From sequence record PV292302.1: a stretch of 64,000 nt of DNA; one strand, given 5' to 3'. How positions within the stretch are numbered: the first letter of the stretch is position 1; every line of letters begins with the position of its first letter. Both the position numbers and the translations under genes were made by a program. Under the pieces are notes generated by a model. It did no database searches, had not been told where the DNA came from, and saw only the letters and a list, made by a program, of their open reading frames with translations. Positions 1 to 64,000 of this stretch are shown here, one piece after another. This stretch comes from Escherichia phage Jgk1.

Positions 1-56
1 CTAAATTACGTGTATGGCATATTCCACAAGTACCCGGCAAACCTTTCTATGTAGAA

Positions 57-308
57 GTGGACTCTGTAGCCGAAGGTGTTAAGGTCATAAAAACCCTTGC
101 GTTATATGACCAGTTCCAGTTAGATAATAACATTAAAGGTGACTTTTCAAACATGAATGGACTTGATATGTATGACGAAAGTCTTACAGACCAAGACCTA
201 TCTGATATAGGATTAGAAGACCGCTGGATATCCTGGTACTACGAAGATGACAATGAATTCTTTGATGACCCAGAAAGGTATCTTGACTGGCTTGCTACGC
301 AATCCTGA
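57..308 (+). CDS. hypothetical small highly acidic protein (candidate DNA-mimic / anti-restriction)
   Basis: 83-aa ORF, about 21 Asp/Glu versus 5 Lys/Arg; followed by a strong terminator at 360-388; early-region position. Confidence 0.4.
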   Translation: MDSVAEGVKVIKTLALYDQFQLDNNIKGDFSNMNGLDMYDESLTDQDLSDIGLEDRWISWYYEDDNEFFDDPERYLDWLATQS

Positions 309-359
309 TTCTTTTTGTGGGTTGAAAAACCCCTGAATAACATTCCTTTGCTGTCTTTA

Positions 360-388
360 GCCCACCCTTGCGGTGGGCATCTTTTTTT
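360..388 (+). terminator. rho-independent terminator
   Basis: 7-bp GC-rich stem GCCCACC/GGTGGGC with 5-nt loop, followed by a run of 7 T. Confidence 0.6.
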
Positions 389-454
389 GATTATTATGGG
401 CATCCTTAGTCCATCATTCTGTCAAATGAAATCAACCCTTAACCAAGTTAGAAA

Positions 455-483
455 AACCCCAGCATTGTCTGGGGTTTTTTTGT
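455..483 (+). terminator. rho-independent terminator (second of a tandem pair)
   Basis: stem CCCCAG/CTGGGG with 6-nt loop followed by TTTTTTT; about 70 nt downstream of the first terminator. Confidence 0.6.
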
Positions 484-512
484 TTTGGTGTTTAATTAAC
501 TGGAGAGTAAAA

Positions 513-731
513 ATGCAGATTATTGAAGAAAGTATCTATGTACCATTCGCTGATATTGGATGCGGCGAATGCTTCCGTACTCAAAGGGACAACTCGAATA
601 TTTATATGAAAATTGCTCTTCATAATGGCGATGAAACCGCTGTTAACATTGAGAATGGTTGCGAACATGAAATCCTTAATAAGGATACCTTCGAGGTTGT
701 GCCAGTAACAACCAAGGTACATGTTAGATGA
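513..731 (+). CDS. hypothetical protein (72 aa)
   Basis: in-frame ATG at 513 preceded by GGAGAG RBS; the longer ORF 315..731 would cross both terminator hairpins. Confidence 0.35.
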   Translation: MQIIEESIYVPFADIGCGECFRTQRDNSNIYMKIALHNGDETAVNIENGCEHEILNKDTFEVVPVTTKVHVR

Positions 732-1081
732 TGGAAAAGAACCGCAGGAAGACACTCATCGAGCGTCTGCTTGCCCGTATCAAGATAATGGATATGGGCT
801 ATACCGTTAAGGGTCAACCTAGCCTATGCCACATCTGGACTGGTTCCCATTCAGGGAATGGTCGAGGTGGTCAATATGGCAGGATTTCCGTGAATGGAAT
901 TACCTCTGCTACACATATTGTGGCCTATACCCATTATCACGGATACATCCCCTGCAAGATGCAGGTAGACCATCTCTGTAATAACCGTTTGTGCTGTAAC
1001 CCCGAACACCTCGAACTGGTAACTCATCAGGAGAACCAGAAGAGAAGGGCTGCACGCCAAGCCAAAGGTAAAAAGAAATGA
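728..1081 (+). CDS. HNH endonuclease
   Basis: HNH motif ...VDHLCNNRLCCNPEHLELVTHQENQ...; ATGA start/stop overlap with the upstream ORF. Confidence 0.6.
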   Translation: MMEKNRRKTLIERLLARIKIMDMGYTVKGQPSLCHIWTGSHSGNGRGGQYGRISVNGITSATHIVAYTHYHGYIPCKMQVDHLCNNRLCCNPEHLELVTHQENQKRRAARQAKGKKK

Positions 1082-1263
1082 AAGATGAAGCAAAATTTGC
1101 TTTCTTTATTGGTGCTGTAGCTGGAATGTTTTTCATGGGGTTAGGTATGACGCATATCGGCCCCAATTCCAAAGCTAAAATTGATAGCTTAAAGGCTGAA
1201 TGTGAACTTAACATTCCTCGTAATGAATCCTGTGTAATGCAGTTCGTACCGGAGAAAAAATGA
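1078..1263 (+). CDS. hypothetical small membrane protein
   Basis: 61-aa ORF with hydrophobic segment FAFFIGAVAGMFFMGLGM; start overlaps upstream stop. Confidence 0.3.
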   Translation: MKDEAKFAFFIGAVAGMFFMGLGMTHIGPNSKAKIDSLKAECELNIPRNESCVMQFVPEKK

Positions 1264-1445
1264 CCCTAACTCGTACACAACAATCTACCCTGCGAATGAT
1301 TGCAGGTGGTTTAACTCGTGTTGCACCTAATAACAAAACTGCCATTGCTTTGAAGAAAGCTGGGCTGGTTTACCATAAACCTGCTTTTGGTTGGCTCCTG
1401 ACTGATGCAGGGAACCAGAAGCACAAAGAGCTAGTGGGTAAATAA
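1260..1445 (+). CDS. hypothetical protein
   Basis: 61-aa ORF, translationally coupled in the early operon. Confidence 0.3.
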   Translation: MTLTRTQQSTLRMIAGGLTRVAPNNKTAIALKKAGLVYHKPAFGWLLTDAGNQKHKELVGK

Positions 1446-1774
1446 TGAAAACTCTTTTAGCCGTTTTGTTGGTGTCAGCCTCTGTGCTGTCTTTCTCTGC
1501 CAAAGCCTCTGACTCATCAGATAATCTGATTGAGGCTGCTCAGGCATACCTCAATGAACCTATTGCCTATATCCAGCAAGGATACTTCATGGGCATGGTT
1601 CAGTTATATGGTGATAGCACAGAGAACTGCGTACCAGAAGGTCTTCGCTATCGTGAAGTAAACCAACGCGTAGCCCGTGTAATTGCTTATGACGCTAACG
1701 TCGTAACAATGCACTCGTCCTATAAAATCATGGAATACGCTTTCAACAAAGCCTATCCGTGCAAGAAACTTTAA
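1445..1774 (+). CDS. hypothetical secreted protein
   Basis: N-terminal signal-peptide-like segment MKTLLAVLLVSASVLSFSAKA. Confidence 0.4.
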   Translation: MKTLLAVLLVSASVLSFSAKASDSSDNLIEAAQAYLNEPIAYIQQGYFMGMVQLYGDSTENCVPEGLRYREVNQRVARVIAYDANVVTMHSSYKIMEYAFNKAYPCKKL

Positions 1775-1801
1775 TCATTAATTCCTAACAGGAGATGCAA
1801 A

Positions 1802-2149
1802 ATGAGCGACCGTACCCCCTCAACTGATGCCCTGGAAACTCTGGGCATGATTCACTTTAAGCCAGAACATCGTGATGCCATTCACTTAGCTGTTGAACCA
1901 GTGGTAGCTGGTTGCTCCCTGCGTATAGGACAGCGCATTGGTATTGTAAATGGTGTGGCTTACCCTGTTGGATTTAAAATCCAGTATGAAGGTAGTGCCT
2001 GTGAAGTAACTGCTCCTTACCACGGCATCGTTGACCCATTCCTGCCAACAGGACCACTCGAAGGCCAGAAGTTCTGGTTCGTAATGGCTCCACGGATGGT
2101 TACATCCTTACGTCATGTCTGGTCACACCCGGAGTTCCCTGATGAGTGA
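1802..2149 (+). CDS. hypothetical protein
   Basis: 115-aa ORF with AGGAG-like RBS upstream. Confidence 0.4.
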   Translation: MSDRTPSTDALETLGMIHFKPEHRDAIHLAVEPVVAGCSLRIGQRIGIVNGVAYPVGFKIQYEGSACEVTAPYHGIVDPFLPTGPLEGQKFWFVMAPRMVTSLRHVWSHPEFPDE

Positions 2150-2501
2150 ACCATTAGATATTAATGACGCTGCATTATGTGAAGCGTTGTTGTTAATGGG
2201 TGATGAAAAAGCCGTAGCCTGGGCATGGATTCAGGGTTATACCAAGAACCTGCTACAGGAAATTCAAGAGTATCTTGGTGATGTTGACTACGAATATCAG
2301 TCCAATGTCATTCAGGATGAATACGACTTAATGGAACTCGCTGACGGTCACCAGAATGGTAACTGGGGTGATTACATGATTGTTGGTGGACTCTTTGAAG
2401 GTAACGGCGTTGACCCGCTATTCTGGGACAAGTATGCAATTGTCCGTGGTATCCCTCGTGAAGAAGTGTCTGATAGTAACTTCTTCTCTTGCTCCTGTTA
2501 A
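2142..2501 (+). CDS. hypothetical acidic protein
   Basis: ATG at 2142 (MSEPLDIND...) overlapping upstream stop; the ORF-track start at 2115 is a non-ATG codon. Confidence 0.35.
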   Translation: MSEPLDINDAALCEALLLMGDEKAVAWAWIQGYTKNLLQEIQEYLGDVDYEYQSNVIQDEYDLMELADGHQNGNWGDYMIVGGLFEGNGVDPLFWDKYAIVRGIPREEVSDSNFFSCSC

Positions 2502-2512
2502 GGAATTAAATA

Positions 2513-3568
2513 ATGGCAAGTATCGACTCACTTGTTGTGTGTAACTCACGACAGGCTCGTAAGTTTGTTATCCGTACTTTGTTAGCAGGCAACGTTCCGT
2601 TCCTGACTTCATCTCCAGGTATGGGTAAATCTGCAATGATTCGTTCTATTGCAGAAGAATTTGGTATGAAGCTGATTGACCATCGTCTGTCTACTTCTGC
2701 CCCGGAAGACCTGTCAGGTCTGCCTCGTTTTACCTCAGATGGGCGTGCAGAGTTTGCACCATTCAATGACTTGTTCCCTCTGGAAGGGGATAAGATTCCT
2801 GATGGTTATAACGGCTGGCTTCTATTCCTGGATGAGTTTAACTCAGCCAAGAAGGAAGTAGTAGCTGCTGCATATAAACTGATTCTTGACCGTATGACTG
2901 GTCAGAAGAAATTACATGAAAATGTAATGATTGTCTGTGCTGGTAACAAACAAACTGACCGTGCCATCGTTAACCCAATGGGTACTGCAATGCAGTCTCG
3001 TGTGGTTCACTTTGAGATGGAAATGAATTTCGACATCTTTCTTGAAGATGTAATGATTCCTCAGAAGTGGGATGAACGTCTGGTTGCATTCCTTCATGCT
3101 AATACATCGTATCTGCATGACTTCGACCCAGCTCATAAGAACAAAACGTTCTGTTGTCCTCGTACATGGGACTTTGTTAACAAAGACCTTAAGAACCAGG
3201 CTCCTGGGGCTTTACCAGATGAAGATTCCCTCTATTATGCTGGTCATGTTACGGCAGGTAAGGCTACAGAATTCGTACAGTTTACTCAGGTTTATAACCA
3301 ACTGGTCACTATCGAACAGGTAGTTAAAGACCCGAAAAATGCACGATTACCCCAGGACAACAACCTGTGCTGGGCTACTGTTACATATCTCGCTAACAAG
3401 ACTACGGTAGACAATTTCCCAGAAATTGTGGAATACATTCAGCGTTTCAACACGATGACGCATCGTATTCTTTACTTCCGTGCAGCCAGTAAGATGTGTC
3501 CAGATGTCACTGGTTTACCAGAATGGCGTCAGGCTGCTGCTTCCCTGTCTCGTTACTTACACGGATAA
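2513..3568 (+). CDS. AAA+ ATPase, MoxR-like
   Basis: Walker A SPGMGKS, Walker B-like LLFLDEF; RBS AAGGA upstream. Confidence 0.7.
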   Translation: MASIDSLVVCNSRQARKFVIRTLLAGNVPFLTSSPGMGKSAMIRSIAEEFGMKLIDHRLSTSAPEDLSGLPRFTSDGRAEFAPFNDLFPLEGDKIPDGYNGWLLFLDEFNSAKKEVVAAAYKLILDRMTGQKKLHENVMIVCAGNKQTDRAIVNPMGTAMQSRVVHFEMEMNFDIFLEDVMIPQKWDERLVAFLHANTSYLHDFDPAHKNKTFCCPRTWDFVNKDLKNQAPGALPDEDSLYYAGHVTAGKATEFVQFTQVYNQLVTIEQVVKDPKNARLPQDNNLCWATVTYLANKTTVDNFPEIVEYIQRFNTMTHRILYFRAASKMCPDVTGLPEWRQAAASLSRYLHG

Positions 3569-3575
3569 AACAATA

Positions 3576-4748
3576 ATGAACCAGATACCTCAGCACACAC
3601 TTAGCGACGACCAACTGATGCGTGAATATGACCGTATTCAAGCTCAGGCATTCTTAGGTAAGAGTGCAGCTTTCTTTGGTTCGTTGCTGTGTAGCCTTAA
3701 ATTCTCATGGCAGCGTGAGAATTGTGAGACAGCTCAGACCGATGGTATTGAGCTGCAATTTAATCCAGACTTCTTTGTCTGGATGTGCCCAGATGCCAGG
3801 GAAACCGTGCTTATGCACGAACTCTGGCACGTAGCTTATCTTCACGGCATCCGTCAGGGTAGTCGTGATGGAAGCATTTGGAACGAAGCCTGTGACCATT
3901 TCATCAACCTTCAATTAGAAGCTGATGGTTATAAGTTCACTGGCATAGAAGATTGCTGCAAAGACCCACACTATATTGGATGGGTCGAAGAAGACATCTA
4001 CGATGACCTCATGAAGAACCCACAGAAAAGGCGTAAGCCGTCTGGTGGAATCTGTGATGGTCTTGCTGGCGACATGGTTACCCTCGCTTCAGGGTTGTCC
4101 CAGGGTGCTGTCGTCAACAACGTAGTACGTGCAATGCAGCAACAAAAACTAGCTGGTGGAACATTAGCTGGACAGGGTGCAGGGCGTTTAGAGGAAGTGA
4201 TTACTCAGTTCCTTAAGCCTGTAGTTCCGTGGCAGCAAGTCCTAATGGACTTCTTCACTGACATTGATGACACACGGTATACGTGGGCAAGACCTAACCG
4301 TCGGTACACTGATATCTATCTGCCATCTCTGGAAGATGATGAAGGACGTTTAAGACACCTGGTTTACTTCGAGGATGTATCCGGTTCTATTAGTAAGGCT
4401 GATTCTCTGCGTTTCAACTCAGAGGTTGCTTACGTTAAAAGTCAGTTCAATCCTAAAAAGATGTCTCTGGTCACTTTCGACGATATTATTCAGAACGAAA
4501 TTAATATCACCGAGGAGGATTCCTTCGAGGAGATTAAAATTACAGGACGTGGAGGCACTAGCCTCATTCCTGTACGTGACTGGATTATCAAACATAAACC
4601 AACGGCTGCTATCATCTTCTCTGATATGCATGTTGCTCCAATGCAAGAACTCCCGTTTGATATTCCTATCATCTGGGTTTGTTTAGGAAACCGTAGTGCT
4701 ACTGTACCTTTCGGTGAACTCTTACATATTGACCCAGGAATGAAGTAA
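3576..4748 (+). CDS. VWA-domain protein with N-terminal HExxH metallopeptidase-like motif (DUF2201-like partner of MoxR ATPase)
   Basis: HELWH motif and MIDAS-like DVSGS motif; immediately downstream of the AAA+ ATPase; start taken at first ATG after upstream stop. Confidence 0.55.
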   Translation: MNQIPQHTLSDDQLMREYDRIQAQAFLGKSAAFFGSLLCSLKFSWQRENCETAQTDGIELQFNPDFFVWMCPDARETVLMHELWHVAYLHGIRQGSRDGSIWNEACDHFINLQLEADGYKFTGIEDCCKDPHYIGWVEEDIYDDLMKNPQKRRKPSGGICDGLAGDMVTLASGLSQGAVVNNVVRAMQQQKLAGGTLAGQGAGRLEEVITQFLKPVVPWQQVLMDFFTDIDDTRYTWARPNRRYTDIYLPSLEDDEGRLRHLVYFEDVSGSISKADSLRFNSEVAYVKSQFNPKKMSLVTFDDIIQNEINITEEDSFEEIKITGRGGTSLIPVRDWIIKHKPTAAIIFSDMHVAPMQELPFDIPIIWVCLGNRSATVPFGELLHIDPGMK

Positions 4749-5254
4749 TGGTTATCAACGGAAAAGCTCTCTTTCACTCATCCCAACTACTCGATATACC
4801 TGACCGCAAAGTCTCACACCTAGGTGTAAGCTTTGGTCTGGGTGAAGCTGGTTATGATATTCGTATCAAACAAGATATAACCTTCTATCGTTTATTTGGG
4901 TTGATTCCAATGGTGAAAACTGTCGATGGTGAGACGGTAACTCGTCGCTTCGGTAAGTTTGCATTGGCTTCAGCAATAGAGAAGTTCAACATGTCACCGT
5001 CCTGCGTGGCTATCGTTCACGATAAGTCAACATGGGCTAGACGTGCTTTATCTGTATTTAACACCGTAATAGAACCAGGATGGAAAGGGTACCTTACCCT
5101 CGAACTGGTCTATCACGGTCGTAAGAAGTTACATATCCCGGCAGGTTCCGGGATTGCCCAAGTGTTATTCCATTTGGTTCAAGAACCTGCCCATTATGAT
5201 GGCAAGTATCAGAACCAAGAAAACCAACCTGTAGCTGCAAGAAGCAGCAAATAA
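4748..5254 (+). CDS. dcd: dCTP deaminase-like (dUTPase fold)
   Basis: C-terminal region ...IEPGWKGYLTLELVYHGRKKLHIPAGSGIAQV... resembles the bacterial Dcd pattern IDPGWSGCIVLEFYNSGK...; 168 aa. Confidence 0.6.
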   Translation: MVINGKALFHSSQLLDIPDRKVSHLGVSFGLGEAGYDIRIKQDITFYRLFGLIPMVKTVDGETVTRRFGKFALASAIEKFNMSPSCVAIVHDKSTWARRALSVFNTVIEPGWKGYLTLELVYHGRKKLHIPAGSGIAQVLFHLVQEPAHYDGKYQNQENQPVAARSSK

Positions 5255-5263
5255 GGAAAAATC

Positions 5264-5467
5264 ATGTCAGTATTTACTACCAAGACTCAATCCGGTCTGA
5301 AGACAACTGTAGTAGCAGCAAACGTTGCATTTGTAACTTGCGATGAGGGTAAAGCAACTATTCACTTTGCTGGTGGTGCTGTTCTTCCTACTGATGTAGG
5401 CTATGACTCAGTACGTCGTAATGTAGCTAAAGCACTCGGCAAATCTGCCGAAGCTGATACAGAGTAA
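5264..5467 (+). CDS. hypothetical protein
   Basis: 67-aa ORF with GGAAAAA-type RBS. Confidence 0.4.
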   Translation: MSVFTTKTQSGLKTTVVAANVAFVTCDEGKATIHFAGGAVLPTDVGYDSVRRNVAKALGKSAEADTE

Positions 5468-5575
5468 GTAATACCTGGGCTGAAATGAAGCCAAGGCATT
5501 TACCTGAATAGCCCTGCATCGTAGGGCTATTTGGGGAAGTTCCTTCCTTCCATTGCTTATCCATCTCCTATCCAA

Positions 5576-5600
5576 AGCCCACCTAACCGTGGGCTTTTTT
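5576..5600 (+). terminator. rho-independent terminator
   Basis: stem AGCCCAC/GTGGGCT followed by TTTTT; a second perfect 8-bp hairpin lies at 5508-5530 without a T-run. Confidence 0.55.
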
Positions 5601-5616
5601 AATTACAGGAAACGTT

Positions 5617-6042
5617 ATGTTTACTCGTCAATACGGTAAGTCTAACCTCATTGAAATGTTACTGGGTATGGACTTCGGCAAGTTGGAACAAACTGCATTG
5701 CAGATTGGGACAGGAATACATGATTCAATTGTTGTTAGTACCCCAACTGCCCGCAACGATAGTCAAGAAGATGCAATGGTTGTAATGCTGCAATATTTGC
5801 AACAAGGTCTTACTGGTACATTTGCAAAGCAACTACGGGCAGATGAGTTTGAATGTAAACCCACTCCTCACTGCCAGAAACTGGTATACAACATCATTGA
5901 TGGCTTTTGGACTAAAAACTCATTGGGATTATTTGGTTTATACAAAGAACAACTTGATAGGAATCCCAAAACCAAAGACCTGTTTAAAAGTAAAAGCACC
6001 ACTCACCATTACCCGTGGTACAGAAGAGGCAGCAAATACTAA
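5617..6042 (+). CDS. hypothetical protein
   Basis: 141-aa ORF after an intergenic region carrying a terminator. Confidence 0.4.
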   Translation: MFTRQYGKSNLIEMLLGMDFGKLEQTALQIGTGIHDSIVVSTPTARNDSQEDAMVVMLQYLQQGLTGTFAKQLRADEFECKPTPHCQKLVYNIIDGFWTKNSLGLFGLYKEQLDRNPKTKDLFKSKSTTHHYPWYRRGSKY

Positions 6043-6488
6043 TGCGTATCCCATTCTTAAACAAAAGGAAAGTAATTCCGAGTCTATTCCAGAAAGGGAT
6101 TGAGGATGAATTTGCACTTAATAAAAAGGCTCAAGAATACATTGTGACCCTGTTTGTGGGCATTCACTCAAGTGCAGAAGTACCACTCACTTTCATCTTT
6201 GAACAGGTGTTTGTTGTGTACAATCTGGCCTTGTTTTCTGGTTCCCACGAAGTGAGTGACCAAGCTCGCATAGCCCTGCAAAAGCTCCGTAGCGAGTTTG
6301 AGGAGCTAAATACTAATGTTCCATACATAATGGATGCATTTACGTCTGTGGCCTGCTCTAAGGCTCTGCAAATGGGCATTCCAATCTTACAATCACTACC
6401 CCGTAGTGAATTTAAGCTAGCCTATGTGCAAGCCAGAAAATTAACAGAGTCAGGCAATATTTTAACCTACCTTGAGACTCTAAGATGA
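6042..6488 (+). CDS. hypothetical protein
   Basis: ATG at 6042 overlapping upstream TAA (TAATG). Confidence 0.4.
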   Translation: MRIPFLNKRKVIPSLFQKGIEDEFALNKKAQEYIVTLFVGIHSSAEVPLTFIFEQVFVVYNLALFSGSHEVSDQARIALQKLRSEFEELNTNVPYIMDAFTSVACSKALQMGIPILQSLPRSEFKLAYVQARKLTESGNILTYLETLR

Positions 6489-7486
6489 TTAGTGCAAAAG
6501 TGATTGCTGACAGTATCCATTCGGAGACTGGAACACGTATCACAACGTTTGAACTGGTATACCCACGTTTCATTCATAGTGAGTTTATGACTCACCGTAT
6601 CTTCAACCGTAATGCCTCTAGCAGTCGTGCAATCCCTACCGACCGTTTCATTGAACAGGTTCGTACTAGCCCAGTATTTCCAAGCTACTGGGGTAAGAAC
6701 CAGAAAGGTATGCAGGCATTTGAAGAACTGTCTGAAGACCAACGTAGTGATGCAATCTTTATCTGGGACCAGGCTGCGTCCAGTGCTGCTACCTATGCAG
6801 AAATGCTGCGTCGTGGACAAGTCCATAAGCAGATTGTTAATCGCATTCTGGAACCATTCACACACATTCGTGTGGTAGTAACCTCAACCAGCTGGGCTAA
6901 CTTCTACGGCTTGCGTGACCATAAGGACGCACAACCGGAGATTCGTATCCTGGCTCAGGAGATGAAAAAAGCCCATGCTGAAAGTAAACCTACGAACCTT
7001 CACTGGGGTGAATGGCATCTTCCGTATATTACTGCTGCTGATTCTGCTAATGCTTATAATCATTGCAAATATCAACGAGTTACGAGAGATGAGCCAAATA
7101 GTGAGGAGATTTATGGTCTGCTACTGAAAGTGTCTGCTGCACGATGTGCACGAGCTTCCTACAATAACTTTGAAGGTAAGCCATCCACTCTAGAAGAAGA
7201 CCTGAGTTTGTTCTCTAAGCTAGTAGAAGACCAACCTATTCATGCTAGTCCTACTGAGCATCAGGCAACACCTATGCGTCGTTCTATGCCATACGTAAAC
7301 AACATGAACCCATCTACGTGGGAACAAGGTGTAACGTCTATGGATAGAGAAGGCAAATTGTATTCAGGTAACATCCTGGATTTTATCCAGTTCCGTAAAC
7401 TCATTCCTGGCGAAACAATCACAAAGGAATCTGACTATAAAAAACGTTGCGATGAGGTTTTACTTTCTCGTAATGGCAGAGTCTGA
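6485..7486 (+). CDS. thyX: flavin-dependent thymidylate synthase (ThyX)-like
   Basis: motif ...THRIFNRNASSSRAIP... resembles the ThyX RHR-x7-S signature; lies next to dCTP deaminase. Confidence 0.45.
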   Translation: MISAKVIADSIHSETGTRITTFELVYPRFIHSEFMTHRIFNRNASSSRAIPTDRFIEQVRTSPVFPSYWGKNQKGMQAFEELSEDQRSDAIFIWDQAASSAATYAEMLRRGQVHKQIVNRILEPFTHIRVVVTSTSWANFYGLRDHKDAQPEIRILAQEMKKAHAESKPTNLHWGEWHLPYITAADSANAYNHCKYQRVTRDEPNSEEIYGLLLKVSAARCARASYNNFEGKPSTLEEDLSLFSKLVEDQPIHASPTEHQATPMRRSMPYVNNMNPSTWEQGVTSMDREGKLYSGNILDFIQFRKLIPGETITKESDYKKRCDEVLLSRNGRV

Positions 7487-7653
7487 TTGTGTTGTTTGGT
7501 TTGAACAACTATTAAGGCAATCGCAATGTCCGAAGATGATAAAAACGTACTGTGTAACTTTGTTGGACAGTACTGGGATTTATTCCAACAACACTGTGCC
7601 GAATCGGGGGATGACCCTAATCGCATTTATGAAGAATTAGGTGGAGAGCCTGA

Positions 7654-7899
7654 ATGAAAAAGCTCACTATTTACGCAATGATTGCTAGCTGTATCATTTC
7701 ACTGATTTATGTAATTAAGCTTCAGTGGTTCATAGAAACTGATATTCAGTTCTGGCGAATTACTGCCATTAATGCACTAAGTGAGTTTGGTGTACTGTGC
7801 TTCTATTACTACGCTCGTGACTACGAGGCTATTAAGGCGCAGGAGGAACATACTAAACGTGTTATGGGTATGTTCTACGGTAAGGAACCAAAAGAGTAA
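7654..7899 (+). CDS. hypothetical small membrane protein
   Basis: N-terminal hydrophobic segment; followed by a terminator. Confidence 0.4.
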   Translation: MKKLTIYAMIASCIISLIYVIKLQWFIETDIQFWRITAINALSEFGVLCFYYYARDYEAIKAQEEHTKRVMGMFYGKEPKE

Positions 7900-7904
7900 A
7901 CATA

Positions 7905-7930
7905 AGACCTCCTCCGGGAGGTCTTTTTTT
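7905..7930 (+). terminator. rho-independent terminator
   Basis: stem AGACCTCC/GGAGGTCT followed by TTTTTTT. Confidence 0.6.
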
Positions 7931-7956
7931 GATTCTATTAATGTCCGGGAGGACTT

Positions 7957-8283
7957 ATGTTAAACCCTAATATTGTACACAGTAAGACAGGTGAACTTGT
8001 TCCTCTGGACTCTGTAGCTACCGTTGAAGATATTCTGGCTTGCCCAGCAAATATCGCAGCACTTTGTATGTGCATCGTGGAGCTAACTAAAGAGCGTAAG
8101 CTCTGGCTGGAACCAAGCAAAGAGATGGTTCAGGCTGGTTTGGCAGAAGTTCAATCCATGCTAGATAGTTGGGAAGATGATGGCACATTGTCTTATGGAG
8201 CCGCAGATGATATCTCCGATGTAAAAGCATCTGATATGGCTGTATTTGTATTACAAGCTATGGCTGGTAAACGTAATGGCTGA
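7957..8283 (+). CDS. hypothetical protein
   Basis: 108-aa ORF. Confidence 0.4.
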   Translation: MLNPNIVHSKTGELVPLDSVATVEDILACPANIAALCMCIVELTKERKLWLEPSKEMVQAGLAEVQSMLDSWEDDGTLSYGAADDISDVKASDMAVFVLQAMAGKRNG

Positions 8284-8394
8284 TATCTGGTTAGCCTTAT
8301 TAATATTCGTAAGTAACTTCGGAGCGTTATTAGGATTTGCCGTCATATTACTAGCACTATTTTCATAAGCTGCATTCTATCTGGAGAGTTAAAA

Positions 8395-11004
8395 ATGCAA
8401 GTTGCAGATTCACGTCAGTTAACCACCTCAGCAACCCTGGGTGGGCAAGAAGCTATTTCCTTTGGTATCTCGGAAGACCCGGCATTCTTTCAAATCCTGA
8501 GTTCATCCCTATATAACAACCCAAATCTGGCAGTAGTCCGTGAGACTATCTGTAACAGTTGGGATGCTCATATTGAAGCAGGATTACAGCATGTACCTAT
8601 CCTAATTCACCTGGATGAAGATGGCTTCATTCGCTTCCGTGACTACGGTAAGGGCATCCCTACCGATAAAATCGGTGAAGTATACGGCACTTATGGTGCA
8701 TCAACTAAGAAGGCCAATACTGCAACCACTGGTGGTTTCGGTTTGGGCTGTAAGTCTCCATTTGCTTATACGGATAGCTTCCAGGTTACTTCTATGAACC
8801 AGGGTAAGATGTCCATTTATAACGTTACCAAGTCTTCTATTGAGACTAATGGTAAACCGGGCATCATCCCAATCATAACTGGAGTAGATACTGACCAGAC
8901 TGGTCTGGAAGTTAAATTCCAGATTCGCAATGAAGATGTTAACGAGTTCGTTCGTTACATTGAATCCATCGTTTATAACGGCGAGATTAAGGCAGTATTA
9001 CGTCGCCGTGTATTAACTACTCCTGGCGAAATGTCAGAGCAAGACCGTGAATTGCCTGTATTAGGTATGTCTTTTGAGCCTGGTTCATTTGACTTCTCAG
9101 GCACATGGCATCGTAATTACATGGGTAGTCACGCTGTATATGTTCGTTATGGTAACGTCATGTATCCAGCTACCCAAAGCCCAGCTACTGAAGAAGCTCT
9201 GGGGTTAATCCATAACTTCATGAACATCATTGGTGCTTCTCGTATTGTTGTACAAGCTGCACCGTCTACACTGGCTATTGCCCCAAGTCGTGAAACGCTA
9301 TCAAACCAGAAAATGACAGATGATGGTATTACTGATATCTGCGTTAATCTGGTAGATAAACTGGAAGCTTTGTGTAAGGAAAAAATTCCTGAAGCTATTA
9401 AATACATTGAAAAATGTATTAAAAAGGATACCAGTTATAGCTGGTATGGATATCCTAACTTCCTGTATTATCTCAACGACCACATGGTTCGTGGATACAT
9501 GGCATCTAGTTTATGGTCTAAACAGTATAAGCATTACCTTAAGTACTGGGAAAACCTTTCCAATAAACGATTCTTTGAACAACCTGAGTTCCAGGGTTTT
9601 AACTGGAACCAGAACAAAGCAATGAAAGCTCTGCGTAAATCTCGTAGTGGTGGAAACACACGTCCATTGTCCAAATTCTTGCAGCGTTACGCTGTATTAC
9701 CAACACTGGCTAAGTGGGCAACTGCTGGGCATGTGTTCTCTGGATACATCATTGGGCAGGGAATGTATGGTTGTGCTCTATATAAGTACAACATCAGCCA
9801 CTGGCTAAAGCACGCTAGTACTAGCAATATTCTTGGGCTGTTAAAAACCAAGAACGTTGTGATTACACGTCGTATGTCTGACTGTGCTGAATCCTTTGAC
9901 TTCTTCCCTGAATATCACGGTAGTCAATGGCGGGAGGCTTGCGAAGAAAACCCTGGGCATGTTTATAACAAATCTGCCTTAGTAATCCATGTGGGTCCAA
10001 AGGAAATTTATGCTACAGAAGCTGTGGCTAAATGGTCTGCTCTTGGTTATCGAGTTATCGACTTAACCCAAGATAATGACTGGGATGAACCAGCAAAAAT
10101 TCGTAAAAACATTGCCAAGGTAGCGGCTGCTGAGCGTGCTCGTAAAAAACAAGCATTATTAGATGCAGGTATGAAAGGCTCAGAGCCTAACAGACTGATA
10201 TCTATTAATTGCTTAATTGGTGAACGTCTTTATATCAATAATGACCGTAAAACTGCCACTATGCCCTGGATTTCTTATGACTATGCTGCACCGGAAACAT
10301 GGAAGAAAAATAACCATGTGGACGTACCGGAACCAGTGTATTACGTAACTCAGAAGGACATTTACCAAGGTAAGCCGAAAGACAATCCTAGGATTGGCTC
10401 TATGCATACCTGGAATGACCTAACGGAAGAAGTTCGTGCTGTAACTATCATTTGTCGTAATAAGACTGAGATTAACAAAGCCGTTAAACGTGGTGCTGTT
10501 CATCTTGATGATAAACGTTACAAAGAGCTATTTGGTGTAATTACTACCAAAAAGTTCAAAAAGTACGTAACAGAAGAACGTTTAGGCTTCCTGGGATATC
10601 TGAACATGGATAGTGGTGAATGGCATGAACTGTTAAAGATACTGGGTATCAAACATAAAGTCCTCGACTCTATGGTTGACCGTCCAGAGTTTAACTGGGC
10701 TTACGATTTCTTGAATAGCAATCGCTATTATGACCGTGAAAAGTTAGTTCAAATGAAACTGATGGACAATACTGATGGACTTGCTCCATACGTAACGTTA
10801 ACTCATCTGAAGTCATTTAAGCACTTACAAACACTGTGCGATTTAAAAGGTATCTTCCATAGTAGTGAAGTGGGAGGACCATTGTATGGCACTTCCATAG
10901 AAACTGTATTGGATTGGGTTAAAAAACACCCGGAAGATATTCCGGCATATAAGACCCTAATTCGTAATGCAATCACCAAACGTAAAGGTATATACATCCG
11001 ATGA
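8395..11004 (+). CDS. rIIA: rIIA-like protein (GHKL-type ATPase fold)
   Basis: N-terminal Bergerat-fold N-box-like motif LAVVRETICNSWDAHIEAG; 869 aa; followed by a coupled large partner ORF; GGAGAG RBS. Confidence 0.5.
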   Translation: MQVADSRQLTTSATLGGQEAISFGISEDPAFFQILSSSLYNNPNLAVVRETICNSWDAHIEAGLQHVPILIHLDEDGFIRFRDYGKGIPTDKIGEVYGTYGASTKKANTATTGGFGLGCKSPFAYTDSFQVTSMNQGKMSIYNVTKSSIETNGKPGIIPIITGVDTDQTGLEVKFQIRNEDVNEFVRYIESIVYNGEIKAVLRRRVLTTPGEMSEQDRELPVLGMSFEPGSFDFSGTWHRNYMGSHAVYVRYGNVMYPATQSPATEEALGLIHNFMNIIGASRIVVQAAPSTLAIAPSRETLSNQKMTDDGITDICVNLVDKLEALCKEKIPEAIKYIEKCIKKDTSYSWYGYPNFLYYLNDHMVRGYMASSLWSKQYKHYLKYWENLSNKRFFEQPEFQGFNWNQNKAMKALRKSRSGGNTRPLSKFLQRYAVLPTLAKWATAGHVFSGYIIGQGMYGCALYKYNISHWLKHASTSNILGLLKTKNVVITRRMSDCAESFDFFPEYHGSQWREACEENPGHVYNKSALVIHVGPKEIYATEAVAKWSALGYRVIDLTQDNDWDEPAKIRKNIAKVAAAERARKKQALLDAGMKGSEPNRLISINCLIGERLYINNDRKTATMPWISYDYAAPETWKKNNHVDVPEPVYYVTQKDIYQGKPKDNPRIGSMHTWNDLTEEVRAVTIICRNKTEINKAVKRGAVHLDDKRYKELFGVITTKKFKKYVTEERLGFLGYLNMDSGEWHELLKILGIKHKVLDSMVDRPEFNWAYDFLNSNRYYDREKLVQMKLMDNTDGLAPYVTLTHLKSFKHLQTLCDLKGIFHSSEVGGPLYGTSIETVLDWVKKHPEDIPAYKTLIRNAITKRKGIYIR

Positions 11005-13106
11005 AAACTGAAATGTTAACCATCATCGCACTTGCCGTTGATTCCCGTAATCTGACAATGTGGAAACCTGACGGCTACACTGTCATTATCCCACAGGGCG
11101 ACCATCGAGTCGCCCGTATCGTAGCTGAGGCTAAAGAGAAAGGGCTACGCCCAGGTCATCCTGTAGATGTAGATGTTGCTGAAGTTGCTACTATACGTAC
11201 TGAGTTCAACGATGCAGAGAAGAACACTAACGGCCTCGTTAAGTTCTTCAAAATGGCTAAGTCCAAATTCCTGGAGTTTATTCAGGATGGTACAGGCGAG
11301 GATATTGCACCCCTGGTTCCAAATATTAAGTTGGGTTCCCCAACCGAACAATTGGTAACCAAAGCAGTAGATACGTTCGTAGCTGTAAGACAAGCTGTTA
11401 AACCCGTTGAGGTAACTGAAGTAGATGGTGATTACGATGTTCGTAATAACATCATCTGGGTTACTGGTTTTGACAAAAACCATGACCGTGTTTCGCTTAT
11501 CCGCTTCATCATGGACATTACTAACCGTAATACGGAAGATGCTGGACTATTAGCTAATACAGAGTGGCCTATTGCCCTGGCATCGGTAAGTGATGACGTA
11601 GCATTTGAGTACAACAAACGTGCTCAGCAAATCAATGGCGTTAAGTTTATCATTACTGATACAGACACTACACCTGAGGCGTATGTCGAACCAGTAATTA
11701 AAGCCCAACCTGGTGCAAAACCGCAGGTAACTAACAAAGATAAGCTCAATGCTGCATCTGAAAAGCTGCAAGCACTGGGTGCAATCGGCACTGATAATGC
11801 AGACTTCCATAAAGATGTTAAGGCAGACGAGGTTGTCGTTGCTGTTACCCCTGCTGGTGTAGTTCCAGGTGTTGAAAACCTTCAACGTCACCTACGTCAG
11901 GCATCTAAGCTGAAAGATTATAAAGGCTTTAACCGCTTCCTTGAGCGTCTGGCTCCAGTGGTTAAAAACCGTCGTCACTCAGCGGAAGACCTGATGAAGT
12001 TCATGGAAACAGCAGAATTGCCTATTGCAGATGATGGCTGCATTCTGTTCCTGAAACGCCTTAAATACAAACACACAGATGATAGTGGTCGTCGTGTATT
12101 TGTGGATTGTCACTCCGGTAACATCCGTCAGTGGGTAGGCTGTAAGGTACAGGTACGTGAAGACCTGGTAGACCCAGACCGTCGACGCGACTGTTCTAAC
12201 GGCCTCCACGTAGCATCTATGAGTTACATTACTGGCTTCTCTGGTGACGTTACTATTCTCGGTAAAGTTGCACCAGAAGACGTATTTGCTGTGCCAGAAT
12301 ACAGCACTAATAAAATGCGTGTATCTGCATATCACATCCTGGCAGAGCTACTTGAAAAAGAACGTGTAAACGTTAATTCAGGTACGTATCTGTCCAAGAC
12401 TGATGTGGGCAAAGTACTTCTGAATAACGCAATCGTTGGTAACCATAAATCCCCTACTGACCTTGTTGTAGTAGGTGGACATAATGGTAGCAACCTGACG
12501 TATACAACGTTATCGCAAGTGACTCAGGAACAAATCCGTACTGTTGCTTCTAAAGAAGCAATCAATATGGAAGAGAAACTGAACGACGTACTTGCTGCTG
12601 AACCAGTGACACCTGCTGATGTTAAACCTGTAACTGAAACCTCGGTTGAAATCAAACCGCCTAAGGCTCCTACTGTGAAAGAACAAATCTTGGAACTTGT
12701 AAAAGAATTCCAAAATGCAACTTCTCCAGAAGATAAGTTAGCTGCTGCTGACTTGCTGGTAGAACTGCGTGGTAAAGCTAAGAAACCGTGGGGTGCATTC
12801 GGCGTTGATAGTTCAATCGTTGAACGCATTGCTACTGTTCGTGCAATGCACCAAACCCCTGCTGAAGCAAAAGCTAAAGCTGAACCAGTGAAGGTAAGTA
12901 AGCCTAATAAGCCTGCTGCTAAACCTGGTAACGGTAAGCACGCTGATACTATCCGTAGTTGGCTCAACGATAGTGGCATGTCTGATTATCAGAAAGCTCA
13001 TTCTATCCATGACCTGAAACGTGCTGCTAAAAAGTCATACTTTGCACTTGGTCTGTCTCCAGACGAAATCAAAGCTATTGACAAGCTTAAACATCACCTG
13101 AAGTAA
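11001..13106 (+). CDS. rIIB: rIIB-like protein (putative)
   Basis: 701-aa ORF with ATGA overlap to the rIIA-like gene; assignment by synteny only. Confidence 0.3.
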   Translation: MKTEMLTIIALAVDSRNLTMWKPDGYTVIIPQGDHRVARIVAEAKEKGLRPGHPVDVDVAEVATIRTEFNDAEKNTNGLVKFFKMAKSKFLEFIQDGTGEDIAPLVPNIKLGSPTEQLVTKAVDTFVAVRQAVKPVEVTEVDGDYDVRNNIIWVTGFDKNHDRVSLIRFIMDITNRNTEDAGLLANTEWPIALASVSDDVAFEYNKRAQQINGVKFIITDTDTTPEAYVEPVIKAQPGAKPQVTNKDKLNAASEKLQALGAIGTDNADFHKDVKADEVVVAVTPAGVVPGVENLQRHLRQASKLKDYKGFNRFLERLAPVVKNRRHSAEDLMKFMETAELPIADDGCILFLKRLKYKHTDDSGRRVFVDCHSGNIRQWVGCKVQVREDLVDPDRRRDCSNGLHVASMSYITGFSGDVTILGKVAPEDVFAVPEYSTNKMRVSAYHILAELLEKERVNVNSGTYLSKTDVGKVLLNNAIVGNHKSPTDLVVVGGHNGSNLTYTTLSQVTQEQIRTVASKEAINMEEKLNDVLAAEPVTPADVKPVTETSVEIKPPKAPTVKEQILELVKEFQNATSPEDKLAAADLLVELRGKAKKPWGAFGVDSSIVERIATVRAMHQTPAEAKAKAEPVKVSKPNKPAAKPGNGKHADTIRSWLNDSGMSDYQKAHSIHDLKRAAKKSYFALGLSPDEIKAIDKLKHHLK

Positions 13107-13168
13107 CAGCCTGTTCAAGAACCCTCAGTTGAAATATACTGAGGGTATCTTTGAAGAGGAAATGTACT

Positions 13169-13573
13169 ATGTCTAAAGTTTTTCGTTCTAATCGCAAAGC
13201 AACTGATGACGACATCATTAAAATGAATGCCGTTGGTCTATCCCTAGCAACTATCGCAAAGACATTGGGGGTTCACCCTACAACAGTTACTTTGCGATTA
13301 CGTTCTCTCAATATTGAACCTGCTGACACTCGTCGCACATTCATGGAGAACGTGTTACGACCCATGCCTACCCATGTAGCAGACTGGCTTGCAGAGCAAG
13401 TTGGTCCACAGTATGAGATTCGCTCTTACGTTCGTGATTTGCTCATGGAGGCCTACAATAACCGTGATAAATACCAAGAGAGTGCTCATGAGCGATTCCT
13501 TAAACGATACGCTGGTACAAACTCAGAACTGGTTTCTGAAGGCAGTGCCAACTCCGACCCAGAAAAACATTAG
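13169..13573 (+). CDS. putative HTH DNA-binding regulator
   Basis: helix-turn-helix-like segment GLSLATIAKTLGVHPTTVTLRL; ATG at 13169 with GAAGAGGA RBS. Confidence 0.4.
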   Translation: MSKVFRSNRKATDDDIIKMNAVGLSLATIAKTLGVHPTTVTLRLRSLNIEPADTRRTFMENVLRPMPTHVADWLAEQVGPQYEIRSYVRDLLMEAYNNRDKYQESAHERFLKRYAGTNSELVSEGSANSDPEKH

Positions 13574-13943
13574 TACCCAGATTGGTTGCCATCTGGAAGA
13601 AGTAGAAGAAATGCTTCAGACCATTTATCCAAATGGCAATTACGATGCAGAATTGCTGCAACGTGCACAAGATGCCATTACAAATCTGGCAAACCATATG
13701 AAACGTAATGACGATGCCTATCGCATTGACGTTAGTACGAACCTGCTGGATGCACTGGTAGACCAAATTGTTACAGCAACTGGTGTTGGTGTTTTCCTGG
13801 GCATGAATGTCCCTGGAGCGTTGGCAGAAGTCAATCGCTCAAACTACTCTAAGTTCGAAGATGGGGAACCTATCTTCAACGAAAACAAGAAAGTTATGAA
13901 AGGTAAGGATTACACTCCACCTGACTTAACACCATTCATCTAA
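13488..13943 (+). CDS. MazG-like nucleotide pyrophosphohydrolase (putative)
   Basis: EEVEEM acidic motif and C-terminal ...EVNRSNYSKFEDGEP...KGKDYTPPDL; start ambiguous between 13488 and 13611. Confidence 0.35.
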   Translation: MSDSLNDTLVQTQNWFLKAVPTPTQKNISTQIGCHLEEVEEMLQTIYPNGNYDAELLQRAQDAITNLANHMKRNDDAYRIDVSTNLLDALVDQIVTATGVGVFLGMNVPGALAEVNRSNYSKFEDGEPIFNENKKVMKGKDYTPPDLTPFI

Positions 13944-13965
13944 ACCCTCTACGGAGGGTTTTTTA
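13943..13965 (+). terminator. rho-independent terminator
   Basis: stem ACCCTC/GAGGGT followed by TTTTTT. Confidence 0.55.
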
Positions 13966-13977
13966 CTGGAGAAGTAG

Positions 13978-15288
13978 ATGTTTTCCAAATCCACCAAGCT
14001 ACCCCTGAACCAGGGGCAAGAAGCTGTAGCTAAGGAATTCTTTGATTTCCTGCTAGACCCTAACGCCACCGAGTTCAACATTTCTGGGCCTGGTGGTACT
14101 GGCAAGACATTCCTGATGTCTCATCTTATTGATGACACTATGCCAGCCTATATGGATACTTGTTCCATTATGGGGACTAAGCCGTTATACAACGAAGTTG
14201 TTATGACAGCTACTACCAATAAGGCTGCTGAGGTACTGGCTCAGGCTACTGGGCGTCCTACGTCCACATATCACTCTTATCAGGGACTGATTGTTAAGAA
14301 TGACTTTAAGACTGGCGAAACTAACATCGCACCATCTAAGTCATTCGCCATCAAGAAGAACAAAATCATCTTTGTAGATGAAGCTTCTATGATTGACCGT
14401 CAGTTACTGAAATATGCCCGTGAGGGTACTCATCAGAGTAAACTAGTATTCGTAGGTGATGCCAGTCAGTTACTTCCAGTAAAAGAAAATAAATCCCCAG
14501 TCTATGCAGGTAATATCCCAACACACTATCTGACACAGCAGATGCGTACCGATAGCCCAGAACTGAAAGCATTGCACCAGCAATTGCGAGATACAGTTAA
14601 TGGCGTAACGGGATTCCTGCCAATCAAGTGTATCCCTGGGATTATTGACTGGGTTAATGGTGAGGAAATGGAAAAGCTTGTGCTTGAACATTTCTGTAAC
14701 CATACCGATAGCCGTATCGTGGCTTACACCAATGACCAGGTTATTAACTACAATAACTACATTCGTGAAGCTAATGGCTATAAAGGTGAGTACTCCATCG
14801 GGGAAGAACTGGTATCCAACTCTGCTGTTAAGCTGGGGGTTGATGACCGTTTGTCTATTGAACAGGACGTTAAACTCATCGACCAGGACAGCAGTACTCG
14901 CATGATTCGTGTCGTAAATGACATCGAACTAGAAGTGCGAGATAGTACTCTTGACCTGGGTTATGGTGGTATTGTCAGTGAAGTACCAGTACCAACTGAC
15001 CCCGACTACTTTAACCGTCTGGTTAAGTGGTTAGGCAAGGATAAAAACTGGGAACCATACTTCCGTATGAAGGAAACTATTCCTGACCTCCGAGCTACTC
15101 ACGCCTGTACTGTTCACAAATCACAAGGTTCGTCTTACGACACTATTTTCATTGATGCTTCCGACCTCTCAAGTTGTCGCCAACCAGATATGGTTGCTCG
15201 TCTGCTTTACGTCGCAGTATCCCGTGCCCGTAAACGAGTTGTGTTCTACGGTGAACTGGCTCAGAAATATGGTGCTTTAACCTTCTAA
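13978..15288 (+). CDS. SF1 DNA helicase (Dda/RecD-like)
   Basis: Walker A GPGGTGKT, Walker B FVDEASM, C-terminal VHKSQGSSYD motif. Confidence 0.7.
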   Translation: MFSKSTKLPLNQGQEAVAKEFFDFLLDPNATEFNISGPGGTGKTFLMSHLIDDTMPAYMDTCSIMGTKPLYNEVVMTATTNKAAEVLAQATGRPTSTYHSYQGLIVKNDFKTGETNIAPSKSFAIKKNKIIFVDEASMIDRQLLKYAREGTHQSKLVFVGDASQLLPVKENKSPVYAGNIPTHYLTQQMRTDSPELKALHQQLRDTVNGVTGFLPIKCIPGIIDWVNGEEMEKLVLEHFCNHTDSRIVAYTNDQVINYNNYIREANGYKGEYSIGEELVSNSAVKLGVDDRLSIEQDVKLIDQDSSTRMIRVVNDIELEVRDSTLDLGYGGIVSEVPVPTDPDYFNRLVKWLGKDKNWEPYFRMKETIPDLRATHACTVHKSQGSSYDTIFIDASDLSSCRQPDMVARLLYVAVSRARKRVVFYGELAQKYGALTF

Positions 15289-15297
15289 GGAGGACTT

Positions 15298-15828
15298 ATG
15301 CCACAAGTAGGAACTACTACCATCAATCAAATTGCTAACAGCAGTGAGATTGTTAAGCATCTATTCTTTGCTGAACTTACCCGTCTGGATGGTGTCCTTA
15401 ATGGCATCATTGACAAGAATGACCGTACTTACGGTATTGACGTATCAGCAGGATTTATGCATCAAGGCGAATTCTATCAACGTACTAATGCCTCCAGAGC
15501 ACCTACTGCTGGGGAGAGACTTGCCCTTAATCCTGCCCTATGGTCAGCAATGGACAAGTATCTTAAAGCTGCCAGTAAGTTGATTATGGAAGTGCATTTA
15601 GTTAACCAGACAGTCTATCGTCTGGTTCGTGGATGTATGTCCTATCAGGACGTGCGTGATGCTTTACCTGAGTGTCTGGTTGTTCAAGACCAGACGGGAA
15701 ATTATAAAGGGCTGCCTCGTACTCGTGAAGCTGCATGGACTCTTCAAGGCGATGCTATGGCATTAAGCCAGTATAAGAAAGTGCTGCCTGCTATCGAGTA
15801 TTACGCTGCTGCTCACTTAATTTTCTAA
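15298..15828 (+). CDS. hypothetical protein
   Basis: 176-aa ORF between helicase and DNA polymerase. Confidence 0.45.
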   Translation: MPQVGTTTINQIANSSEIVKHLFFAELTRLDGVLNGIIDKNDRTYGIDVSAGFMHQGEFYQRTNASRAPTAGERLALNPALWSAMDKYLKAASKLIMEVHLVNQTVYRLVRGCMSYQDVRDALPECLVVQDQTGNYKGLPRTREAAWTLQGDAMALSQYKKVLPAIEYYAAAHLIF

Positions 15829-15837
15829 GGGAAAGCT

Positions 15838-18417
15838 ATGCGTCACATTACCTCCCAGGATACTGGTAAGTATCCAATTGCAATTCTAAGTACCCGGCTT
15901 GACCGTAATGAGATGATTAAGACCTATCTGTCACCAGATGGGCTTAGCATGGAAGATTTTATCTTCCTTGAGTTACATTCAGCACCGGGTAAGAAGAAAA
16001 CTCCTGCCAAGGAAATGAAGGAGTTTATCGAGCAAGAGTTGCAGGCTGTACTTGATACAGCAGAAACTCAATACATCATTTGTACCGATTCAGATTACTT
16101 CAAAACACTGACTAAGGAAGCAAAAGCAGAAGCTAACTTAGGTTACATCTGCGATTCGGTGTGGGGTAAACAGAAGGTTATCTATGTCCCCAACTACAGG
16201 CAGGTCTTTTATGACCCCCCAGTCGTTCGGGCTAAGATTAAACAAGGAATGGATGCATTGCTTGACCACATTCGTGGGCAGTATGCAGAACCAGGACAAG
16301 GAATTATTGAGTTCGAGGCCTATCCTCAAACACCGCATGAAATTAAAGCCTGGCTTGACCAGTTGCTTGAGATGGATAAGCCACTGGCTATAGACATCGA
16401 ATCCTTCGGTTTAAAGCACTATAACGCAGGCATAGGGACGATTACATTCTGCTGGAGTAAGACACAAGGCATTGCCTTTAACGTTGACTACGAGCCGATT
16501 CCTGGAGCTACAGAAGCACCATACGGTCGTAGAGTAAGGAACGATATTGTTCGTAACTTACTAAGAGACTTCTTCGTTAAGTACATGCAACGGCAGATGT
16601 ATCACAATATCAGCTATGACGTATACATATTGATTTACCAGCTATTCATGAACAACCTGATTGATACGGGTGGTTTACTGGATGGTATGGATATCATGCT
16701 GCGTAATTGGGACTGTACCAAGCTGATTACGTACCTTGCTACAAACAGCTGTGCTGGCAATCACTTAAGCCTAAAGGAACAAGCACAAGAGTATGCTGGT
16801 AACTATGCTCAGGATGATATTAAGGATATTTGTCTCATCCCGAATGACCAACTGTTGCGTTACAACCTCATAGATGGTCTGTGTACCTGGTACACCTATG
16901 AGAAGCACTGGGATACCCTGATTGCTGATGACCAATTAGATGTTTATACAAACATCTTTAAGCCTGCGTGTGAGGACATTATCCAGATGCAACTTACCGG
17001 AATGCCCATGAACATGGACACGGTAAATGAAGTTGCAAAGGAAATGGAAACTGACAGGAACCAGGCACTGAAGACTATCCAGAATTCCATTCTGGTTAAG
17101 AACTTTACCCTGCAACTCCGTCAGGAATGGGTAGACGATAAGAATGCTAAGCTGAAGAAGAAGAGAGTAACACTAGCTGATTGTGACCTGGAGTTTAATC
17201 CTAATTCAGGACCACAACTGCAAAAGCTGCTATTCGAATTTATTGGTTTACCCGTATTAGGGCAGACCAAGAGTAAGCAACCTGCAACTGATGGGGATAC
17301 CATCAAAGCTCTGCGTAGCCATACTAGCAATAATGCAGATAAGGAATTACTAAATGCACTTATCGACTATAAGCTCGTGGATAAGATTATCACTAGCTTT
17401 ATACCAGCTTTCAGGAATGCCCAACCGGGACCGGATGGCTGGCACTATCTGTTCGGCAACCTCAATTTGGGAGGTACGGTATCTGGTAGACTTTCCGCCT
17501 CCGAACCTAACCTACAAACAATCCCATCTGGTTCTAAGTACGCCAAAGCAATTAAACGTTGCTTTGAAGCACCACCTGGCTGGATATTCTGTGGATTAGA
17601 TTTTGCTTCACTGGAAGACAGAATCTCTGCATTGACTACAAAAGACCCACAGAAACTTAAGGTATATACCGATGGTTATGATGGTCACAGTCTACGTGCA
17701 TATGCTTACTTCGGTGAACAAATGCCTGACATCGTAGACACAGTTGAGTCAATTAATTCCATTCAAGAGAAGTACAAGCACTTGCGTGGAGACTCCAAAG
17801 CCCCAACATTCTTGCTTACCTACGGTGGCACGTATATGGGCTTAATGAAAAACTGCGGCTTCCCTGAAGACAAAGCCAAGCTAACAGAGAAACGTTATCA
17901 CGACCTTTATACGGTAAGTGATGCATGGGTTCAGGCTAAGCTAGATGAAGCTGCCAAAGTAGGTTATGTAACTGCTGCATTTGGGTTGAGAGTGCGTACT
18001 CCTTTACTGGCTCAGGTATTACGTGGGACATGTAAGACCCCATATGAAGCAGAGGCCGAAGGTCGAACTGCTGGTAACGCATTAGGACAAAGCTGGTGTT
18101 TACTTAACAACCGTGCTGGTTCCGAATTTATGCGTAAAGTCAGGAAGAGTGAATTCCGTCTGGATATCAGACCAAGTATTCACATTCATGATGCCCAGTA
18201 CTTCATGATTCGTGACAACATGGACACGTTGCAGTACACGAATAAGCATCTCGTTGATGCAGTTAACTGGCAGAACCACCCGGATATTGCTCATCCAGAC
18301 GTTGGTCTGGGTGGAGAATTATCCTTGTTCTACCCAACATGGAAAGATGAAATAGTCATTCCAAATTACGCTTCAGAAAAAGAAGTGTTATCTACAATTC
18401 AGAAGGCATTCGCATGA
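15838..18417 (+). CDS. family A DNA polymerase with 3-prime to 5-prime exonuclease domain
   Basis: 859 aa; N-terminal exo region (AIDIESFGL), motif A-like GLDFASLEDRI, motif B-like KAPTFLLTYGGTY; AAGGGA RBS. Confidence 0.8.
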   Translation: MRHITSQDTGKYPIAILSTRLDRNEMIKTYLSPDGLSMEDFIFLELHSAPGKKKTPAKEMKEFIEQELQAVLDTAETQYIICTDSDYFKTLTKEAKAEANLGYICDSVWGKQKVIYVPNYRQVFYDPPVVRAKIKQGMDALLDHIRGQYAEPGQGIIEFEAYPQTPHEIKAWLDQLLEMDKPLAIDIESFGLKHYNAGIGTITFCWSKTQGIAFNVDYEPIPGATEAPYGRRVRNDIVRNLLRDFFVKYMQRQMYHNISYDVYILIYQLFMNNLIDTGGLLDGMDIMLRNWDCTKLITYLATNSCAGNHLSLKEQAQEYAGNYAQDDIKDICLIPNDQLLRYNLIDGLCTWYTYEKHWDTLIADDQLDVYTNIFKPACEDIIQMQLTGMPMNMDTVNEVAKEMETDRNQALKTIQNSILVKNFTLQLRQEWVDDKNAKLKKKRVTLADCDLEFNPNSGPQLQKLLFEFIGLPVLGQTKSKQPATDGDTIKALRSHTSNNADKELLNALIDYKLVDKIITSFIPAFRNAQPGPDGWHYLFGNLNLGGTVSGRLSASEPNLQTIPSGSKYAKAIKRCFEAPPGWIFCGLDFASLEDRISALTTKDPQKLKVYTDGYDGHSLRAYAYFGEQMPDIVDTVESINSIQEKYKHLRGDSKAPTFLLTYGGTYMGLMKNCGFPEDKAKLTEKRYHDLYTVSDAWVQAKLDEAAKVGYVTAAFGLRVRTPLLAQVLRGTCKTPYEAEAEGRTAGNALGQSWCLLNNRAGSEFMRKVRKSEFRLDIRPSIHIHDAQYFMIRDNMDTLQYTNKHLVDAVNWQNHPDIAHPDVGLGGELSLFYPTWKDEIVIPNYASEKEVLSTIQKAFA

Positions 18418-18710
18418 CCAAAGAAACCGTTATCAAAAAGTATCACTGGATGGTATCAGCACAAGTAGTATTCGTTCTTCCTGACACTCAGGAAGGTAGT
18501 GTTATTACCATGAACACTATGCTACTGACAGATGAACCAGTGGTTAACTATAAGGACATGGCACGAGCACAGCATAGTCTGCGTGTAAGCCTTGACCAAC
18601 GTTTCGATACTGCCGTTGACCTGAAGGACATTGTATTCCTGGCCTTCTCCAACCTGGGTCTGATGTCAGAGCCGGAGTTTGATGCAGGCATGACTGTTAA
18701 AGGTAAATAA
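18414..18710 (+). CDS. hypothetical protein
   Basis: 98-aa ORF coupled to the polymerase stop. Confidence 0.4.
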   Translation: MTKETVIKKYHWMVSAQVVFVLPDTQEGSVITMNTMLLTDEPVVNYKDMARAQHSLRVSLDQRFDTAVDLKDIVFLAFSNLGLMSEPEFDAGMTVKGK

Positions 18711-18711
18711 C

Positions 18712-19368
18712 ATGTCAAAACTCTCCGGTGGACTCAACAACTGGTATGTAGTACCAGTTAAAAATCCCCAGCGGAAAGAGCAAGAGCCATATCAGGCTGA
18801 ATGCGAGGATATCATCCAAGCACTGGGCATGACCTTCGATGAAGGTTGCGCCTTTAAAGCTCTATGGCGAAATGCTGCTGCCCGTATGGGTAATGGAAAA
18901 CCTGGTAATACTGCCGTCTATGACGCAGAGAAACTTGTGCACTATGCCAACCGTATTCTGGCTAAAGAAAGGATTGCTACGATTGTAGCTCCATTTTTCG
19001 AATCAGAAGGAACCTGGTTCACTCCCAACCACGGACATGACCTATTGCCCAACATCCAAATTGAAGTCGAACACTTCATTGGGGGCAAGTCCATCTTGTA
19101 TATGCAAGATGCCCAGTGGGACAACGTTAAGCGATTCCGATACATCAACGGAGTACCTGAACGTCAACCAGAAAGTGGTGACGGAAGCCGACATGTTTCG
19201 GATAAAGCAAGAGATAGTGGCTGGGTTTACCATAACCACCAGCCACAAGTCACCCAACCATACCAGGATGTTGAAGTGGCTTACCGTAATGGTAAGCGTC
19301 GTATTTATTTCAATATTAGTGATGTGAATTGGGAAACGGTCTACAAATACAGGATTAACTACTCATGA
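18712..19368 (+). CDS. hypothetical protein
   Basis: 218-aa ORF. Confidence 0.45.
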   Translation: MSKLSGGLNNWYVVPVKNPQRKEQEPYQAECEDIIQALGMTFDEGCAFKALWRNAAARMGNGKPGNTAVYDAEKLVHYANRILAKERIATIVAPFFESEGTWFTPNHGHDLLPNIQIEVEHFIGGKSILYMQDAQWDNVKRFRYINGVPERQPESGDGSRHVSDKARDSGWVYHNHQPQVTQPYQDVEVAYRNGKRRIYFNISDVNWETVYKYRINYS

Positions 19369-20345
19369 AAGTAACTAATGAACATGATGTAAGCCTAGCC
19401 TTATCAGTCTGGCTCCTGTACGACGAATACGATTACGTCGATAACCCCAAGTACCTATCAGCAACTACATTGCTTAAACCTATTAAGCAAATAGTGATGA
19501 AGCACCGAGTGGACATGAGTAATCAATCCATTGATGTCATGGACTTCACTGCTTCTTCTATGGGTACTGGTCTGCATGACTCTATTGAAAAGTCATGGCG
19601 TAAGGGTTATAAGACTGCACTCAAAAAGCTGGGATATCCTCAGCGAGTTATTGATGCAGTAGTAATCGACCCTACCCCCGAAGACTTTGCCAAGAATCCT
19701 GACCTCATTCCAGTCTATCTGGAGAGACGAGGGCAGAAGGTTCTCAATGGATGGACTATTGGGGGCAAGTTCGACATCGTAACAGAGGGTCTGTTACAGG
19801 ACTTTAAGTCAACCTCAACCTATTCCTGGGTTGCTGGTTCCCGCGATGACGAACATAAGATGCAAGGTAGCATCTATCGCTGGATTCACGATGACATCAT
19901 CACTGAGGATGTAATTCGTATTAACTACATCTTCACAGACTTCATGAAGTACATGGCTGCAAGTAATCCGAAATATCCTGCCCGTCGCATTATGCACAAG
20001 GATATTCCATTGATGCCGTATGAACGTACTGAAGCCTGGATTAGTGAGAAGCTCAACCTCATCGACAAGTTTTGGGATGCACCTGAAAGTGAAATCCCTG
20101 AATGTACTGATGAGGAGTTGTGGCGAAGTGAACCACAGTTCAAATACTTCTCCGATGCTGCCAAGGTAGATGTACCTGGAGCCAGGAGTACCAAGAACTT
20201 TGATGACATGATGTCAGCTCGCCAGTATATGGCTGAGAAAGGTGGCAAAGGTGCAATCAAGGTCGTCGAGGGACAGGTAAAACGCTGCGAGTATTGTGCC
20301 GTGGCATCCATTTGTAAGCAAAGAGAGAGATATTTCCCATCATGA
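19365..20345 (+). CDS. putative PD-(D/E)XK exonuclease with C-terminal Cys cluster (Cas4/RecB-like)
   Basis: C-terminal C-x2-C-x5-C pattern (CEYCAVASIC); sits in a replication/recombination gene block. Confidence 0.4.
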   Translation: MKVTNEHDVSLALSVWLLYDEYDYVDNPKYLSATTLLKPIKQIVMKHRVDMSNQSIDVMDFTASSMGTGLHDSIEKSWRKGYKTALKKLGYPQRVIDAVVIDPTPEDFAKNPDLIPVYLERRGQKVLNGWTIGGKFDIVTEGLLQDFKSTSTYSWVAGSRDDEHKMQGSIYRWIHDDIITEDVIRINYIFTDFMKYMAASNPKYPARRIMHKDIPLMPYERTEAWISEKLNLIDKFWDAPESEIPECTDEELWRSEPQFKYFSDAAKVDVPGARSTKNFDDMMSARQYMAEKGGKGAIKVVEGQVKRCEYCAVASICKQRERYFPS

Positions 20346-22498
20346 GTATTGACCTGACCGGAGTCACTCACCACCCTGCAATTGAAGAAATTGTAGACGT
20401 GCTGTGTAACAAGACACAAAACAACGACAGAGGATTCTTCCGCGTCGAGGTAGCCTATTTCCTGGCTAAAATGGCATCCTGTATGGGTGCAACCATTGTC
20501 ACTAAAGACCGTGGTGACTTACCAGTCAACATCTACGCTATGGCATTAGCAACGTCTGGCTTCGGTAAAGGTCACTCGGTAAATATTATCGAAGATGGGT
20601 TTATGACAGGCTTCCGTAAACGTTTTATGGAAGACACTATGCCCGTCATTGCAAATGACCGCCTGTGGAAAATTGCTAACGAACGTTCTGCACGTCAAGG
20701 TACTGACCAGCAGGAAGAGTTCGATAAGGTGGAGGCTGAGTTTAAACGTGCTGGAGCATACCCGTTTACGTTTGACTCAGGTACTCCACCAGCAGTTAAA
20801 CAACTACGTCATAAGCTGTTAATGGCCGGATGTGGTTCAATCAATCTTCAGATTGATGAAATTGGTTCGAACCTGCTGGCAAACACGGATGTGTTAACCC
20901 TGTTCCTGGAGTTGTATGACCAGGGTAAGGTTAAACAGAAGCTGACCAAGAACACTGCTGAAAGTGTTCGTGGTGAGGAACTGGATGGTAAGACTCCAAC
21001 CAACCTGCTTTTATTTGGTACGCCAAGTAAGTTGCTGGATGGTGGTCAAATCGAAGACCAGTACTATGGCTTCCTGGATACTGGATATGCCCGTCGCTGT
21101 TTCTTTGCGATTGGACATCTAGACAAGCGTGCACATGTGTCGCTGACCCCGGAGGAAATCTACAATAACCTGATTAAACAGGATAATACTCAGGCCATGA
21201 GTAAGTGGGCGAATCGTTTCCACGATTTAGCAGACCCTAACCTGTTTGGCTTCAAGATGGTTGTAGAAGATGCAGTAGGTATCGCCCTGATTGCTTACAA
21301 AATTGATTGTGAGAAACAAGCAGAGGCTATGGCTGACCACGAAGAAATTCGTAAAGCTGAAATATCTCACCGTTACTTCAAAGCTCTTAAGCTGGCAGGT
21401 GCGTTGGCATTTGTAGATGGTAGCTCATTCATTGAGATGCAACATCTGCAACAGGCCATCTTGCTCGCAGAAGAATCCGGGGCAGCGTTCCAGACGATTC
21501 TCAATCGTGAGAAAGCGTATGTGAAACTGGCTAAGTATATTGCTTCAGTAGGCAAAGAAGTTACTCATGCAGACTTGCTTGAGTCTCTGCCATTCTATAA
21601 GAGTGGTAATGCTGCACGTAATGAAATGATGACGCTGGCAACAGCATGGGGCTATAAGCAACACATCATTATCAAAAAGTCCTACAACGAAGGTATTGAG
21701 TTCTTCCGTGGGGAAACTCTTAAGGAAACCAATACTGACGAAATGCTGGTGGCATACAGTGAAAGCTTTGCGTATGACTATATCGGTGAGCGTGTTCCAT
21801 TCGACCAACTTCATGTATTGACCCAGGCTCCTAATATGCACTGGATTAACCACCATGTTAAGAATGGTCACCGTGCCGAAGAAAACGTAATTCCAGGCTT
21901 TAACATGATTGTTATTGACTGTGATGGTGGAGTGCCTTTGGCAACTTGCCACGAGTTAATGAAGGACTATAAGTTTATGACTTATACGACGAAACGTCAC
22001 ACCGATGGTGAGAACCGTTTCCGGCTTATCCTTCCAATGAACTATGAGTTACACCTCGATACTGAGGAATATAAAGAGTTCATGAATAACGTCATGACCT
22101 GGCTCCCGTTTGAGACAGATGAGTCTGCAAACCAACGTGCTAAGAAATGGATGTCCTGCGAAGCTGGTACATACCATTACAACCTCGAAGCACCATTGTT
22201 GGATGTACGTGACTTCATTCCTAGAACCAGTAAGAACGAACAGTTCCAGAACCAGATGAAGGAAGTTCAGTCCCTGGACAACCTCGAACGTTGGTTCGCT
22301 GGTCGTATTGCTTCAGGTAACCGTAATAACCAGATGATTAAGTATGCTCTGGCACTGGTAGACAGTGGCTGGGAATTTAATCAGGTTCAACAATCTGTAT
22401 ATGCATTCAACAAGAAATTGTCGAATCCATTACCAGATGATGAGCTGAACGCAACTGTAATGGTAACCGTAGCGAAGAAATACGCCGGAGCCAAATAA
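20342..22498 (+). CDS. putative DNA primase (possibly primase-helicase)
   Basis: 718-aa ORF with P-loop-like GFGKGHS; position between nuclease and ssDNA-binding genes. Confidence 0.4.
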   Translation: MSIDLTGVTHHPAIEEIVDVLCNKTQNNDRGFFRVEVAYFLAKMASCMGATIVTKDRGDLPVNIYAMALATSGFGKGHSVNIIEDGFMTGFRKRFMEDTMPVIANDRLWKIANERSARQGTDQQEEFDKVEAEFKRAGAYPFTFDSGTPPAVKQLRHKLLMAGCGSINLQIDEIGSNLLANTDVLTLFLELYDQGKVKQKLTKNTAESVRGEELDGKTPTNLLLFGTPSKLLDGGQIEDQYYGFLDTGYARRCFFAIGHLDKRAHVSLTPEEIYNNLIKQDNTQAMSKWANRFHDLADPNLFGFKMVVEDAVGIALIAYKIDCEKQAEAMADHEEIRKAEISHRYFKALKLAGALAFVDGSSFIEMQHLQQAILLAEESGAAFQTILNREKAYVKLAKYIASVGKEVTHADLLESLPFYKSGNAARNEMMTLATAWGYKQHIIIKKSYNEGIEFFRGETLKETNTDEMLVAYSESFAYDYIGERVPFDQLHVLTQAPNMHWINHHVKNGHRAEENVIPGFNMIVIDCDGGVPLATCHELMKDYKFMTYTTKRHTDGENRFRLILPMNYELHLDTEEYKEFMNNVMTWLPFETDESANQRAKKWMSCEAGTYHYNLEAPLLDVRDFIPRTSKNEQFQNQMKEVQSLDNLERWFAGRIASGNRNNQMIKYALALVDSGWEFNQVQQSVYAFNKKLSNPLPDDELNATVMVTVAKKYAGAK

Positions 22499-22554
22499 GT
22501 AAACTGGAGTCTTTCTTTGGTCGGAGAGACTCCTAATCAAACGAGGAAGTAATA

Positions 22555-23310
22555 ATGTCCGAAGAGTTAATTGCCAATGACATGAACACTCAGCTAATCC
22601 TGATTGCAGGATTCTCAGCCAGTGGTAAGTCGGCATCACTTCGTAACCTCAGGAACCAGGAACGCTGGTTATATCTGAATACCGAGGCAGGTAAGCGTCT
22701 GCCATTCCGTAATAAGTTTCAGTCTTACAACATCGAAGACCCTTATCAAATTTGGGAAGCATTCGATGCTGCATCACCTGGTGGTGATATGGTTGATGAC
22801 ATTGATGGAATCATCATTGACTCAGCCACATTCATGATGGATATGCTGGAATCCCAGTATGTACTCCCATCTGCAAATACCCAGAAAGCCTGGGGTGACT
22901 TTGCTCAATTCTTCAAAATCCTGCTGCAACAAAAAGTTGTTAAGTTCGGCAAGCCAGTAATTATTACTGCCCATGCCAAAGACGAACTGGATGAAGCTGC
23001 TGGTGTAATGAAGACATTCATCCCAGTCAAGGGCTCATTGAAAAATAATGGCCTGGAAGCTTACTTCTCAACTGTGGTGTATGCAGAACGAGTAGACATC
23101 AAGGAACTGGAGAAGTACGGCAATAAGATGCTGGAAATTACAGAGGAAGAGCGTGACTTAGGTTATAAGCACGTATTCCAAACCAGACCAACTAAGAAAT
23201 CAGTTGGCAAACGTCTTCGTTCACCAATGGGTATGTTTGAGAAATCAGAAACCTACATTGATAACGATGCTCAGAAACTTCTCGACCACCTGGCTGAATA
23301 CTACGCCTAA
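22555..23310 (+). CDS. RecA-like ATPase (Sak4-like recombination protein)
   Basis: Walker A GFSASGKS near N-terminus, Walker B-like IIIDSA; 251 aa. Confidence 0.5.
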   Translation: MSEELIANDMNTQLILIAGFSASGKSASLRNLRNQERWLYLNTEAGKRLPFRNKFQSYNIEDPYQIWEAFDAASPGGDMVDDIDGIIIDSATFMMDMLESQYVLPSANTQKAWGDFAQFFKILLQQKVVKFGKPVIITAHAKDELDEAAGVMKTFIPVKGSLKNNGLEAYFSTVVYAERVDIKELEKYGNKMLEITEEERDLGYKHVFQTRPTKKSVGKRLRSPMGMFEKSETYIDNDAQKLLDHLAEYYA

Positions 23311-23348
23311 GCGTTTGCCTGGTTGTTAAAAAATTAATAGGAAATCAC

Positions 23349-24146
23349 ATGTCAAATCTGTTCGGTAATCTGAAAGAAAAAACCAAAAACGCTGAAGCTG
23401 CTAAAGACTCCCTGGGTGGAAGTGGCTTCGCTGCTAAAGAATCTGATATCTACACCGGTGACGTTAAAGTCGCTTACGTAGGTAAAGCTGACTCTGGTGC
23501 AGACTGGATGCAACTCATCGTCGAAAATATGAAGACCTCCGATGGTCTTGATGCTGGCGAATTCCGTGCACAAGTGTACTTCACTTCTGGTAAGGATAAA
23601 GGCAATAAGCCTACTTACGAGAAGAATGGTAAAGAGTATTACCTGCCTGGTTATACCGTAATCAATGACATGATGCTCATGGCTACTGGCAAAGAACTCT
23701 TTGAGGCAGACTTCGAAGAGAAGATTGTTAAAGTCTATGACTTTGACCAGAAAGCAGAAGTTAACAAGTCAGTCATGGTTCCAGTTGACCTGATTGGTCA
23801 GAACATTATGTTCGCTCTGGAGAAAGTCATCGAATCCAAGCAGACCAAGGGCGATGATGGTAAGTATTACGATAACGGGGAAACTCGTGAAGTAAACGAA
23901 ATCCAGAAACTGTTCCACCCGGAACTGCTGGTAACTGTCGTTGAAGCTCAGGAAGCTGAGAAGGCAGAGAAAGAACTGACTCCAGAACTGGCAGTATTCC
24001 ATGCTGCATGGTTGGATAAGAACAAAGGTAAAACCCGTGATAAGGCTAGCAAGTCTGCGGGTAAAGCAGGTACTCCACCTAAACCTGGTGCTGGTGGTTC
24101 AAGCTCTGCTCCAGCAGGTGGCAAGTCTCTGTTCGGTAAGAAATAA
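23349..24146 (+). CDS. single-stranded DNA-binding protein (putative, N4 gp45-like)
   Basis: 265 aa with Gly/Pro-rich flexible C-terminal tail ending ...GGKSLFGKK; position next to the Sak4-like gene. Confidence 0.45.
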   Translation: MSNLFGNLKEKTKNAEAAKDSLGGSGFAAKESDIYTGDVKVAYVGKADSGADWMQLIVENMKTSDGLDAGEFRAQVYFTSGKDKGNKPTYEKNGKEYYLPGYTVINDMMLMATGKELFEADFEEKIVKVYDFDQKAEVNKSVMVPVDLIGQNIMFALEKVIESKQTKGDDGKYYDNGETREVNEIQKLFHPELLVTVVEAQEAEKAEKELTPELAVFHAAWLDKNKGKTRDKASKSAGKAGTPPKPGAGGSSSAPAGGKSLFGKK

Positions 24147-24706
24147 TGCAAATCCCAATTCTCGGAGCAGATATTTCACTTCGGAATTGGGGATTAGCAA
24201 GGGGTATGCTGGACATTGAATCCGGTGTGTTTGAGAAGGTAGAACTCAAACTGGTTCAGACTGAAGTTGACCACAACAAGCAAGTCCGAACCAACTCCAA
24301 AGACATTCAAGCTGCTCATGATATCTTCATTGGCGTAAGAGACTGGCTCATTGACGATAAGCCTAAAGCTATCTTCATTGAAGTGCCTGTAGGTTCTCAG
24401 TCTGCTAATGGCATGAAATCCTACGGCTTGTGTGTCGGACTCGTTGGGGCATTCCGTGCATTGGGATGCCCTGTATTCGAGGTATCCCCTACCGAAAATA
24501 AAATTGCACTGGCTGGCAGTAAGACAGCTTCCAAAGACGTAATGATACGTACTGCCCATGAAATCTATCCTGAAGCTAACTGGCTCAAGGATGGTAAGGG
24601 CAAGTTGCTCAATAAGAATGAGCACTTAGCTGATGCTATCGGTGCAATCCATGCTGGAGTTAATCTTCCAGCGTTTCAAAACTTACTGAATATGTTAAAG
24701 GCTTAA
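24146..24706 (+). CDS. RuvC-like Holliday junction resolvase
   Basis: N-terminal ILGADISLRNWGLA (compare RuvC ILGIDPG...) and C-terminal EHLADAIGAIHAG motif. Confidence 0.5.
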   Translation: MQIPILGADISLRNWGLARGMLDIESGVFEKVELKLVQTEVDHNKQVRTNSKDIQAAHDIFIGVRDWLIDDKPKAIFIEVPVGSQSANGMKSYGLCVGLVGAFRALGCPVFEVSPTENKIALAGSKTASKDVMIRTAHEIYPEANWLKDGKGKLLNKNEHLADAIGAIHAGVNLPAFQNLLNMLKA

Positions 24707-24707
24707 C

Positions 24708-25214
24708 ATGCAAATCACATTAAATCATGCCGAAGTAGAAGGTATTCTGGCTGCCCATATCGTAACTGCAATGCCTTCTGTTGAACCAGAAGAAGTAATT
24801 GCGGTTATCATCAACGAAGATGGTTCTGCAACCATTGGTATTGGTGAGGGGGTAGGCTCAGATAATGATACTCCACCCGTGGTAGAAAAACAGAAACGTA
24901 CCCGTGGACCAAATAAACGTAATCCACAGGAAGCAAAGCATCGTCCTGTGAACCAGGAACCAGAAGCTGGGGAACAAACCCCGACTACAGTTGGTGGTCA
25001 GAACGGGAGTTCTACGCCGGAACCTGAAGCTCAGGGCGAACAAGTTGTAACTCCTGAAGAACAGCTGAAGGAAGAAGCAACTGAACAGGCTGAAGAAGCT
25101 GCATCAGAAGAAGCTTCTCAGGAAGCAGGGGTACAACAGGAAGTTCAGGAGGAGAAGGTTGCCGAAGCACCTGCTACTGCTAAACCATCTCTGTTCGCTG
25201 GCCTGAAACGTTAA
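24708..25214 (+). CDS. hypothetical protein with acidic low-complexity C-terminal half
   Basis: 168 aa; Glu/Gln/Pro-rich C-terminal region. Confidence 0.4.
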   Translation: MQITLNHAEVEGILAAHIVTAMPSVEPEEVIAVIINEDGSATIGIGEGVGSDNDTPPVVEKQKRTRGPNKRNPQEAKHRPVNQEPEAGEQTPTTVGGQNGSSTPEPEAQGEQVVTPEEQLKEEATEQAEEAASEEASQEAGVQQEVQEEKVAEAPATAKPSLFAGLKR

Positions 25215-25455
25215 TCTGGTAGGTGGCTCAGAAGCTACTGCTATTTGTGGTAGTGTTCATAATTCTGATGCTATTGCTTATCAGGATTCTGGACGTGTCG
25301 GCTCCATACATAGCCTTTATCATCACTGTCCTTATCCTATGGAAATGGAAATGCAGTGAAAAGTCCGGTGGTGACAAGCCGCCAGATTAATAACAAACCG
25401 AACCAGTGTGCAGGAATACTCTCCCCTGTGCACTGGTTCCAATAGGACGTTAACT

Positions 25456-25860
25456 ATGAACTATGTAAAAGAAATTGATGAGGATGAACCAGTCCTGGTC
25501 AGTAACAAGTATTACTATGCTCCTAGTGAACGCCTTATGTGTAACTCATGCGGAACAGTAAGTAGTAATCATCACATAGGTACTGTATTTCTATGGAAGC
25601 ACGCCAGTTGGCCTAAAGACTGGAATCCCCAATGGGTTACTCTTCATACTTGTAAACGGTGTGGAAGAAATGTTGAGAAAGACTTTAGTCATTCATTCAC
25701 TGACCAAGGTAATTACGAGTGTGACGAAACAGCTGATATTAACAAATGGGAAAAAGAACTCTCAGATTTAGAAGCTGAAGTAGAAGACCTTAAGTTTAAA
25801 ATCAAAAGGGGCAGAGCTCGTTGGGCTGAACTCTGGGAAACAGATGAAGATGCAAACTGA
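25456..25860 (+). CDS. hypothetical Cys-rich (zinc-ribbon-like) protein
   Basis: CNSCG ... CKRCG pairs; ATG at 25456 preferred because the upstream 48 nt form an inverted repeat. Confidence 0.4.
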   Translation: MNYVKEIDEDEPVLVSNKYYYAPSERLMCNSCGTVSSNHHIGTVFLWKHASWPKDWNPQWVTLHTCKRCGRNVEKDFSHSFTDQGNYECDETADINKWEKELSDLEAEVEDLKFKIKRGRARWAELWETDEDAN

Positions 25861-26101
25861 TATCCATCCTATGGAAGAGTACATAGATGCTCTTGTCACT
25901 TGTGAATTAGCCATGATGATGGCTATTAAAGATAAGAAGCAACCTAACTTTTCAGTACGAATGTGTGCTGCCAGGATGTCTCTTAAATGCTCTAACCCAA
26001 TGAACAAGAAGTTGTTTCTTGGAGTGAGCAAAGCTGAATCACCTGCTGCAATGATTTACCATTTCAGAACTATGCTGGATGAGGAAATCTCTCGTGTTTA
26101 A
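25844..26101 (+). CDS. hypothetical protein
   Basis: 85-aa ORF overlapping the upstream stop. Confidence 0.3.
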   Translation: MKMQTDIHPMEEYIDALVTCELAMMMAIKDKKQPNFSVRMCAARMSLKCSNPMNKKLFLGVSKAESPAAMIYHFRTMLDEEISRV

Positions 26102-26279
26102 ATATTTCATTCGATACCAGAATGGAGGTGCTAATTCTTTTGTGGGTGGTAAAGCCCATGAAGGTAAAAAAGCATTTCACATTAAAACAGGTAAATGCAC
26201 TGTACTTGTACCATACGCTTGGTACAAAGATGGTGAAGTTCAAGAATTAGTTGATAAAGCAGATAAGTTTGTAGTATAA
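26079..26279 (+). CDS. hypothetical protein
   Basis: 66-aa ORF ending directly before the tRNA cluster. Confidence 0.3.
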   Translation: MRKSLVFKYFIRYQNGGANSFVGGKAHEGKKAFHIKTGKCTVLVPYAWYKDGEVQELVDKADKFVV

Positions 26280-26289
26280 AGATTTCCAC

Positions 26290-26371
26290 GGGGGAGTAGT
26301 CAAGCGGTCGAAGACGGCAGACTGTAAATCTGTTATCCCACACGGTAGTTCGAATCTACCCTCCCCCACCA
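26290..26371 (+). tRNA. tRNA-Tyr (anticodon GTA), type II with long variable arm
   Basis: acceptor GGGGGAG/CTCCCCC, anticodon arm GCAGA-CTGTAAA-TCTGT, T-arm GGTAG-TTCGAAT-CTACC, encoded CCA. Confidence 0.7.
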
Positions 26372-26372
26372 C

Positions 26373-26447
26373 GGTAAGTTAGCTAAATGGTGAAGCGGCT
26401 GACTGTTAATCAGTGATAGAGTGGTTCGAGTCCACTACTTACCGCCA
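26373..26447 (+). tRNA. tRNA-Asn (anticodon GTT)
   Basis: acceptor GGTAAGT/ACTTACC, anticodon loop CTGTTAA, T-arm AGTGG-TTCGAGT-CCACT, encoded CCA. Confidence 0.7.
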
Positions 26448-26452
26448 TATTA

Positions 26453-26529
26453 CGGAGTTTAGCTCAGTCTGGTAGAGCATCTGCTTTGGGAGCAGAGGGT
26501 CGTAGGTTCGAGTCCTGCAATTCCGACCA
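26453..26529 (+). tRNA. tRNA-Pro (anticodon TGG)
   Basis: canonical D-arm GCTC-AGTCTGGTA-GAGC, anticodon arm TCTGC-TTTGGGA-GCAGA, T-arm GTAGG-TTCGAGT-CCTGC, encoded CCA. Confidence 0.75.
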
Positions 26530-26631
26530 AACAATGCGTCGTTAGCTCAAACAAGGAGAGAGCGTGGGTCCGGTAGCTCCGGGTTAAACCCAAGGTTGGG
26601 AGTGCAAGTCTCCTGCGGCGTACCAAACAAT

Positions 26632-26707
26632 TAGGGGTTAGTTCAGTTGGTAGAACATCGGACTTTGATTCCGAATGTCACAGGTTCGAATCCTGTACCC
26701 CTTGCCA
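26632..26707 (+). tRNA. tRNA-Gln (anticodon TTG)
   Basis: D-arm GTTC-AGTTGGTA-GAAC, anticodon arm TCGGA-CTTTGAT-TCCGA, T-arm ACAGG-TTCGAAT-CCTGT, discriminator G, CCA. Confidence 0.75.
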
Positions 26708-26709
26708 AT

Positions 26710-26785
26710 TGCTTCATAGCTCAGCAGGTAGAGCGTTCCCCTGATAAGGGAGAGGTCACTGGTTCGAACCCAGTTGAAGCAACCA
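26710..26785 (+). tRNA. tRNA-Ile (anticodon GAT)
   Basis: acceptor TGCTTCA/TGAAGCA, D-arm GCTC-AGCAGGTA-GAGC, anticodon loop CTGATAA, T-arm ACTGG-TTCGAAC-CCAGT, CCA. Confidence 0.75.
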
Positions 26786-27834
26786 ACATCCTATCAATGA
26801 GTACACTTGATTGAGGTCAGAAGATGAAATGAAGCTTCTGTAAAATGAATCCACAGAGTGTGCTCTTTGATAGTTTTCGTAAGCGATTATGCGGTTTTTT
26901 AGAAACGAACCAAAAACATAAATGCAAACGATGATGTTGTTCTGATGGCTGCTTAATTGCATAACCATTAGTCAGGAGTGAGTCGTCCTGATTATCAAAC
27001 GACCGTGGAGTTCTCCCGTCCATGTATTAGAAACGGGAGGCCAACTATGACCAGAGTAGCATGGGGCAAATGCACGGTTAGCTGCCGGGATGAGGGTTCG
27101 AATCCCCAGATGGTCAAAGTCCAGACGATATCTGAGTGACTTTAAAAACAGATGGAGCCAGGTGGAATCCCTGGCAATTAATACATACCATTGGCTTTAC
27201 AACACAAGTCCAACAGTTGGGCATAGGGCAGCAACCCTATAATCAGGTGAACGAGAACTTGTCTGGTAGTTGGTATGTAACCCCAACCGTTTCAGAAGAT
27301 GCAGGCAAGACCACGCAGCCCGTTGATAAACGTAGTGGCTGCTGGACAAGATGTAAAACGAGGCGTCGTTACACGCCTATCGTCACCATCTGAAAGGTAA
27401 ACGGTTTGCAACCGTACTAAATTCCAGGATATCAGCACTAGGTATAGCCATAATGTAATGCGCAACAGTTAAGGTAAGCCAACAAGTGTTTGGTTGATGT
27501 AGTCAGGGTTCATGGCCTGATTAGAAGGTTCGATTCCTTCTCCTGGAACCAATTCAAAGTAGCACTGTATCTTTAAATGTTTCCCGGCATTCAAAGCACA
27601 CACCGTGACAGTGCTACCCTGAATTGAAAGAATTATGGGGGCGAGGTCGTTAATACGACGGCGTAAGTACCAGATGAGACTTCTGGACGCCCCTACCACA
27701 TTCTGAACCAGTAAAGAAACATCCGAACTAACTATTAACTCTTAATGAGTGAAATAAGAAGTCCCCAAGGGGTTGGGTGAGATAACGCTATATCTGAGGA
27801 AGCAGGTAAGAATCCTGCATGGTTCACCAGTTAA

Positions 27835-27967
27835 GTCCGTTTAGCTCAGGGGTTAGAGCACGAGAGCCAAAGCATCGTTTCTACTTCGGTAGACAGCCTA
27901 GCTGGTCAAACGACAACGACTCGGTGTGAGGCCAGAGGTCATTGGTTCAAATCCAATAACGGACTCC
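27835..27967 (+). ncRNA. tRNA-like RNA with about 58-nt central insertion (no canonical anticodon arm)
   Basis: perfect 7-bp acceptor GTCCGTT/AACGGAC, canonical D-arm TAGCTCAGGGGTTAGAGCA, canonical T-arm ATTGG-TTCAAAT-CCAAT; the 80 nt between them include a UUCG-tetraloop hairpin and no 5-7-5 anticodon stem-loop. Confidence 0.3.
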
Positions 27968-28200
27968 CTATTAAGCAGTAACACAGTCCTGATTGCATAG
28001 CACTCTAAAGGCATCACTGGTAAGACAGTCCAGTGGCTGTTATATTGAAAACCATACCCCCGACAAGGTGTATGGAGTATGAGCAGACTATAATGCTCGC
28101 TAAGGAAACAGAGAAACGGACTATCAATCCATGTCTGCTTGACTCTTAAAGTGTTTCACTGATTTCCTGCCTAGCCTCGTTGACTGCGTTAAAGTCACTA

Positions 28201-28233
28201 AGTCCCCCTAGCACCACATAGGGGGACTTTTTT
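28201..28233 (+). terminator. rho-independent terminator closing the tRNA / structured-RNA region
   Basis: 9-bp stem AGTCCCCCT/AGGGGGACT followed by TTTTTT. Confidence 0.6.
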
Positions 28234-28271
28234 ATTTGAGTAACTACACTCGTTTCAGGAAAAAAAGAAAA

Positions 28272-28640
28272 ATGAAACTATTAGACTTACCAAATGAAAT
28301 TCGCAACGCAGTTCTTCAAAGTGCTATGCGTGTAATGTCTGAGTCAACAGACATGGCTCACATGTTACAGAAAGCAGACTTGCTACTTAATCATGACTTC
28401 CCTGAACTATCTTCAAGATGCCTATCTGTAGAACAGGCCGAAGAACTCGTAGCCAAAGCCAAATGGATTGCTGAATTCACCAAGGTATTCGAGGTGTTCT
28501 GGGCTAACTCTGGGTATCCTCGTAAGCATTGGCGTAGTACTTTGAATGGTGAGTTATCCACTTGGATTTATGGTGATGAGTGGAAGAATTCAGATGCTGC
28601 ATCAGCAGCTAAATCAAACATCTCCTACTGGGAAAATTAG
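28272..28640 (+). CDS. hypothetical protein
   Basis: ATG at 28272 (MKLLDLPNEIRNAV...); the ORF-track start at 28236 runs into the terminator. Confidence 0.4.
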   Translation: MKLLDLPNEIRNAVLQSAMRVMSESTDMAHMLQKADLLLNHDFPELSSRCLSVEQAEELVAKAKWIAEFTKVFEVFWANSGYPRKHWRSTLNGELSTWIYGDEWKNSDAASAAKSNISYWEN

Positions 28641-28641
28641 T

Positions 28642-29058
28642 ATGGAACTCGAACAACAGATTAAAGAAGCTGGTGCTGATAAAGCTCCACGTATTACCCC
28701 TAACCACATCAAGAGTAAAGTACTTGGTACTTACTTCTTTACTGGCCTGGATGGTGCAGCATCAGTGTTGCCTGATTTGGCAACCATTAAGAACCAGGAA
28801 GTACAGTCACTGTCCTTGCTGACATTCTGTGTACTGGTTCTGGAGAACGGTTTCACTGTTACTGGCGAGTCTGCCTGTGCATCCCCAGAAAACTTCAACG
28901 AAGAAATTGGACGTAAGATTGCCTACGAAAATGCAATCGATAAAGTCTGGTTACTTGAAGGCTACCTCCTTAAGCAAAACCTGCATGAGAAAACTCAGAG
29001 CCGGGAAATGCTCAAGGGTTTCTTGGATGAAGGTGACTGTGCAGGGTGCAAACTCTAA
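28642..29058 (+). CDS. N4 gp49 / Sf6 gp66-family-like protein (putative)
   Basis: pattern ...LTFCVLVLENGFTVTGESACASPENFNEEIGRKIAYENAIDKVWLLEGY... recalled as typical of that family; position just upstream of the vRNAP gene region. Confidence 0.45.
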   Translation: MELEQQIKEAGADKAPRITPNHIKSKVLGTYFFTGLDGAASVLPDLATIKNQEVQSLSLLTFCVLVLENGFTVTGESACASPENFNEEIGRKIAYENAIDKVWLLEGYLLKQNLHEKTQSREMLKGFLDEGDCAGCKL

Positions 29059-29555
29059 TGGAAACTAAAATTCATTTCACCAACTACATTGGAACCAAGT
29101 GTGTAAATGGTTTCCCAATGAACAAGGTTGACTACTGCATACTTCGTGGTTGGGATGTACCTGCTACCGAAGACCCATTAGAAGAAGGTTACTTAGTAGA
29201 GTACCCGGATTCTAAACCTAACCATGAGCAATTCCGTGGTTACATTAGCTGGTCACCCAAGGCTGCATTCGAAGAAGCATACCGTGACGTAGTAAGCGGT
29301 TGTACTTTTGGTCATGCAGTGGAGCTTCTTAAGAAAGGATTCAAAGTAGCCCGTAAAGGCTGGAACGGTAAGGGTATGTATATCTCTTACGTTGCTGCCG
29401 AAGAATGGGCAAGTAGTGAACTGGAACGTCCCTGGTCAAAAGACCTCAAGCCCATCCCTTGGATTGGTATGAAGACTGTAGACGATACATATGTTCCGTG
29501 GTTAGCTTCTCAGTCAGATATTCTGGCAGTAGATTGGGTATTAGCAGAGAGCTAG
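29046..29555 (+). CDS. DUF2829-domain protein (Tad2-like candidate anti-Thoeris) with N-terminal extension
   Basis: C-terminal half carries FGHAVELLKKGFKVARKGWNGKGMYI and ...VPWLASQSDILAVDW..., matching DUF2829 hallmarks from memory; about 80 aa precede the domain. Confidence 0.5.
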   Translation: MQTLMETKIHFTNYIGTKCVNGFPMNKVDYCILRGWDVPATEDPLEEGYLVEYPDSKPNHEQFRGYISWSPKAAFEEAYRDVVSGCTFGHAVELLKKGFKVARKGWNGKGMYISYVAAEEWASSELERPWSKDLKPIPWIGMKTVDDTYVPWLASQSDILAVDWVLAES

Positions 29556-29556
29556 C

Positions 29557-29784
29557 ATGGAAGAACTCATCAAGAAAGGCAGCATGGTAACCAAGCGCTT
29601 TGGTATCCTGGATATACCCAAGAAGTATCGACATAGGGTAATTTTTGGATGTGACTGTCTTTACGTTGATGGCAGATTCTATCCATTAAAAGAGGATGCT
29701 CCACTCATATTGGTTAAACCTATGAGTTACAAAGGGGTTGTTCATATAAAGAACCTGAAAGCATACTCACTATTTGCTGTATAA
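29557..29784 (+). CDS. hypothetical protein
   Basis: 75-aa ORF, last plus-strand gene before the strand switch. Confidence 0.4.
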   Translation: MEELIKKGSMVTKRFGILDIPKKYRHRVIFGCDCLYVDGRFYPLKEDAPLILVKPMSYKGVVHIKNLKAYSLFAV

Positions 29785-29787
29785 AAT

Positions 29788-29815
29788 AAAGCCCCTCTAA
29801 TGAGGGGCTTTTTTA
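29788..29815. terminator. bidirectional rho-independent terminator between convergent transcription units
   Basis: stem AAGCCCCTC/GAGGGGCTT with T-runs on both strands. Confidence 0.6.
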
Positions 29816-29816
29816 T

Positions 29817-32800
29817 TTAGTTAACAATGTTCATCCACGGGTTAAGGTTATGAGCACGAAGCCCTTGACCGAAGCCCCATGAGTAATCCAGTTTGCCCTG
29901 TGCTGCAATACTGAAAATGTTGTCCTGAATAGGCAAACCAACGTTACCAAACATAGTAGGAGTTGGAGCCAACATTGCCATTGCTGCATGGACTGGGTTA
30001 TTACGAACCATAGATACGGCAACCTTAGCTGAACGAATCTTAAAGTTGTAGAACCACATCAGACCCATGCTTTCCATATAACCACGGAAACGACCAGGCA
30101 AACGGTCATAGTTAACGAACTCTTCAGTAACACGTCCAAGTGCTTCTTCACGAGTCTTGCCTTTACGCTTAGTCAGTTCATCATAGATGATTGCTTTAGC
30201 GATAAAGTCAGAGTACTCAACAGTCTTCTGAATACCCTGGAACAATGCAGTATCTTTAGTGATAAGAGCATAACGTCCAGCAGTACGAACAGCCTTAGGC
30301 AGTTTATTAGCCAGTGCATCCATGTACTCGTAAATCTTACCCTCAGTAATGAGAATATCATCACGACCGATACCAGCATCAGCGATAGAAGAAAACTCAC
30401 CTGCTTCTAACAGAGGCCAGATACTCATACGCTTATGACTATCAGTAATGGACTGAATCTCAGCCTTAAGCTTACGAATCTGGTTCGGATTAGTAGCTGC
30501 ACGTAATTCAGCTTCTGCATCAACCTGACGAAGACGAGATTTCAGATACTGGTTAATCTCACTGGTTTTCTGTGGGATACCTTGAGCAATATTCTTCAGA
30601 GGTACACCACGAGCAACCATCTGGTAAAGGTTAGCAATGAAGTTAACCGCAGGTACTACGACCGATTTAACAACAATCAGAGTCTTAGCATCTTTAATCA
30701 GGTTCTGAATAAGGTTCTCACCACCCATAGTGTACTTGTAAGCATTGTTACCCATTGCACCAAGCAGAGCTTTCTTAAAGGTACTCAGTGTCTCCGGTGA
30801 CCAACGACTATTACCAGACCATACATCACCCACAGAAGCAGCACGATAACCAAGTGCATCATTTAGCATGTCACGACGTACCCATAGTTCACCTTCACCA
30901 AACAGGCTTTCAGCTTTACGGCGAGTTTCTGCATTCATCAGTCGCAGAGCATCAGCAGTTACTGGGTCAAGTTTGGAACCAAGAAGGTTCACGTACTGGG
31001 ACTTATTGGATGCAGAGTCAGAGATATCCTTCTCGTACATAGCATGTAAGTTTTCAATCAGTACATCGTTAAACTGCTGTGCTTTGGCTTCTTCAACCTG
31101 ACGACCACGCCATACACCAATTGCTTTGGCAAGATGGTCATCACCAGCAATGTGCTGCAACATGTTAGGGTCAATGGATTGCTCATAAGCAACCACACGA
31201 CCGTTGTTATCGTAAATTGGCATCAGTGGTTCATTACCACGTTCACCACGAGCCAGGGCTTTAGAGATACGTTCTACGGATGGTTTGTCAGTAATACGAC
31301 CTGCAACCATAGCACCCATCGTGAAGCCTGTTCCCATATCAACACCATTAGCAGTATCACGCACGTTCTGAAGGATACCCTGAGAGAACGGGGCTTGTGC
31401 CTGTACTGGTGAGAAGTAGTAGCTGCGAGCACGACCACGGTCAGCAGAGCTACCCTGATAAGCACCTAAACGGGTGTAAGACTTCTCAAGCAGTTCTGAA
31501 TACTGGCTGTCATCTGCAACGATAAGGTTAACACCCTGTTTATTTTCAACAGGAATGTAACCCTTATAGTGGTTAAGAGCAGCACGGTCATCAGCACTGG
31601 CTTTAGTCATCTCGTCTTTACGCTGACCCACCAGATAAGAAGTAGCAAAGTCGATACCATCAGTTTCACTTTGAGCCAGTGAAGATAATGATTCCCGGTC
31701 AGCTTTGCTCATTGCTTCCAGAGCATAGAGGGTAATCAGCTTATCCAGTTTAGCTACATCAACCGTAGACTTAACAGCAGTACGCTCACCCAGCAGACGA
31801 GAGATAGCAGTAGCATTACGAAGCAGGTTGTTACCAACAGTACCATTAATCATAAACTGAGCCAGTTGCTTAGACTTACGGTTAATCAGAGGCCAGTTAC
31901 GACCAGCCTGATTCTGCAAGTCTGCTTCCAGTTTATTAACTTCACGGTCAACAATCTTCTGGTCAGATAGCAGGTCACGAATCTCAGCTAATGACATGGT
32001 ATCACGTAGTACAGCCAGGTCAGTTTTACCCATACCAGTATGCATCGCTTTCCATTCTTCTTTAGTCAGCTTACGGCTGAACTTAGAAGCAATGGTAGTT
32101 GGCAGATGCTCACGGAATTGCTGACGGTCAGCCTGTATCTGAGAACGCACTGCCTTAATCAAATCGTACACAGAAGCATTGCTCTTAGTACGACCAGTAA
32201 GGTCATTAATCAAGTCATGGAAAGGTTGCCATACCTTACCCTGGTTCATTGCTTTCATAACACCTTCAGCAACAATCTGGCCATTCTCTTCAGTAGCTAC
32301 AGCAGCAACCAGTTGTGCAGCATGAGCAGTTGCTTTAACCAGTGGATTTTTAGCAGTCTGTGCAACAGTACGTGCTTTATCCAGAGTGGCATCAGCCAGT
32401 TGAGTAATACCATCAATAACGTACTGATTAGCACGGTCAATAGCATTTCCGGTTGGGGTAGCAACTGAGTCATAGAAGGACTGAGCATTCAGGCTACTTT
32501 CCATAATGGTCTGAGCCAGAGCATCCATACCCTCCTGTACATTAGTAGCTTTACTGTCACCAGCAATGCGAGCATTCAAACTAGCCATTGCAGAAGTACC
32601 AATGTTAGTCAGCATTGCATCAACAGTATTACCAGTTACCTTATCTGCTTTCATGACGGGCATTTCAGCCAGTACATTGCGTAATTCTTCACTTACCATT
32701 GCCAGACCAACAAAAGTAGGCAGTAAGGAAGAACGACCCTGAGCATCAAACTCAATATTGTTAGCACCAGTAATGGTGTCGAACTTCTGCTGTGCGTAGT

Positions 32801-35800
32801 AGCGGTCAGCAGGGTTAGTGCTATTAGGGTCTGCCATGAAACTTTCAACAGTCAGGTTCTTAGTCACATGTGCATAGTATTCCTGTGCACGAGACAGAGC
32901 AGCAGGACTGATTGCAGCTTCAGTAGCGAGAGCAGCAACGATATTAGTAAATAGACGCTGTTCCTGCATGTTCATGGTAAAACCGTGACCCTGTACATCA
33001 CGGGTAACTTTGGTTGCATTAACCAGAGCATCAGAGAATTTACCCTTACGGATATACTGCTGTACTGGTTCATTACCCAGGTAGTTAACAATCAGGTTAT
33101 CAAACGTCTGACCCAGTTCTGCAAGACGGTCATTGTTACCGTAAGCGGTACTATGGAACAGGGTTGTATCTTTGGATACAGCAGCAGTTGGAGCCTGAGA
33201 ACGCATAACTACAGCAGAGTTAAACAGCAGGTTAGAGAACATATCATCAGAGTTAGCAGGTGCTTTCTTACGCCCGAATACCAGACGCTTAATTGCATCA
33301 TACACAGACTGAATCATAGCTTTCAGTGCAGAGGTCTTCTTCTGTTTAGCTGCCAGTTCACGGTTGGTTAAACCCCAAGCCATGTACTCGTTAAGAGCAG
33401 CAGACTTAGCCAGTGCTGGTTCAATGAAGCCATTAGACAGATGTCCATTAATGGTGTTAAGAGCATCAGCATAAGCTTCACGCATAGCTGGAGACTCTTT
33501 ACTAACATCCAGTGTACGGAACTGATTCATCAGGTCTTCAATGTTCTGTACTGCTTCATTAGGAGTACCCTCGTAGTGAGCCAATACGCTTTCGAATGTG
33601 GAAGCGTGAACCAGTTCATGAACCAGGGTTTCCAGTGAATGGGTAACTAGGTAAATGGTTTTATCTTCAAAATTTGTCCAGCCATATGCATTACCTGCTT
33701 CAGCAGCTTCCATATCTTCTGGAGCCGGACGAGTAATGTTCTTCTCAACAGCGTAAGCATCTAGTTGAGCAAGAGTACCGTAGACAACTTTATAGTCTTT
33801 AGCAGCCTGAGACTTTTGAATCTCATTCAGCACTGCTTGCTGTTCAGGAGTCATTTCCTTAAGCAGCTTAGTGATTGCAGTGTTAGACAGCAGACGTACA
33901 CCAGACTTAAGAACACGACCTACTTGTTCCATAGCCGGAACTTCTTTAACTGGTTCTGCTTTATCAGCACGAACAGCATCGCGTCGTTTATTCAATTCTG
34001 CATCGAACAGTTCGTTCAGCTTAGCTACCTGCTGGTCTACAGTCAGACCTTCCAGAATAACCTGCCCATTGTTCACGTAAGGAGAACCAACAGCAGCCAT
34101 TTGGTCAACAGTTGTCTGTACTTGATTCATTACTGTATGACGGATATCCACACCAAGGGCAATGTTACGCAGGTTACGTTCAATCTGAGTAGCAGCCATC
34201 ATCAGGTCTTGGTCGGTTGCACCTTCACGGAGTTCAAACTCCAGAGCAGACTTACCAATAGCTTTCTTGGTTTCATCAGACAACTTAGAGAAGTCAACGT
34301 TCTTCATGAACTTAGCATAAGAGTTATATACATCTTTGATAGGGTTACCCTGCCATGAAGTGTATACAGCTTCGTTAGCTTTTTGACTTGCATCAGTAAT
34401 GTCATTAATACCAATGTTCATACCATCAAAGATTTTGAGAGTATTTTTTGGAGCACCTTTCATAGTAGAAAGGGTCTGCATCATCATCCCATCACCAGTA
34501 CCAATGGTCATGAATGGGATACCAGCAACACCTGCCTGAGATGGTGCATAGATGCTCATTGGCACACGCATACGGTCATCAAAGTTAGTAGCCAGTACCT
34601 GATTAGCAACATCAGTATTCTCACTACCAGCAATGTAGAAAGTCTGGGAACCAGTCTCAATCATTGGAGCCAGAGGAGCTAAGCTAGCCTGGATGTCATT
34701 CAGTTCTTTCTGAGTTAAGAAATCACCCTTCTTCCAGGTAGGGTCTTTTTCTTTTTCTGCCAGTTTGTCTTGTACAGCTTGCTGGAACATGTCTTGCAGA
34801 ACCAAAGACTGAATCTGAGTAGCCTTCTGAAGTTGTTCAGTAGAGTACATCAGACCCTCACCCACAGTATTCTGAATACCAGTACGCATTGGTTCAACGA
34901 ACAAGTGCAGCATATTCTCTTGCAGGTTTTTCAGAGCATCACCTTTAACGGTGAATTTCTGTGGGTCGAGCTTACCTGTGATAGCACCATCGGCTGGCTG
35001 TACTGAGAGCTGGCCTTTACGCATAACAGTTACGTTACCAGTAAGGGCTTCCATAGAATCCAGGAAAGTTTTCAGCATAGCCTCAGCATCGGCCTCAGAC
35101 GCTGCCTCTTTGCCGAACATAGCCATAGCCGGGGAAATGTCCGGGTTCTTAGCACGGGCTTGCAGAACGTCACTGAAGCGTTCGTAGATGGTGTCAGTAA
35201 TTGCACTAACCATCTTGCCAGCAATACCACGAGCACCCGAACCATAAATGGTAATGGTCAGAGGGTTCTTAGCGATACCACGTTTAAGGTCAAGTGACCC
35301 ATCCTCATTCAGGTTAAAGTCCTTGATGAACAAGTCCATTAAGTTCTGAAGGTGATTCATCTGGTTCATTACAGGAACATTGTTACTGTATGCATTACGC
35401 AGTTCATTCAGAGCTTGTTGTAGGCTATTAGTGGATGCTTCATACAGGTCAACGCTGTCATCCTGTGAACGATGTTCGTTCATAGTCTTACCACGCTTAC
35501 CAAAGAACAGACCACCTTTAGCAGTATTGCGAATCCAGTCTGGAGTGAACTTACCACCAGTCATTAATACCATTGCGTTAATAGGACCGTTAGTAACACC
35601 ATCTGCTTCTACATACAGTGGGGTAGTAAACTTAGTCTTATCTTCAGCATTCAGGTAACGGGCATATTCCATCAGAGCCATGAGAGCTACGAATGACTTG
35701 TCTCCACCCAGAGCAGTATCAAGAATACTTACTGCATCAGTAGGCAGATTACCTGACTTATCAAATTCAACCATCATATCTACAGCAGGTTTCAGTTTAC

Positions 35801-38800
35801 CTTCCAGAGCAGTAGTAAGTTTCTCAGACATGGCTTCACGAGACATGTTGTGAACTTTAATACCGAGTGCCTGAGCCAGGCCAACCTGGAAATCAGAGAA
35901 GGTCTGTGAGTTCTGGTTAGAAACATCAATGGTAGAGAATGTAGGTAAGATAGCCTCACGAACCAGTTTACTAGACTGTGGGTTGTTCTTACCAAGCATC
36001 TGCATACGACCAACACGGGTCATGTTGTAAGCATAATGGATAGGGGTTTCCAACCCTGCTTCTTGTTCCTGAACTTGTGACACAACACCAAACAGAGAAT
36101 CATATGCCATAGCTACCGAGAGGTTTTTACCTTCCAGTGACTTAGCAGTATTCACATTCAGTAATTCAGGGTTCAGAGTACCAGCACCCATTAATTCCAG
36201 AATGTTGTCACGTCCCATAGCTTCATAGAACTTAACCATTGGTTCATGAACACGGAACTCAGTAGCCTGTTCTGCTTTCAGGGCAGCTTTCTGTTCAGGG
36301 GTATTCTTAACAGCAGGGTTACGTAGCTGAGTTTGAGCCACGGAAGGTACATCATCACCGAAGTACATTTTCTCTTCTGGTTCCACAAGCACTGCTTCTT
36401 CAATGGCAGTTGGGAACTTGTTGATAGCATCGTTATCGTCAAGCTTCTCAATGGTATACAGACCAATAGTCTTGTTAGAGTCTGGGTCAATCTCAGACAC
36501 ATCAAGCATGGACTCAGTAACTTCACCTATTTCTACCAGAGAGGACAGAATCTCAGTAGCCATAGCCATTGGGATACCTTTGGTATAACCCAGTGGTGCA
36601 TCAGGATTACGATTAAGTCCCCAGTAAGACTCAATCTTTTGAGCCAGGGAGTTAGTAGCTTCGACCAGGGTCTGTGCATTATCAAAACTAGCCAAAATAC
36701 CTTCAGGCAGCAGAGATGCATCAATGCCAGTAATAGCAGCAATGTCTTTGATGTCTTTGGTAGCAGCATTCTGATTAGCAGTTAAACGCCATTGCAGTCC
36801 AGCAAGTACAGCAGTTTCAAGCAACTGGTCATTGAACTTGAAGGTATCCCCATCAGCTTCAACAATGTTCAGTAACTTACCACCAACCCAACGGTTAGCC
36901 TCAGTACCTTCAGCAAAGCGTTTGCCAACATTTTTATTAGCAAGGAACTTAGCCAGACGGTCTGACATGGTATTTTTCAGCTTGTCACCAAAGTCCATCA
37001 GAGTCTTATAACGGGCAATGACATCTGGAGTAAGTGCAGCATTCTCACTCTGAGTGAACGTTTCAAAACGTGCAGCAGAAGACAGTGCCTGACCTACATC
37101 TTTCAGAGGAGACTCAGTACCAACGATACGAGACTTAGGCTCAATTGGAAGACTGAAAGCTTTAAGGAATTGGTTAGGTGTCTTCTCTGTATTATGCAGA
37201 GGATACACATTTTCCATTTCTGTTTTAGCTTCAACAGGTTCCTCAATAGCAATTGCCTTTTCAGACTCTGGATTAGTTACTTCTTCTGATTTTGGTTTAG
37301 TCTCATTAACAGGAGCAGTATTTTCTACCACTGGTTCTGCCTTAGGAGTTACAGTAGGTTTAGCCTCCTGAGTTTTTGCAGGAGTTTCATCAACCTGATT
37401 CACTGGTTCAGTAGTCTGTTGGGATTGAGCAACATCAAGATTGCCTTGACGGAACTCTTTAACCACCTGGGCAGCAGGCTTGTCCAGACGTGAATCCAAT
37501 GAGGTAACTTTAACATGAGAGACATTAAGCTCCGGGTAAGCCGTAGCAAGTGCATTAGCAATATCAGCTACGGTTTTGGCTTCCAGTCCTACTTGCTGGG
37601 CAAACTTAACAGACTTGGTATCGTAAGGATTAACACCGAGTCCAGTACGGCTGCGTACCCATTCACGGGATGGAGAAAGAGCCTCATAATGGACAGACTT
37701 ATTCTTATCCGCATTCCCAGAAACCAAATGCTCATTCAACGCTCCGACCTTATTCTGCATGTGCTGGGCGAACTTCATAAAGTCGTCAAGGTAAGCGGAG
37801 GCCAAATCGAAGTTACCAGAGTTGTACGCAGAGCGAATGCGTTTAGCATGTTGCAACGCAGAGTACTGGCCTTCGTTAGAACGAGACTCATCGGTCTTAA
37901 TTTGTTTACTAACGATGTCCTGAGGTCGTAAACCCAACTCCTCTGCCTTGGTATCGAACTCTCGTGCTCCCTGTAATACAGCAGCAGCAGATTGCAGGGC
38001 AGCACGTTGACGGTTACCCAGAGTAATTTTCCCTTCACTAGCATGTTTCAGAACCATGTTAACTGAATCGGCATCCAGTACTTCTGGAGAGATATCAGCA
38101 GCCATAGCAATATTATCTGCTTGTTGTTGAGTAGTATTCTCAGTAGCCTTCAACTGACCAGCTTCAGCTTGTTCCTGAATCATAGAGTGAATAGCACGGA
38201 AAGCACGAAGTACCTTAGGGGTATTCTGCACGTTAGCCATTAAGCCAGAGAACTGGTCAACAATAGCAGCAGCAGGGCTGTCCTTAGGCAGGTTATTAAG
38301 AGCACCTGGGTCACGATTAATGAAGCTATCCAGTGACATGATGTTGTCATACATGTTCACAGCAGCTTCCATCTGCACGTTAGGGTCTTCGGCAGTATTA
38401 ACCAAATCTGCCATCTTCTGAATAGCATCAACACGGTTAGTAGACTGAGCTACTGCCTCACGAACAACAGGGTGAGCTTGTTCCATTTCCACAGGGTCAA
38501 AGTTAACAGCCTGTGTCAGGTCATTTGCATACTGGTGTGCAGCAGCTTTCTCTTCTGGAGAAATATTCATAGCATCAACAGCATCAGCAACAGTGGTCTG
38601 TGCTTGTTCTGCTTGTTGAGCAGCTTCTTGTGCAGCAGCATTAACCGTAGCATCAGCAACAGGGGAAGCCTGTTCATTCTGCTTAGCAAGGTTTTCACCA
38701 CGTTGAACCAGGATGTTAGTAATTGGGGATGCAGCTTTAGCTACCACATTACCAGCAGCATTAAGACCAGCCAGGGTAGTACGGATAGCAGGACCAGCAG

Positions 38801-40160
38801 CAATACTTGCTGAACCAGCAGCAGCACCAGGAGCTTGAGCAACCCCAGCAGAGCCAAAGCCATAAAGAGCACCCAGACCAGCTTGCTCACCAACACCTTT
38901 AAGAATGTCACGTTTTTCATCGACATTGCTCTTAATTGCACGGTTCTGTGCATACTGACCAGCACCCGATTGAATACCTTCTTCAACCGTCTCACGAAGC
39001 ATGTTGGAGCCAGCACCAGCCAGTGAACCTACCTTCAGTGGATTAAGTTCAAACTTGGATACCAGTGGACCAGTTGCAGCAGCTACAGGAGCAGTGATTG
39101 CAGCAGCATCAATACCAGTTTCAGATGCAGTCTGACGACGTGCCTCATCTGGGGTCATACCATCAGCAATATGCTGTTTGTATAACGGAGACTTAGCCAG
39201 TAGTTCAGAGTGAGGCATCTTCATAATTTCAGATGCAGTTTGTTGATAAGCACCACCAGCTTCCATTGCACCAATAGCAATGGCAGGGGCAGCAATAGTA
39301 CCAGCTTTAATAGCAGCAGTTGCTGGCTTATAGCCAAGCTCAGAAGCGAGAGTAATACCCTTAACGGCTTTCTCACCGAGCATAACTTTACCCAGTGCAG
39401 ATACACCACGAATCAGTGGACCACCTGTAAACAGGGAACCAACACCTTCCGCTAGCCCATCAGTTGCTGCCATCCCATTATCGAGAGTATTGGCAACAGA
39501 GTCGAAAGCGTCACGACCAATGCGAGACAAAGAAGCAACAAGAGGACTTTCACCATCTTTAATTTCCTGGTCATATTTGAATTGGTTAGCTTGTGCAGAA
39601 ATCTGGTTCTGATTAGCTACAACTTTACGGGTTGCATTAAGTGCATCAGACTGTAGACCATGCATCCCTTCATTCAGCCAATCCATTCCAGAAGCAATGG
39701 TTGCCCCAGCATTATCATTGAGTAAACCTGCACCAAGAGCAGCAATGCCCCCAAAGGTATTAGCAACACCAAGACCAACACCAGAAGCAGTATCACCCAG
39801 TGCTTGTGCATTAGAACGTTCCATTGAAAGGTCTTGACGTACTGCATCAGCAGCATTGGCACGACTGTTAAGAATCTGGAATCCTTGCTCAGTACCGTAC
39901 TTAGTAATGATTTCCATAGGGGAGGCTTGCGTAAAATCAGCCTGAAGGGAACCTGGAGTGAAGGCATCAATACCTAAATTACCGACACGACCTGTCTGGA
40001 GATTATAGGCATTCTCTGGGGTTAATTGGAAAGGGCTTTGCCCTTGTTCAGCTTGCTTCTGAGAGGTTGCAGTAGAGACATCGACTTGCTTAGCATTAGT
40101 GATGCTGTCTGCGAAACCTGCCAGACGGTCAAATGTTGACATGGCTTGTTTCCTGTTCAA
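29817..40160 (-). CDS. giant virion-encapsidated RNA polymerase (N4 gp50-like vRNAP)
   Basis: single uninterrupted 3447-aa ORF, terminal gene of the minus-strand late block, as in N4 (about 3500 aa); AGGA RBS. Confidence 0.8.
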   Translation of the reverse strand: MNRKQAMSTFDRLAGFADSITNAKQVDVSTATSQKQAEQGQSPFQLTPENAYNLQTGRVGNLGIDAFTPGSLQADFTQASPMEIITKYGTEQGFQILNSRANAADAVRQDLSMERSNAQALGDTASGVGLGVANTFGGIAALGAGLLNDNAGATIASGMDWLNEGMHGLQSDALNATRKVVANQNQISAQANQFKYDQEIKDGESPLVASLSRIGRDAFDSVANTLDNGMAATDGLAEGVGSLFTGGPLIRGVSALGKVMLGEKAVKGITLASELGYKPATAAIKAGTIAAPAIAIGAMEAGGAYQQTASEIMKMPHSELLAKSPLYKQHIADGMTPDEARRQTASETGIDAAAITAPVAAATGPLVSKFELNPLKVGSLAGAGSNMLRETVEEGIQSGAGQYAQNRAIKSNVDEKRDILKGVGEQAGLGALYGFGSAGVAQAPGAAAGSASIAAGPAIRTTLAGLNAAGNVVAKAASPITNILVQRGENLAKQNEQASPVADATVNAAAQEAAQQAEQAQTTVADAVDAMNISPEEKAAAHQYANDLTQAVNFDPVEMEQAHPVVREAVAQSTNRVDAIQKMADLVNTAEDPNVQMEAAVNMYDNIMSLDSFINRDPGALNNLPKDSPAAAIVDQFSGLMANVQNTPKVLRAFRAIHSMIQEQAEAGQLKATENTTQQQADNIAMAADISPEVLDADSVNMVLKHASEGKITLGNRQRAALQSAAAVLQGAREFDTKAEELGLRPQDIVSKQIKTDESRSNEGQYSALQHAKRIRSAYNSGNFDLASAYLDDFMKFAQHMQNKVGALNEHLVSGNADKNKSVHYEALSPSREWVRSRTGLGVNPYDTKSVKFAQQVGLEAKTVADIANALATAYPELNVSHVKVTSLDSRLDKPAAQVVKEFRQGNLDVAQSQQTTEPVNQVDETPAKTQEAKPTVTPKAEPVVENTAPVNETKPKSEEVTNPESEKAIAIEEPVEAKTEMENVYPLHNTEKTPNQFLKAFSLPIEPKSRIVGTESPLKDVGQALSSAARFETFTQSENAALTPDVIARYKTLMDFGDKLKNTMSDRLAKFLANKNVGKRFAEGTEANRWVGGKLLNIVEADGDTFKFNDQLLETAVLAGLQWRLTANQNAATKDIKDIAAITGIDASLLPEGILASFDNAQTLVEATNSLAQKIESYWGLNRNPDAPLGYTKGIPMAMATEILSSLVEIGEVTESMLDVSEIDPDSNKTIGLYTIEKLDDNDAINKFPTAIEEAVLVEPEEKMYFGDDVPSVAQTQLRNPAVKNTPEQKAALKAEQATEFRVHEPMVKFYEAMGRDNILELMGAGTLNPELLNVNTAKSLEGKNLSVAMAYDSLFGVVSQVQEQEAGLETPIHYAYNMTRVGRMQMLGKNNPQSSKLVREAILPTFSTIDVSNQNSQTFSDFQVGLAQALGIKVHNMSREAMSEKLTTALEGKLKPAVDMMVEFDKSGNLPTDAVSILDTALGGDKSFVALMALMEYARYLNAEDKTKFTTPLYVEADGVTNGPINAMVLMTGGKFTPDWIRNTAKGGLFFGKRGKTMNEHRSQDDSVDLYEASTNSLQQALNELRNAYSNNVPVMNQMNHLQNLMDLFIKDFNLNEDGSLDLKRGIAKNPLTITIYGSGARGIAGKMVSAITDTIYERFSDVLQARAKNPDISPAMAMFGKEAASEADAEAMLKTFLDSMEALTGNVTVMRKGQLSVQPADGAITGKLDPQKFTVKGDALKNLQENMLHLFVEPMRTGIQNTVGEGLMYSTEQLQKATQIQSLVLQDMFQQAVQDKLAEKEKDPTWKKGDFLTQKELNDIQASLAPLAPMIETGSQTFYIAGSENTDVANQVLATNFDDRMRVPMSIYAPSQAGVAGIPFMTIGTGDGMMMQTLSTMKGAPKNTLKIFDGMNIGINDITDASQKANEAVYTSWQGNPIKDVYNSYAKFMKNVDFSKLSDETKKAIGKSALEFELREGATDQDLMMAATQIERNLRNIALGVDIRHTVMNQVQTTVDQMAAVGSPYVNNGQVILEGLTVDQQVAKLNELFDAELNKRRDAVRADKAEPVKEVPAMEQVGRVLKSGVRLLSNTAITKLLKEMTPEQQAVLNEIQKSQAAKDYKVVYGTLAQLDAYAVEKNITRPAPEDMEAAEAGNAYGWTNFEDKTIYLVTHSLETLVHELVHASTFESVLAHYEGTPNEAVQNIEDLMNQFRTLDVSKESPAMREAYADALNTINGHLSNGFIEPALAKSAALNEYMAWGLTNRELAAKQKKTSALKAMIQSVYDAIKRLVFGRKKAPANSDDMFSNLLFNSAVVMRSQAPTAAVSKDTTLFHSTAYGNNDRLAELGQTFDNLIVNYLGNEPVQQYIRKGKFSDALVNATKVTRDVQGHGFTMNMQEQRLFTNIVAALATEAAISPAALSRAQEYYAHVTKNLTVESFMADPNSTNPADRYYAQQKFDTITGANNIEFDAQGRSSLLPTFVGLAMVSEELRNVLAEMPVMKADKVTGNTVDAMLTNIGTSAMASLNARIAGDSKATNVQEGMDALAQTIMESSLNAQSFYDSVATPTGNAIDRANQYVIDGITQLADATLDKARTVAQTAKNPLVKATAHAAQLVAAVATEENGQIVAEGVMKAMNQGKVWQPFHDLINDLTGRTKSNASVYDLIKAVRSQIQADRQQFREHLPTTIASKFSRKLTKEEWKAMHTGMGKTDLAVLRDTMSLAEIRDLLSDQKIVDREVNKLEADLQNQAGRNWPLINRKSKQLAQFMINGTVGNNLLRNATAISRLLGERTAVKSTVDVAKLDKLITLYALEAMSKADRESLSSLAQSETDGIDFATSYLVGQRKDEMTKASADDRAALNHYKGYIPVENKQGVNLIVADDSQYSELLEKSYTRLGAYQGSSADRGRARSYYFSPVQAQAPFSQGILQNVRDTANGVDMGTGFTMGAMVAGRITDKPSVERISKALARGERGNEPLMPIYDNNGRVVAYEQSIDPNMLQHIAGDDHLAKAIGVWRGRQVEEAKAQQFNDVLIENLHAMYEKDISDSASNKSQYVNLLGSKLDPVTADALRLMNAETRRKAESLFGEGELWVRRDMLNDALGYRAASVGDVWSGNSRWSPETLSTFKKALLGAMGNNAYKYTMGGENLIQNLIKDAKTLIVVKSVVVPAVNFIANLYQMVARGVPLKNIAQGIPQKTSEINQYLKSRLRQVDAEAELRAATNPNQIRKLKAEIQSITDSHKRMSIWPLLEAGEFSSIADAGIGRDDILITEGKIYEYMDALANKLPKAVRTAGRYALITKDTALFQGIQKTVEYSDFIAKAIIYDELTKRKGKTREEALGRVTEEFVNYDRLPGRFRGYMESMGLMWFYNFKIRSAKVAVSMVRNNPVHAAMAMLAPTPTMFGNVGLPIQDNIFSIAAQGKLDYSWGFGQGLRAHNLNPWMNIVN

Positions 40161-40203
40161 ACTTATATCGTATGAGAGAACTCACTGTACAGTAAGTGAG
40201 TGT

Positions 40204-40228
40204 AAGAAAAAAGCCCCTAGTGGGGCTT
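40204..40228 (-). terminator. rho-independent terminator upstream of the vRNAP gene
   Basis: minus-strand hairpin AAGCCCC/GGGGCTT followed by TTTTTTCTT, between upstream gene stop (40246) and vRNAP start (40160). Confidence 0.55.
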
Positions 40229-40245
40229 TATTAGTATGAAGTAAT

Positions 40246-42198
40246 TTAGCGAGGTTGCATATAGGCCGGAGTACCTTCTGCAAGTTGACGATAACGTCTA
40301 GCCCTTGCCTCATCTTCATTGGCTCGTGCACGGTCTACAGACGACTGTGACTGGAAGCCCCTTGGAGCCAGGTTAGCTGGGTCAGCTTGTACTTGACCTT
40401 GTGCAGCCTGGAGCATAGCAGCAGCTTTCTTAACGGCCTCTTGTCGTGACGGCAGTAAAGCAACCAATCCAGTCTGACCAGTAGCAATCTTGTTCTGAGT
40501 GTTACTAAGAGCAGCCACAGCATTATCATAGGCCGTTTGTGCACCTTGGATATTTTGAGCAGCTTGAGCACGTCCAAGGTTACGTACACTACCTTCCAGA
40601 GGTTCACCACGGTTAACACCCTCAATAAGCTGGTCTACCTGACGGTCATTCAAACGTAAGCCATTACCAGCCTCGTTAGTAATGAATGGATTAAGTGCAT
40701 CCACAGCACGACTAATATATCCCTCTGGAACGTTAGTAGCAGCACGACGCATAACAGCAGCAGCAAGTGCTGGAGACATATTACCACGCTGAGAAATGTC
40801 ATTCAGACGGGCAACAACCCAACGCTTATCAGCACCCTTGAAGTCACCCTCAAGTAACTTATCTGCTACATCAGTAACAGGAGAGTTATCATTCAGGGAA
40901 CCAAGGAAGTCTGTATTAAGGCTACCTCGGTTATCCTGCATGGAACGGGAACCAATCATGCCAGATGCCAGGGTAGATACAGCCTGATTACCCTGTGCAC
41001 TTTGAATAAGTGCCAGAGGGTCAGCACCTACCTCAGCTTGGGCAATAATAGGCTTAACCTGTTCCCAGGTCATATCCTTGTAAGCACCCGGTGCAGCATT
41101 AGGCAGAGCAGCCCAAGTATCCTTCAGGTTGCCATTCTTACGAGCTTCGAAGATAGCCTTACCTAGCTTCTCCTGGTTCTCAGCAGACATTGGCTGATTC
41201 TGCCAATCTGAACCAAGTACTTTAGGAGCAAAGTCTTTAAGGGTAGCCTGGTTAATCTGATATGCACCGACAGGGGATGCACCCAGATTAGTTTTCATAC
41301 CATCCTGGTGTTGAACTACTTCACCAACACTCATCTGAGTAATTGGGGTAGCAGTAGGGGTAAAGCCATAGGTAGTATCGTAAGGTGAACCTTGCTTAGT
41401 ACCAGCAGTACCTGGAGCAGATGCACCCACACCATTACCATAAACACCCGGATAAGACTGAGCCAGCATAGACTGCAAACGAGCCTGTGCAGTTGGGGAC
41501 AGTTGCTTACTGTAGGCTTCTGCCAACAGACGAGCATCGTTGGGGTTCTCAGCACCACGGGTAATCTGTGACATCACACCAATAGCAGCCTGAGTGTCAG
41601 CATCATTACGCATAGCAACACCCGTATCAAAACGAGTACGTTGCTGGTTAAGTGCCTGACCGCCCTGTCCTTGCAGACGACCTAACATTTCCAGTTGCTG
41701 GTCAGCAGGTAATGCAGACAGTGCATCACGGGTGGATGATAAAGCAGCATTAATACGGGTAGGGTCACCTGTCTGGTATGCTTCACTCAATTGGCGAATA
41801 GCAGGAGAAGCAGCATCCATTGCAGAATCAGTATTCTGCAAACGACCAAAGCGATAAGCATTGTAGTTGTTAGTCCCGGCCTGAGCTTCCTGGTTCAGCA
41901 AAGTACCTGCACGATTATCCAGATTCTCCAGAGTACGCTGGTTAACTAGTGTAGGGTCAACACCATTAAACAGTGCACCAGACGCTAAAGCATTGCGATA
42001 CTCAGTAGGGTCTTGGTACTGCATAGCATTCATCATGACAGCATTGCCAGCATCCTGACGAGCAGCAGTCTGGAAGTTACCCAGAGCATCACTCAATCCA
42101 CCAGTGGCATTACCAATCATGTTTCCAAATGTGCGAATGCTGTCACCAACTCCAGAGAAGTTGGGTGCATCAACATTTCGCCAAGTAATTTGAGCCAT
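40246..42198 (-). CDS. putative internal virion protein
   Basis: 650-aa ORF directly upstream of vRNAP in the late block; Ala/Gln/Gly-rich. Confidence 0.45.
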   Translation of the reverse strand: MAQITWRNVDAPNFSGVGDSIRTFGNMIGNATGGLSDALGNFQTAARQDAGNAVMMNAMQYQDPTEYRNALASGALFNGVDPTLVNQRTLENLDNRAGTLLNQEAQAGTNNYNAYRFGRLQNTDSAMDAASPAIRQLSEAYQTGDPTRINAALSSTRDALSALPADQQLEMLGRLQGQGGQALNQQRTRFDTGVAMRNDADTQAAIGVMSQITRGAENPNDARLLAEAYSKQLSPTAQARLQSMLAQSYPGVYGNGVGASAPGTAGTKQGSPYDTTYGFTPTATPITQMSVGEVVQHQDGMKTNLGASPVGAYQINQATLKDFAPKVLGSDWQNQPMSAENQEKLGKAIFEARKNGNLKDTWAALPNAAPGAYKDMTWEQVKPIIAQAEVGADPLALIQSAQGNQAVSTLASGMIGSRSMQDNRGSLNTDFLGSLNDNSPVTDVADKLLEGDFKGADKRWVVARLNDISQRGNMSPALAAAVMRRAATNVPEGYISRAVDALNPFITNEAGNGLRLNDRQVDQLIEGVNRGEPLEGSVRNLGRAQAAQNIQGAQTAYDNAVAALSNTQNKIATGQTGLVALLPSRQEAVKKAAAMLQAAQGQVQADPANLAPRGFQSQSSVDRARANEDEARARRYRQLAEGTPAYMQPR

Positions 42199-42210
42199 GA
42201 TGGTTTCCTA

Positions 42211-42672
42211 TTAGCGTGACAGTTTATTAGCTTCGATGTAAGCATCAGCAGAAGCCTGGTCACGGTTCTCAGCTACTGCACGGCTACGAGCACGGTCTTC
42301 TAGTGCTGTATTATAAGACTTAATCTGATTGTTCAGGTTAGTGTTAGTAACACTCTTAGTAAAGCTAAGTTGGTCTTTAGCCAGCTTATTAGCCTGGAAA
42401 CCACCATAAATATTGGCTAAGGAGCCAAGTGCACCAAGTCCTAACTGGAAGGTTGGGATATTCATACCAAACTGTCCAAATGCACCTGCTCCACTACCAG
42501 TAGCATTGAATGCTGGGGTATTGGATGCATTACTAGTGAAGTCCATGCCAATAGTCTGACCTGGGTTATAGGCCATAGCTGGACTGGTAAAGTTCTGGTT
42601 GTTCTGCCCAGAGAGCCATGACATGGAGCCAGGATTCTGAGTAGGGTTCCCAGTAAGGAAGTTCAAATCCAT
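42211..42672 (-). CDS. putative virion protein
   Basis: 153-aa ORF in the structural block. Confidence 0.4.
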   Translation of the reverse strand: MDLNFLTGNPTQNPGSMSWLSGQNNQNFTSPAMAYNPGQTIGMDFTSNASNTPAFNATGSGAGAFGQFGMNIPTFQLGLGALGSLANIYGGFQANKLAKDQLSFTKSVTNTNLNNQIKSYNTALEDRARSRAVAENRDQASADAYIEANKLSR

Positions 42673-42685
42673 AGGGATTCTCCTG

Positions 42686-45340
42686 TTACGTATTCAGTGA
42701 TAAATCTAAGGTCATTTCAGAGAAGTTGGTAATCATATCCAGAGACATACCACCAATATCTGAACCAGTCATAGTAGTTCTGGATAAGAAACTATCGAGT
42801 GACTCTATAGATACAAACTGCATGGGGTCAATTACACCTACACCACCAGTACCAAACATCTCTTCATAACGATTGTTAACAGCCATCATATCAGAATTAT
42901 ACTGCTGCATAGTCTTCTCTGCCTGACGGATGATATCAGCAGTAGACGAATTAATGTACTGACTAATGCCGTTACCAACAGCAGAAGTAAGCTGCATGAT
43001 GTTTTGAGCATTCATCATATTGGCTGCCATAGTAGACATGGTTGCACCAGTAGATAAAGCAGTACCTACGTTCATTGCAACTACAGAGGCAATGGCTGCA
43101 ACAATAAAACCAATCTTATCACCAAAGAGCTTTGTAGAAACTTTCTGGATAATTGAGATTAGAACTATAGCAGCAATGGCATTAGCTATAGCCCCGACAA
43201 TAACAGCAGCTAAACCAACAAACCCAAGTGAAGCACCTACTGCACCATACGCACCGAGAATACCCACACCACCTGCACCAAAGGTAAAGATGGAAACAAT
43301 TACTGCCACTACGATAACAGCAATCTTAAAGGCACTTGTCTGATACCACTTCTCTTTTACTTTCTTATACGAGTTCATAATCAAGTAAGTACAAGCAGTG
43401 GACAACTGAGTACTATGAGTCAAAGACATAGAACGGAAGATGGAAGTATTCAACGGGATAATAAATCCAGATTCTTCAGCATCACCCATTGCCTCAGCTA
43501 CATCAGTATCTACAGACTTATTCTTATAAACACGATTCTTATGAGCCAGGCCAAGAATACGTAACTTGGTGTAGGTATTAGGTCCGGTCTGCCAGAGCAT
43601 CTCGAACTCTTGCATAGTGTTACTAGTTGTTGAAACGCTAATCTGCTTAGTAGTTGGGTCAGTACGAATGTTCTTGCGGGTAAGTGTTACATTACCTGCA
43701 TAACGGGTCTTAAGCTGACCCTGTTTGGCTCCAGCCCAACCTTGTCCAGAATGGGAAGTTTCAAATACATAATTCCATGAAATGGACATATCGTACTTGT
43801 ACTTCTTACTACTGCTTACCCTAAACGTCCGTGAAGGAATGGTAGGGAATTCTGGAAGAGGTGGTGGCAAGTCAGTTACTGAACCTCCCCCACTATGGGC
43901 ATTCCACCAGGCAACATAAGCATCAGCAGCAGCATTACCTGCATCAAATCCAGCAATAACTGCTTCCAGTGTTGGATACATTGGGTCAGGTGGGAAAGCA
44001 GCAGTAGCCTTATTAAAGAATCTGTAAATATATTCTTTAGCCGTATCTTCTGGTGTATTCAGAGAACAGCCAAATGAGGTGTAGATATACTGTATATCAC
44101 CAATCTTACTGTTCTTCTTAAGTTCAGTTACTACTTTAGAGAGCTTGCCACCAGTGGCTTTCTTTAAAGCACGGTTACATAAAGGCCAGACATCTGGGTC
44201 TGTTTCTACCCAGGTCTTATTATCACGAATAGGAATGAACGGATAGAATCGTTCATCAGCATCATCTGTATCAAACAAAGCATCCAGTACAGGGTTACCA
44301 CTACCCTGCTTATAGATGAGCATGTTAGGTTGCCCGGCAGCAGACATAATAGTGTCATTGGTTACTGACTGAGAAGTGTACTGAATCTTAACACTTTCGG
44401 TTGTAGTAGTAGTGACGGTAGTCTTAGTGACCCCACCACCAATATCTACAACGGTAGTATTGGACGTAGTGTTATTTACCTTGGTTCCAATTTTTTTATG
44501 AGTCATTACCCTGTTATCTACAACAATAGTTGTTGGGTCGATGTTAGTAGTAAAGCCTCGCTTGTATACCTTGATGTAAGAAGACCACGTATAAGTACTT
44601 GGCGTGTCTGTAGTAACAGTCTCAGAAGGACGTCCATCTGAGTAAGTGGATACAGCAACGACATGCTTATTAAGAGCAGTACTCTCAGGAGTAGTATCAT
44701 CTGATATCTTAGTCCACAAGAAAGTAGATGGCAGTTCAGCCTCAGTATCATATGTGTACAGGGGACCGACTACAGGTGGTTGGGAAGATGGCTCCTTATA
44801 GAATGTATAATCAGCATAGAGATACAAAGCACCCTGAACAAAGTTAGTAGGGGTGAATGTAATAGTGGAACCTCCCTGAGTGGATGTCATTGTGATGAGA
44901 TTAGTATCCTCATCAATATCAATGTCGAATGTCTCATTAACTCGTGTTGGGTAGTTCTGATAAATGTACTGGTCACACCATTCCTGAAAATCAGCAAAGT
45001 CAATTCTAGCTGCCTGCACATAGGTAGTCTCCCCGCTAGGGGGAGTAATCTGTGAAGCTACAACAGTAGGGTCAATGGCTGCCACTACCCCAAGGGAGCC
45101 AGCAGCAAGACCAATTACGCCATCGAAGTGGTTCTTACTCCAGGATGAGAACAGTCTCATACGGATACCAGGTCCACCCATGTAGCTACTGTTAATCAGG
45201 TCAGCCATATCAAACTGCCCCTGTAACATGGAACCAATAACAGTGGTCTTCATGTAGTTAGGGCGCTGGTTGATATCCCCTGCCAGATTATAGGCAGAGG
45301 ATGCTACGTAAATTTTAGTCTTACCACTGAACAATCCCAT
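42686..45340 (-). CDS. putative large virion / DNA-ejection protein with C-terminal hydrophobic helices
   Basis: 884-aa ORF; C-terminal third has several long hydrophobic Gly/Ala/Val/Ile-rich stretches. Confidence 0.45.
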   Translation of the reverse strand: MGLFSGKTKIYVASSAYNLAGDINQRPNYMKTTVIGSMLQGQFDMADLINSSYMGGPGIRMRLFSSWSKNHFDGVIGLAAGSLGVVAAIDPTVVASQITPPSGETTYVQAARIDFADFQEWCDQYIYQNYPTRVNETFDIDIDEDTNLITMTSTQGGSTITFTPTNFVQGALYLYADYTFYKEPSSQPPVVGPLYTYDTEAELPSTFLWTKISDDTTPESTALNKHVVAVSTYSDGRPSETVTTDTPSTYTWSSYIKVYKRGFTTNIDPTTIVVDNRVMTHKKIGTKVNNTTSNTTVVDIGGGVTKTTVTTTTTESVKIQYTSQSVTNDTIMSAAGQPNMLIYKQGSGNPVLDALFDTDDADERFYPFIPIRDNKTWVETDPDVWPLCNRALKKATGGKLSKVVTELKKNSKIGDIQYIYTSFGCSLNTPEDTAKEYIYRFFNKATAAFPPDPMYPTLEAVIAGFDAGNAAADAYVAWWNAHSGGGSVTDLPPPLPEFPTIPSRTFRVSSSKKYKYDMSISWNYVFETSHSGQGWAGAKQGQLKTRYAGNVTLTRKNIRTDPTTKQISVSTTSNTMQEFEMLWQTGPNTYTKLRILGLAHKNRVYKNKSVDTDVAEAMGDAEESGFIIPLNTSIFRSMSLTHSTQLSTACTYLIMNSYKKVKEKWYQTSAFKIAVIVVAVIVSIFTFGAGGVGILGAYGAVGASLGFVGLAAVIVGAIANAIAAIVLISIIQKVSTKLFGDKIGFIVAAIASVVAMNVGTALSTGATMSTMAANMMNAQNIMQLTSAVGNGISQYINSSTADIIRQAEKTMQQYNSDMMAVNNRYEEMFGTGGVGVIDPMQFVSIESLDSFLSRTTMTGSDIGGMSLDMITNFSEMTLDLSLNT

Positions 45341-45349
45341 ACTGGTTCC

Positions 45350-46183
45350 TTATAGGTTGTTGTTCAACTTGATGGTTTCCATAACATCATCAACCACGGA
45401 GTTGGTGAAGCTGTTAGGTGGGTTAAGACCTTCATCAATCGTTTTCTGAGTAATCCAAGCATCAGAATAAATCTTAGCCGCCTTGAGTTCAGAATCACGT
45501 TTGTAGGAAGTAATCTGCTGGGTATACAGTTCTTTCTGTTTACCAATAGAACCAGATACAGCAGCACCATCTGAACGGTTATCCAGAGTCTGTGCACGTT
45601 GTGCTTCAGTCTGTTCCTTCAGTAACTGAAGTTGCTGAGGCAACATACTGTTAACGTTAAACAGTGCAGCACAATAATTCTCAGACTCAGTAGAGAGCTT
45701 GAGCTTGGTAAGAGCATATTCACTTTTAGAAGTAAGAGCCTGGAACTTAGCCAGTACATACTGAGATTTAGCGGTAGCCAGTGCAACACGGGCAGTAACA
45801 GCTTGAATCTGTGCCATAGCAGCAGCCCAGTAAGCTTGGTCACGGCCTAACAGGTATTGGGTAGCATTACCCATACAAGCCTCTAAAGTAGCAATGTATG
45901 CCTTGGTGTACTCACCACCAGTAATACGTCCTTCTTTAAATTCTTGTTTAAGGTGTGCAGAAGCAGACTGCATCAAAGCATCAAACGTACCAGAGCCACC
46001 AACTACACGGGTAGTCAGGTCATCATTAGTAAGACGGGTTACCTCAGTAAAGATGGGAGAATTATCACCACCAGGGATATCCCACTCAGGACCGGACATA
46101 TCAATATCAGGTAAGGTAAAGTCCTCACCTTCAGTAAGAGCAGCCAACAATCGGTTAGCTTCTACCTCAGCACCACATGACAT
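45350..46183 (-). CDS. putative virion structural protein
   Basis: 277-aa ORF in the structural block. Confidence 0.4.
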
Positions 46184-46256
46184 AGTGTTATCCTCTTTAA
46201 AAAGAAACGGCTCACGGAGTTTACCCAGTGAGCCGTGATAAGCTTTAGCTTAACCG

Positions 46257-46892
46257 TTAGTCGTTCAGACTACCAGCAGCAATCTGTGCAGCAGCCAAAC
46301 GATTCAGTTCTTCTTGGGTCAACTGAGGCAGTACCTCAATCGAGAATTCACGAATCCAACCTTGCTCAATACGTGGTTGACCATTCTTACCTTTGAGAAC
46401 ACGGATGTTCTGGAACTTACGGTTCTTCAGGAACTCGTAGATGCAGTAAGGAATGTGGTAACCATCATCGGTAGCTTCACCAAATGGAACGAACTTACGA
46501 ACAGTACCCATGTACTCATTCGCTACGGTAATAATCTCACCCGGCAGGTCTTTCTTTTTAGGGTCGAGGTTCTGAATACGTACACGTACCAGCTTCAATT
46601 GTTCTTGTCGAATCTTCTGACCAAGGGTCATTTTCTTAACTGGTTCCGGGGTATCACCCAGTGGGTTAACAGTTTCTTCTACTGTTACTTCAGGCTCATC
46701 ACTTACCTGTGCAGCTTCGATTTTTTTACGAAGTGCTTCAACTCCAATGTTATTGGAGAATTGAATGTTCATCAACGTTGCACGTTGCTTGAGAACAGTC
46801 AGTTCATCCGGCATTGCAATATCGTTAACGGTATCTTCGTTGCCCTGAACGTCTACTTCTACGTCAGTGGTCGGTTTGTCGTTAATGCTCAT
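46257..46892 (-). CDS. hypothetical structural-module protein
   Basis: 211-aa ORF immediately downstream of the capsid gene. Confidence 0.4.
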   Translation of the reverse strand: MSINDKPTTDVEVDVQGNEDTVNDIAMPDELTVLKQRATLMNIQFSNNIGVEALRKKIEAAQVSDEPEVTVEETVNPLGDTPEPVKKMTLGQKIRQEQLKLVRVRIQNLDPKKKDLPGEIITVANEYMGTVRKFVPFGEATDDGYHIPYCIYEFLKNRKFQNIRVLKGKNGQPRIEQGWIREFSIEVLPQLTQEELNRLAAAQIAAGSLND

Positions 46893-46921
46893 GGTTATAA
46901 TTCCTGTGATTCGTTAATAAA

Positions 46922-46940
46922 GGGGGAGCTTTGCTCCCCC
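46922..46940 (-). terminator. terminator/attenuator hairpin downstream of the major capsid gene
   Basis: 7-bp stem GGGGGAG/CTCCCCC with T-rich flanks on both strands, 19 nt after the capsid stop. Confidence 0.45.
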
Positions 46941-46958
46941 ATTTTTTAATTCAGACTA

Positions 46959-48161
46959 TTACAGTGGAGCAACAGTCTTGATGATTGCCAGACGTTCTGG
47001 ACGCTTAACCAGGATACCGTAGTACCACTTGATTGAACTGAAGCCAGTCTCACCGTATGGGTCGTTACGGTCAGCGGTTTCTTTACCAGGCATCTTAGTC
47101 ATAACGGTAAACTTAACAGACTTACCATCGGTCTGGAAGCCGATAGAGGTAAAGGAATCGTCACCAACAACCAGCATTGGGAACACGTCGTAGTGCTCAG
47201 TACCACCAACGGAAGTAGTACGATAACCTGGGTTAGTAGTTACAGCAGCACCAGCACCTGCCCAATGCAGCATCTCAGGAACCTGGATGATACGGAACTT
47301 GTCGATGGAACCGACTTCACCGTTCATCAGAGTACCAGCATCAGCGTAGTGCTGAATCTCAATGAAAGCTTTGTTACCAAACAGGTCTTTCATTGCCTTC
47401 AGTTCTGGAACCAGTTCAGAACCTACATACATCACACGAGTACCACCGATGACTTTGGTGTCAATCAGACGGGAACCAGTGATGATAGTAGTCTGGGTTG
47501 GGGTACGGTTCTCAGTAAGAATCTGGTCAAGACGCATCAGGTTCTTATAAGAAACAACAGAAGGGGTAGAACCTTCACCAGTAATGGTAGCATCAGAAGT
47601 AGCAGCACCTGCATACAGAACAGTACCAGCAGCAGCCAGCAGGTCTTTTTGCAGAACAGCTTCGGTCAGTTGGACAGCACCGTTCATCAGTTCACGAGAC
47701 AGGTGTTCCATCAGGCCATCATCAGAATCGAAGTCCAGAGATTCCTGGGTGAATTCGTAGAAGAAGCCAAACTTGTGAATAGAACCTTCACGAGCCAGAC
47801 GAGTAAAACCAACACGGTTAACACGACCACCGTTCTCTGTCAGCAGAGGCAGCTTGGAAGTAATGTTACCAATGTCTTTACTTGAGCCATACAGGTTACC
47901 ATTAACGATGGTAGCACCGTTAGCATCAATACCCTGGTCGTTGATGTTCTTATCATCCAGCAGAGGAACATACTCGTAAACCTTAATGGTTTTACCGTAG
48001 TTCTTCGGCATGTTAGTTACAGATGCCAGAGGCATGAAATACTGGTCTTTACGAGACTGGATGATTGCTTTCTTCAACCAGAAGTAAGTATTCATCTGGT
48101 CAGAGCCAGCACCATCAATGCTGGATTTCTGGCCGTCAATCGGAGCGTTATAGTTCAACAT
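46959..48161 (-). CDS. major capsid protein (putative)
   Basis: 400-aa ORF between scaffold-like and portal genes, followed by a strong hairpin; assignment by size and synteny with N4 gp56. Confidence 0.6.
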
Positions 48162-48176
48162 AGTAATCGTTTCCTG

Positions 48177-49394
48177 TTAAAGTCCACCGGGACTCGGTAG
48201 TTTAGCGAAATCTTCATCACTCATAGCGAGTGGATTAACAATCGTAGCGGCTTTAGCTGGTGCAGCCCGACTAGGAGAAGCAGCACTTGCTCGCTCTGAG
48301 TTCGCCAGAGTTTGCTTAGGTTGTGCAACACGAGTCACAACTGGGGCTTTAACTTCTGGCACTGGTTCCGGTTGAACTTGTTTATTCAGGTGGTTGAATG
48401 CACCTTGTCGAGCAAGTAATTCACCAACCTGATTATAAACCTGAATAAACGGCAGTCCATTTGGAACTTGACCGAGCATACGCAGACGATTCACCTCATT
48501 CGTAATAATGTCGTAAATGCCATTTTCACGTTGGGTCTGAATGGTCTGAAGTAAACCACGGTTATTAAACAGAGCATCTTTACTGGCATCATCCCATGTC
48601 TGGCTGATTACACCTAAAGTAGCTTGTCCTTCTGGGGTAGACTTTAAGTCGTCCAATTCGGTTGCAAATGCTGCTTCAGTATCAGTAACACGGTGATTGC
48701 CTGCCTGGTACTTAATTTCATCTTCTGGATTAAAGTCCAGAGGGTCTGTACCAGAGTCTTTCAGCAACTTCTTAATGGCATCTGGATTCTTCTTATCTAA
48801 GTCAATCAGATAAGAAAGTTTGTCCTCATCCATTAAACCGTTGTTTTGTAGCATCAGCATCACCTTACGGTAAGGCTGTAATTCTTGCATCTTACGAGTG
48901 TAGTTAGCACCCATCTGCATCAGGCTAATAGCCTCCTCCGGTGAACGGGGAGTAATCATTTTGCCGTTAGCTTTAAAGGGAGCCATCACCTTCTCGTAAC
49001 CAGCTTTATAGTTGAAGTCAGCAGGCAGACCTTCAGACTGTTTGCCTTCTTCATTCTGTTCCTGGCCTGGTTCAGTAGTAGAAGGTTCAGCTTTAGTAAT
49101 CGGCTTACCGTTACTATCAACTTCATTGTTGACAACTTTATCATCAACTTTATCAGAAGTTAAAGTATTTGCTGCATCTTCTTCAGTAACAACAGGCTCA
49201 GGCTCTACTGGTTCAATAGGTTCTGGTTCTTCAACAGGTGGGACAACTTCCTCAGCAGGAGTCGTTACGCCGTTGGCTTCTGGGTTGTTCTGAGTATCTA
49301 CTACAGTTTCAGCAACTGGAGCAGACATATTCAGAATCTCATCATCCGACATTGCGAAAATGTCGGAAGCTGGTTTTTCAGCTTCCGTAGTCAT
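48177..49394 (-). CDS. putative scaffolding protein
   Basis: 405-aa acidic, Pro/Glu-rich protein encoded between portal and capsid genes. Confidence 0.4.
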   Translation of the reverse strand: MTTEAEKPASDIFAMSDDEILNMSAPVAETVVDTQNNPEANGVTTPAEEVVPPVEEPEPIEPVEPEPVVTEEDAANTLTSDKVDDKVVNNEVDSNGKPITKAEPSTTEPGQEQNEEGKQSEGLPADFNYKAGYEKVMAPFKANGKMITPRSPEEAISLMQMGANYTRKMQELQPYRKVMLMLQNNGLMDEDKLSYLIDLDKKNPDAIKKLLKDSGTDPLDFNPEDEIKYQAGNHRVTDTEAAFATELDDLKSTPEGQATLGVISQTWDDASKDALFNNRGLLQTIQTQRENGIYDIITNEVNRLRMLGQVPNGLPFIQVYNQVGELLARQGAFNHLNKQVQPEPVPEVKAPVVTRVAQPKQTLANSERASAASPSRAAPAKAATIVNPLAMSDEDFAKLPSPGGL

Positions 49395-49411
49395 GGGGTA
49401 TCTCCGGTTAA

Positions 49412-49762
49412 TTAATCTTCTTCGTCTTCAGGTTCAGCACGAACTACATCGAGTTCTTCCTGAATATTAGGAAGTAAGCCAGCCTCTGCTTCGCCAATGC
49501 GAACAGAGAGGTCAAGCCAACGACGTAAGTGACCAGCAGCTTGTGCCATGTTCAATGCATCAGCACGGTTCTCAGCAGAAAGCAGTGGGTCACCAGACTC
49601 CTGCACGTAACGAGCACAATGCTCTACGCAGAATTTATTCAGGATAACCTCACGGAATAGACGGTTACCCAACAGTTTACGAACATCTTCAGCAAATGCG
49701 ATTGCACCTTTAGCTGCTTCAATACGATGTTCTAAACCAGCAATTTCTTGTTCTTTACTCAT
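49412..49762 (-). CDS. hypothetical protein
   Basis: start taken at internal ATG (MSKEQEIAG...) just downstream of the portal stop; the ORF-track version overlaps the portal gene by 119 nt. Confidence 0.35.
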   Translation of the reverse strand: MSKEQEIAGLEHRIEAAKGAIAFAEDVRKLLGNRLFREVILNKFCVEHCARYVQESGDPLLSAENRADALNMAQAAGHLRRWLDLSVRIGEAEAGLLPNIQEELDVVRAEPEDEED

Positions 49763-49775
49763 GTGAAGGTCTGCC

Positions 49776-52046
49776 TTACAGGTTTGAACCAGGACGCAAA
49801 GATGGGTCCAGGTCTGGGTTAAAATAAGAGGAACCAAGTGACTGAGCAGGATTGGTTTGTGCTGCAATATCCCGTTCTTGTGGAGAGGTTCCATTAGTCA
49901 AAGCATTATATCCAACAGCAGCAGATATGTTGGGGGTAGTTTCGCCTTCTTTAGTAGGAGTTGTCAACGCCTTAGTAACTTGAAGGTTCTGATTACCCTG
50001 AGATTGTGCTTTTTGTTTTTCCATATCACGGGCATGTTTAGTACCTGATTCTGTTTCCAGATAATCCAGGTCTTTAAGGTCACCCTCAGAACTAGCTTTC
50101 TTAGCCTGTGCACGGTTAAGTTCAATCTTAGACAGAATCTCTTCATTCTCAAGCTGGGCTTTCTGTACAGCAAGTTGCTTAAGCTGTTCTTCAACAGGGT
50201 CTGGTTGTGGTTTAAAGTTACGTAGTTCATGAGCCAGTTCAGGCATACGCTTAAGCTCTGCAATGCTTGCCATTAACTTAAGGGTAATTTGTGGGTCAGC
50301 ATTTGGACCTACTGTTTGAACCATGAAAGCAAGGTCTTGTCCTTTCTGGTTATCAATCTCAGCAGTATTAATATCAACCTCAATGTCAAAGTTACCTTTT
50401 AAATCTTCTCGGTTAACTTCTACATATTCTTCGTTAGTAATGCGGATAACTTCTTTCTCAGAAAGAAACTCAGCATTCATTGCACAAATTTTTGCACCAA
50501 TGTCTGCCATGCCTTTAGCCATACGACGAAGAATAGCCATCTCACGTTTGGAAGCTGCATCCAATGCACCACGAATACCAGCAGCTACATCACCGTAAGC
50601 ATTACCACTTACGCCGCCAGCGAAAGCTTTTACCCCAGTAAGTGATTCTGCTTCCTGGTTTTGAAGCTGAGCCATAGTAAGAGCAGACTGTGGTAGCTCA
50701 GGGAACTTGTGTTCAATGATTGCCTGAGAAGGGTTGCCCTGCTGAGGGTTATAATCATAATCCTGACCATCTTCATACTTACGACGGTTATAGGTATCCA
50801 GCATACCTTTAGGCATACCACGCTGACCATTAGCACTACGACCTAACAGGTCAATCATCCCACGCATTACAGCACCAAGTACTGCTTGGTTATCGCCAAG
50901 CAACTCAGCATCTGCTTCACCATATAGTTCACGTTTACGAGGCATATATGGAACCACGACAAGGGGGAGCTTACCATCAGGGTATGGATTAAGCTCCATA
51001 CGAATAAGGGTAGTTCCAATCCAGGTAGCAACAATTGGTTGCAGGTCGCCATTACCTTCGGTATCCCAGAATCCCCAATATTCGTAAGCTACAACACGTT
51101 TACGCATTGCATCTTTAAACTGAAAATCACTAGGTGTTTTAGAAGCATGGTCTGGGTCAGTAATTGGGGAAGAACTCTCCCAATCAATCTTATCCAGATT
51201 ATGATAACGGTCAGGTGTCTTCAGTAAGTCTGCTTTGCAGGTTTCAAAAGAGATGACTGCATATAGTGCTTTGTCGAGGTCACCGTTACAGCTTGGGTCG
51301 ATAACCACGTTATTGGGGTTAAGCATTTCGACCGTTGGTCTGTTACAGATAGCCTTTTCAACCTCAACCATTGTAGTGCCCGTTTGGACTGCATATGTAG
51401 CTTCCTCGGTTTCATTGAAGTAATTCACTGCTTCTTTAACATCATCAGCTACTGTCTCTTCATATCCACGAGGGTTTTCTACTTGCAACTGCAAAGCTTG
51501 CTGAAGTATCTGTGCCTGTTCTTCAGTCTCAATAGGGTACAACTGGAACACTGGGGTTTCCGTTTTAACCTTAACAGTCTTACGTTCCCAGCCAATACGA
51601 GCAATACCAGTACCGTCATCACAAATAGAATGGACGTAATCATCTACCAGCTTCACTCGATTAAGTTGAGTACGGAATTGGTAGTTAAGTACTAATTCAT
51701 TTTGACGAGCACACTGTTCATCTTCCCAGGTAGCAGGAGTAATTTTAAATAACTTACTGGATGACAGGAATGGTTCAGATAGTGGAGCGTAACGCCACTC
51801 TGCCTGACGGCGAACCAGTTTAGGTTGGACTTGGGAACGTCCTTTAACCTTGGGTGCTTTATGTTTACCAGATGCTTTCATCAGGTCATTCCAGTCACGA
51901 ATCTCATTCATCAAAGCATCGTGAGCAGGCTTACCAGCTTCCAGGTCACCCTTAAGTGTTTGCAAACTCGGTTCCTTTTTCCAGTTAGTCAGCTTCTCAC
52001 TCTGAGCTGGGTCTGGTAAAGGCTTCATCGTATCTTGATGTTCCAT
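49776..52046 (-). CDS. portal protein (putative)
   Basis: 756-aa ORF upstream of scaffold and capsid genes; AGGAATAA RBS. Confidence 0.6.
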
Positions 52047-52054
52047 GATTATTC

Positions 52055-52576
52055 CTATTCTAATAATTTACGGTCGGCTCGAATTTGGTTACCCAATTCA
52101 ATCAGTTGACTGTCACGGAGTCTAACAGTTGCCCGGAGTTCTTCAACCAATTGTCTGCCTTGTTCAAGACTTGAGTCGAGTCTGGCTGCATGGCTTGCAA
52201 GGTTTCTGCACTCAAGGGTGCTGCCTGAGGCTTGACGTTTATATACTTCGGCTCTCCTTTCAGACTGTTGCATCCGGCTGTCGTAATTACTGCTAATGCG
52301 AGCAAGCTCGCTAGCGTAATTACTTTGAGCCGTCTGCAACCTAGCAGTGAGCATTCCGACTTCATAACTGTGTTGTATACTGAGAACATCATATTCACCC
52401 TTAAGTTTATCGTAAGCTTTCTTATCTTGTAGCTTTTGGGAATCCCACTTTGTCTGGACTTTATGTTGTCCATTGCTGGAACCCCAAAAGTAAACGGTGG
52501 CTACTAGAGCCACCATCAGAAGATAAGGCCAACCCTTAGAGATTAGCGTCTTCATTACATGCCTCCAGTGGCACAT
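52055..52576 (-). CDS. i-spanin (Rz-like)
   Basis: N-terminal transmembrane segment then Gln/Arg-rich coiled-coil-like region; downstream of the endolysin gene. Confidence 0.5.
52102..52365 (-). CDS. o-spanin (Rz1-like lipoprotein) embedded in the i-spanin gene
   Basis: alternate frame wholly inside the Rz-like ORF; signal peptide [31 protein letters not shown] followed by lipobox Cys. Confidence 0.4.
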   Translation of the reverse strand: MKSECSLLGCRRLKVITLASLLALAVITTAGCNSLKGEPKYINVKPQAAPLSAETLQAMQPDSTQVLNKADNWLKNSGQLLDSVTVN

Positions 52577-53174
52577 TACCTATACGATTGGCTACCCATC
52601 CGTAGGTAAAGTCTGGCATATTCAGAGAGGTATAATGGGTAAGCTGTTTACCGTCTAACAGTTTAATCATTACCTGACATGCTGCCACTTTGCCTCGTTT
52701 TTTCTGAAGTGCTTTGTATGCACTAACAGTACCTGCACCGACTTTACCATCAACTTGGATTTTAGGGTAGTCTTTGCCGTCACGGGACATTTCATTTAGT
52801 GACTGCTGGAGCCAACGGGAAGGGCGAGAAACCCCAGTGTTAACACCTGCATCCACTAATTTGTGGGTAATAGCTGGGGAGATATCAGCAAAGGCAACGA
52901 AGTTAGGTTTGAGAACATAGTCATCAATATAAACTTCAGCAGCCATTTCTTTAGTTAAACTACCCATCTTCCCATCCCAACCATATTCCTTAGCAAGGAT
53001 TTCTTTATGGGATTCAGCCACTTTCTGAGTAAGTCCCAGGTTAGTGTGACGTCCTGGGTCTTTCGGGTTATTTACTTCTCCACCCTCCATCATGAACACA
53101 GCCCCCAGGATAGCTGCGACTACTGCACTCACTACACCACCTTTGGTAGCGAGTTTTTGTTTAGCTGTTGCCAT
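52536..53174 (-). CDS. endolysin, GH108-type N-acetylmuramidase with N-terminal signal-anchor (SAR)
   Basis: weakly hydrophobic Gly/Ala-rich N-terminus then EGGEVNNPKDPGRHTNLGLT, matching the GH108 EGG...DPGG.T.fGit motif. Confidence 0.6.
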   Translation of the reverse strand: MATAKQKLATKGGVVSAVVAAILGAVFMMEGGEVNNPKDPGRHTNLGLTQKVAESHKEILAKEYGWDGKMGSLTKEMAAEVYIDDYVLKPNFVAFADISPAITHKLVDAGVNTGVSRPSRWLQQSLNEMSRDGKDYPKIQVDGKVGAGTVSAYKALQKKRGKVAACQVMIKLLDGKQLTHYTSLNMPDFTYGWVANRIGNVPLEACNEDANL

Positions 53175-53424
53175 CTGGTTTCTCCTTAGGCTTCAGTCGA
53201 ATCAGTCTGCCAATAATGTTCAAGGCAAACAGAGAAATAGTAATACCGGAACCATGAGGAATCTGGTCAAGGATGTGCTTAGGTAGACCAGAGAACAAAG
53301 GCTGTATTACATCTATTGCTGAGAAGAGAATTAAACCTACTGCACTAATCTGGATAGAAGCCCATTTCCAGGACTTCTTCCAGTTAGGTACAAGTTCAAC
53401 TCTTTTGGTTAACCTGCGAACCAT
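53161..53424 (-). CDS. putative holin (two transmembrane segments)
   Basis: 88-aa product from internal ATG with two hydrophobic helices; immediately upstream of the endolysin. Confidence 0.4.
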   Translation of the reverse strand: MVRRLTKRVELVPNWKKSWKWASIQISAVGLILFSAIDVIQPLFSGLPKHILDQIPHGSGITISLFALNIIGRLIRLKPKEKPDGNS

Positions 53425-53738
53425 GCAAAAATCTCCCGACGTGTTGCAGCTAAGATACCAATGATTGCACCTGCTGCTGCCCATACCCATTTACCGAAGA
53501 TTCCAGCACCAACCACTTTATGCTTAATGGTAATGAACTCTTCAATAGTAGGTTCGTTTTTAGCCAGACTGTCCTCGACATTTTTAAGACGATTGCCCAT
53601 GTCAGCAACTGACTTACTAAGTTCAACGAGGGATTTTTCTAGCTTTGCCCGGTCTTCCCTCTCTGATTTCTGGTTTTCGAACAAAGTACGAAACCTCTCA
53701 TCCAGTCTGGCAAGCATTACCTCAATAGGGTCAGACAT
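53409..53738 (-). CDS. membrane protein of the lysis cassette (holin/antiholin candidate)
   Basis: 109 aa with charged N-terminal half and C-terminal transmembrane segment. Confidence 0.35.
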   Translation of the reverse strand: MSDPIEVMLARLDERFRTLFENQKSEREDRAKLEKSLVELSKSVADMGNRLKNVEDSLAKNEPTIEEFITIKHKVVGAGIFGKWVWAAAGAIIGILAATRREIFAWFAG

Positions 53739-53823
53739 AATAGTATTCCAATATGTTAATGTGTGTATGTAGAAAGCCCTATATATACTACTACAGATGC
53801 TAGCTCATACACGAGGAAGGGTC

Positions 53824-54438
53824 ATGACTATTAAAGATAAACTTACAGATGGGTATGATGCAATCCCATTAATGAAAGATGGTATAGCTTTGGTTGGGGA
53901 ATTCGGAAAGAAAATCCTAGAAGCTAGGACAGTAGGGGAACTACCATTCTCACCTGCTGAAGAACAACAAGATGCATTCTTGTTAGACCTGTTTACATGG
54001 TCAGGCTCGCAATCTGTGCCAGACGGAACCTGGTTAAACTACTTTGCCTTACCGGGAATGGTTAAAGCACTCAATGGTACGGCAGGACTTACCATCGTAA
54101 ACAACAACCTATTATTTCCAGTACGACAAAAGAATACACAGGTAATGTTCAGTGTACGTATATCAGGAACAGTATCAGGTGGGGCAGGTACTGCTAGGGA
54201 ATGGAGAACACAAACTAGACGTACAGATGGGGTTACCATAGTAGGGTCAGACCCTAGTACAAAAGTACAAGGATTAGATATTACAAACAGAGATGCAGTG
54301 TTAGCCAGTTATACACTTGGACCAAGTGACCCATTTATGGTTACTGGTATTCAACTAGGACTAAATAACATTTCTGGGCAAACTATTACACTTACGAGTG
54401 TATCCGTTCGTATGATGCAGACAGTTAACCCAGAATAG
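53824..54438 (+). CDS. hypothetical protein encoded opposite to the late operon
   Basis: ATG at 53824 with GAGGAAGG RBS; 204 aa, Gly/Thr/Ser-rich; ends at a bidirectional terminator. Confidence 0.45.
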   Translation: MTIKDKLTDGYDAIPLMKDGIALVGEFGKKILEARTVGELPFSPAEEQQDAFLLDLFTWSGSQSVPDGTWLNYFALPGMVKALNGTAGLTIVNNNLLFPVRQKNTQVMFSVRISGTVSGGAGTAREWRTQTRRTDGVTIVGSDPSTKVQGLDITNRDAVLASYTLGPSDPFMVTGIQLGLNNISGQTITLTSVSVRMMQTVNPE

Positions 54439-54444
54439 TATAAA

Positions 54445-54468
54445 GCCCCTCCTAAGAGGGGCATAAAT
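54445..54468. terminator. bidirectional terminator hairpin between convergent genes
   Basis: stem GCCCCTC/GAGGGGC with 4-nt loop; moderate T-runs on both strands. Confidence 0.4.
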
Positions 54469-56268
54469 TTAGCTAATCTGGTACAAGGTTGCTGAACCGT
54501 CATAGATGCACTTCCACAGCGTATGGTGATACTGTGGTATAGGATAATCTACGGAACCTTTAGGGATTAGGTTATTAGAAGCAAACTTAACAACCCCATC
54601 GGCTGTATTAGACGCTATCATTAAATCCCTACCATACGGGGAACCATACACATGAAAAATGCTGACAGCAGCTCCGGTAATTCGGAGATTTGCAGCAGGG
54701 TGCAACTTAGTGAGGTCAATATCTCCAGCAGCAGTAACATCAACAAAGAATGGCTTACCACCGTCAAAACCATTAACTGTAGCACCAGAATCCAGATAGA
54801 TGTTAACACGGGAATCAATAGGTATCTCATTACCTGAACAATGTGCACCACCTACAATCAGACCACCAGCGGTACGTCTTCCATTGGAATCGTTCTCATA
54901 GAACCCAAACTTATTATCTGTTACCGAACCATTAATCACTTGGATACCCCAGAGATTAGTGGAATCTACTGTAGCATCAATACCATAGGTGCAGTTAGTA
55001 ACCTTACCACCTTGAACAACCAACCCATAATTAGATGGGTCACAACGAATGAACTTAACCCCGTTAAAGTCAATGTCTGAACCAGATAGGTATGCAGGTT
55101 TGATAGTGCCTTCTGGAGCTAGGAATACATCCCCGGTAAAACTCATAACACTACCAGTACCAGTAATGAAATACGGTACATCCTTACGAGGAATCCCCAA
55201 CTTACTAGCCAGGTAAGCAACATCCGTAGGAATGAATACGTTGTTACTAAAGAACACCTCATGACTTGCGCCCAAATCAATAGGAGCCTTGGTATAGTAA
55301 AAACGGTCAGCTAGGGTGTTATCACCAACAGGTCTAGCAACCTCAAAGTGACAGTGATTAAAGAACACGAACCATGGGTTACCAAATTTAAGCATGTAGG
55401 GATTAAACTCAAAATGACAACCAGTGAAGTATACGTAGTTACTATCCTGAATCATGGTCACAGCAGGGTTAGTAACATTACCGCTTTGTAGGAAAGAACA
55501 GTTAGTAAAATAGGTATCCTGAATGTACCCAATTTCTAGTGCCTGGTTCGGGAAGAATTGTATGTTAACTCCCTCAACAATACCCATCCAACCAATACCA
55601 TTAAGATACAAACCCACATCACACTGACCATCAACCCCCCAAATAGCAAAATCACGTAAGGTAAGTCCAAAGCAGTAAGCCGAACCAGAATCAATAGATA
55701 ACATTCGACCAGTTGCTACATGGGAGTTAAATACTGTACCTCGTACAGGGGAAGGGGAATGTACAGAAGCTACAGTCCTCAAACCTTGAGCACCCTCACC
55801 ATACATGCACAGAGCGTAATCCACCTGAATAGATTTATTAATTTCATACTTACCAGATGGAGAAAATACAGCATAACCCACCTTAGCAGCATTGATTGCT
55901 GCCTGCGTACCTGCATAATCTTGGCTCTGAGTTAAGCTAGTTACAAATGGATATACCATTTGTGCAGCAGATAGGGTGCTAAACTTTTCACTTAATGGGT
56001 GTAGTTCACCATCCCCTACAGCACCGAAGTCCTTGATATTAATTACATCCGCCAGTTTAAGCTGGAGACTACGTTCAATTGATGCAGCCAATGGGGACAT
56101 ATGCCCAATGTTGGAAGTACCATACTTAGATGCCAGCGTTGCTTTATACTCAGCAAGTGAAGTTAGTGGTGGATACGGTGCAGGCAACAAATCAACAGTA
56201 ATGTTACCTGGTGAATAGGTTAACTTACCGTCACCGACTGTATTGATGTAAACGTTGGCCGGTAACAC
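54469..56268 (-). CDS. tailspike protein, C-terminal segment (pectate-lyase-like beta-helix), split off by a tandem duplication
   Basis: 599-aa ORF with GAVGDGELHPL...AINAAKVGYAVFSPSGKYEINKSIQV; its first about 330 aa are encoded by repeat copy 1. Confidence 0.5.
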   Translation of the reverse strand: MLPANVYINTVGDGKLTYSPGNITVDLLPAPYPPLTSLAEYKATLASKYGTSNIGHMSPLAASIERSLQLKLADVINIKDFGAVGDGELHPLSEKFSTLSAAQMVYPFVTSLTQSQDYAGTQAAINAAKVGYAVFSPSGKYEINKSIQVDYALCMYGEGAQGLRTVASVHSPSPVRGTVFNSHVATGRMLSIDSGSAYCFGLTLRDFAIWGVDGQCDVGLYLNGIGWMGIVEGVNIQFFPNQALEIGYIQDTYFTNCSFLQSGNVTNPAVTMIQDSNYVYFTGCHFEFNPYMLKFGNPWFVFFNHCHFEVARPVGDNTLADRFYYTKAPIDLGASHEVFFSNNVFIPTDVAYLASKLGIPRKDVPYFITGTGSVMSFTGDVFLAPEGTIKPAYLSGSDIDFNGVKFIRCDPSNYGLVVQGGKVTNCTYGIDATVDSTNLWGIQVINGSVTDNKFGFYENDSNGRRTAGGLIVGGAHCSGNEIPIDSRVNIYLDSGATVNGFDGGKPFFVDVTAAGDIDLTKLHPAANLRITGAAVSIFHVYGSPYGRDLMIASNTADGVVKFASNNLIPKGSVDYPIPQYHHTLWKCIYDGSATLYQIS

Positions 56269-56280
56269 AGGTAATCCATA
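55281..56280. repeat. tandem direct repeat, copy 1 (1000 bp)
   Basis: identical to 56281-57280; ORF-track ORFs 55720-55935 and 55976-56218 recur exactly at +1000. Confidence 0.9.
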
Positions 56281-58318
56281 TAGGAGCCTTGGTATAGTAA
56301 AAACGGTCAGCTAGGGTGTTATCACCAACAGGTCTAGCAACCTCAAAGTGACAGTGATTAAAGAACACGAACCATGGGTTACCAAATTTAAGCATGTAGG
56401 GATTAAACTCAAAATGACAACCAGTGAAGTATACGTAGTTACTATCCTGAATCATGGTCACAGCAGGGTTAGTAACATTACCGCTTTGTAGGAAAGAACA
56501 GTTAGTAAAATAGGTATCCTGAATGTACCCAATTTCTAGTGCCTGGTTCGGGAAGAATTGTATGTTAACTCCCTCAACAATACCCATCCAACCAATACCA
56601 TTAAGATACAAACCCACATCACACTGACCATCAACCCCCCAAATAGCAAAATCACGTAAGGTAAGTCCAAAGCAGTAAGCCGAACCAGAATCAATAGATA
56701 ACATTCGACCAGTTGCTACATGGGAGTTAAATACTGTACCTCGTACAGGGGAAGGGGAATGTACAGAAGCTACAGTCCTCAAACCTTGAGCACCCTCACC
56801 ATACATGCACAGAGCGTAATCCACCTGAATAGATTTATTAATTTCATACTTACCAGATGGAGAAAATACAGCATAACCCACCTTAGCAGCATTGATTGCT
56901 GCCTGCGTACCTGCATAATCTTGGCTCTGAGTTAAGCTAGTTACAAATGGATATACCATTTGTGCAGCAGATAGGGTGCTAAACTTTTCACTTAATGGGT
57001 GTAGTTCACCATCCCCTACAGCACCGAAGTCCTTGATATTAATTACATCCGCCAGTTTAAGCTGGAGACTACGTTCAATTGATGCAGCCAATGGGGACAT
57101 ATGCCCAATGTTGGAAGTACCATACTTAGATGCCAGCGTTGCTTTATACTCAGCAAGTGAAGTTAGTGGTGGATACGGTGCAGGCAACAAATCAACAGTA
57201 ATGTTACCTGGTGAATAGGTTAACTTACCGTCACCGACTGTATTGATGTAAACGTTGGCCGGTAACACAGGTAATCCATAAGACTTCTCAGCAACCACAT
57301 CGTAGACAACTTTCATACCATTAAGATACTGAGTAGTGTTAGAACTAAGAATTACTTCAGAATCCTTAACATTAACTGAGCGTGCTATTTCCTGGATGGT
57401 ACGGTCAGACATGATGAAAGTAATAGACTCACCACCAACCTGCACAACCAATTGGTCATTGGTAGCCAATGGCTCCGTCAGTAAAATACGCTGATTAGGG
57501 GCATCTACTGTATAAGATTGGGCAGCCAAACCTTGTACATATCTCAGTCCATTCTTAAAAATAGCCGGAATAGACTGGAAGGTATAAGGAATAGCAATAA
57601 CCTGCTCCCCACCTACAGCATAACCCCCATTGTATAGCCAGTTAACCTGAACCCAATCCGTAATATTAGGGTTGCTTGGTACTGCTGGAGTACCAGCCAG
57701 GAGCAGGATAACCTCATCATCAGCTACTAACGGAGTATCCAAGGTAACAGTCAGAGTAGTAGCATCATAAGTAAAACCTAACGTGTTAATGTAGGTTTCG
57801 TGGTTCTTGATGATGTAAGCAACACCAACAGTTTGAGCGGGAACAGGTATAGTAGTTTCGCCCCCAATAGCCGAACCATTGTTATAGATATAAGGAATGT
57901 AAGAGGAACCATTACCAGAGCCAATGTTTTCCTCAAATGTTCCCGGTACATTAACCAGTAACCATGAACCAGTGGCAGAGGTGTCGTCTGGGATGATGCC
58001 AGTAGTATCGTCAGCTACATACAGATAATCTTTTACTTGCAGCTTACCTGTATTGTCCTTGTCATACAGTCGAGCATAGGTAGCCTTAACAGTTAAAGCT
58101 TTCAACTCTGCTTCTGACTTAACACCCAAAACCATACCGTATTGGTTCAGGAAGTCGTAGATAGGTTTCAGATTACCAAGATTGCAGTAAACTGTACGAA
58201 CCACGTTATATGCGTTGCCAATCATTTTATCGACCAATGGGTCGTTAGAAGTATTGTCGCAATATGGGCTAGTCCAGTCGTTATTTGCATCGAAAGGAGC
58301 ATGTCCTGTCATTTCCAA
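56231..58318 (-). CDS. tailspike protein, N-terminal segment plus one copy of the duplicated beta-helix block, frame-terminated after the repeat junction
   Basis: 695-aa ORF; the final 16 codons after the 56280/56281 junction are out-of-frame sequence. Confidence 0.5.
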   Translation of the reverse strand: MEMTGHAPFDANNDWTSPYCDNTSNDPLVDKMIGNAYNVVRTVYCNLGNLKPIYDFLNQYGMVLGVKSEAELKALTVKATYARLYDKDNTGKLQVKDYLYVADDTTGIIPDDTSATGSWLLVNVPGTFEENIGSGNGSSYIPYIYNNGSAIGGETTIPVPAQTVGVAYIIKNHETYINTLGFTYDATTLTVTLDTPLVADDEVILLLAGTPAVPSNPNITDWVQVNWLYNGGYAVGGEQVIAIPYTFQSIPAIFKNGLRYVQGLAAQSYTVDAPNQRILLTEPLATNDQLVVQVGGESITFIMSDRTIQEIARSVNVKDSEVILSSNTTQYLNGMKVVYDVVAEKSYGLPVLPANVYINTVGDGKLTYSPGNITVDLLPAPYPPLTSLAEYKATLASKYGTSNIGHMSPLAASIERSLQLKLADVINIKDFGAVGDGELHPLSEKFSTLSAAQMVYPFVTSLTQSQDYAGTQAAINAAKVGYAVFSPSGKYEINKSIQVDYALCMYGEGAQGLRTVASVHSPSPVRGTVFNSHVATGRMLSIDSGSAYCFGLTLRDFAIWGVDGQCDVGLYLNGIGWMGIVEGVNIQFFPNQALEIGYIQDTYFTNCSFLQSGNVTNPAVTMIQDSNYVYFTGCHFEFNPYMLKFGNPWFVFFNHCHFEVARPVGDNTLADRFYYTKAPIWITCVTGQRLHQYSR
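56281..57280. repeat. tandem direct repeat, copy 2 (1000 bp)
   Basis: identical to 55281-56280; flanks diverge at 55271-55280 versus 56271-56280. Confidence 0.9.
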
Positions 58319-59013
58319 CCTCGTTTTTCAAATTTAGTATTAGTGAATGAATCAGTGTGACCTACCAGAGCATGGTCGGTAATCTCACCACAGATACTTT
58401 CGTAAAGCTGCAAGTACTCAGCAGCTTTTGCTGTGCTGCCTTCAGTATTGAGTCCGGTGTGGTAGCGATAACCAACCCAGTTCTCTAATGCCGAATAAAG
58501 CGTTTCAGGTAAGTCAACGTACTGACCTTCATCCGTTACTTCCGGGTGACGTGCCTGGTATTGCACATTAAGTGCTTCAAATTTACGAGGCCATATTACC
58601 TGGAGCACATCTGGTCTAGGGGTGAACAAACCCTCACTGTTACTTCCCGTATCATTGAGTGTACGTCTATCCCCACGAGAATCATAGACTTCCAGGATTT
58701 TAATGACGTCTTCCTGGAACGGTTCTTGTGGTGAGTCCATGATGAATGGGTACTGTACCTTAGCTGGGTCGAAATGCTCATAGGAGTAAATCTTCTGCAA
58801 CGGGTAATCTGTACGCCCTTCCTTCATCTCAACAATACAGTTATTAGTCTTCAGTTGGAAACGACTATGTAAACGAGTCAGACCTTCATTGATAAGGGCA
58901 AGCACTTCAGGCTTACCCCACGGTTCAATGCCAATCTTATCGTCAGTGATAAAGCCTGCACTCTTAAGTGTAGTAAGAGCTAAGACTTTATATACCTCAG
59001 ATAACTTTCTCAT
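58309..59013 (-). CDS. hypothetical virion-module protein
   Basis: 234-aa ORF between terminase and tailspike genes. Confidence 0.45.
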   Translation of the reverse strand: MRKLSEVYKVLALTTLKSAGFITDDKIGIEPWGKPEVLALINEGLTRLHSRFQLKTNNCIVEMKEGRTDYPLQKIYSYEHFDPAKVQYPFIMDSPQEPFQEDVIKILEVYDSRGDRRTLNDTGSNSEGLFTPRPDVLQVIWPRKFEALNVQYQARHPEVTDEGQYVDLPETLYSALENWVGYRYHTGLNTEGSTAKAAEYLQLYESICGEITDHALVGHTDSFTNTKFEKRGWK

Positions 59014-59019
59014 AGTTCC

Positions 59020-60624
59020 TCACACAATGTATGAACGTAGTGGGTTAACAGAGTCTTCCTCATCATCATCCCACATCGGGTCACCTTTAGCATCGACCAT
59101 AGTCATACCTGCCTGAGGTTTCCACGGGTTGAGGTAGCCCAACATTGAAATGGTATCAATGCAGTCATCCTTGCCCTTAATGCCGTTGATGGTGGCTAAC
59201 TTAATCTGCCCCATGAATAATCCCATGATAGTAGTGGTACGCATCTCTTCTGGGAAATACATCTTCCCTGCTTTGAACCAGGGAACTACCAAGTTAAATC
59301 GGGACAGCTTAGATGTTACCGGACGAATACCAGGCTGACCACCCTGAGATGATGCAAAGTTAAAGAATACATTACGATTAATCATCTCTTTCTGTAAAAG
59401 AGAGATGAAACCACCTTGCTGTCCTGTAACCTCAACCCCAACGTTTTGTGGTTGGTACTCTTGAACCAGACGAAACAGTTCATCAAAGTTCTTATCCATA
59501 AGCTGGCGAGCAGCCACACCGTCAACCCAGAACCAATCTCCATTAGAACTGTAAGCCCAAACCGAAATAACACTGTAGTCGCTAGTCTGTTTTTCTGAGG
59601 TAGCGAAGTCAGTAGTAATGTAATAGTTGTAGCAGGTCTTCATACGAAGTAACTGCTGACGGCTATACCACTTAATCTCCGAGTCCTGAACCAGTCTCTC
59701 ATCCTCGGAGCTAATACGAAGCATAAGTTCCTGGTAGAAACCAGCTAGCTTCCCAGTTTTAGCTGCCATATCATACTGGTCTTTGATGTACTGATAAGAG
59801 AAACGGTCATCCCATGCACCCTGGAATTCTTCTAGGGAACAAGGAAACTTCTCACATACAGGCCATACGTTGACATCCCATGCACCGGATTCAACTGCTT
59901 CAATGAGGATATCCTCCTTATTAAAGGGAGTACCGTTGAATATTACTTTACGACGTGTAGGGTCAAGTGCGTGGTTCACACCCTTATAGACTGTATCCTT
60001 AATGGCTTCCATGCTTGTCTTAGAGCGAGCATCATCATCACTAACTAAGTCATCAAGAATGCAGAGTGTTGGACGCTTACCAAAAATCTTCGTACCACGA
60101 AGACCAGTCTTAGCACCAAACATCTTAACACCCAGTCGATGTCCTTCAGCATTAATGAACTCTAAGTAGTTATCCGTAAAGGTAGCTTTAGGAATCCATT
60201 GCTGAAGAAACTCACTATTGTTGTAACGGAATTCAATGTTTTTACGTGCAGACTTAACACCGTTATCCATTGAGTCAGACACGTAAATCATACCCTCAAC
60301 CTTACCAAGCCCAGGTAAGTGACCGAACACTGCCAGGAATAAAGTGAAGTACTCCATAAACAGAGTTGTCTTTGCTGCACCACGGAAGCAAAGGTTAGCA
60401 ATGTACTGGTGTGGTGATGTTACCTTATCCAGCATCTTTAAATGCACAGGAGGAGTCTTGTTCGACTCCCCTTCCTTACCATTAACCAGCTTAATAAAGT
60501 TGGCGAAGGTAAGTGCAAATGTGCTTGGCAAGTAGTTGGGTGTGTTAAGTACCGAGTAGTCTACCTGGTCAAGCCATTCATCTAGCTCTTGCTTCTTTAA
60601 TTCAGACATCAGTAATGTCCTCAT
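59020..60624 (-). CDS. terminase large subunit (putative)
   Basis: 534-aa ORF with P-loop-like CFRGAAKTT near N-terminus and acidic nuclease-like C-terminal region; first large gene of the late block. Confidence 0.6.
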   Translation of the reverse strand: MRTLLMSELKKQELDEWLDQVDYSVLNTPNYLPSTFALTFANFIKLVNGKEGESNKTPPVHLKMLDKVTSPHQYIANLCFRGAAKTTLFMEYFTLFLAVFGHLPGLGKVEGMIYVSDSMDNGVKSARKNIEFRYNNSEFLQQWIPKATFTDNYLEFINAEGHRLGVKMFGAKTGLRGTKIFGKRPTLCILDDLVSDDDARSKTSMEAIKDTVYKGVNHALDPTRRKVIFNGTPFNKEDILIEAVESGAWDVNVWPVCEKFPCSLEEFQGAWDDRFSYQYIKDQYDMAAKTGKLAGFYQELMLRISSEDERLVQDSEIKWYSRQQLLRMKTCYNYYITTDFATSEKQTSDYSVISVWAYSSNGDWFWVDGVAARQLMDKNFDELFRLVQEYQPQNVGVEVTGQQGGFISLLQKEMINRNVFFNFASSQGGQPGIRPVTSKLSRFNLVVPWFKAGKMYFPEEMRTTTIMGLFMGQIKLATINGIKGKDDCIDTISMLGYLNPWKPQAGMTMVDAKGDPMWDDDEEDSVNPLRSYIV

Positions 60625-61291
60625 CTTCCCTCACTAGCTTAGAGCCAGCGATTTCTTTGGTTGGGGTTCCCCCTTGAATAGCTTCGATTTGCTTCTGAGC
60701 CAAAGCTTCCAGAGTGTTCTTGAGGTCAGTTAAGCCGGAGCTTTCTCTCAAGTCCAGGTTGATATTAGTAACCTGGTCTTTTGGTTTAGCCAAATGGGTA
60801 AGGATAGAGTTAGCTGCATCACAACGAACCTTTTCACTTACTGCCGTATTCATCAGTTCAACCTGAACGTTAATGGCCTTCTGATAGTTGTCCTGGTTTA
60901 CAATCCACACTGGAACTAAACTTTGTTCCATGATGAGGTTAACCAACTTACCACGATGGTAAGCAGAGACATAAGCACTGATATCTTTCTCACTGGTTCC
61001 ACGAGCAACTAGTTCAGCCTGTCTATTGGGGAATGTCTTGAAGTAGGCGTCCTTGTTCGAATAACCCATATGCTTATAGGTTACATACTGAACTGCATTC
61101 AAGTAGTCATGTACTTTGAACTTACCATCCTTCATTACCCCAGAATATGAAATGAAGTTCTCACGGAATGACTCAGCCAGTAACTGGTCCTGGGTTACGT
61201 TATTGATTGTATCGACCAACTCCTGAGTAACACTGTTCTTGAAGTTGGTTGGTAGTGCATTAACTACCTGCTGTTTAGTAAGTTCACTCAT
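60602..61291 (-). CDS. hypothetical protein (possible terminase small subunit)
   Basis: 229-aa ORF overlapping the terminase start; first gene of the minus-strand late block. Confidence 0.35.
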   Translation of the reverse strand: MSELTKQQVVNALPTNFKNSVTQELVDTINNVTQDQLLAESFRENFISYSGVMKDGKFKVHDYLNAVQYVTYKHMGYSNKDAYFKTFPNRQAELVARGTSEKDISAYVSAYHRGKLVNLIMEQSLVPVWIVNQDNYQKAINVQVELMNTAVSEKVRCDAANSILTHLAKPKDQVTNINLDLRESSGLTDLKNTLEALAQKQIEAIQGGTPTKEIAGSKLVREDEDITDV

Positions 61292-61353
61292 AGTTATCTC
61301 GCTACAAAGTTATGTCTATTAACTAAGATTCTTTTCTTGGGGTGATATACCCC

Positions 61354-61382
61354 TTGAAGAAACCTTATCACACAGTTACACT
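61354..61382 (+). promoter_or_regulatory. candidate sigma70-like promoter
   Basis: TTGAAG, 17-nt spacer, TACACT, about 25 nt upstream of the ATG at 61407; in a divergent intergenic region. Confidence 0.2.
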
Positions 61383-61406
61383 TTAGTCATGATATAGAAA
61401 AAGTTC

Positions 61407-61754
61407 ATGATACTAAAGATAGTATGTAATGTTCCGATGACCTTATTCCCAAAGGAGAGTACCTTGAGAGTCTACATGAGAACCCAAGACAATGAGGACA
61501 AGTATGCAGAACTCGACCACAGTAAGGTTGCATTCATGCCTGGAGATATTCTGATTACTCATACAGAAGAACTCTTCCATGAATTGTCTGGCATGATGAT
61601 TCTTGAAAATCGCCCAAGCGTTACCATAAAAGAACCAGCAGAAAGTTACCTTTTAGAAAAAGGAAATTCTGCTCTTGTGTTCTTCACCAAATTACCTCAT
61701 AGTGTCTCCATCACTCGAAGCAACAACAGCGTTCGGATGACGGTGACGATGTGA
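61407..61754 (+). CDS. hypothetical protein
   Basis: 115-aa ORF, first plus-strand gene after the late block. Confidence 0.4.
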   Translation: MILKIVCNVPMTLFPKESTLRVYMRTQDNEDKYAELDHSKVAFMPGDILITHTEELFHELSGMMILENRPSVTIKEPAESYLLEKGNSALVFFTKLPHSVSITRSNNSVRMTVTM

Positions 61755-61945
61755 TTAGCCATACCGCCCAGTAGACAGTGGCGGTGATTGATTCGGTAGG
61801 GATATATCTGCTACCAATAAATCATGATTAGTAACTGCTACTGTTCAGAAGTTTGCCCGGCTCCTTTGCCTGATTCGTCAGGTCTAACGATACAGCTTAG
61901 CTAGTATCTAGGGGAATTGTCTGAACCCGTGATTGAAAACGGTAA

Positions 61946-61981
61946 GGGGACTAGTCGAAAGGCTAGTCCCCATTTCTTTTT
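61946..61981 (+). terminator. rho-independent terminator
   Basis: 9-bp stem GGGGACTAG/CTAGTCCCC with 8-nt loop followed by a T-rich run. Confidence 0.5.
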
Positions 61982-61994
61982 ATAGGAGTTACTA

Positions 61995-62396
61995 ATGGAC
62001 ATTCATAGCATCAACTTCGACCTGGATGTAGGCAAAGCTTCCATAGAGTTTGCTGGTTCATTATCACTGATAGAAGCAGTATACAAAAATAAAGTTCCCA
62101 TCTACTTACCCAACTGTGACGCATCCCATGAACTAGTTGGGTTGTGGCTTCTCGATAATGTACAGCTAAAACCAGTCATACTAACCAAACCTGTAACCTT
62201 TGACCTAATGGACTTTGGTATGCAAGTAGACGGTAGCTACGTATGGTTCCCTCCCGTACTATTCATTAAATCAAATGAATGGGAGCTGGTGGCTGACCAT
62301 AGTGTTTATGACCATTCATTATCCCTGTACTACAAACCCAAACCTAACTGGAGAAAGAATCCCTATGCTCGTTCAACTAGTATGTCGCTCAGATAA
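61995..62396 (+). CDS. hypothetical protein
   Basis: 133-aa ORF with TAGGAG RBS. Confidence 0.4.
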   Translation: MDIHSINFDLDVGKASIEFAGSLSLIEAVYKNKVPIYLPNCDASHELVGLWLLDNVQLKPVILTKPVTFDLMDFGMQVDGSYVWFPPVLFIKSNEWELVADHSVYDHSLSLYYKPKPNWRKNPYARSTSMSLR

Positions 62397-62721
62397 ACAC
62401 CCCGACTTAGTAGATACCACCATAGAACCATTTGAATGGGACGGTAGCCAATTGGGTATCCCCGTTCCTGTGCTGGTTCCTGACATTGAGTCTTATCATG
62501 AAGTAAGGGGACACCTTACTCTAATGGGTATGGAAGGTGAGGTTATTTGCTTACCTCCCCCATCTGAGTACAAACCTAACGTAGGCACTGTACCTTATGC
62601 ACTCGTTCATTCTGGATACACTGCTAAGTGTGACCCTATTGGTGAACCCGAACCCGGCAAGTTACAGCACCTCTGTTACTACTTTGAGAAGAAAGATGAA
62701 CCTGAATCTGTCACGATTTAA
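62365..62721 (+). CDS. hypothetical protein
   Basis: start placed at internal ATG 62365 (MLVQLVCRSD...), giving a 32-nt overlap with the upstream gene. Confidence 0.35.
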   Translation: MLVQLVCRSDKHPDLVDTTIEPFEWDGSQLGIPVPVLVPDIESYHEVRGHLTLMGMEGEVICLPPPSEYKPNVGTVPYALVHSGYTAKCDPIGEPEPGKLQHLCYYFEKKDEPESVTI

Positions 62722-63007
62722 CTATGACCCTAATAACTTAACTCTAGTAGCCTCGGATGTAGTTGAGTCAGTTTTTGCTGGTGACTTCGCTAACCTTACT
62801 AAAGGGGTTGTTCCCATACTAATGCTGGATACAGAAGCTACTCAGTTATTCCTTATCGAATGCATGATGAGAGGTACAAACTTCAATATCCGTATCATTA
62901 AACCGGATGAACATGTATTCGAGGGTTTATGTTACTTCCTACATGCTAACAACGAATACCCAGACTACGATGATGATGGTTATGTCTGGATAGTGAGGCC
63001 ATTATGA
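62696..63007 (+). CDS. hypothetical protein
   Basis: ATG at 62696 with GAGAAGAAAG RBS (MNLNLSRFNYDP...). Confidence 0.35.
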   Translation: MNLNLSRFNYDPNNLTLVASDVVESVFAGDFANLTKGVVPILMLDTEATQLFLIECMMRGTNFNIRIIKPDEHVFEGLCYFLHANNEYPDYDDDGYVWIVRPL

Positions 63008-63321
63008 GGATAGACGCTGCGCCTTATCCAGTTAATCTGGAGATAGTTACTGATATAGCAGTCTTCAATAAGAAGTATGAAAAGCTGAAGGGATATGCAC
63101 CAGACATTGATGGCTGTAAGGGTTATACCTCTTTTTCCGGTAACAGGGTTCTCATTGGTGTATTTACCGATTCACTTCATACCCTTATCCATGAGTTAAA
63201 CCACTTCTGTCTATGGGTATTTGACTATATCGGTATGCCCGTTAACTCTTCTAACAGTGAGGCTTACTGTTACTACTATGACTACATATTTAACCAAGCA
63301 TACAAGCTGGTAGCTAAATGA
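63004..63321 (+). CDS. hypothetical small protein with HExxH motif
   Basis: 105 aa containing LIHELNHF; ATGA overlap with upstream stop. Confidence 0.4.
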   Translation: MRIDAAPYPVNLEIVTDIAVFNKKYEKLKGYAPDIDGCKGYTSFSGNRVLIGVFTDSLHTLIHELNHFCLWVFDYIGMPVNSSNSEAYCYYYDYIFNQAYKLVAK

Positions 63322-63746
63322 ACTTATTCCTTATATCCCCAATGTCTACTACCCCACTCATGTTAACTGCTGAACAATCCACCTGGGATAGACTCGGTAC
63401 TAACCGTGAGACTGTTTTCTTTGAACCAAGTGAAGAAGCAGACGTATTCATCGGTCACTGTCTTATGGTAGGTAGTGCTTTCCAATTTAAGTCCTTAGCC
63501 AAGCCTACTGAGATATCTGAGATGGATAAGGTATATGTCATGTGCACACACTTTCCTAATGTAGAGACTACCCTACAGGGCAAGTTAATAAGCTTAGCCG
63601 TGGCAGGGGCTACACCCTTACACTATGACTACCCCCCCGGTATGTCACTAGTCGGTGTACTACCCTACCCCACCTTACACGTTACACATGCTCCGCATGT
63701 TATGGACATGTCGTCCTATCACTTAACATTGGAGCTATCAGCATGA
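63318..63746 (+). CDS. hypothetical protein
   Basis: 142-aa ORF, translationally coupled. Confidence 0.4.
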   Translation: MNLFLISPMSTTPLMLTAEQSTWDRLGTNRETVFFEPSEEADVFIGHCLMVGSAFQFKSLAKPTEISEMDKVYVMCTHFPNVETTLQGKLISLAVAGATPLHYDYPPGMSLVGVLPYPTLHVTHAPHVMDMSSYHLTLELSA

Positions 63747-64000
63747 CTACTACTGCTAACGTACGTATGACCGTAGGAACTTTACTCGGTACAGTTAATG
63801 GAGCAGCAACTACTGTTGCAGATACATTTGATACAGCAACTAAAGCCATTGGTATGGCTAACCTGTATGTATCTACTATGGCAGACAAGCAACGTATTCG
63901 TACTAAGCTTGAAATGCATACCTTCGTTAACAAATTAGCTGAAGAAACAGCTATGGTAGAAACTCTTCGTAAGAAGAATATCGAAGAATTCTGCAAAGAT
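63743..64000 (+). CDS. hypothetical protein, 3-prime end outside the window
   Basis: ATG at 63743 with GGAG RBS 9 nt upstream, open to the window end (MTTTANVRMTVGTLLG...); not in the ORF track because no stop is reached. Confidence 0.4.
   Translation, partial: MTTTANVRMTVGTLLGTVNGAATTVADTFDTATKAIGMANLYVSTMADKQRIRTKLEMHTFVNKLAEETAMVETLRKKNIEEFCKD

What the first reader, a model, noticed from the sequence alone, without database searches (positions are those of the whole stretch)
27423..27551. Second tRNA-like element: perfect acceptor pairing across 129 nt, canonical T-arm, and a hairpin with an 8-nt loop
TCCAGGA (27423-27429) pairs perfectly with TCCTGGA (27541-27547), followed by discriminator A and CCA. 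A canonical T-arm GAAGG-TTCGATT-CCTTC sits at 27524-27540. The only anticodon-like hairpin is TCAGG-GTTCATGG-CCTGA at 27503-27520, with an 8-nt rather than 7-nt loop, and the D-arm region is degenerate. The pattern parallels the element at 27835-27967, suggesting a family of expanded tRNA-like RNAs rather than random decay.
Basis: seen in the sequence. Interest (0 to 1): 0.6.

Follow-up and report, generated by a model that had tools for sequence, protein, structure and literature searches.

The report
Conserved phage tRNA-like RNA gene
This stretch is a real, conserved gene for a 129-base RNA that copies the ends and elbow of a transfer RNA but carries a long extra hairpin and an odd, almost unchanging "anticodon" hairpin. 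It is laid out like the T4 phage "species 1" RNA, whose job has been unknown for 50 years.

Summary
The window comes from an N4-like phage. The element sits in a non-coding stretch downstream of its five-tRNA array.

I found 18 related copies in four phage groups: Enquatrovirinae N4-likes, Cbunavirus, Stephanstirmvirinae and Erwinia phage Gungnir39. Three of them are one decayed form. Fourteen were aligned:
- 97.9% of stem positions pair, and 10 of 24 pairs show compensatory double changes (5 of 7 in the acceptor stem).
- The 15 copies checked all have U at -1; all 18 end in NCCA.

The "degenerate D region" is ordered. It is a 4-bp stem abutting the acceptor, a 54-66-nt hairpin (variable in sequence, conserved as structure), then an invariant GG. 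The anticodon-like hairpin really has an 8-bp stem and an 8-nt loop, (G/A)(U/G)UCAYG(G/A), nearly invariant in sequence. No junction nucleotides remain.

ARAGORN and Rfam do not call it, it has no conserved ORF, and it has no E. coli homologue.

T4 rnaC has the same layout but no detectable sequence relation.

Best reading: an RNase P-matured tRNA mimic that does not decode and that some factor recognises through the invariant hairpin. The function is inferred, not shown.

The neighbour at 27835-27967 is a different family.

The parts
27423..27429 (+). 5' strand of the 7-bp acceptor stem (UCCAGGA). Position -1 (27422) is U.
   Evidence: 7/7 pairing in every full-length copy parsed. Five of 7 pairs have compensatory double changes. 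U at -1 in 15/15 copies.
27430..27433 (+). 5' strand of the 4-bp D-like stem (UAUC). It abuts the acceptor with no linker.
   Evidence: Pairs with 27496-27499. 100% paired in 14 sequences; 3 of 4 pairs show double changes.
27434..27489 (+). Long hairpin inserted in the D-loop position: A27434 plus a 55-nt imperfect hairpin of 17 bp.
   Evidence: A 54-66-nt hairpin of 17-25 bp is present in all 13 members first collected. The sequence differs between lineages but pairing is kept through compensatory changes within lineages: 13 double-change pairs in the Stephanstirmvirinae set and 4 in the Cbunavirus set.
27490..27495 (+). Unpaired UUGGUU on the 3' side of the long hairpin, with an invariant GG at 27492-27493. 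It is a candidate equivalent of D-loop G18-G19.
   Evidence: GG followed by 1-3 pyrimidines in all 13 members first collected. Contact with the T loop is inferred, not tested.
27496..27499 (+). 3' strand of the D-like stem (GAUG).
27500..27523 (+). Anticodon-like hairpin: 8-bp stem UAGUCAGG/CCUGAUUA and 8-nt loop GUUCAUGG (27508-27515). Its sequence is nearly invariant across the family.
   Evidence: Stem 97.3% paired. Four of 8 pairs never vary in 14 sequences, while the acceptor varies freely. Loop consensus (G/A)(U/G)UCAYG(G/A).
27524..27540 (+). T arm GAAGG-UUCGAUU-CCUUC with a canonical T loop.
27541..27551 (+). 3' acceptor strand UCCUGGA, discriminator A27548 and genome-encoded CCA (27549-27551).
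   Evidence: NCCA in all copies. All five ordinary tRNAs of the window also encode CCA.
26290..26785 (+). Context: array of five ordinary tRNA genes (Tyr, Asn, Pro, Gln, Ile) on the same strand, upstream.
   Evidence: ARAGORN and Rfam.
28200..28229 (+). Context: the only + strand terminator-like site in 25800-28500, and a strong one. It lies at the end of the ORF-poor, RNA-rich stretch 26786-28230, and the coding ORFs resume downstream.

Best explanation
27423-27551 is a gene for a roughly 129-nt tRNA-like RNA.

Inferred biogenesis: it is transcribed with the phage's tRNA/ncRNA array and cut out like a tRNA. RNase P would cut at the U(-1)/U1 junction, and 3' trimming would stop at the encoded ACCA.

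Fold (supported by covariation): a four-way junction with no unpaired junction nucleotides. The acceptor and T arm form an ordinary tRNA top half with a canonical T loop. A 4-bp D-like stem carries a long hairpin followed by a conserved GG. That GG probably takes the G18-G19 role at the elbow.

Why it is unlikely to decode: the fourth arm is an 8-bp stem with an 8-nt loop, and U8, A9, position 26 and the variable loop are all missing.

Inferred function: it acts as a tRNA mimic. The tRNA-like top half provides maturation, stability and entry to tRNA-binding machinery. The almost invariant hairpin AGUCAGG-NNUCAYGN-CCUGA is the site that a conserved enterobacterial or phage factor reads sequence-specifically. 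A bait for a tRNA-directed enzyme or nuclease is one candidate.

Status of each step: the gene and its fold are well supported; processing is inferred from tRNA-like features; the mimic or decoy function is inference only.
For: Family and structure:
- 18 copies in four phage groups, three of them one decayed form.
- In 14 aligned sequences 97.9% of cells pair, 10 pairs show double changes, and 0 of 500 shuffles reach this. Sliding the partners drops pairing to 34-53%.
- G-U pairs occur in the acceptor, D-like and anticodon-like stems. These are valid only in + strand RNA.
- The long hairpin is kept by compensatory changes within lineages.
- Covariance model R1 scores full-length family members at 91-132 bits and the decayed copies at 57. 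Ordinary tRNAs score 38 bits or less, so the family is discrete.

Processing features:
- U at -1 in 15/15 copies, NCCA in all copies, and spacers of 4-9 nt after the upstream tRNA's CCA in several lineages.

What is excluded:
- No conserved ORF.
- No homologue in 5,426 E. coli genomes.
- No exact match to the hairpin-plus-T-loop pattern in the GTDB species genomes.

Sequence constraint and precedent:
- The hairpin sequence stays constant while the acceptor covaries freely.
- T4 rnaC has the same arm order and, like this family, a variable long arm next to an invariant hairpin. It is described as a small stable RNA (record annotation) and was detected by Northern blot (PMC9697503).
Against: - There is no expression or end-mapping data for this RNA.
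- No binding partner is known. Function cannot be read from the sequence.
- Invariance of the hairpin is partly an ascertainment effect, because BLAST and my first pattern both relied on it. A search keyed only on the T arm and acceptor did find two more intact members. It also found three copies of one form that has lost the 5' half of the hairpin. So the hairpin can be lost, or those copies are dead.
- Phage VTCCBPA_322 has UCACG instead of UCAUG in the loop.
- Only about seven independent lineages exist, so covariation counts are inflated by shared ancestry.
- Shigella phage Moo19 lacks the whole region, so it is dispensable for an N4-like phage in the laboratory.
Confidence: 0.55

Rival explanations
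1. It is a working, unusual tRNA. It would be charged (for example by MetRS through the CAU in the loop) and used in translation as a quadruplet (AUGA) reader, a UGA suppressor (UCA) or a special initiator.
For: - Intact acceptor, T arm and NCCA; the discriminator is A in most copies.
- The 8-nt loop keeps UCA in every copy that retains the hairpin and CAU in all of those but one.
- 8-nt anticodon loops are known in frameshift suppressors and in a yeast mitochondrial tRNA-Thr (PMC3113583, listed).
Against: - The stem below the loop is 8 bp rather than 5.
- U8, A9, position 26 and the variable loop are absent.
- A 55-nt hairpin sits in the D loop.
- With UCA or CAU as the anticodon, position 33 or 37 is non-canonical in some lineages: G before UCA in the Stephanstirmvirinae copies, U after UCA.
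- The acceptor sequence varies freely, so there is no fixed acceptor identity set.
- ARAGORN and the Rfam tRNA model reject it.
Confidence: 0.1
2. The tRNA-like frame is only a carrier. It provides RNase P and exonuclease processing and stability for the long hairpin, which is the functional part (a protein-binding or regulatory RNA). Alternatively it merely punctuates a long ncRNA transcript.
For: - The long hairpin is maintained by compensatory changes.
- The window holds several other NCCA-ended structured units in a row: 26536-26625 and 27637-27698.
- tRNA scaffolds are known to stabilise inserted RNAs in E. coli (PMC3753655, listed).
Against: - The long hairpin is the least conserved part in sequence.
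- The nearly invariant part is the other hairpin, which this model leaves unexplained.
- No complement of 12 nt or more to the arm exists elsewhere in the 64-kb window.
Confidence: 0.15
3. It is a decaying tRNA pseudogene, for example a tRNA-Asn that picked up insertions, or a chance pairing with no function.
For: - Ordinary tRNAs that share its T arm and acceptor 3' motif are tRNA-Asn in 11 of 12 cases, so descent from a tRNA-Asn is plausible.
- Decayed copies exist (L022, L037, L038).
- Moo19 has lost the region.
Against: - The same architecture is kept in four unrelated phage groups, with compensatory changes in all four core helices and in the long hairpin.
- U(-1) and NCCA are kept in every copy.
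- Chance pairing alone has p of about 0.013 even before conservation is considered.
Confidence: 0.05
4. It is the tRNA-like partner of the tmRNA-like tag module (ANDDVVLMAA*) found upstream in the same RNA-rich region. Together they would form a split trans-translation RNA.
For: - In contig L021 the family element lies about 100 nt downstream of the tag module and is followed by a terminator.
- In every N4-like locus examined that carries the tag module, some tRNA-like unit follows it.
Against: - There is no G3-U70 alanine identity pair; position 3:70 is C-G or A-U.
- The acceptor stem closes in cis, so nothing ties it to the tag module.
- Cbunavirus, Stephanstirmvirinae and Gungnir39 copies have no tag module in the DNA fetched around them, and VTCCBPA_322 lacks it.
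- In the window the two are about 470 nt apart.
Confidence: 0.05

Closest known systems
Bacteriophage T4 rnaC (species 1 RNA; T4 genome 70908-71046), a 139-nt RNA annotated as small and stable, encoded at the end of the T4 tRNA cluster, function unknown
   Same: - Same arm order: acceptor stem, short D-like stem abutting it (AGG/CCU), roughly 60-nt hairpin followed by GG, long-stemmed hairpin with a non-7-nt loop (10 bp, 6 nt), canonical T arm, 3' acceptor strand.
- Same conservation pattern. In Karamvirus relatives the acceptor and T stem covary, the long arm is replaced outright in EnC15, and the second hairpin GUAG-CGUCAA-CUAC is invariant.
- Both lie in phage tRNA arrays, and neither is in Rfam.
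- The function of rnaC is still stated as unknown (PMC3014915; PMC9697503).
   Different: - No detectable sequence relation. Model R1 does not hit rnaC, and BLAST of each finds only its own family.
- The rnaC acceptor has two conserved U-U mismatches.
- rnaC has 8 nt between the D-like stem and the hairpin and 1 nt before the T arm. This family has none.
- The invariant hairpins differ in sequence and loop size.
- CCA is not encoded after rnaC.
Canonical bacterial or phage tRNA (Rfam RF00005), in particular phage tRNA-Asn
   Same: - 7-bp acceptor, 5-bp T stem, T loop UUCGAUU, discriminator plus CCA, U at -1, and a position inside a tRNA array.
- The T arm and acceptor 3' motif is shared with tRNA-Asn(GUU) genes of other viral contigs.
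- R1 scores ordinary tRNAs at 20-38 bits through these parts.
   Different: - 129 nt long, with a 55-nt hairpin in the D loop.
- 8-bp stem and 8-nt loop in place of the anticodon arm.
- No U8, A9, position 26 or variable loop.
- Not called by ARAGORN or RF00005.
tRNA-like domain of tmRNA (RF00023) and two-piece tmRNAs
   Same: A tRNA top half (acceptor, T arm, CCA) joined to a long helix in a non-decoding RNA. A tmRNA-like tag frame lies in the same region of this phage.
   Different: - No G3-U70.
- No mRNA-like region inside the molecule.
- The long helix leaves from the D side, and a separate hairpin occupies the anticodon side.
- No ARAGORN or Rfam tmRNA hit at these coordinates.
YrlA / bacterial Y RNA-like RNAs (RF02553), which contain a tRNA-mimicking module
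   Same: Non-coding tRNA mimicry with a T arm and a D-like element. Some YrlA genes are phage-borne (my own knowledge, not tested here).
   Different: - In YrlA the RNA ends form the Ro-binding stem, not an acceptor with CCA.
- RF02553 gives only weak hits (16-20 bits, gathering score 69) elsewhere in the region and none on this element.

Membership tests
Canonical tRNA (RF00005) | 7-bp acceptor stem, discriminator and 3' CCA | tested here: met
   7/7 pairs and ACCA.
Canonical tRNA (RF00005) | 5-bp T stem with 7-nt T loop UUCRANY | tested here: met
   GAAGG-UUCGAUU-CCUUC.
Canonical tRNA (RF00005) | D arm with a 3-4-bp stem and a 7-11-nt loop containing G18-G19 | tested here: not met
   The 4-bp stem and a GG are present, but the loop holds a 55-nt hairpin.
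Canonical tRNA (RF00005) | 5-bp anticodon stem, 7-nt loop with U33 and a purine at 37 | tested here: not met
   8-bp stem and 8-nt loop.
Canonical tRNA (RF00005) | Junction nucleotides U8, N9, N26 and a variable loop of 4 nt or more | tested here: not met
   All four helices abut. Columns 8 and 90 covary as a pair.
Canonical tRNA (RF00005) | Recognised by tRNA detectors | tested here: not met
   No ARAGORN call. No RF00005 match even at E up to 10.
T4 rnaC (species 1 RNA) family | Detectable sequence homology to T4 rnaC | tested here: not met
   R1 does not hit L007 2909-3047. BLAST with rnaC returns T4-like (Straboviridae) phages.
T4 rnaC (species 1 RNA) family | Arm order: acceptor, D-like stem, long hairpin plus GG, long-stemmed hairpin, T arm | tested here: met
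   Searches compared.
T4 rnaC (species 1 RNA) family | Encoded in or beside a phage tRNA array on the same strand | tested here: met
T4 rnaC (species 1 RNA) family | Accumulates as a discrete stable RNA of about 130-140 nt | not testable with these tools
   Needs a Northern blot or RNA-seq of infected cells.
tmRNA tRNA-like domain | G3-U70 alanine identity pair | tested here: not met
   Position 3:70 is C-G in 12 sequences and A-U in 2.
tmRNA tRNA-like domain | Tag reading frame within the same RNA, between the acceptor strands | tested here: not met
   No conserved ORF in the element. The tag-like frame is at 26924-26956, outside it.
Frameshift-suppressor type tRNA (8-nt anticodon loop) | 8-nt anticodon loop | tested here: met
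   Loop GUUCAUGG at 27508-27515.
Frameshift-suppressor type tRNA (8-nt anticodon loop) | Otherwise canonical tRNA body able to span the decoding and peptidyl-transferase centres | tested here: not met
   3 extra base pairs in the stem, no junction nucleotides, and a D-loop hairpin.
YrlA / Y RNA-like (RF02553) | Match to the Rfam model, with 5' and 3' ends forming the Ro-binding stem | tested here: not met
   No RF02553 match on 27423-27551. The ends form an acceptor stem with CCA.
YrlA / Y RNA-like (RF02553) | Ro60 (Rsr) gene nearby | not tested
   The proteins of the window were not searched for Rsr.

The most novel reading that the evidence does not exclude
The RNA is a dedicated anti-defence bait.

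Its invariant hairpin copies a host anticodon arm. The closest host look-alike I could find is the initiator tRNA-fMet arm, UCGGG-CUCAUAA-CCCGA. The element's UCAGG-GUUCAUGG-CCUGA differs in the stem only by a compensated G-C to A-U pair and keeps U-CAU in the loop. The fMet sequence was verified. The chance of such a match is roughly 1%, estimated after the fact.

The extra loop nucleotide and the longer stem would make the RNA a non-productive substrate. It could then soak up an anticodon-loop nuclease or another tRNA-directed defence or toxin. VapC-type toxins are known, from my own knowledge, to cut tRNA-fMet there.

If so, T4 rnaC, with the same layout and a 6-nt loop, would be the same kind of device, and its 50-year-old puzzle would have an answer.
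Probability: 0.12. Interest if true: 0.85.

Novelty: new variant of a known kind. Interest (0 to 1): 0.6.

Why it matters
Phage tRNA arrays are usually read only for their tRNAs. This result shows that they also carry conserved tRNA-shaped RNAs that detectors skip, and that annotators overwrite with spurious ORFs (as in PQ360875).

This family gives T4's unexplained species 1 RNA an independent structural counterpart in N4-like, phi92-like and other enterobacterial phages. The shared design is a tRNA top half, a D-loop hairpin and an invariant pseudo-anticodon hairpin. It now looks like a recurring solution rather than a T4 oddity.

That makes the old question of what these RNAs do testable. 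The hairpin can be mutated, its binding partner can be pulled down, and phage mutants can be challenged with tRNA-targeting defences.

Tried and rejected
- **Standard detectors.** ARAGORN and Rfam, at gathering scores and at E up to 10, make no call on the element.
- **Homology to T4 rnaC.** Rejected by the covariance model and by BLAST. Only the architecture is shared.
- **Same family as 27835-27967.** Rejected.
- **Protein coding.** Most of the six frames carry stops and no frame stays open across lineages.
- **Antisense guide.** The arm and the whole element have no complement of 12 nt or more elsewhere in the window. The single 11-mer match is within chance expectation.
- **Host or prophage origin.** No match in 5,426 E. 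coli genomes. No exact pattern match in the GTDB species genomes.
- **Loop-to-arm pseudoknot.** Possum's arm contains CAUGAAC, complementary to the loop, but other lineages lack it (by eye). Dropped.
- **Shine-Dalgarno plus mini-ORF in the hairpin** (AGGAG..AUG ACC UGA in the Stephanstirmvirinae copies). Not conserved in the other lineages, and the spacing is too short. Dropped.
- **T-loop mimicry by GUUCAUGG.** The AGUCAUGA variants do not fit. Dropped.
- **tmRNA partner.** No G3-U70, and most lineages lack the tag module.
- **Sigma-70 promoter scan.** Uninformative for an N4-like phage.
- **Literature.** Searches found no description of this family.

Full report
**Setting.** The window comes from an N4-like podovirus. 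It carries a 3,447-aa virion RNA polymerase ORF at 29817-40160 on the minus strand. That gene is about 83% identical to Gamaleyavirus phages. Five ordinary tRNA genes lie at 26290-26785. An ORF-poor, RNA-rich stretch follows, and it ends at a strong terminator at 28200-28229. The finding lies inside this stretch.

**The observation.**
- A perfect 7-mer partner for the acceptor 3' strand within 200 nt upstream arises in 1.3% of shuffles.
- A whole-window scan for "T arm plus 7/7 acceptor" returns four of the five called tRNAs, this element and 27835-27968. All are on the + strand, and there are none on the - strand.
- The folding z-score alone is modest at -2.15.

**Relatives.** BLAST, pattern scans of IMG/VR and metagenomes, and a T-arm/acceptor-based scan recovered 18 related copies:
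- Enquatrovirinae N4-likes: the window, Escherichia phage VTCCBPA_322, and contigs L021 and L032.
- Three decayed copies, L022, L037 and L038. Their upstream flank resembles that of the N4-like copies.
- Cbunavirus: Pectobacterium phage Possum and contigs L005, L006 and L008. BLAST also matched Horatius and Arno152, which I did not fetch.
- Stephanstirmvirinae myoviruses: phi1_175008, FKP3, FBKp34 and contigs L009-L011.
- The unclassified 48.6-kb Erwinia phage Gungnir39.

All isolate hosts are Enterobacterales. There is one copy per genome, almost always inside or at the end of a tRNA array. There is no match in 5,426 E. coli genomes and no exact pattern match in the GTDB genomes.

**Structure.** All members fold the same way:
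- a 7-bp acceptor stem;
- a 4-bp stem directly abutting it (NAUC/GAUN; UGAC/GUUA in L032);
- inside that stem, a 54-66-nt imperfect hairpin followed by an unpaired stretch with an invariant GG and 1-3 pyrimidines;
- an 8-bp stem (YAGUCAGG/CCUGRYUR) with an 8-nt loop (G/A)(U/G)UCAYG(G/A);
- a canonical T arm, the acceptor 3' strand, a discriminator and CCA.

Covariation on 14 sequences (on 11):
- 97.9% of cells are standard pairs.
- Ten of 24 pairs show changes on both sides: 5 of 7 in the acceptor, 3 of 4 in the D-like stem, and one each in the other two stems.
- 0 of 500 shuffles reach this.
- Sliding the partners by 1-3 columns drops pairing to 34-53%.

G-U pairs fix the strand as +. The long hairpin differs in sequence between lineages but keeps its pairing by compensatory changes within them. 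A covariance model scores full-length members at 91-132 bits, decayed copies at 57 and ordinary tRNAs at 38 or less.

**What is tRNA-like and what is not.**
- Kept: the acceptor stem, a T loop with the standard UUCGAUU, a GG that can play G18-G19, NCCA, U at -1 in 15/15 copies, and tRNA-type spacers. These are the features used by RNase P, 3' trimming enzymes and other readers of the tRNA top half (established knowledge).
- Lost: U8, A9, position 26, the variable loop, the 5-bp/7-nt anticodon arm and a normal D loop.

ARAGORN and Rfam therefore reject it. There is no conserved ORF.

**Origin.** Ordinary tRNAs that share its T arm and acceptor 3' motif are tRNA-Asn in 11 of 12 cases. Descent from a phage tRNA-Asn is plausible.

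**Conservation pattern.** The acceptor covaries freely. In contrast, the core of the pseudo-anticodon hairpin is constant in sequence, stem included. This points to sequence-specific recognition of that hairpin, and to a partner that is itself conserved across enterobacterial hosts or across these phages.

Caveat: my searches partly selected for this hairpin. The one search that did not found two intact members. It also found three copies of one form that has lost the hairpin's 5' half.

**Closest known.** T4 rnaC (species 1 RNA) folds with the same arm order. It shows the same pattern among Karamvirus relatives: covarying acceptor and T stems, a long arm that has been replaced outright, an invariant second hairpin, and a GG after the long arm. 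No sequence relation is detectable. rnaC is not in Rfam. Its role is still called unknown (PMC3014915; PMC9697503; PMC12685909).

**Mechanism.**
- Shown: a conserved, strand-specific RNA structure.
- Inferred from tRNA biology: maturation by RNase P and 3' trimming, a stable product, and an intact elbow.
- Inferred from the conservation pattern: it does not decode, and it acts as a tRNA mimic read through the invariant hairpin.

A specific lead concerns E. coli initiator tRNA. The hairpin resembles its anticodon arm, with the same stem apart from one compensated pair and with U-CAU in the loop. I verified the fMet sequence. The background rate of a 4/5 stem match was about 1 in 85 phage tRNAs. 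This lead is post hoc and untested.

**The neighbouring element.** 27835-27967 has a normal D arm and about 60 extra nucleotides in the anticodon region. It has a homologue in Pseudomonas phage Littlefix. Model R1 does not hit it. It belongs to the same loose class but to a different family.

**Verdict.** This is a real, conserved and unannotated tRNA-like RNA gene. It is a new variant of the T4 species-1 kind, and its function is unknown but now testable.

Noticed in passing
window 26831-26956 (tag frame 26924-26956, + strand); also L019 768, L020 1051, L021 3966(-), L032 7295(-): A tmRNA-like tag reading frame, GCA AAC GAT GAT GTT GTT CTG ATG GCT GCT TAA (ANDDVVLMAA*), preceded by an A-rich leader. 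It is conserved in Bp4, Klebsiella phage PW7 and two N4-like contigs. Four of its 5 substitutions are synonymous third-position changes. Rfam tmRNA_permuted (RF04321) scores 28.9-34.7 bits, below the gathering score of 47. ARAGORN calls no tmRNA, and I found no G3-U70 acceptor next to it. This may be a phage trans-translation-like RNA and deserves its own study.
   Followed up: partly
window 27835-27967 (+); L015 1197-1333; L014 663-735: A second expanded tRNA-like unit: normal acceptor, D arm and T arm, with about 60 nt inserted in the anticodon region, ending UCCC rather than NCCA. It has a homologue in Pseudomonas phage Littlefix. A GAGCCA-like repeat flanks the insert. In Shigella phage Moo19 the annotated tRNA-Ile is a chimera of the tRNA-Ile 5' part and this unit's 3' part. 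Moo19 has therefore lost the whole ncRNA region in between.
   Followed up: partly
window 26536-26625 (+): A 90-nt tRNA-like unit between tRNA-Pro and tRNA-Gln. Its acceptor GCGUCGU/GCGGCGU has three G-U pairs. It has a normal D arm, an anticodon stem UGGGU/ACCCA with an 18-nt loop that holds a small hairpin, a T arm with the odd loop UGCAAGU, and it ends ACCA. Neither ARAGORN nor Rfam calls it.
   Followed up: no
window 27046-27116 (+): A degenerate tRNA-like unit just after the tag module, with a GGG-UUCGAAU-CCC T arm, a weak acceptor and no CCA. At the same position Bp4 and L032 have a 'tRNA-Cys(aca)'-like gene and PW7 has a 124-nt expanded unit.
   Followed up: partly
window 27637-27698 (+); L002 about 2530-2595: A 62-nt unit with a 7-bp terminal stem GGGGGCG/CGCCCCU followed by ACCA. 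It encloses two hairpins. One abuts the 3' strand like a T arm but has no T-loop consensus. It is conserved in VTCCBPA_322.
   Followed up: no
window 27119-27178 (+); L002 1940-1995; L019, L020, L032: A highly conserved module, GUCCAGACGAUAUCUGAGUGAC...GCCAGG-UGGAAUC-CCUGGC. In L002 and L032 the family element follows it directly. In the window 240 nt (27179-27422) are inserted between them. Its CCAGG/CCUGG arms match the acceptor strands of the element, so alternative pairing is possible.
   Followed up: no
L002 2134-2257; L009 6266-6373 and L011 1461-1568; L012 about 1283-1345: Other expanded tRNA-like units, with acceptor, T arm and mostly NCCA, lie next to the family element in related phages. 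The L002 type is 124 nt and ends ACUGAUAACCA. Its 3' end and downstream flank are shared by about 20 Gamaleyavirus records. Expanded tRNA-like RNAs therefore look like a general feature of these arrays.
   Followed up: partly
L004 2646-2720, L009 7862-7934, L011 2791-2865: ARAGORN calls a tRNA with anticodon CUA, labelled 'tRNA-Pyl', in the Stephanstirmvirinae-type tRNA arrays. This may be an amber-suppressor-type tRNA.
   Followed up: no
L004 1337-1666 (PQ360875 CDS XKX17528.1); also other hits listed: Public records annotate 'hypothetical protein' ORFs across tRNA-Leu and the tRNA-like element, or across the ncRNA region generally. These are very likely spurious calls over RNA genes.
   Followed up: no
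L001 1269-1343: The tRNA-Asn of Pectobacterium phage Possum has anticodon AUU rather than GUU, according to both ARAGORN and the record. Related contigs L005 and L006 have GUU.
   Followed up: no

Follow-up and report, generated by a model that had tools for sequence, protein, structure and literature searches.

A phage-borne RNA family with a tRNA frame and a conserved four-helix module in the place of the anticodon arm

Escherichia phage Jgk1 (PV292302.1), of which we analyzed one continuous stretch of 64,000 nucleotides (the window), carries beside its tRNA genes an element that belongs to a phage-borne RNA family undescribed as such. Of a tRNA, the element retains the elbow nucleotides and the acceptor, D and T arms; in place of positions 27 to 43 it has P2, an irregular helix with covarying pairs, which leads into three hairpins linked by invariant strands. 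It cannot read codons, and it is neither a decayed nor an intron-split tRNA. Our preferred reading, to which we assign a probability of roughly 55%, is that it encodes an RNA of about 130 nt with the shape of a tRNA but no decoding role, in which the tRNA frame would serve as the scaffold and the inserted module as the effector.

All parts of the element lie on the + strand. As read from the sequence, the frame opens with the acceptor strand GTCCGTT (27835 to 27841), all seven bases of which pair with AACGGAC at 27958 to 27964; a discriminator U and then CCC follow, up to 27968. CCA is not encoded by the window copy and is encoded in about half of the family members. The D arm (GCTC-AGGGGTTA-GAGC, 27844 to 27859) includes G18 and G19 and leads to A26 (27860), and the T arm ATTGG-TTCAAAT-CCAAT (27941 to 27957) is preceded by a variable loop AGGUC (AGGTC in the DNA, 27936 to 27940) that is kept in most members. 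The initial annotation had described these three arms and, between them, 80 nt where a normal tRNA has about 22, and our reading of 27835 to 27964 agrees on both counts: the span from A26 to the T stem (27861 to 27940) is 80 nt, against 22 in a class I tRNA, and consists of 75 nt plus the 5-nt variable loop, with an anticodon arm in neither. These 75 nt stand in place of 17 in a canonical tRNA and form four helices, namely P2 and the three hairpins.

The segment starts at C27 (27861), whose pair with G43 (27935) is the sole remnant of the anticodon stem and is CG in 20 of 22 members and AU in one. It is followed by an internal loop in which GAGA (27862 to 27865; family consensus NAGA) faces CA (27933 to 27934), as placed by the alignments. 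Above the loop, P2a pairs GCC (27866 to 27868) with GGC (27930 to 27932), all three pairs covarying from GC to CG, and P2b, drawn from covariation and RNAalifold, pairs GCAUCG (27872 to 27877) with CGGUGU (27922 to 27927). AUCG is invariant in P2b and its outer pairs covary (GC 11, CG 6, AU 2, UA 1, GU 2). The alignment and RNAalifold together place the 3' strands of P2b and P2a, the CA of the loop and G43 within 27922 to 27935. An invariant UU (27878 to 27879) then joins P2 to the first hairpin, HP1 (UCUAC-UUCG-GUAGA, 27880 to 27893). The initial annotation had noted a CTAC-TTCG-GTAG hairpin at 27881 to 27892, which is indeed present, although its stem is really 5 bp long (TCTAC/GTAGA). The sequence of this stem is invariant and the tetraloop is variable, being UUCG, GUAA, UCCG, UUAG, GAAA or CUCG across the family. 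HP2 (CAGC-CUA-GCUG, 27894 to 27904) has four of four pairs changed on both sides, and in HP3 (GUC-AAAC-GAC, 27905 to 27914) the middle pair covaries (UA 18, GC 4). The module closes with the junction strand AACGA(C)U (27915 to 27921; family consensus AACGAUU), which is invariant in the alignment and was also placed by RNAalifold. The first five bases of this strand, AACGA (27915 to 27919), are an alternative partner for the 5' AUCGUU, that is, for the UU junction together with 27874 to 27877. The columns involved in the two pairings are invariant and the predicted energies are nearly equal; since the two partners are mutually exclusive, the module may have two states.

Four collection scans recovered at least 22 distinct homologues. 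Eleven are found in P1-like phage-plasmids of E. coli, E. albertii and Salmonella, where RefSeq labels them "tRNA-OTHER," and others in the N4-like Pseudomonas phage Littlefix, in Yersinia-type prophages, in one Burkholderiales genome bin, and on contigs of 130 to 370 kb that resemble very large phages. One homologue, L024, is the orthologue of the window element. A scan of genome contigs with a 15-base pattern gave mostly chance matches, with one true member (L101) among the matches listed, and a relaxed viral scan added one more (L156). Our search patterns account in part for the invariance of AUCGUUUCUAC, GUAGA and CAACGA; the one independent anchor scan, which does not rely on HP1, yielded no further member and none with a different HP1. 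Members lie 2 to 10 nt from canonical tRNAs, inside the clusters. Among 5,426 complete E. coli genomes, 6 carry the module, in each case on a P1-like plasmid and in no case on the chromosome, and the family is strictly restricted to mobile elements, namely phages and phage-plasmids. No family in Rfam 15 covers the element, and literature searches on tRNA-like RNAs in N4-like phages, on phage tRNA introns and on Racrs with tRNA turned up no account of it.

We observe a common architecture across the members: a tRNA frame, the single 27:43 pair, the NAGA/CA internal loop, a covarying P2, and a module of the form AUCGUU-[UCUAC N4 GUAGA]-HP2-HP3-AACGAU-U-CGAU, in which HP1 is invariant and the other two hairpins covary. 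The window element shows all the features by which the family is defined, with every helix present. A covariance model (R2) built from 20 homologues, with the window and its orthologue L024 left out, scores the window element at 128.6 bits (E about 4e-31), compared with 28 to 53 bits for the real tRNAs of the window; with the model R1, members score 103 to 157 bits and ordinary tRNAs at most 62 bits. In the alignment, 97.5% of cells are paired, and both sides vary in 22 of the 39 pairs. These include all seven pairs of the acceptor stem in the 22-member alignment; in addition, three of five T-arm pairs covary, and the D stem is kept in 22 of 22 members with one compensatory change. None of 500 shuffles reaches any of the covariation measures, and slid controls fall to 31 to 50% paired. 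RNAalifold recovers the same fold independently, including the P2b helix. Unlike every other helix, the HP1 stem is without covariation. G-U pairs on the + strand (GU 5, UG 3, UG 3, GU 4) fit an RNA made from the tRNA-coding strand. Neither the acceptor sequence nor the discriminator base is conserved among members, which argues against one specific aminoacyl-tRNA synthetase. In four members (L101, L211, L004 and L008) the acceptor helix continues for 9 to 17 bp and leaves no free NCCA end; such a long, closed helix is unusual for a substrate of tRNA-like processing and gives a hint that some members function as part of a longer RNA.

In the window, five canonical tRNA genes (Tyr, Asn, Pro, Gln and Ile; 26290 to 26785) lie upstream of the element on the same strand, as called both by ARAGORN and by Rfam at gathering threshold, two of the checks that the initial annotation had proposed. 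No + strand terminator-like site was found in the window between this cluster and 28200, and the first one 3' of the cluster and the element is an intrinsic-terminator-like hairpin with a T run at 28200 to 28239. A Tad2-like anti-defence gene is located 1.1 kb downstream of the element. No consistently linked protein gene was found among the member loci. A gene of the gp49/66 family (PF13876), which neighbors the element in N4-like as well as P1-like contexts, was considered and rejected as a linked gene, being found also in relatives that do not have the element.

According to our preferred reading, the RNA would be cotranscribed with the tRNA cluster from the + strand. The sequence holds the features of an RNase P substrate, a coaxial 12-bp stack of acceptor and T stems and an intact elbow, and the tRNA frame probably directs tRNA-type processing: RNase P would cut at the 5' end, and the 3' end would undergo tRNA-type trimming and CCA repair. 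The suggestion in the initial annotation of an uncharacterized processing substrate is compatible with this route but too vague. The product would be a stable, L-shaped RNA, a natural counterpart of the recombinant "tRNA scaffold," with the module as its working part. HP1 and the junction strands would be recognized in a sequence-specific manner by some protein, RNA or small ligand that is conserved throughout Proteobacteria or among their phages, and the RNA would most likely act by binding or sequestering this putative partner. Maturation by RNase P, stability and the binding partner are all features that we infer.

The division into scaffold and effector draws on the behavior of the tRNA frames themselves. 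Phages of different lineages carry the same module in tRNA frames that are unrelated to one another, and in three phage lineages the same tRNA frame is found with either a normal anticodon arm or a module. The frame of the P1-like plasmid members is orthologous to P1 tRNA-Thr (trnT), and carries the Thr anticodon arm in some cases and the module in others. The frame of the window's tRNA-Ile holds a second conserved module in Klebsiella phages. The slot occupied by the element in the window and in L024 contains a near-normal tRNA in PhAPEC5, and the second module in Bas96 and pSb-1. Because arm and module alternate in three lineages, we take the tRNA portion to be a generic scaffold and assign the effector role to the module. 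One could go further and propose that phages use tRNA genes as exchangeable scaffolds, in which the segment 27 to 48 is swapped for conserved cargo RNAs, probably via recombination in the D-arm and T-arm sequences, which are nearly universal, and that the present module is a counter-defence RNA sequestering a factor of the host or of a rival element, either a protein that reads HP1, with its stem identical to that of the Cas12a repeat, or an immune signaling ligand bound at the junction. As a whole, we regard this proposal as speculative and rather unlikely; if true, it would add a new class of anti-defence RNA carried on tRNAs and show a new way for tRNA genes to evolve.

Another possibility, which we judge to have a low probability, is that the RNA is a decoy for a tRNA-directed host factor. 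Here, the tRNA body would bait an anticodon nuclease, a tRNA-modifying toxin or another tRNA-binding defence protein, and the module at the site of the anticodon loop would block or trap it. Such a decoy can be seen as a sub-case of the scaffold model, with the tRNA body itself being part of the bait. The strict retention of elbow and acceptor features would fit, as would the confinement of the family to phages and phage-plasmids, the Tad2-like gene downstream, and the location of members next to phage tRNA-Asn and tRNA-Tyr genes, isotypes that are targets of anticodon nucleases. However, the tRNA frames differ in origin, with a Thr frame in the P1-like plasmids and another in the N4-like phages, so that no single isotype is mimicked. 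In addition, the members with long, closed acceptor helices would be poor tRNA mimics, and there is no candidate target.

We consider it improbable that the element is a type V-A crRNA mimic mounted on a tRNA scaffold, with HP1 as the repeat hairpin, HP2 as a dead "spacer" of 10 nt and HP3 as the 5' end of the next repeat, by which Cas12a or a related RuvC nuclease would be given a useless guide. RNA anti-CRISPRs against V-A systems have been established by experiment, and HP1 (UUUCUAC-N4-GUAGA) equals, letter for letter, the stem of the Moraxella V-A repeat GTCTAACGACCTTTTAAATTTCTACTGTTGTAGAT, while HP3 (GTCAAACGAC) agrees with the first 10 nt of that repeat at 9 of 10 positions (PMC10651486). 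Like the published Racrs, the element would be a small phage-encoded RNA with a CRISPR-repeat-like hairpin, but Racrs are near full-length copies of the repeat (34 to 36 of 36; PMC10651486), whereas only the 12-nt stem and the separate 10-mer of the element match the Mb V-A repeat. Hairpin, short insert and repeat 5' end follow one another as in a CRISPR unit, and the HP1 stem never covaries while the other helices do. The AAUU that precedes the stem in the repeat and its final U are nevertheless changed to CGUU and C in the element, and the CG of CGUU is base-paired within P2. Both are read by Cas12a and are critical nucleotides for it. Changes in the stem are tolerated by Cas12a as long as pairing is preserved, so the identity of the stem is not what Cas12a selects. 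HP3, moreover, covaries as a structure, and the window contains a single copy of HP1, with no second copy and no array. The identified hosts (E. coli, Salmonella, E. albertii, Yersinia-type, Pseudomonas and Burkholderiales) are not known carriers either, and we know of no V-A systems in Enterobacterales, Pseudomonas or Burkholderiales hosts.

It is less probable still that the module is a small-molecule aptamer, an "RNA sponge" or sensor presented on a tRNA scaffold, whose junction would form the pocket for a ligand such as an immune signaling nucleotide or a metabolite. The build does resemble that of riboswitches, with a multi-helix junction, invariant junction strands, covarying outer helices and two near-isoenergetic alternative pairings, and the neighboring gene in the window encodes a Tad2-like domain, Tad2 being a protein sponge for Thoeris signals. 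The idea is drawn purely by analogy, and it is opposed by the lack of Rfam riboswitch matches, by the lack of an expression platform or a consistently regulated gene, and by the invariant sequence of the HP1 stem, which would be unusual for the periphery of an aptamer.

The interrupted tRNA gene offered by the initial annotation, in which the central segment would be a self-splicing or enzyme-removed intron whose loss yields a decoding tRNA, has very little left to recommend it. The frame is orthologous to real tRNA genes (P1 trnT), siblings bear the "tRNA-OTHER" label, and some of them reach 35 to 47 bits with the Rfam tRNA model, which is above threshold. The strands of the anticodon stem are, however, missing altogether rather than split apart, as seen with the same model on the sibling L016, where only the 27:43 pair is kept and 74 nt are treated as an insert. 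No anticodon arm (5-bp stem, 7-nt loop, U33 and R37) is restored by any single internal deletion in any of the 22 members, an exhaustive test that agrees with the by-eye search for 5-7-5 stem-loops in the initial annotation. ARAGORN makes no call on any member checked and places neither a tRNA nor a tmRNA at the element; the window copy is below the RF00005 gathering score (29 bits), its best hit being a 14.2-bit fragment of the T arm in sensitive mode. Rfam, including its ribozymes, riboswitches and CRISPR repeats, returned nothing relevant in gathering mode or at E up to 10, and group I introns, group II introns and ribozyme families in particular gave no match to the element at E up to 10. 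The segment is also too short for a group I intron, as had been anticipated, given that its 75 nt are far below the catalytic core P3-P9 (RF00028) of about 200 nt or more. The splicing endonuclease that acts on bulge-helix-bulge motifs is, to our knowledge, absent from bacteria.

Recombination does occur among these tRNA genes, an example being the gene annotated as "tRNA-Ile" in Moo19, a deletion chimera of the 5' half of the window's tRNA-Ile and the 3' half of the element, with an unpaired acceptor stem and no ARAGORN call; still, a nonfunctional relic, a tRNA pseudogene with junk acquired through recombination, is scarcely credible for a structure that is kept via compensatory changes in 22 members from very different phages, which exclude neutral recent horizontal spread, and whose whole body is 74% identical between an enterobacterial and a Pseudomonas phage.

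The element shares with canonical tRNAs (RF00005) the 7-bp acceptor stem, the D arm with G18/G19, the AGGUC variable loop, the TTCRANT T loop, the location in a tRNA cluster and, among the members, a frequently encoded CCA, and differs from them in the lack of an anticodon stem-loop beyond the 27:43 pair. Its design is that of the engineered "tRNA scaffold" reportedly used by Ponchon and Dardel to express recombinant RNA in E. coli, in which a structured foreign RNA replaces the anticodon arm and the retained acceptor, D and T arms cause the cell to process and stabilize the chimera; unlike this construct, the element is natural, and the conserved cargo modules, at least two in number, are exchanged between frames. 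YrlA, or Y RNA-like (RF02553), also combines a tRNA-like domain with an extra helix, which is protein-binding, and is often encoded by phages or prophages. Its topology is permuted, however: YrlA ends in the Ro-binding stem, whereas the ends of the element form the acceptor stem, and the RF02553 score is 16 bits (threshold 69) in an offset region, 27778 to 27887. In tmRNA, too, an acceptor and T-arm domain is connected by a long helix to extra structure in place of the anticodon arm; a tmRNA assignment was rejected in view of the true D stem, the negative ARAGORN result, and a tag reading frame that is not conserved between the window and Littlefix (L001), and the element has no pseudoknots.

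The initial annotation had also raised a stable tRNA-like small RNA as in the T4 tRNA region. Of its three readings, this is the one that our evidence supports, in that we find a conserved, covarying family in phage tRNA clusters, and the T4 species 1 and 2 RNAs (rnaC and rnaD) are similarly phage-encoded at the end of a tRNA cluster, about 120 to 140 nt long and equipped with a T-arm-like part, with no known function. Homology to the T4 RNAs is not seen: rnaC has no D arm, the module is absent from the T4 RNAs, there is no sequence similarity, and R1 matches only the tRNAs in the T4 locus (L150). Another non-decoding, tRNA-like gene is tRNA-Other of Bacillus cereus, whose name recurs in the label of the siblings and which is described as a chromosomal pseudo-tRNA with a normal-size cloverleaf and a nontranslational role (PMC3399842). 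The present element, in contrast, carries a large conserved module and is confined to phages and phage-plasmids.

Phage tRNA clusters are usually read as supplements for codon usage or against nucleases. The family presented here, common to N4-like, P1-like, lambdoid-type and very large phages, indicates that some of the odd entries in these clusters, dismissed as pseudogenes or "tRNA-OTHER," are a conserved, structured and non-decoding RNA family, and that one tRNA frame may accommodate either an ordinary anticodon arm or any of several modules that are conserved. As a candidate for a new phage effector RNA the element is concrete and open to testing, its hosts, E. coli with P1-like plasmids or N4-like phages, being tractable. 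It also points to a kind of gene that tRNA finders and Rfam systematically miss, and offers a natural precedent for the tRNA-scaffold trick of RNA biotechnology.

The element, a tRNA-shaped RNA gene at 27835-27964, joins a regular tRNA frame to an enlarged centre. Reading of the sequence bears out the frame as first described: the acceptor strands GTCCGTT (27835-27841) and AACGGAC (27958-27964) form 7 of 7 pairs, and a D arm (27844-27859) and a T arm (27941-27957) are present, with AGGTC (27936-27940) as the variable loop. The oversized centre noticed in the initial annotation is likewise there, measuring 75 nt (27861-27935) where a 17-nt anticodon arm is expected and including the UUCG hairpin (27880-27893). 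Folded as a single sequence, the element yields the acceptor, D, and T arms plus three small hairpins (-42 kcal/mol, z = -2.25). It is uncalled by ARAGORN and by Rfam at the gathering threshold, and the sensitive mode of Rfam matches the T arm alone (14.2 bits). Rfam 15 holds no family for it, and no description was found in the published literature as searched. Conceptually, the element comes nearest to T4 species 1/2 RNAs, pseudo-tRNAs, YrlA, tmRNA, and the engineered tRNA scaffold, and it belongs to none of these groups. We describe it as a phage tRNA-like noncoding RNA representing a new family.

The window phage is an N4-like podophage (Schitoviridae) near Enquatrovirinae such as Moo19, IME11, and the G7C group. 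Five canonical tRNA genes (Tyr, Asn, Pro, Gln, and Ile; ARAGORN and Rfam) lie on the plus strand at 26290-26785, followed by approximately 1.4 kb with no convincing open reading frame (26786-28230). The element is located inside this stretch, which looks like an island of noncoding RNA genes, and a terminator-type scan of the window places the first plus-strand terminator-like hairpin after the tRNA cluster and the element at 28200-28229. Past the terminator, a gp49/Sf6-gp66 family protein (PF13876) and an adjoining protein with a Tad2-like (Thoeris anti-defence 2) domain (PF11195, E = 2.6e-23) are together encoded at 28546-29058 and 29046-29555. P1-like plasmids also have a gp49/66 gene close to the element, yet N4-like relatives without the element have it as well, which indicates no specific linkage.

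Across phage genomes, BLAST returned one match over the whole body including the insert, in Pseudomonas phage Littlefix (74% identity), with compensatory differences in the acceptor stem, T stem, and hairpins. A pattern scan of IMG/VR, GTDB genomes, and JGI metagenomes with the shared block ATCGTTTCTAC-N4-GTAGAC left, after filtering, at least 22 distinct family members. None of the scanned members is called by ARAGORN, and many are situated inside tRNA clusters, within a few nucleotides of canonical tRNAs. Besides the window phage and Littlefix, carriers comprise an orthologue with the same neighbours on a 70-kb N4-like contig (L024), 11 P1-like phage-plasmids from E. coli, E. albertii, and Salmonella, prophages akin to temperate Yersinia phages, contigs of 134 to 371 kb and one of 866 kb with the appearance of very large phages, and, among the matches listed, an Orrella (Burkholderiales) genome bin. 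The module was found in 6 of 5,426 complete E. coli genomes, every time on a P1-like plasmid and never on the chromosome, and these copies bear the RefSeq label "tRNA-OTHER". The family is thus restricted to mobile elements.

A covariance model made from a hand-drawn consensus (R1) scores family members at 103 to 157 bits and ordinary tRNAs at no more than 62. In the alignment based on R1, pairing covers 97.5% of cells, and changes on both sides occur at 22 of 39 pairs, counts that are biased towards R1 because the alignment was fitted to it; 0 of 500 shuffles reach any of its pairing measures, and pairing falls to 31 to 50% in a slid-partner control. RNAalifold independently predicts the same helices, and a model built with it from 20 members, without the window and L024 (R2), gives the window element 128.6 bits versus at most 53 for the window tRNAs. 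The resulting architecture is a tRNA frame with a single C27-G43 pair, an asymmetric internal loop (5' NAGA, 3' CA), helix P2a (3 bp, covarying), and helix P2b (6 to 9 bp; outer pairs covary, inner AUCG/CGAU invariant), then UU, hairpin HP1 (UCUAC-N4-GUAGA; stem invariant, tetraloop variable), HP2 (4 bp, covariation at all), HP3 (3 bp, covariation at the middle pair), and an invariant strand, AACGAU-U. Plus-strand G-U pairs are consistent with transcription alongside the tRNAs. For the 5' AUCGUU there are two possible partners: the distal CGAU, giving a longer P2, or the proximal AACGAU, giving a closed four-way junction with zero unpaired nucleotides. Covariation is silent between these states because the columns are invariant; nearest-neighbour energies place them at most 0.2 kcal/mol apart in nine members and at most 3.6 in all but one, and the module may possibly be two-state. 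Invariance at TCGTTTCTAC, GTAGA, and CAACGA is partly by construction, since the search patterns demanded them. A scan anchored on the 3' block and variable loop only (CAACGATTCGAT...AGGTC) recovered known members only, with HP1 identical in all, and R1 found no further member in the 82 other loci. HP1 is therefore truly invariant, at least in those members whose 3' block is of the consensus type.

Taken together with the two U's before it, HP1 has exactly the sequence of the type V-A (Cas12a) CRISPR repeat stem, and HP3 of the window agrees at 9 of the first ten bases of a Moraxella V-A repeat (supplement of PMC10651486), in the order of a CRISPR unit. RNA anti-CRISPRs against V-A exist in phages (PMC10651486). 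The hairpins could imitate such a unit, a lead to which we assign low probability. Several points speak against it. The published examples are nearly full-length repeat copies (PMC10651486), and the window has a single copy of the hairpin. The covariation of HP3 is that of a mere helix. In Cas12a-crRNA structures, Cas12a reads AAUU and the terminal U of the crRNA, both absent from the element, and none of the hosts identified for the family is a known V-A carrier. We treat the resemblance as an unlikely rival reading and as an unexplained coincidence. The interrupted tRNA offered as one option in the initial annotation is not supported: where the Rfam tRNA model matches siblings (35 to 47 bits), it aligns just the 27:43 pair and skips 74 nt, no single internal deletion leaving 17 nt gives 5 bp with U33 and a purine at 37 in any member (L005 alone yields a 5-bp stem, without U33), and the sensitive mode of Rfam finds no intron or ribozyme family match. 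The element, a noncoding RNA in a tRNA frame, is without decoding capacity.

We observe in three comparisons that one tRNA frame with the same flanks holds different central parts. P1 trnT (Thr, UGU) and the element of P1-like plasmids have acceptor, T arm, and downstream sequence in common and differ at positions 27-48 and a few D-loop positions. In Klebsiella KP8-like phages, the frame of the window tRNA-Ile(GAU), TGCTTCA...TGAAGCA, holds another module, 30 nt long (CAGGAGAGCUUCGAAAGAACAAGGUGCCUG). The element slot, identifiable via a conserved downstream block, has three kinds of occupant: PhAPEC5 has a near-normal tRNA there, Bas96 and pSb-1 have the 30-nt module, and the window and L024 have the 75-nt one. 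This second conserved module, CAGGAGAGCUUCGA(A/G)AGAACAAGGUG(C/U)CUG, replaces the anticodon arm (L003 271-359, L029 1145-1232, L298, L300, and L295-L297), and in L295-L297 does so in a very different tRNA-like frame. Very large phage contigs have tandem tRNA-like genes with still other inserts. Recombination among these tRNA-type genes is directly visible in Shigella virus Moo19, where the annotated tRNA-Ile (L002 1460-1536; no call by ARAGORN) is a deletion chimera of the 5' half of a window-type tRNA-Ile and the 3' half of the element (T arm and acceptor strand AACGGAC), with about 1.1 kb lost and the acceptor stem unpaired.

Further tRNA-like features were seen around family members. Several T-arm-like motifs occur in window 26786-28230 (e.g., GGGTTCGAATCCCC at about 27095-27108), and window 27423-27551 is another candidate, with a paired acceptor (TCCAGGA/TCCTGGA), a T arm (GAAGG-TTCGATT-CCTTC), encoded ACCA, and approximately 85 nt in place of the D and anticodon region, within which a TCAGG/CCTGA stem closes an 8-nt hairpin loop that includes CAT; the R2 score of this candidate is 21 bits, and it is conserved in part among related coliphages. 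Directly 3' of the element, the block CAGTAACACAGTCCTGATTGCATAGCACTCTAAAG...GACAGTCCAGTGGCTG (27969-28045) is 80 to 92% conserved in approximately 60 N4-like coliphage and Klebsiella phage genomes, regardless of slot content. Klebsiella phage VLCpiP4b also has several odd tRNA-like units in the homologous region (L003 260-1100), and its counterpart of the element slot (L003 1243-1330) holds a further unusual unit, in which the acceptor is GGGGTCG/CGACTCC, ACCA is encoded, a CTAGG/CCTAG stem closes a 9-nt loop, and the T-like loop is oversized. Just upstream of the Littlefix member (L001 1418-1489) is a 72-nt unit that keeps D and T arms; its acceptor stem is imperfect, and just 18 nt (CTCTTAGCCGAGAAGGTC) take the place of the anticodon arm plus variable loop (R1, 41.6 bits). 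P1-like plasmid pF404-2 (L302 2830-3125) has two related units with differing inserts between element and tRNA-Ser; their frame, GTTGTGATG...CATCACAA, is the odd one that holds the second module in L295-L297. On a 259-kb viral contig (L026 1779-2085), three tandem tRNA-like genes with noncanonical central parts of 109, 109, and about 83 nt stand immediately upstream of a family member, with similar cases on L016 and L199; these contigs seem likely to be very large phages with arrays of such RNAs.

The family keeps the 12-bp acceptor/T stack and the elbow nucleotides, and about half of the members encode CCA, from which we infer RNase P 5' cleavage and tRNA-type 3' maturation. In four members (L101, L211, L004, and L008) the acceptor helix runs on into the flanks for 9 to 17 bp, so that no free NCCA end is possible, which speaks against uniform tRNA-like maturation. 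Two of these (L004 and L008) have a Shine-Dalgarno sequence and then ATG within 25 nt 3' of the element; a CI-like (S24) repressor gene is located upstream on the same strand.

With fold, family, and tRNA-cluster context established, we propose that the element would be cotranscribed with the tRNAs and matured into a stable RNA, whose HP1 and junction strands may be recognized sequence specifically by a partner that is conserved either across Proteobacteria or across their phages. The family and its cassette exchange pattern are solid and unexpected; the function is what we infer from them. Since the family shows no conservation of acceptor sequences or discriminator bases, the function would lie in the module, with the tRNA part a generic scaffold.

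Follow-up and report, generated by a model that had tools for sequence, protein, structure and literature searches.

The intergenic hairpin that separates the gp55- and gp54-like genes of Escherichia phage Jgk1 is very probably a rho-independent terminator, acting on the late (minus) strand between the head-gene block and the block that encodes the tail tube, tail plug and ejection proteins. It lies within the 64,000-nt stretch of the phage genome that was analyzed here (sequence record PV292302.1; hereafter the window), where, together with its closing A-U pair, it occupies positions 46207-46236. The element combines a GC-rich stem-loop with an abutting U-tract in an intergenic, sense-oriented position after a stop codon, which are the features of a rho-independent terminator. 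An earlier note on this DNA had described the hairpin as lacking a T-run; since a T-run is present, the simplest reading is the intrinsic terminator, the very one that the note had excluded. Judged by its sequence, it is an ordinary terminator that is conserved in its clade, and one that is already known in that the orthologous site has been predicted in published records. At the hairpin, a transcript boundary probably separates the head module from the tail and ejection module, and the value of recognizing the element lies mainly in correct annotation.

Late gene map and the gp55-gp54 junction

The window derives from an N4-like podovirus (Schitoviridae) with ~78% DNA identity to the G7C/ECBP1/PhAPEC5 group. 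A 1.7-kb query around the hairpin matched 61 phage records, also at ~78% DNA identity, most of them N4-like coliphages and Shigella phages of the Enquatrovirinae (Moo19, ECBP1, Bp4, PhAPEC5, PhAPEC7 and the G7C group). The gene map agrees with the N4 order: early and middle genes occupy the plus strand up to ~29.8 kb and are followed by a leftward late block, the first gene of which encodes the virion RNA polymerase (3447 aa). The window also encodes an N4SSB homologue (phrog_743, E = 3e-83) that adjoins a Sak4-like gene, a gene order shared with LUZ7.

Upstream of the hairpin, the head-gene block comprises the portal, gp58, gp57, the major capsid gene gp56 and gp55; downstream lie the genes for the gp54 tail tube, the gp53 plug, the ejection proteins gp52 and gp51, and the giant virion RNA polymerase (Table 1). 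In N4, gp54 forms a dodecameric tail tube present in 12 copies per virion, gp53 serves as tail plug, and the ejection proteins include gp52, gp51 and gp50 (PMC13434306). The earlier note had placed the hairpin between two late structural genes. This description suits gp54, the N4 tail tube (PMC13434306), better than gp55, which belongs to a PHROG of conserved proteins that have no assigned function and is absent from the N4 virion proteins modelled in the same study.

Table 1. Positions of the genes around the junction and of the parts of the putative terminator in the window.
Feature	Position	Strand	Basis
N4 gp55 homologue (upstream gene), 211 aa	46257..46892	-	ORF list; phrog_2130, E = 1e-76; gp55-like annotation of relatives
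N4 gp54 homologue (downstream gene), tail-tube protein, 277 aa	45350..46183	-	ORF list; phrog_2050 virion structural protein, E = 4e-111
Major head protein, N4 gp56 in relatives' annotation	46959-48161		PHROG match
N4 gp53 by relatives' annotation; conserved protein, function-unknown PHROG	42686-45340		PHROG match
5' arm of stem, RNA 5'-ACGGCUCAC-3'; A 46236 pairs with 46207 (closing A-U)	46228..46236	-	Sequence, RNA fold
Apical part UGGGUAAACUCC: 1x1 mismatch, 3-bp inner helix (GGG/CUC, one G-U) and UAAA tetraloop	46216..46227	-	MFE and centroid structures
3' arm of stem, RNA 5'-GUGAGCCGU-3'; the T-run starts at its last base	46207..46215	-	Sequence, RNA fold
T-run TTTCTTTTT (U-tract) abutting the stem; expected transcript release site	46199..46207	-	Sequence, terminator scans; within the annotated PhAPEC5 terminator
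gp54 leader, 15 nt, with Shine-Dalgarno AAGAGGA	46184..46198	-	Sequence

The window has several other features of note. At 29788-29812, in the interval that separates the last gene on the plus strand from the end of the virion RNA polymerase gene, hairpins stand face to face with T-runs on both strands (AAAGCCCCTC...GAGGGGCTTT), and from its sequence this site is likely a bidirectional terminator where rightward and leftward transcription converge. Among sigma-70-like sites of the late strand, the best match (TGGACT-16-TATAAT, 10/12) is found at 48432-48459 (-), inside the gp57-like gene and ~270 nt before the start of the capsid gene; on its consensus match, it could be a late promoter. The window further contains a perfect 1000-bp tandem duplication (55280-56279 and 56280-57279, 100% identical), which breaks up what would otherwise be a single minus-strand ORF of 952 aa and leaves two overlapping ones, of 599 and 695 aa. 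Removal of one copy restores a single frame, and the duplication looks like an artefact of assembly or construction, or a defective genome.

The hairpin occupies a 73-nt minus-strand gap that runs from the gp55 stop codon (TAA, 46259-46257) to the gp54 start codon (ATG, 46183-46181). Its core is an inverted repeat of 8 perfectly matched bp, CGGCTCAC/GTGAGCCG, the arms of which (46208-46215 and 46228-46235) are 12 nt apart. Read along the minus strand, the order is ACGGCTCAC-TGGGTAAACTCC-GTGAGCCGT-TTCTTTTT, and the stem abuts TTTCTTTTT. The hairpin begins 20 nt past the gp55 stop codon and the T-run ends 15 nt ahead of the gp54 ATG, both on the strand of the two genes. Six G-C pairs are contained in the 9-bp stem, and eight of the nine positions of the T-run are T. 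The sequence that follows the hairpin on the plus strand, TGATAAGC, holds no T-run, and the element is therefore unidirectional.

The earlier note was right that two 8-bp arms lie 12 nt apart between a minus-strand stop at 46257 and a start at 46183. Its coordinates (46207-46233) are off by 1-2 bases, so that the 5' arm lacks its first two bases, and its statement that no T-run follows proved mistaken, as the minus-strand 3' arm enters TTTCTTTTT (46207-46199) directly. The T-run was probably missed because the plus strand displays it as AAAAAGAAA ahead of the hairpin. A 12-nt loop correctly describes the distance between the perfect arms, although further closure by GGG/CUC around a UAAA tetraloop is predicted.

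Folded on its own as RNA, the hairpin reaches -18.2 kcal/mol (9-bp stem, 1x1 mismatch, 3-bp inner stem and UAAA loop); among relatives, the inner 3-bp helix is kept only in part. For the surrounding 71-nt region, the minimum free energy (MFE) structure has -24.2 kcal/mol and the centroid -22.5 kcal/mol (z = -3.9), and none of 200 shuffles was as stable. The same fold bears on a possible translational control of gp54, by which readthrough RNA would pair the U-tract UUUCUUUUU with the Shine-Dalgarno sequence AAAGAGGA and damp translation of the tail-tube protein. The 71-nt MFE structure does pair UUCUUU with AAGAGG, and a C within the T-run is common among relatives. The helix is missing from the centroid, however, and gains only ~1.7 kcal/mol (the difference between the two energies above); moreover, a purine-rich Shine-Dalgarno sequence complements any T-run with no need for selection, and the GC-rich hairpin would be left unaccounted for. 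We consider this reading very unlikely.

The motif GAACCA(A/T)GAGGAA around the gp54 ribosome-binding site is common to the G7C group, N4, L016-20, L021, phiAxp-3, HN01 and RG-2014, and it lies just upstream of the gp54 ATG in loci L004, L015, L016, L021, L045, L046 and L050. A GAACCA-like sequence precedes gp55 in Moo19 and Gutmeister, and the GAACCA part has been lost in the window (46184-46198) and in L003. This motif might be a translation-initiation context. At the other end of the gap, GT(A/T)TAAGCT is kept across the clade immediately after the gp55 stop (46244-46256 in the window, minus strand) and has no conserved structure. We rejected it as the -10 element of a late promoter, the key A2 or T6 being missing in several lineages; a transcript starting there would also meet the terminator at once.

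Terminator-like sites in the window and chance expectation

Perfect 8-bp inverted repeats with loops of 3-12 nt occur 51 times in the window, against 11.7 +/- 3.8 expected from first-order Markov simulations, so that a bare 8-bp inverted repeat is weak evidence. We scanned both strands for terminators, defined as a single hairpin with canonical closure, interior mismatches being allowed, and a T-rich tail within 2 nt. At dG <= -18, the window holds five hairpin-plus-T-run sites, compared with 0, 1, 1 and 1 in four whole-window dinucleotide shuffles (both strands). The site at 46207-46236 is the only one of the five that is both intergenic and in sense orientation within the late block, and it is the strongest sense, intergenic hairpin-plus-T-run of that block. 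Another terminator scan did not list it, only because that scan limited loops to 3-8 nt and required uninterrupted stems. The remaining four sites are located at 489 (+), 25397 (-), 28230 (+) and 61972 (+); that at 25397 (-) is intergenic, yet antisense to the surrounding plus-strand genes.

These counts also bear on the idea that the repeat is a functionless product of chance. About 12 perfect 8-bp inverted repeats would be expected in 64 kb by chance, and the repeat could be one of these. Against this stand the intergenic sense position, the adjacent T-run, the folding z-score of the region (-3.9), the scarcity of such sites in shuffled sequence and conservation in many lineages, and we give chance almost no credence.

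Conservation of the hairpin among schitoviruses

The comparison set comprised 16 named schitoviruses together with 39 IMG/VR loci, each encoding a relative of gp55 (protein identity 38-91%). In the GenBank records of PhAPEC5 and PhAPEC7, the orthologous 36 nt are already marked as "terminator" on the basis of an ARNold prediction. The N4 reference record carries no terminator feature here, and the N4 sequence has the same hairpin followed by the tail TTTTCTTTT. Within the clade of the window, a hairpin and T-run after the gp55 stop were found in L003, Moo19, the G7C group, N4, L011-13 and L016-20, and the same arrangement is seen in Achromobacter phage phiAxp-3 and L021. Quite different stems, again with a T-run and at the same junction, occur in the Delftia phage RG-2014, the Stenotrophomonas phage Philippe and the Erwinia phages Gutmeister and phiEaP8, as well as in IMG/VR loci L019/34, L022-24, L025, L026/27 and L032. 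The Burkholderia phage HN01 has a stable hairpin at the junction, with a clear T-run absent.

The gp55- and gp54-like genes of the Pseudomonas phages LUZ7 and PA26, the Vibrio phage K477 and the Pectobacterium phage CB3 (L042, L057, L054 and L056, respectively) are 2-11 nt apart, and in these four phages an equivalent hairpin and T-run follow the gp54-like gene. From these sequences, the second predicted terminator is shifted by one gene between schitovirus subfamilies. In OLIVR3 and Pollock, the gp55-gp54 gap is too short for a hairpin and T-run; neither was a hairpin and T-run found in the 44-nt gap of Sulfitobacter phage phiCB2047-B or in the IMG/VR relatives L028-30, L035-37 and L040-41.

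Jgk1 has another terminator-like hairpin (GGGGGAGC-AAA-GCTCCCCC, -15.7 kcal/mol) at 46922-46940, after the capsid stop and ahead of the gp55 start, with T-rich sequence following it on both strands. Almost all schitoviruses compared, N4 and LUZ7 among them, have a GGGGAGG...CCTCCCC-like hairpin after the capsid gene, with a clear T-run absent in a few lineages. Mapping of schitovirus transcription can thus take account of a near-universal hairpin after the capsid gene and of a second one placed after gp55 or gp54 according to subfamily.

The gaps of all 16 lineages (16/16) fold better than their own shuffles, with z-scores from -1.9 to -6.1. The stem hardly varies within the alignable clade: eight of the 12 pairs never vary, and one pair changes on both sides (U-A, U-G, C-G). 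Covariation measures did not exceed the shuffle control in this clade, where near-invariance of the stem leaves formal covariation support weak. In an arm-swap test across lineages, 59 of 60 positions paired with their own partners, compared with 37 +/- 5 after swapping (0 of 20000 permutations); the arms had been preselected as pairing, and the test is partly circular because the arms are defined by their pairing. The whole-gap shuffle z-scores given above for each lineage were added as a fairer control than the arm swap. As far as sequence comparison can carry it, the sound argument lies in the recurrence of a stable hairpin at a single junction across unlike sequences, nearly always with a T-run.

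The stem of the window's clade itself, ACGGCTCAC/GTGAGCCGT, is near-invariant from E. coli phages to Achromobacter phages, while the flanking proteins are ~57-60% identical. This degree of constraint would also suit a DNA palindrome to which a regulatory, packaging or replication protein binds, or a hairpin promoter used by the virion RNA polymerase, and the early promoters of N4 are indeed DNA hairpins (PMC4496689). Distant lineages keep the hairpin and T-run with entirely different stems, however, which points to structure rather than sequence as the conserved property. The N4 early hairpin promoters have stems of 5-7 bp with 3-nt loops, and precede early genes at the left end of the genome, on the other strand. 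The Jgk1 element differs in having a 9-bp stem with 12 nt between its arms, in lying in the late region and on the late strand, and in being followed by a T-run and a ribosome-binding site.

The wider distribution of the stem argues in the same direction. A degenerate pattern of the stem followed by TTT matched 68 IMG/VR loci, of which 18 are N4-like and share the loop and both flanks. Some 50 non-N4 viral contigs have the same stem with unrelated loops and flanks and mostly T-rich tails; by sequence, they look like independent terminators with a GC-rich stem of a common type. We rejected the idea of a dispersed or mobile repeat, given the single copy of the stem in the window and the unrelated loops and flanks in these ~50 contigs. 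Since the stem occurs once in the window and serves in apparently ordinary terminators of ~50 unrelated viral contigs, we regard a role at the DNA level as highly improbable.

Conservation at the junction would also suit an RNA stability or processing element that acts without termination, either as an endonuclease site or as an exonuclease block within a polycistronic late mRNA, and that shifts the ratio of the upstream to the downstream segment. A stable stem-loop in an intercistronic gap is suited to such a role, and 3' stem-loops are barriers to PNPase and RNase II. On the other hand, a T-run directly follows the hairpin in nearly all lineages that have the hairpin, and a pure stability element has no need of one. 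Typical RNase III substrates are longer than the 9+3-bp interrupted stem seen here, and the Rfam 15 covariance models gave no match at E <= 1 on either strand of 45900-47100. Stabilisation would in any case arise as a by-product of termination, with no separate mechanism, and this reading appears to us quite unlikely. In the earlier note, the hairpin was suggested to tune expression of the downstream virion proteins as an RNA processing or stability element. The tuning component survives, as a leaky terminator does just that, and so does stabilisation by a 3' stem-loop, whereas a processing site as such found no support, given the short stem and the negative Rfam search.

A proposed leaky terminator in the late block and its closest counterparts

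N4 late genes are transcribed leftward by the host sigma-70 RNA polymerase, which is recruited by N4SSB (PMC4496689). By homology with N4, the host RNA polymerase presumably transcribes this region in Jgk1 as well, and we infer both that it terminates at the hairpin and that it does so only in part. Signals composed of a hairpin and a U-tract are recognised by the host RNA polymerase. We propose that the host sigma-70 RNA polymerase would run leftward through gp55, and that the nascent RNA, 20 nt past the stop codon, would fold into the GC-rich 9+3-bp hairpin; a site at this distance from the stop codon is probably outside the footprint of the terminating ribosome. The weak rU-dA hybrid over UUUCUUUUU would then free the transcript ahead of the gp54 ribosome-binding site. 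Some polymerases would read through into the downstream genes, which would then be transcribed less than the capsid genes, and at the terminated 3' ends the stem-loop should shield the head-gene mRNA from 3' exonucleases.

The hairpin looks strong, which counts to some degree against this reading, since the virion RNA polymerase gene (10 kb) and the genes near it lie downstream and need enough transcripts. The T-run and the gp54 ATG are only 15 nt apart, which leaves no room for a promoter there, and the sequence scan listed no promoter-like site in 46184-46198. With no promoter after the T-run, gp54 to gp50 most likely depend on readthrough, and the terminator is most likely leaky. Promoters upstream of the hairpin would still meet the terminator, and promoters may lie within the downstream genes. 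Capsid subunits number several hundred per virion, and a leaky terminator fits the contrast between these and the 12 copies of gp54 together with the gp53 plug. It thereby offers a simple account of how several hundred capsid subunits and a dozen tail-tube subunits could come out of one leftward transcription unit served by the host RNA polymerase.

Data from LUZ7 also fit a leaky terminator. In that phage, 33 late start sites are scattered over the genome, more than 60% of the mapped termination sites show substantial readthrough, and leaky terminators shape the late operons; the inefficient terminators of T7 are mentioned in the same paper (PMC9163698). The main text of that ONT-cappable-seq study does not mention the genes relevant here (PMC9163698), and a literature search for transcript 3' ends of Jgk1, N4 or the G7C group found none. 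Readthrough at some LUZ7 terminators depends on the infection stage (PMC9163698), which is compatible with a further possibility, namely that the Jgk1 element is a regulated attenuator. Readthrough would then be changed during infection by a phage factor or by the N4SSB-bound host polymerase, thus timing or dosing the tail-tube, plug, ejection and virion RNA polymerase genes against the capsid genes. We think this unlikely, with some small chance of being correct; if it were true, the shift of the terminator between the gp55|gp54 and gp54|gp53 junctions would represent a lineage-specific retuning of virion stoichiometry.

The closest counterparts of the putative terminator are the sites predicted in PhAPEC5 (KF192075, 52998-53033) and PhAPEC7 (KF562340, 53034-53069), which lie in the orthologous gap between gp55- and gp54-like genes. 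They agree with Jgk1 in strand relative to the genes, and both the 5' arm and the T-run TTTCTTTTT are identical; one base of the 3' arm (A to G, turning a U-A into a U-G pair) and two bases of the loop differ. Jgk1 belongs to another species than these two phages (~78% DNA identity), and the terminator calls are computational in all of them. LUZ7 shares with Jgk1 its family and a late programme that relies on the host RNA polymerase, and stepwise readthrough at hairpin terminators sets the levels of its structural genes, as determined by ONT-cappable-seq (PMC9163698). Two predicted hairpin-plus-T-run sites of LUZ7 follow the capsid gene (at about 59919-59977) and the gp54-like gene (at about 58251-58303). 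Unlike in Jgk1, the LUZ7 gp55- and gp54-like genes are 10 nt apart with no terminator at the junction, and the second hairpin is found one gene downstream.

A functional parallel is offered by T-phi of phage T7, a partial terminator downstream of the major capsid gene 10 that acts on the single-subunit T7 RNA polymerase. As would be the case for the Jgk1 element, a partial stop after abundant head genes lowers the output of later, low-copy virion genes. The two differ in the enzyme concerned, which in Jgk1 would be the multisubunit polymerase of the host, and in position: T-phi directly follows the capsid gene, a place that in Jgk1 is taken by the other hairpin, at 46922-46940.

What the first reader, a model, noticed from the sequence alone, without database searches (positions are those of the whole stretch)
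55281..57280. Perfect 1000-bp tandem duplication inside the tailspike gene, breaking its reading frame
Positions 55281-56280 and 56281-57280 are identical as far as can be read. The ORF track shows the same two small ORFs exactly 1000 bp apart (55720-55935 / 56720-56935 and 55976-56218 / 56976-57218). With one copy, the minus-strand tailspike ORF would run 58318 to 54469, 2850 nt or about 949 aa. Because 1000 is not a multiple of 3, the gene is instead split into a 695-aa product that ends 16 codons past the junction and a 599-aa ORF; both carry the same roughly 333-aa beta-helix block. This is either an assembly artefact or a recent real duplication that truncates or reshapes the receptor-binding protein.
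Basis: seen in the sequence. Interest (0 to 1): 0.8.

Follow-up and report, generated by a model that had tools for sequence, protein, structure and literature searches.

The report
Exact 1000-bp duplication, probably artefact
The sequence really does contain a perfect, back-to-back 1000-base repeat that breaks the only tailspike gene of an N4-like phage, but its exactly round length and its absence from every relative suggest software or editing made it, not biology.

Summary
Window 55281-56280 and 56281-57280 are identical (0 mismatches in 1000). This is the only repeat of 35 nt or more in the 64-kb window.

It lies in the gp66-type tailspike gene (minus strand) of a natural, previously unsampled N4-like phage (Schitoviridae, about 80% nt identity to Gamaleyavirus). 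Removing one copy restores a 947-aa ORF. That ORF is collinear end to end with five full-length homologues of 934-951 aa. Four related DNA loci align as single copies, and their alignments break exactly at 56280.

As written, the gene gives two pieces:
- a 693-aa truncated product (677 native residues plus 16 frameshifted residues);
- a 599-aa downstream ORF with no ribosome-binding site.

The gene is the only tailspike in the adsorption locus, so the allele would probably cripple the phage.

The repeat has an exactly decimal period, zero divergence and only 1 bp of junction homology. Its boundaries are out of frame, fall mid-domain and cut invariant motifs, and nothing compensates for the frameshift. 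I therefore rate a non-biological origin at about 0.85: an assembly, polishing or stitching error, or an edit of the record. A real, very recent loss-of-function duplication is about 0.13.

Only reads or PCR can settle it, and the source record was not found in any collection. Interest is low.

The parts
55281..56280 (-). Repeat copy at lower coordinates. It is the second copy in gene order, and here it is read in its native frame as part of ORF B.
   Evidence: Identical to 56281-57280, 0 mismatches in 1000. Its left boundary 55280|55281 is native: relatives align straight through it.
56281..57280 (-). Repeat copy at higher coordinates. It is the first copy in gene order and is read in the native frame as part of ORF A.
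   Evidence: Its right boundary 57280|57281 is native: SP-076, three Logan contigs and PhAPEC5 align straight through it.
56280..56281 (.). Novel junction (...GGTAATCCATA|TAGGAGCCTT... on the plus strand). This is the only non-native join.
   Evidence: Alignments to four related loci all break exactly at 56280 and restart about 1000 nt back in the relative. Only 1 bp of homology is shared at the junction. The junction 40-mer is absent from IMG/VR.
56231..58312 (-). ORF A, the truncated tailspike as written: 693 aa from ATG 58312 (695 aa from TTG 58318). It has 677 native residues plus 16 frameshifted residues (WITCVTGQRLHQYSR...) and then TGA.
   Evidence: Residues 16-680 align to SP-076 tailspike residues 5-665.
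54469..56268 (-). ORF B, 599 aa, mechanical GTG start. It corresponds to native residues 349-947 and lacks the N-terminal anchor. No Shine-Dalgarno sequence precedes it.
   Evidence: aligns to SP-076 residues 335-934 at 84.7% identity. The upstream sequence AAGGCTCCTATATGGATTACCT lacks the GAGG-type sites seen before neighbouring genes.
54469..58312 (-). The whole gp66-type tailspike gene including the extra copy. With one copy removed it is a 947-aa ORF.
   Evidence: Collinear with five full-length homologues of 934-951 aa at 74-79% identity. PDB sequence matches: residues 1-401 to the tail fiber 9d80, and residues 411-544 to tailspikes 4ru4 and 4ru5.
58309..59013 (-). Upstream neighbour, homologue of the N4 gp67 (30 kDa) virion protein. 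Its stop overlaps the tailspike ATG as ATGA.
   Evidence: phrog_2125, virion structural protein, E=1.9e-78. Synteny with PhAPEC5 gp66.
53409..53738 (-). N4 gp63 homologue, marking the other edge of the adsorption locus.
   Evidence: phrog_5211. Synteny with PhAPEC5 gp69, annotated 'similar to gp63 from N4'.

Best explanation
The extra 1000-bp copy is most likely not part of the phage's real genome. The true gene is a single-copy, 947-aa gp66-type tailspike. At some step after sequencing, a block of exactly 1000 bases was written twice. Possible steps are contig stitching or polishing with fixed-length overlapping chunks, joining of overlapping pieces without trimming, or a manual or synthetic edit of the record.

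Shown: the duplication exists in the sequence, it is exact, its period is exactly 1000, it is absent from every relative, and it destroys the only tailspike gene of the adsorption locus.

Inferred: that its origin is computational or editorial rather than biological. Which software or step produced it is unknown.
For: 1. The period is exactly 1000 with 0 mismatches. Recombination has no preference for decimal round numbers. Under any broad prior for natural duplication length (for example uniform over 50-5000 bp) this value has a probability of about 2e-4. Round numbers are typical of software parameters and hand edits (my own reasoning).
2. It is private to this sequence. SP-076, three Logan contigs and PhAPEC5 are single-copy, and their alignments break exactly at 56280. 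All five full-length protein homologues are 934-951 aa.
3. Collapsing one copy restores a perfect 947-aa ORF with no gap at either boundary. Both boundaries cut invariant motifs, Y345-G-L-P and A676-P-I-D-L-G. They are therefore not domain boundaries.
4. 1000 mod 3 = 1, so the gene is frameshifted. No slippery heptamer lies between the junction and the stop, and no SD sequence precedes ORF B.
5. This is the only tailspike between the gp63 and gp67 homologues. PhAPEC5, SP-076 and L005 carry a second tailspike there. G7C-type phages use this locus for adsorption (PMC6393563). The allele should therefore be strongly deleterious.
6. The rest of the window is clean. The core genes checked (capsid, portal, terminase, vRNAP) are intact, the window is collinear with PhAPEC5, substitutions are biased to third codon positions, and there are no other repeats. 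A single isolated defect with a round length looks like a processing event.
Against: - No reads, coverage or provenance are available, so the artefact is inferred and not demonstrated.
- De Bruijn-graph assemblers tend to collapse tandem repeats rather than invent them, and a false junction needs some source (my own knowledge). I cannot name the step that created it.
- Real tandem duplications do arise in bacterial DNA, and reportedly also without junction microhomology (Li and Bock 2019, as cited in PMC11111574). The 1-bp junction is therefore not diagnostic.
- A length of exactly 1000 is improbable for a natural event but not impossible.
Confidence: 0.85

Rival explanations
1. It is a real, very recent tandem duplication in the phage DNA, produced by illegitimate recombination or replication slippage with a 1-bp junction. 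It gives a loss-of-function tailspike allele. The 693-aa product keeps the N-terminal anchor but lacks the last 270 residues, and the rest is not translated. Such a genome could be a defective or minority variant caught by sequencing. It could also be a variant tolerated because another receptor-binding protein lies outside the window.
For: - The duplication is physically in the sequence and is exact, as expected of a very young event.
- Tandem duplications without junction microhomology are reported (PMC11111574).
- An extra 1 kb (about 1.4% of a genome of about 72 kb) is plausibly packageable (my own knowledge).
- About 8 kb of the genome lies outside the window, so another RBP cannot be excluded.
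Against: - The exactly decimal length.
- It breaks the only tailspike in the adsorption locus.
- It is absent from all relatives.
- No compensating feature is present.
- Tandem repeats of 1 kb are unstable under homologous recombination, so they would be lost quickly without selection (established knowledge).
Confidence: 0.13
2. It is a real and functional rearrangement. The duplication splits the receptor-binding protein into an anchor piece (ORF A) and a free or separately attached enzymatic piece (ORF B). Alternatively, the frame is restored by ribosomal frameshifting, giving a tailspike of about 1280 aa with an internal repeat. Either would change host range.
For: - Both ORFs are long and open.
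- ORF B retains the whole C-terminal receptor-binding region, residues 349-947.
- Tailspike loci are known hot spots of modular exchange. P0007, for example, is a Kuttervirus tail fibre sharing 68% of the query at 79% identity.
Against: - ORF B has no Shine-Dalgarno sequence, and its only early starts are GTG or TTG.
- No slippery heptamer lies in the 48 nt between the junction and the stop.
- ORF B lacks the N-terminal region that attaches gp66-type proteins to the virion.
- The boundaries fall inside invariant motifs, not at domain borders.
- Zero divergence shows no period of selection.
- No homologue among 342 hits shows such an architecture in the five full-length relatives.
Confidence: 0.02

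Closest known systems
Tailspike AGF88392.1 of Salmonella phage FSL SP-076 (Ithacavirus, Schitoviridae), 934 aa
   Same: With one copy removed, the window's protein aligns residues 16-949 to SP-076 residues 5-934 at 74.8% identity with only 8 gap positions. The DNA is about 76-79% identical in one piece. The upstream neighbours are the same: the gp67 homologue and the terminase.
   Different: SP-076 has a single copy of the 1000-nt block and a second tailspike gene immediately downstream (SP076_00300, 709 aa). The window has the block twice and no second tailspike.
gp66-type tail fibre of G7C-like N4 phages (adsorption locus between the gene 63 and gene 67 homologues)
   Same: The genomic position is the same. 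The N-terminal 401 residues match the solved 'tail fiber protein' 9d80 (E=8.7e-133), and residues 1-92 match the N4 '60 kDa protein' 9lc0. PhAPEC5 gp67 is annotated as similar to the N4 60 kDa protein. In G7C, gp66 connects the tailspike gp63.1 to the virion neck (PMC6393563).
   Different: Here the C-terminal part is itself a tailspike-like region, matching LKA1 gp49 and phi297 gp27 over residues 411-544. No gp63.1-type partner gene is present in the locus.
Spontaneous tandem duplications by illegitimate recombination in bacteria and phages
   Same: Head-to-tail arrangement, identical copies and a single novel junction. Such events can occur with little or no microhomology (PMC11111574).
   Different: Natural events have arbitrary lengths and are usually kept only under selection for dosage or genome size. 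This one is exactly 1000 nt and inactivates the gene it sits in.
Duplications created by assembly, polishing or stitching, or by record editing
   Same: An exact copy, a round fixed length, an isolated defect in an otherwise clean genome, and absence from relatives.
   Different: The responsible step is not identified. Ordinary circular-contig end overlaps have assembler-specific lengths and lie at contig ends, not inside a gene (my own knowledge).

Membership tests
N4-like (Schitoviridae) gp66-type tail fibre/tailspike | N-terminal virion-anchor domain homologous to N4 gp66 / G7C gp66 | tested here: met
   Residues 1-401 match 9d80_D 'tail fiber protein' at E=8.7e-133, and residues 1-92 match 9lc0 '60 kDa protein' at E=3.5e-7.
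N4-like (Schitoviridae) gp66-type tail fibre/tailspike | Gene lies in the adsorption locus between the gene 63 and gene 67 homologues, upstream of the terminase block | tested here: met
   Neighbours: gp63 homologue 53409-53738, gp67 homologue 58309-59013 and terminase 59020-60624. Locus definition from PMC6393563.
N4-like (Schitoviridae) gp66-type tail fibre/tailspike | Full-length collinearity with annotated family members | tested here: met
   Met only after removing one copy: 947 aa against five homologues of 934-951 aa, 74-79% identity. As written, the gene is split.
N4-like (Schitoviridae) gp66-type tail fibre/tailspike | Beta-helix fold of the receptor-binding part | tested here: inconclusive
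   Sequence match of residues 411-544 to the N-terminal parts of tailspikes 4ru4 and 4ru5. No Pfam family was found. The AlphaFold model is unusable, with mean pLDDT 34.
Natural tandem duplication (illegitimate recombination or slippage) | Novel junction supported by sequencing reads or amplicons at full depth | not testable with these tools
   No reads are available. The source record was not found in IMG/VR, JGI metagenomes, phage, plasmid or E. coli collections, or the 15-billion-protein index.
Natural tandem duplication (illegitimate recombination or slippage) | Short homology at the junction | tested here: inconclusive
   Only 1 bp is shared, which is the chance level. Microhomology is reported as not strictly required.
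Natural tandem duplication (illegitimate recombination or slippage) | Unit length is arbitrary, with no reason to be a decimal round number | tested here: not met
   The period is exactly 1000.
Assembly, processing or editing artefact | Exact copy of fixed round length, isolated, in an otherwise clean and collinear sequence | tested here: met
Assembly, processing or editing artefact | Absent from all related genomes, and removing it restores the intact gene | tested here: met
Assembly, processing or editing artefact | No read support for the junction, and normal depth over one copy | not testable with these tools
   No read data.
Programmed ribosomal frameshift restoring the frame | Slippery heptamer between the junction and the ORF A stop | tested here: not met
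   None found in 56231-56300 on the minus strand.

The most novel reading that the evidence does not exclude
The duplication is real and was caught just after it arose. An N4-like phage with a single tailspike would have split its receptor-binding protein into two parts: an anchor-bearing stub (residues 1-677 plus 16) and a separately encoded C-terminal enzymatic part (residues 349-947). That would be a snapshot of how tailspike modules become separate genes, or of how a phage population carries defective adsorption alleles.
Probability: 0.03. Interest if true: 0.5.

Novelty: not a real feature. Interest (0 to 1): 0.1.

Why it matters
If it is an artefact, the practical value is quality control. 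The record should be corrected to a single-copy, 947-aa tailspike. Otherwise gene callers will report two bogus proteins (693 or 695 aa, and 599 aa), and host-range or depolymerase predictions will be misled.

If it were real, it would be a rare direct observation of a newborn duplication inactivating or splitting the sole receptor-binding protein of an N4-like phage. That would be of moderate interest for tailspike modular evolution, but it would still be a single, unselected, probably deleterious mutation.

Tried and rejected
1. Finding the source record, to see whether the public copy carries the duplication. All searches were negative:
- the native-boundary 40-mer and the junction 40-mer in IMG/VR;
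- a conserved 32-mer from inside the unit in IMG/VR and JGI metagenomes;
- exact-protein look-ups of six window proteins, including the terminase;
- megablast against phage, E. coli genome and plasmid collections, with best hits at or below about 80-85% identity or none at all.
The exact-protein index already covers NCBI genomes and held none of the window's proteins.

2. Structure prediction of the collapsed protein from the 6-sequence alignment gave mean pLDDT 34. It was unusable, so no fold search was run, and domain limits rest on PDB sequence matches.

3. Pfam gave no family for the 947-aa protein.

4. Literature searches found nothing directly relevant on tailspike tandem duplications or on polishing-chunk duplication artefacts. 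My recollection that some long-read polishers use 1000-base chunk overlaps is unverified, and I do not rely on it.

5. Rejected: a synthetic or non-natural backbone. Differences from PhAPEC5 are biased to third codon positions (109 of 148 in the capsid gene), as in natural divergence.

6. Rejected: functional rescue by frameshifting or by reinitiation at ORF B. There is no slippery site and no SD sequence.

7. The unit's 0-based start, 55280, is a multiple of 80. With the 1-bp boundary ambiguity this is weak evidence, and I give it no weight.
Full report
**Observation.** The claim is correct to the base. Window 55281-56280 and 56281-57280 are identical, with 0 mismatches in 1000. The period-1000 identity extends by only one further base (55280), so the novel junction has 1 bp of homology, which is the chance level. 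No other stretch of the window is repetitive at periods 500, 1000, 2000 or 3000. A full repeat scan finds this as the only direct or inverted repeat of 35 nt or more in all 64 kb.

**What the surrounding sequence is.** The window is a natural N4-like phage genome (Schitoviridae).
- It is collinear with Escherichia phage PhAPEC5 (Gamaleyavirus) over the whole window at about 70-88% nt identity.
- It shows the N4 gene order: virion RNA polymerase (29817-40160), structural genes, major capsid (46959-48161), portal (49776-52046), spanin and endolysin, gp63 homologue (53409-53738), the tailspike, gp67 homologue (58309-59013), terminase (59020-60624) and gp69 homologue.
- Differences from PhAPEC5 are concentrated at third codon positions: 23/16/109 in the capsid gene and 112/74/308 in the portal gene. 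The backbone is therefore genuine evolved sequence.
- No record closer than about 80-85% exists in the phage, plasmid or E. coli genome collections.
- None of six window proteins is present verbatim among about 15 billion public proteins. The phage is unsampled in these resources.

**The gene.** Removing one copy gives a 2850-nt ORF.
- Its probable start is the ATG at 58312, preceded by GAGG and overlapping the upstream stop as ATGA. This gives 947 aa.
- The protein aligns over residues 16-949 to the 934-aa tailspike of Salmonella phage FSL SP-076 at 74.8% identity.
- It aligns end to end with five full-length homologues of 934-951 aa at 74-79% identity, with no gap at either boundary of the duplicated block.
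- By sequence, residues 1-401 match the solved tail fiber protein 9d80 (E=8.7e-133), and the first 92 residues match the N4 60 kDa protein. Residues 411-544 match the tailspikes of phages LKA1 and phi297.
- It is therefore a gp66-type protein: an N-terminal virion anchor followed by a tailspike-like receptor-binding part. In G7C-like phages the adsorption locus between genes 63 and 67 holds the tail fibre gp66, which connects to the virion neck, and the tailspike gp63.1 (PMC6393563).

**Anatomy of the duplication.** In gene coordinates the unit is nt 1033-2032, that is codons 345-677 plus one base.
- It starts inside the anchor-homologous region and ends inside the C-terminal tailspike-like region.
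- Both boundaries fall within invariant motifs, Y345-G-L-P and A676-P-I-D-L-G. It does not respect domain borders.
- Because 1000 mod 3 = 1, the first reading frame runs 677 native codons and then 16 foreign codons to a TGA.
- The second ORF equals native residues 349-947. It has only a GTG start with no Shine-Dalgarno sequence, whereas neighbouring genes have GAGG-type sites.
- There is no slippery heptamer between the junction and the stop.

**Comparative test.** DNA alignments to SP-076 and to three Logan metagenome contigs carrying the closest tailspikes (P0001, P0002) all give the same picture. One HSP ends exactly at window 56280. A second HSP starts at 56280 and restarts about 1000 nt back in the relative. 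The collapsed sequence aligns to SP-076 as one HSP, and none of the three Logan contigs has a repeated 30-mer. PhAPEC5 aligns straight through 57280|57281. So the outer boundaries are native, 56280|56281 is the only non-native join, and the single-copy state is the family norm.

**Consequence if taken literally.** The window has only this one tailspike between the gp63 and gp67 homologues. PhAPEC5 (gp68), SP-076 (SP076_00300) and contig L005 (677 aa, Tail_spike_N plus GDSL lipase) carry a second one there. The window instead has a plus-strand 213-aa ORF of unknown function. A frameshift in the sole receptor-binding protein should abolish or severely impair adsorption. This is an inference from the role of this locus.

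**Interpretation.** I conclude that the extra copy is most probably not biological (confidence about 0.85). The decisive consideration is the length. The period is exactly 1000, a number meaningful only in decimal notation, that is, to software parameters and people. Natural duplication lengths have no such preference.

Supporting points are:
- zero divergence;
- absence from every relative;
- boundaries that are out of frame, mid-domain and within invariant motifs;
- lack of any compensating signal;
- disruption of a presumably essential gene;
- an otherwise flawless, repeat-free genome.

The limits of this conclusion are as follows.
- I have no reads and could not find the source record, so I cannot show that the junction lacks read support.
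- I cannot name the step that produced the copy. It could be stitching or polishing with fixed overlaps, untrimmed joining of overlapping pieces, or an edit of the sequence.
- The 1-bp junction is not itself diagnostic, since tandem duplications without microhomology are reported.

**Rivals.** A real, very recent loss-of-function duplication, such as a defective or minority genome, remains possible at about 0.13. A functional split or frameshift-rescued tailspike is very unlikely, at about 0.02, given.

**Novelty and interest.** As a biological feature it is most likely not real. Its value is as a flag to correct the record to a single 947-aa tailspike. Interest is 0.1.

Noticed in passing
window 53797-54438 (+): PhAPEC5 and SP-076 carry a second tailspike (about 710 aa) between the gp63 homologue and the gp66-type gene. 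At that position this phage has only a 213-aa ORF on the opposite strand (phrog_17779, unknown function). It is about 85% nt identical to a gene annotated 'protease' in Salmonella phage TR2. Contig L005 has both the second tailspike and a 217-aa ORF on the opposite strand at the matching place (aligned at about 71% nt). The phage therefore appears to have a single-tailspike adsorption locus.
   Followed up: partly
window 15838-18417 (+): The DNA polymerase gene is uninterrupted (859 aa). In PhAPEC5 it is split by a 672-bp intron carrying an HNH endonuclease. A second PhAPEC5 HNH gene (gp49) also appears to be missing here, judging from the alignment offset jumps near window 17510 and 20345.
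   Followed up: no
window 26290-26785 (+): A cluster of five tRNA genes (Tyr-GTA, Asn-GTT, Pro-TGG, Gln-TTG, Ile-GAT) lies in a region poorly conserved with PhAPEC5, which has a single annotated tRNA-Ile.
   Followed up: no
window 29817-40160 (-): The virion RNA polymerase ORF is 3447 aa with a mechanical TTG start. It is about 385 nt shorter than in PhAPEC5, with the length difference located near window 37220-37259.
   Followed up: no
L004 (Logan SRR18080422 contig, 71,740 bp): In this near-complete related genome the contig ends about 130 nt after the tailspike gene. Assemblers therefore also break at this variable adsorption locus in relatives.
   Followed up: no
window 54469-58312; one search hits P0006, P0007, P0014, P0018: The C-terminal receptor-binding part of this tailspike is shared at 52-79% identity with proteins of unrelated phages and prophages. 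Examples are the Kuttervirus SS9 tail fibre, a Citrobacter 'head-binding protein' and an E. coli prophage tailspike. This is typical modular exchange of tailspike heads.
   Followed up: no
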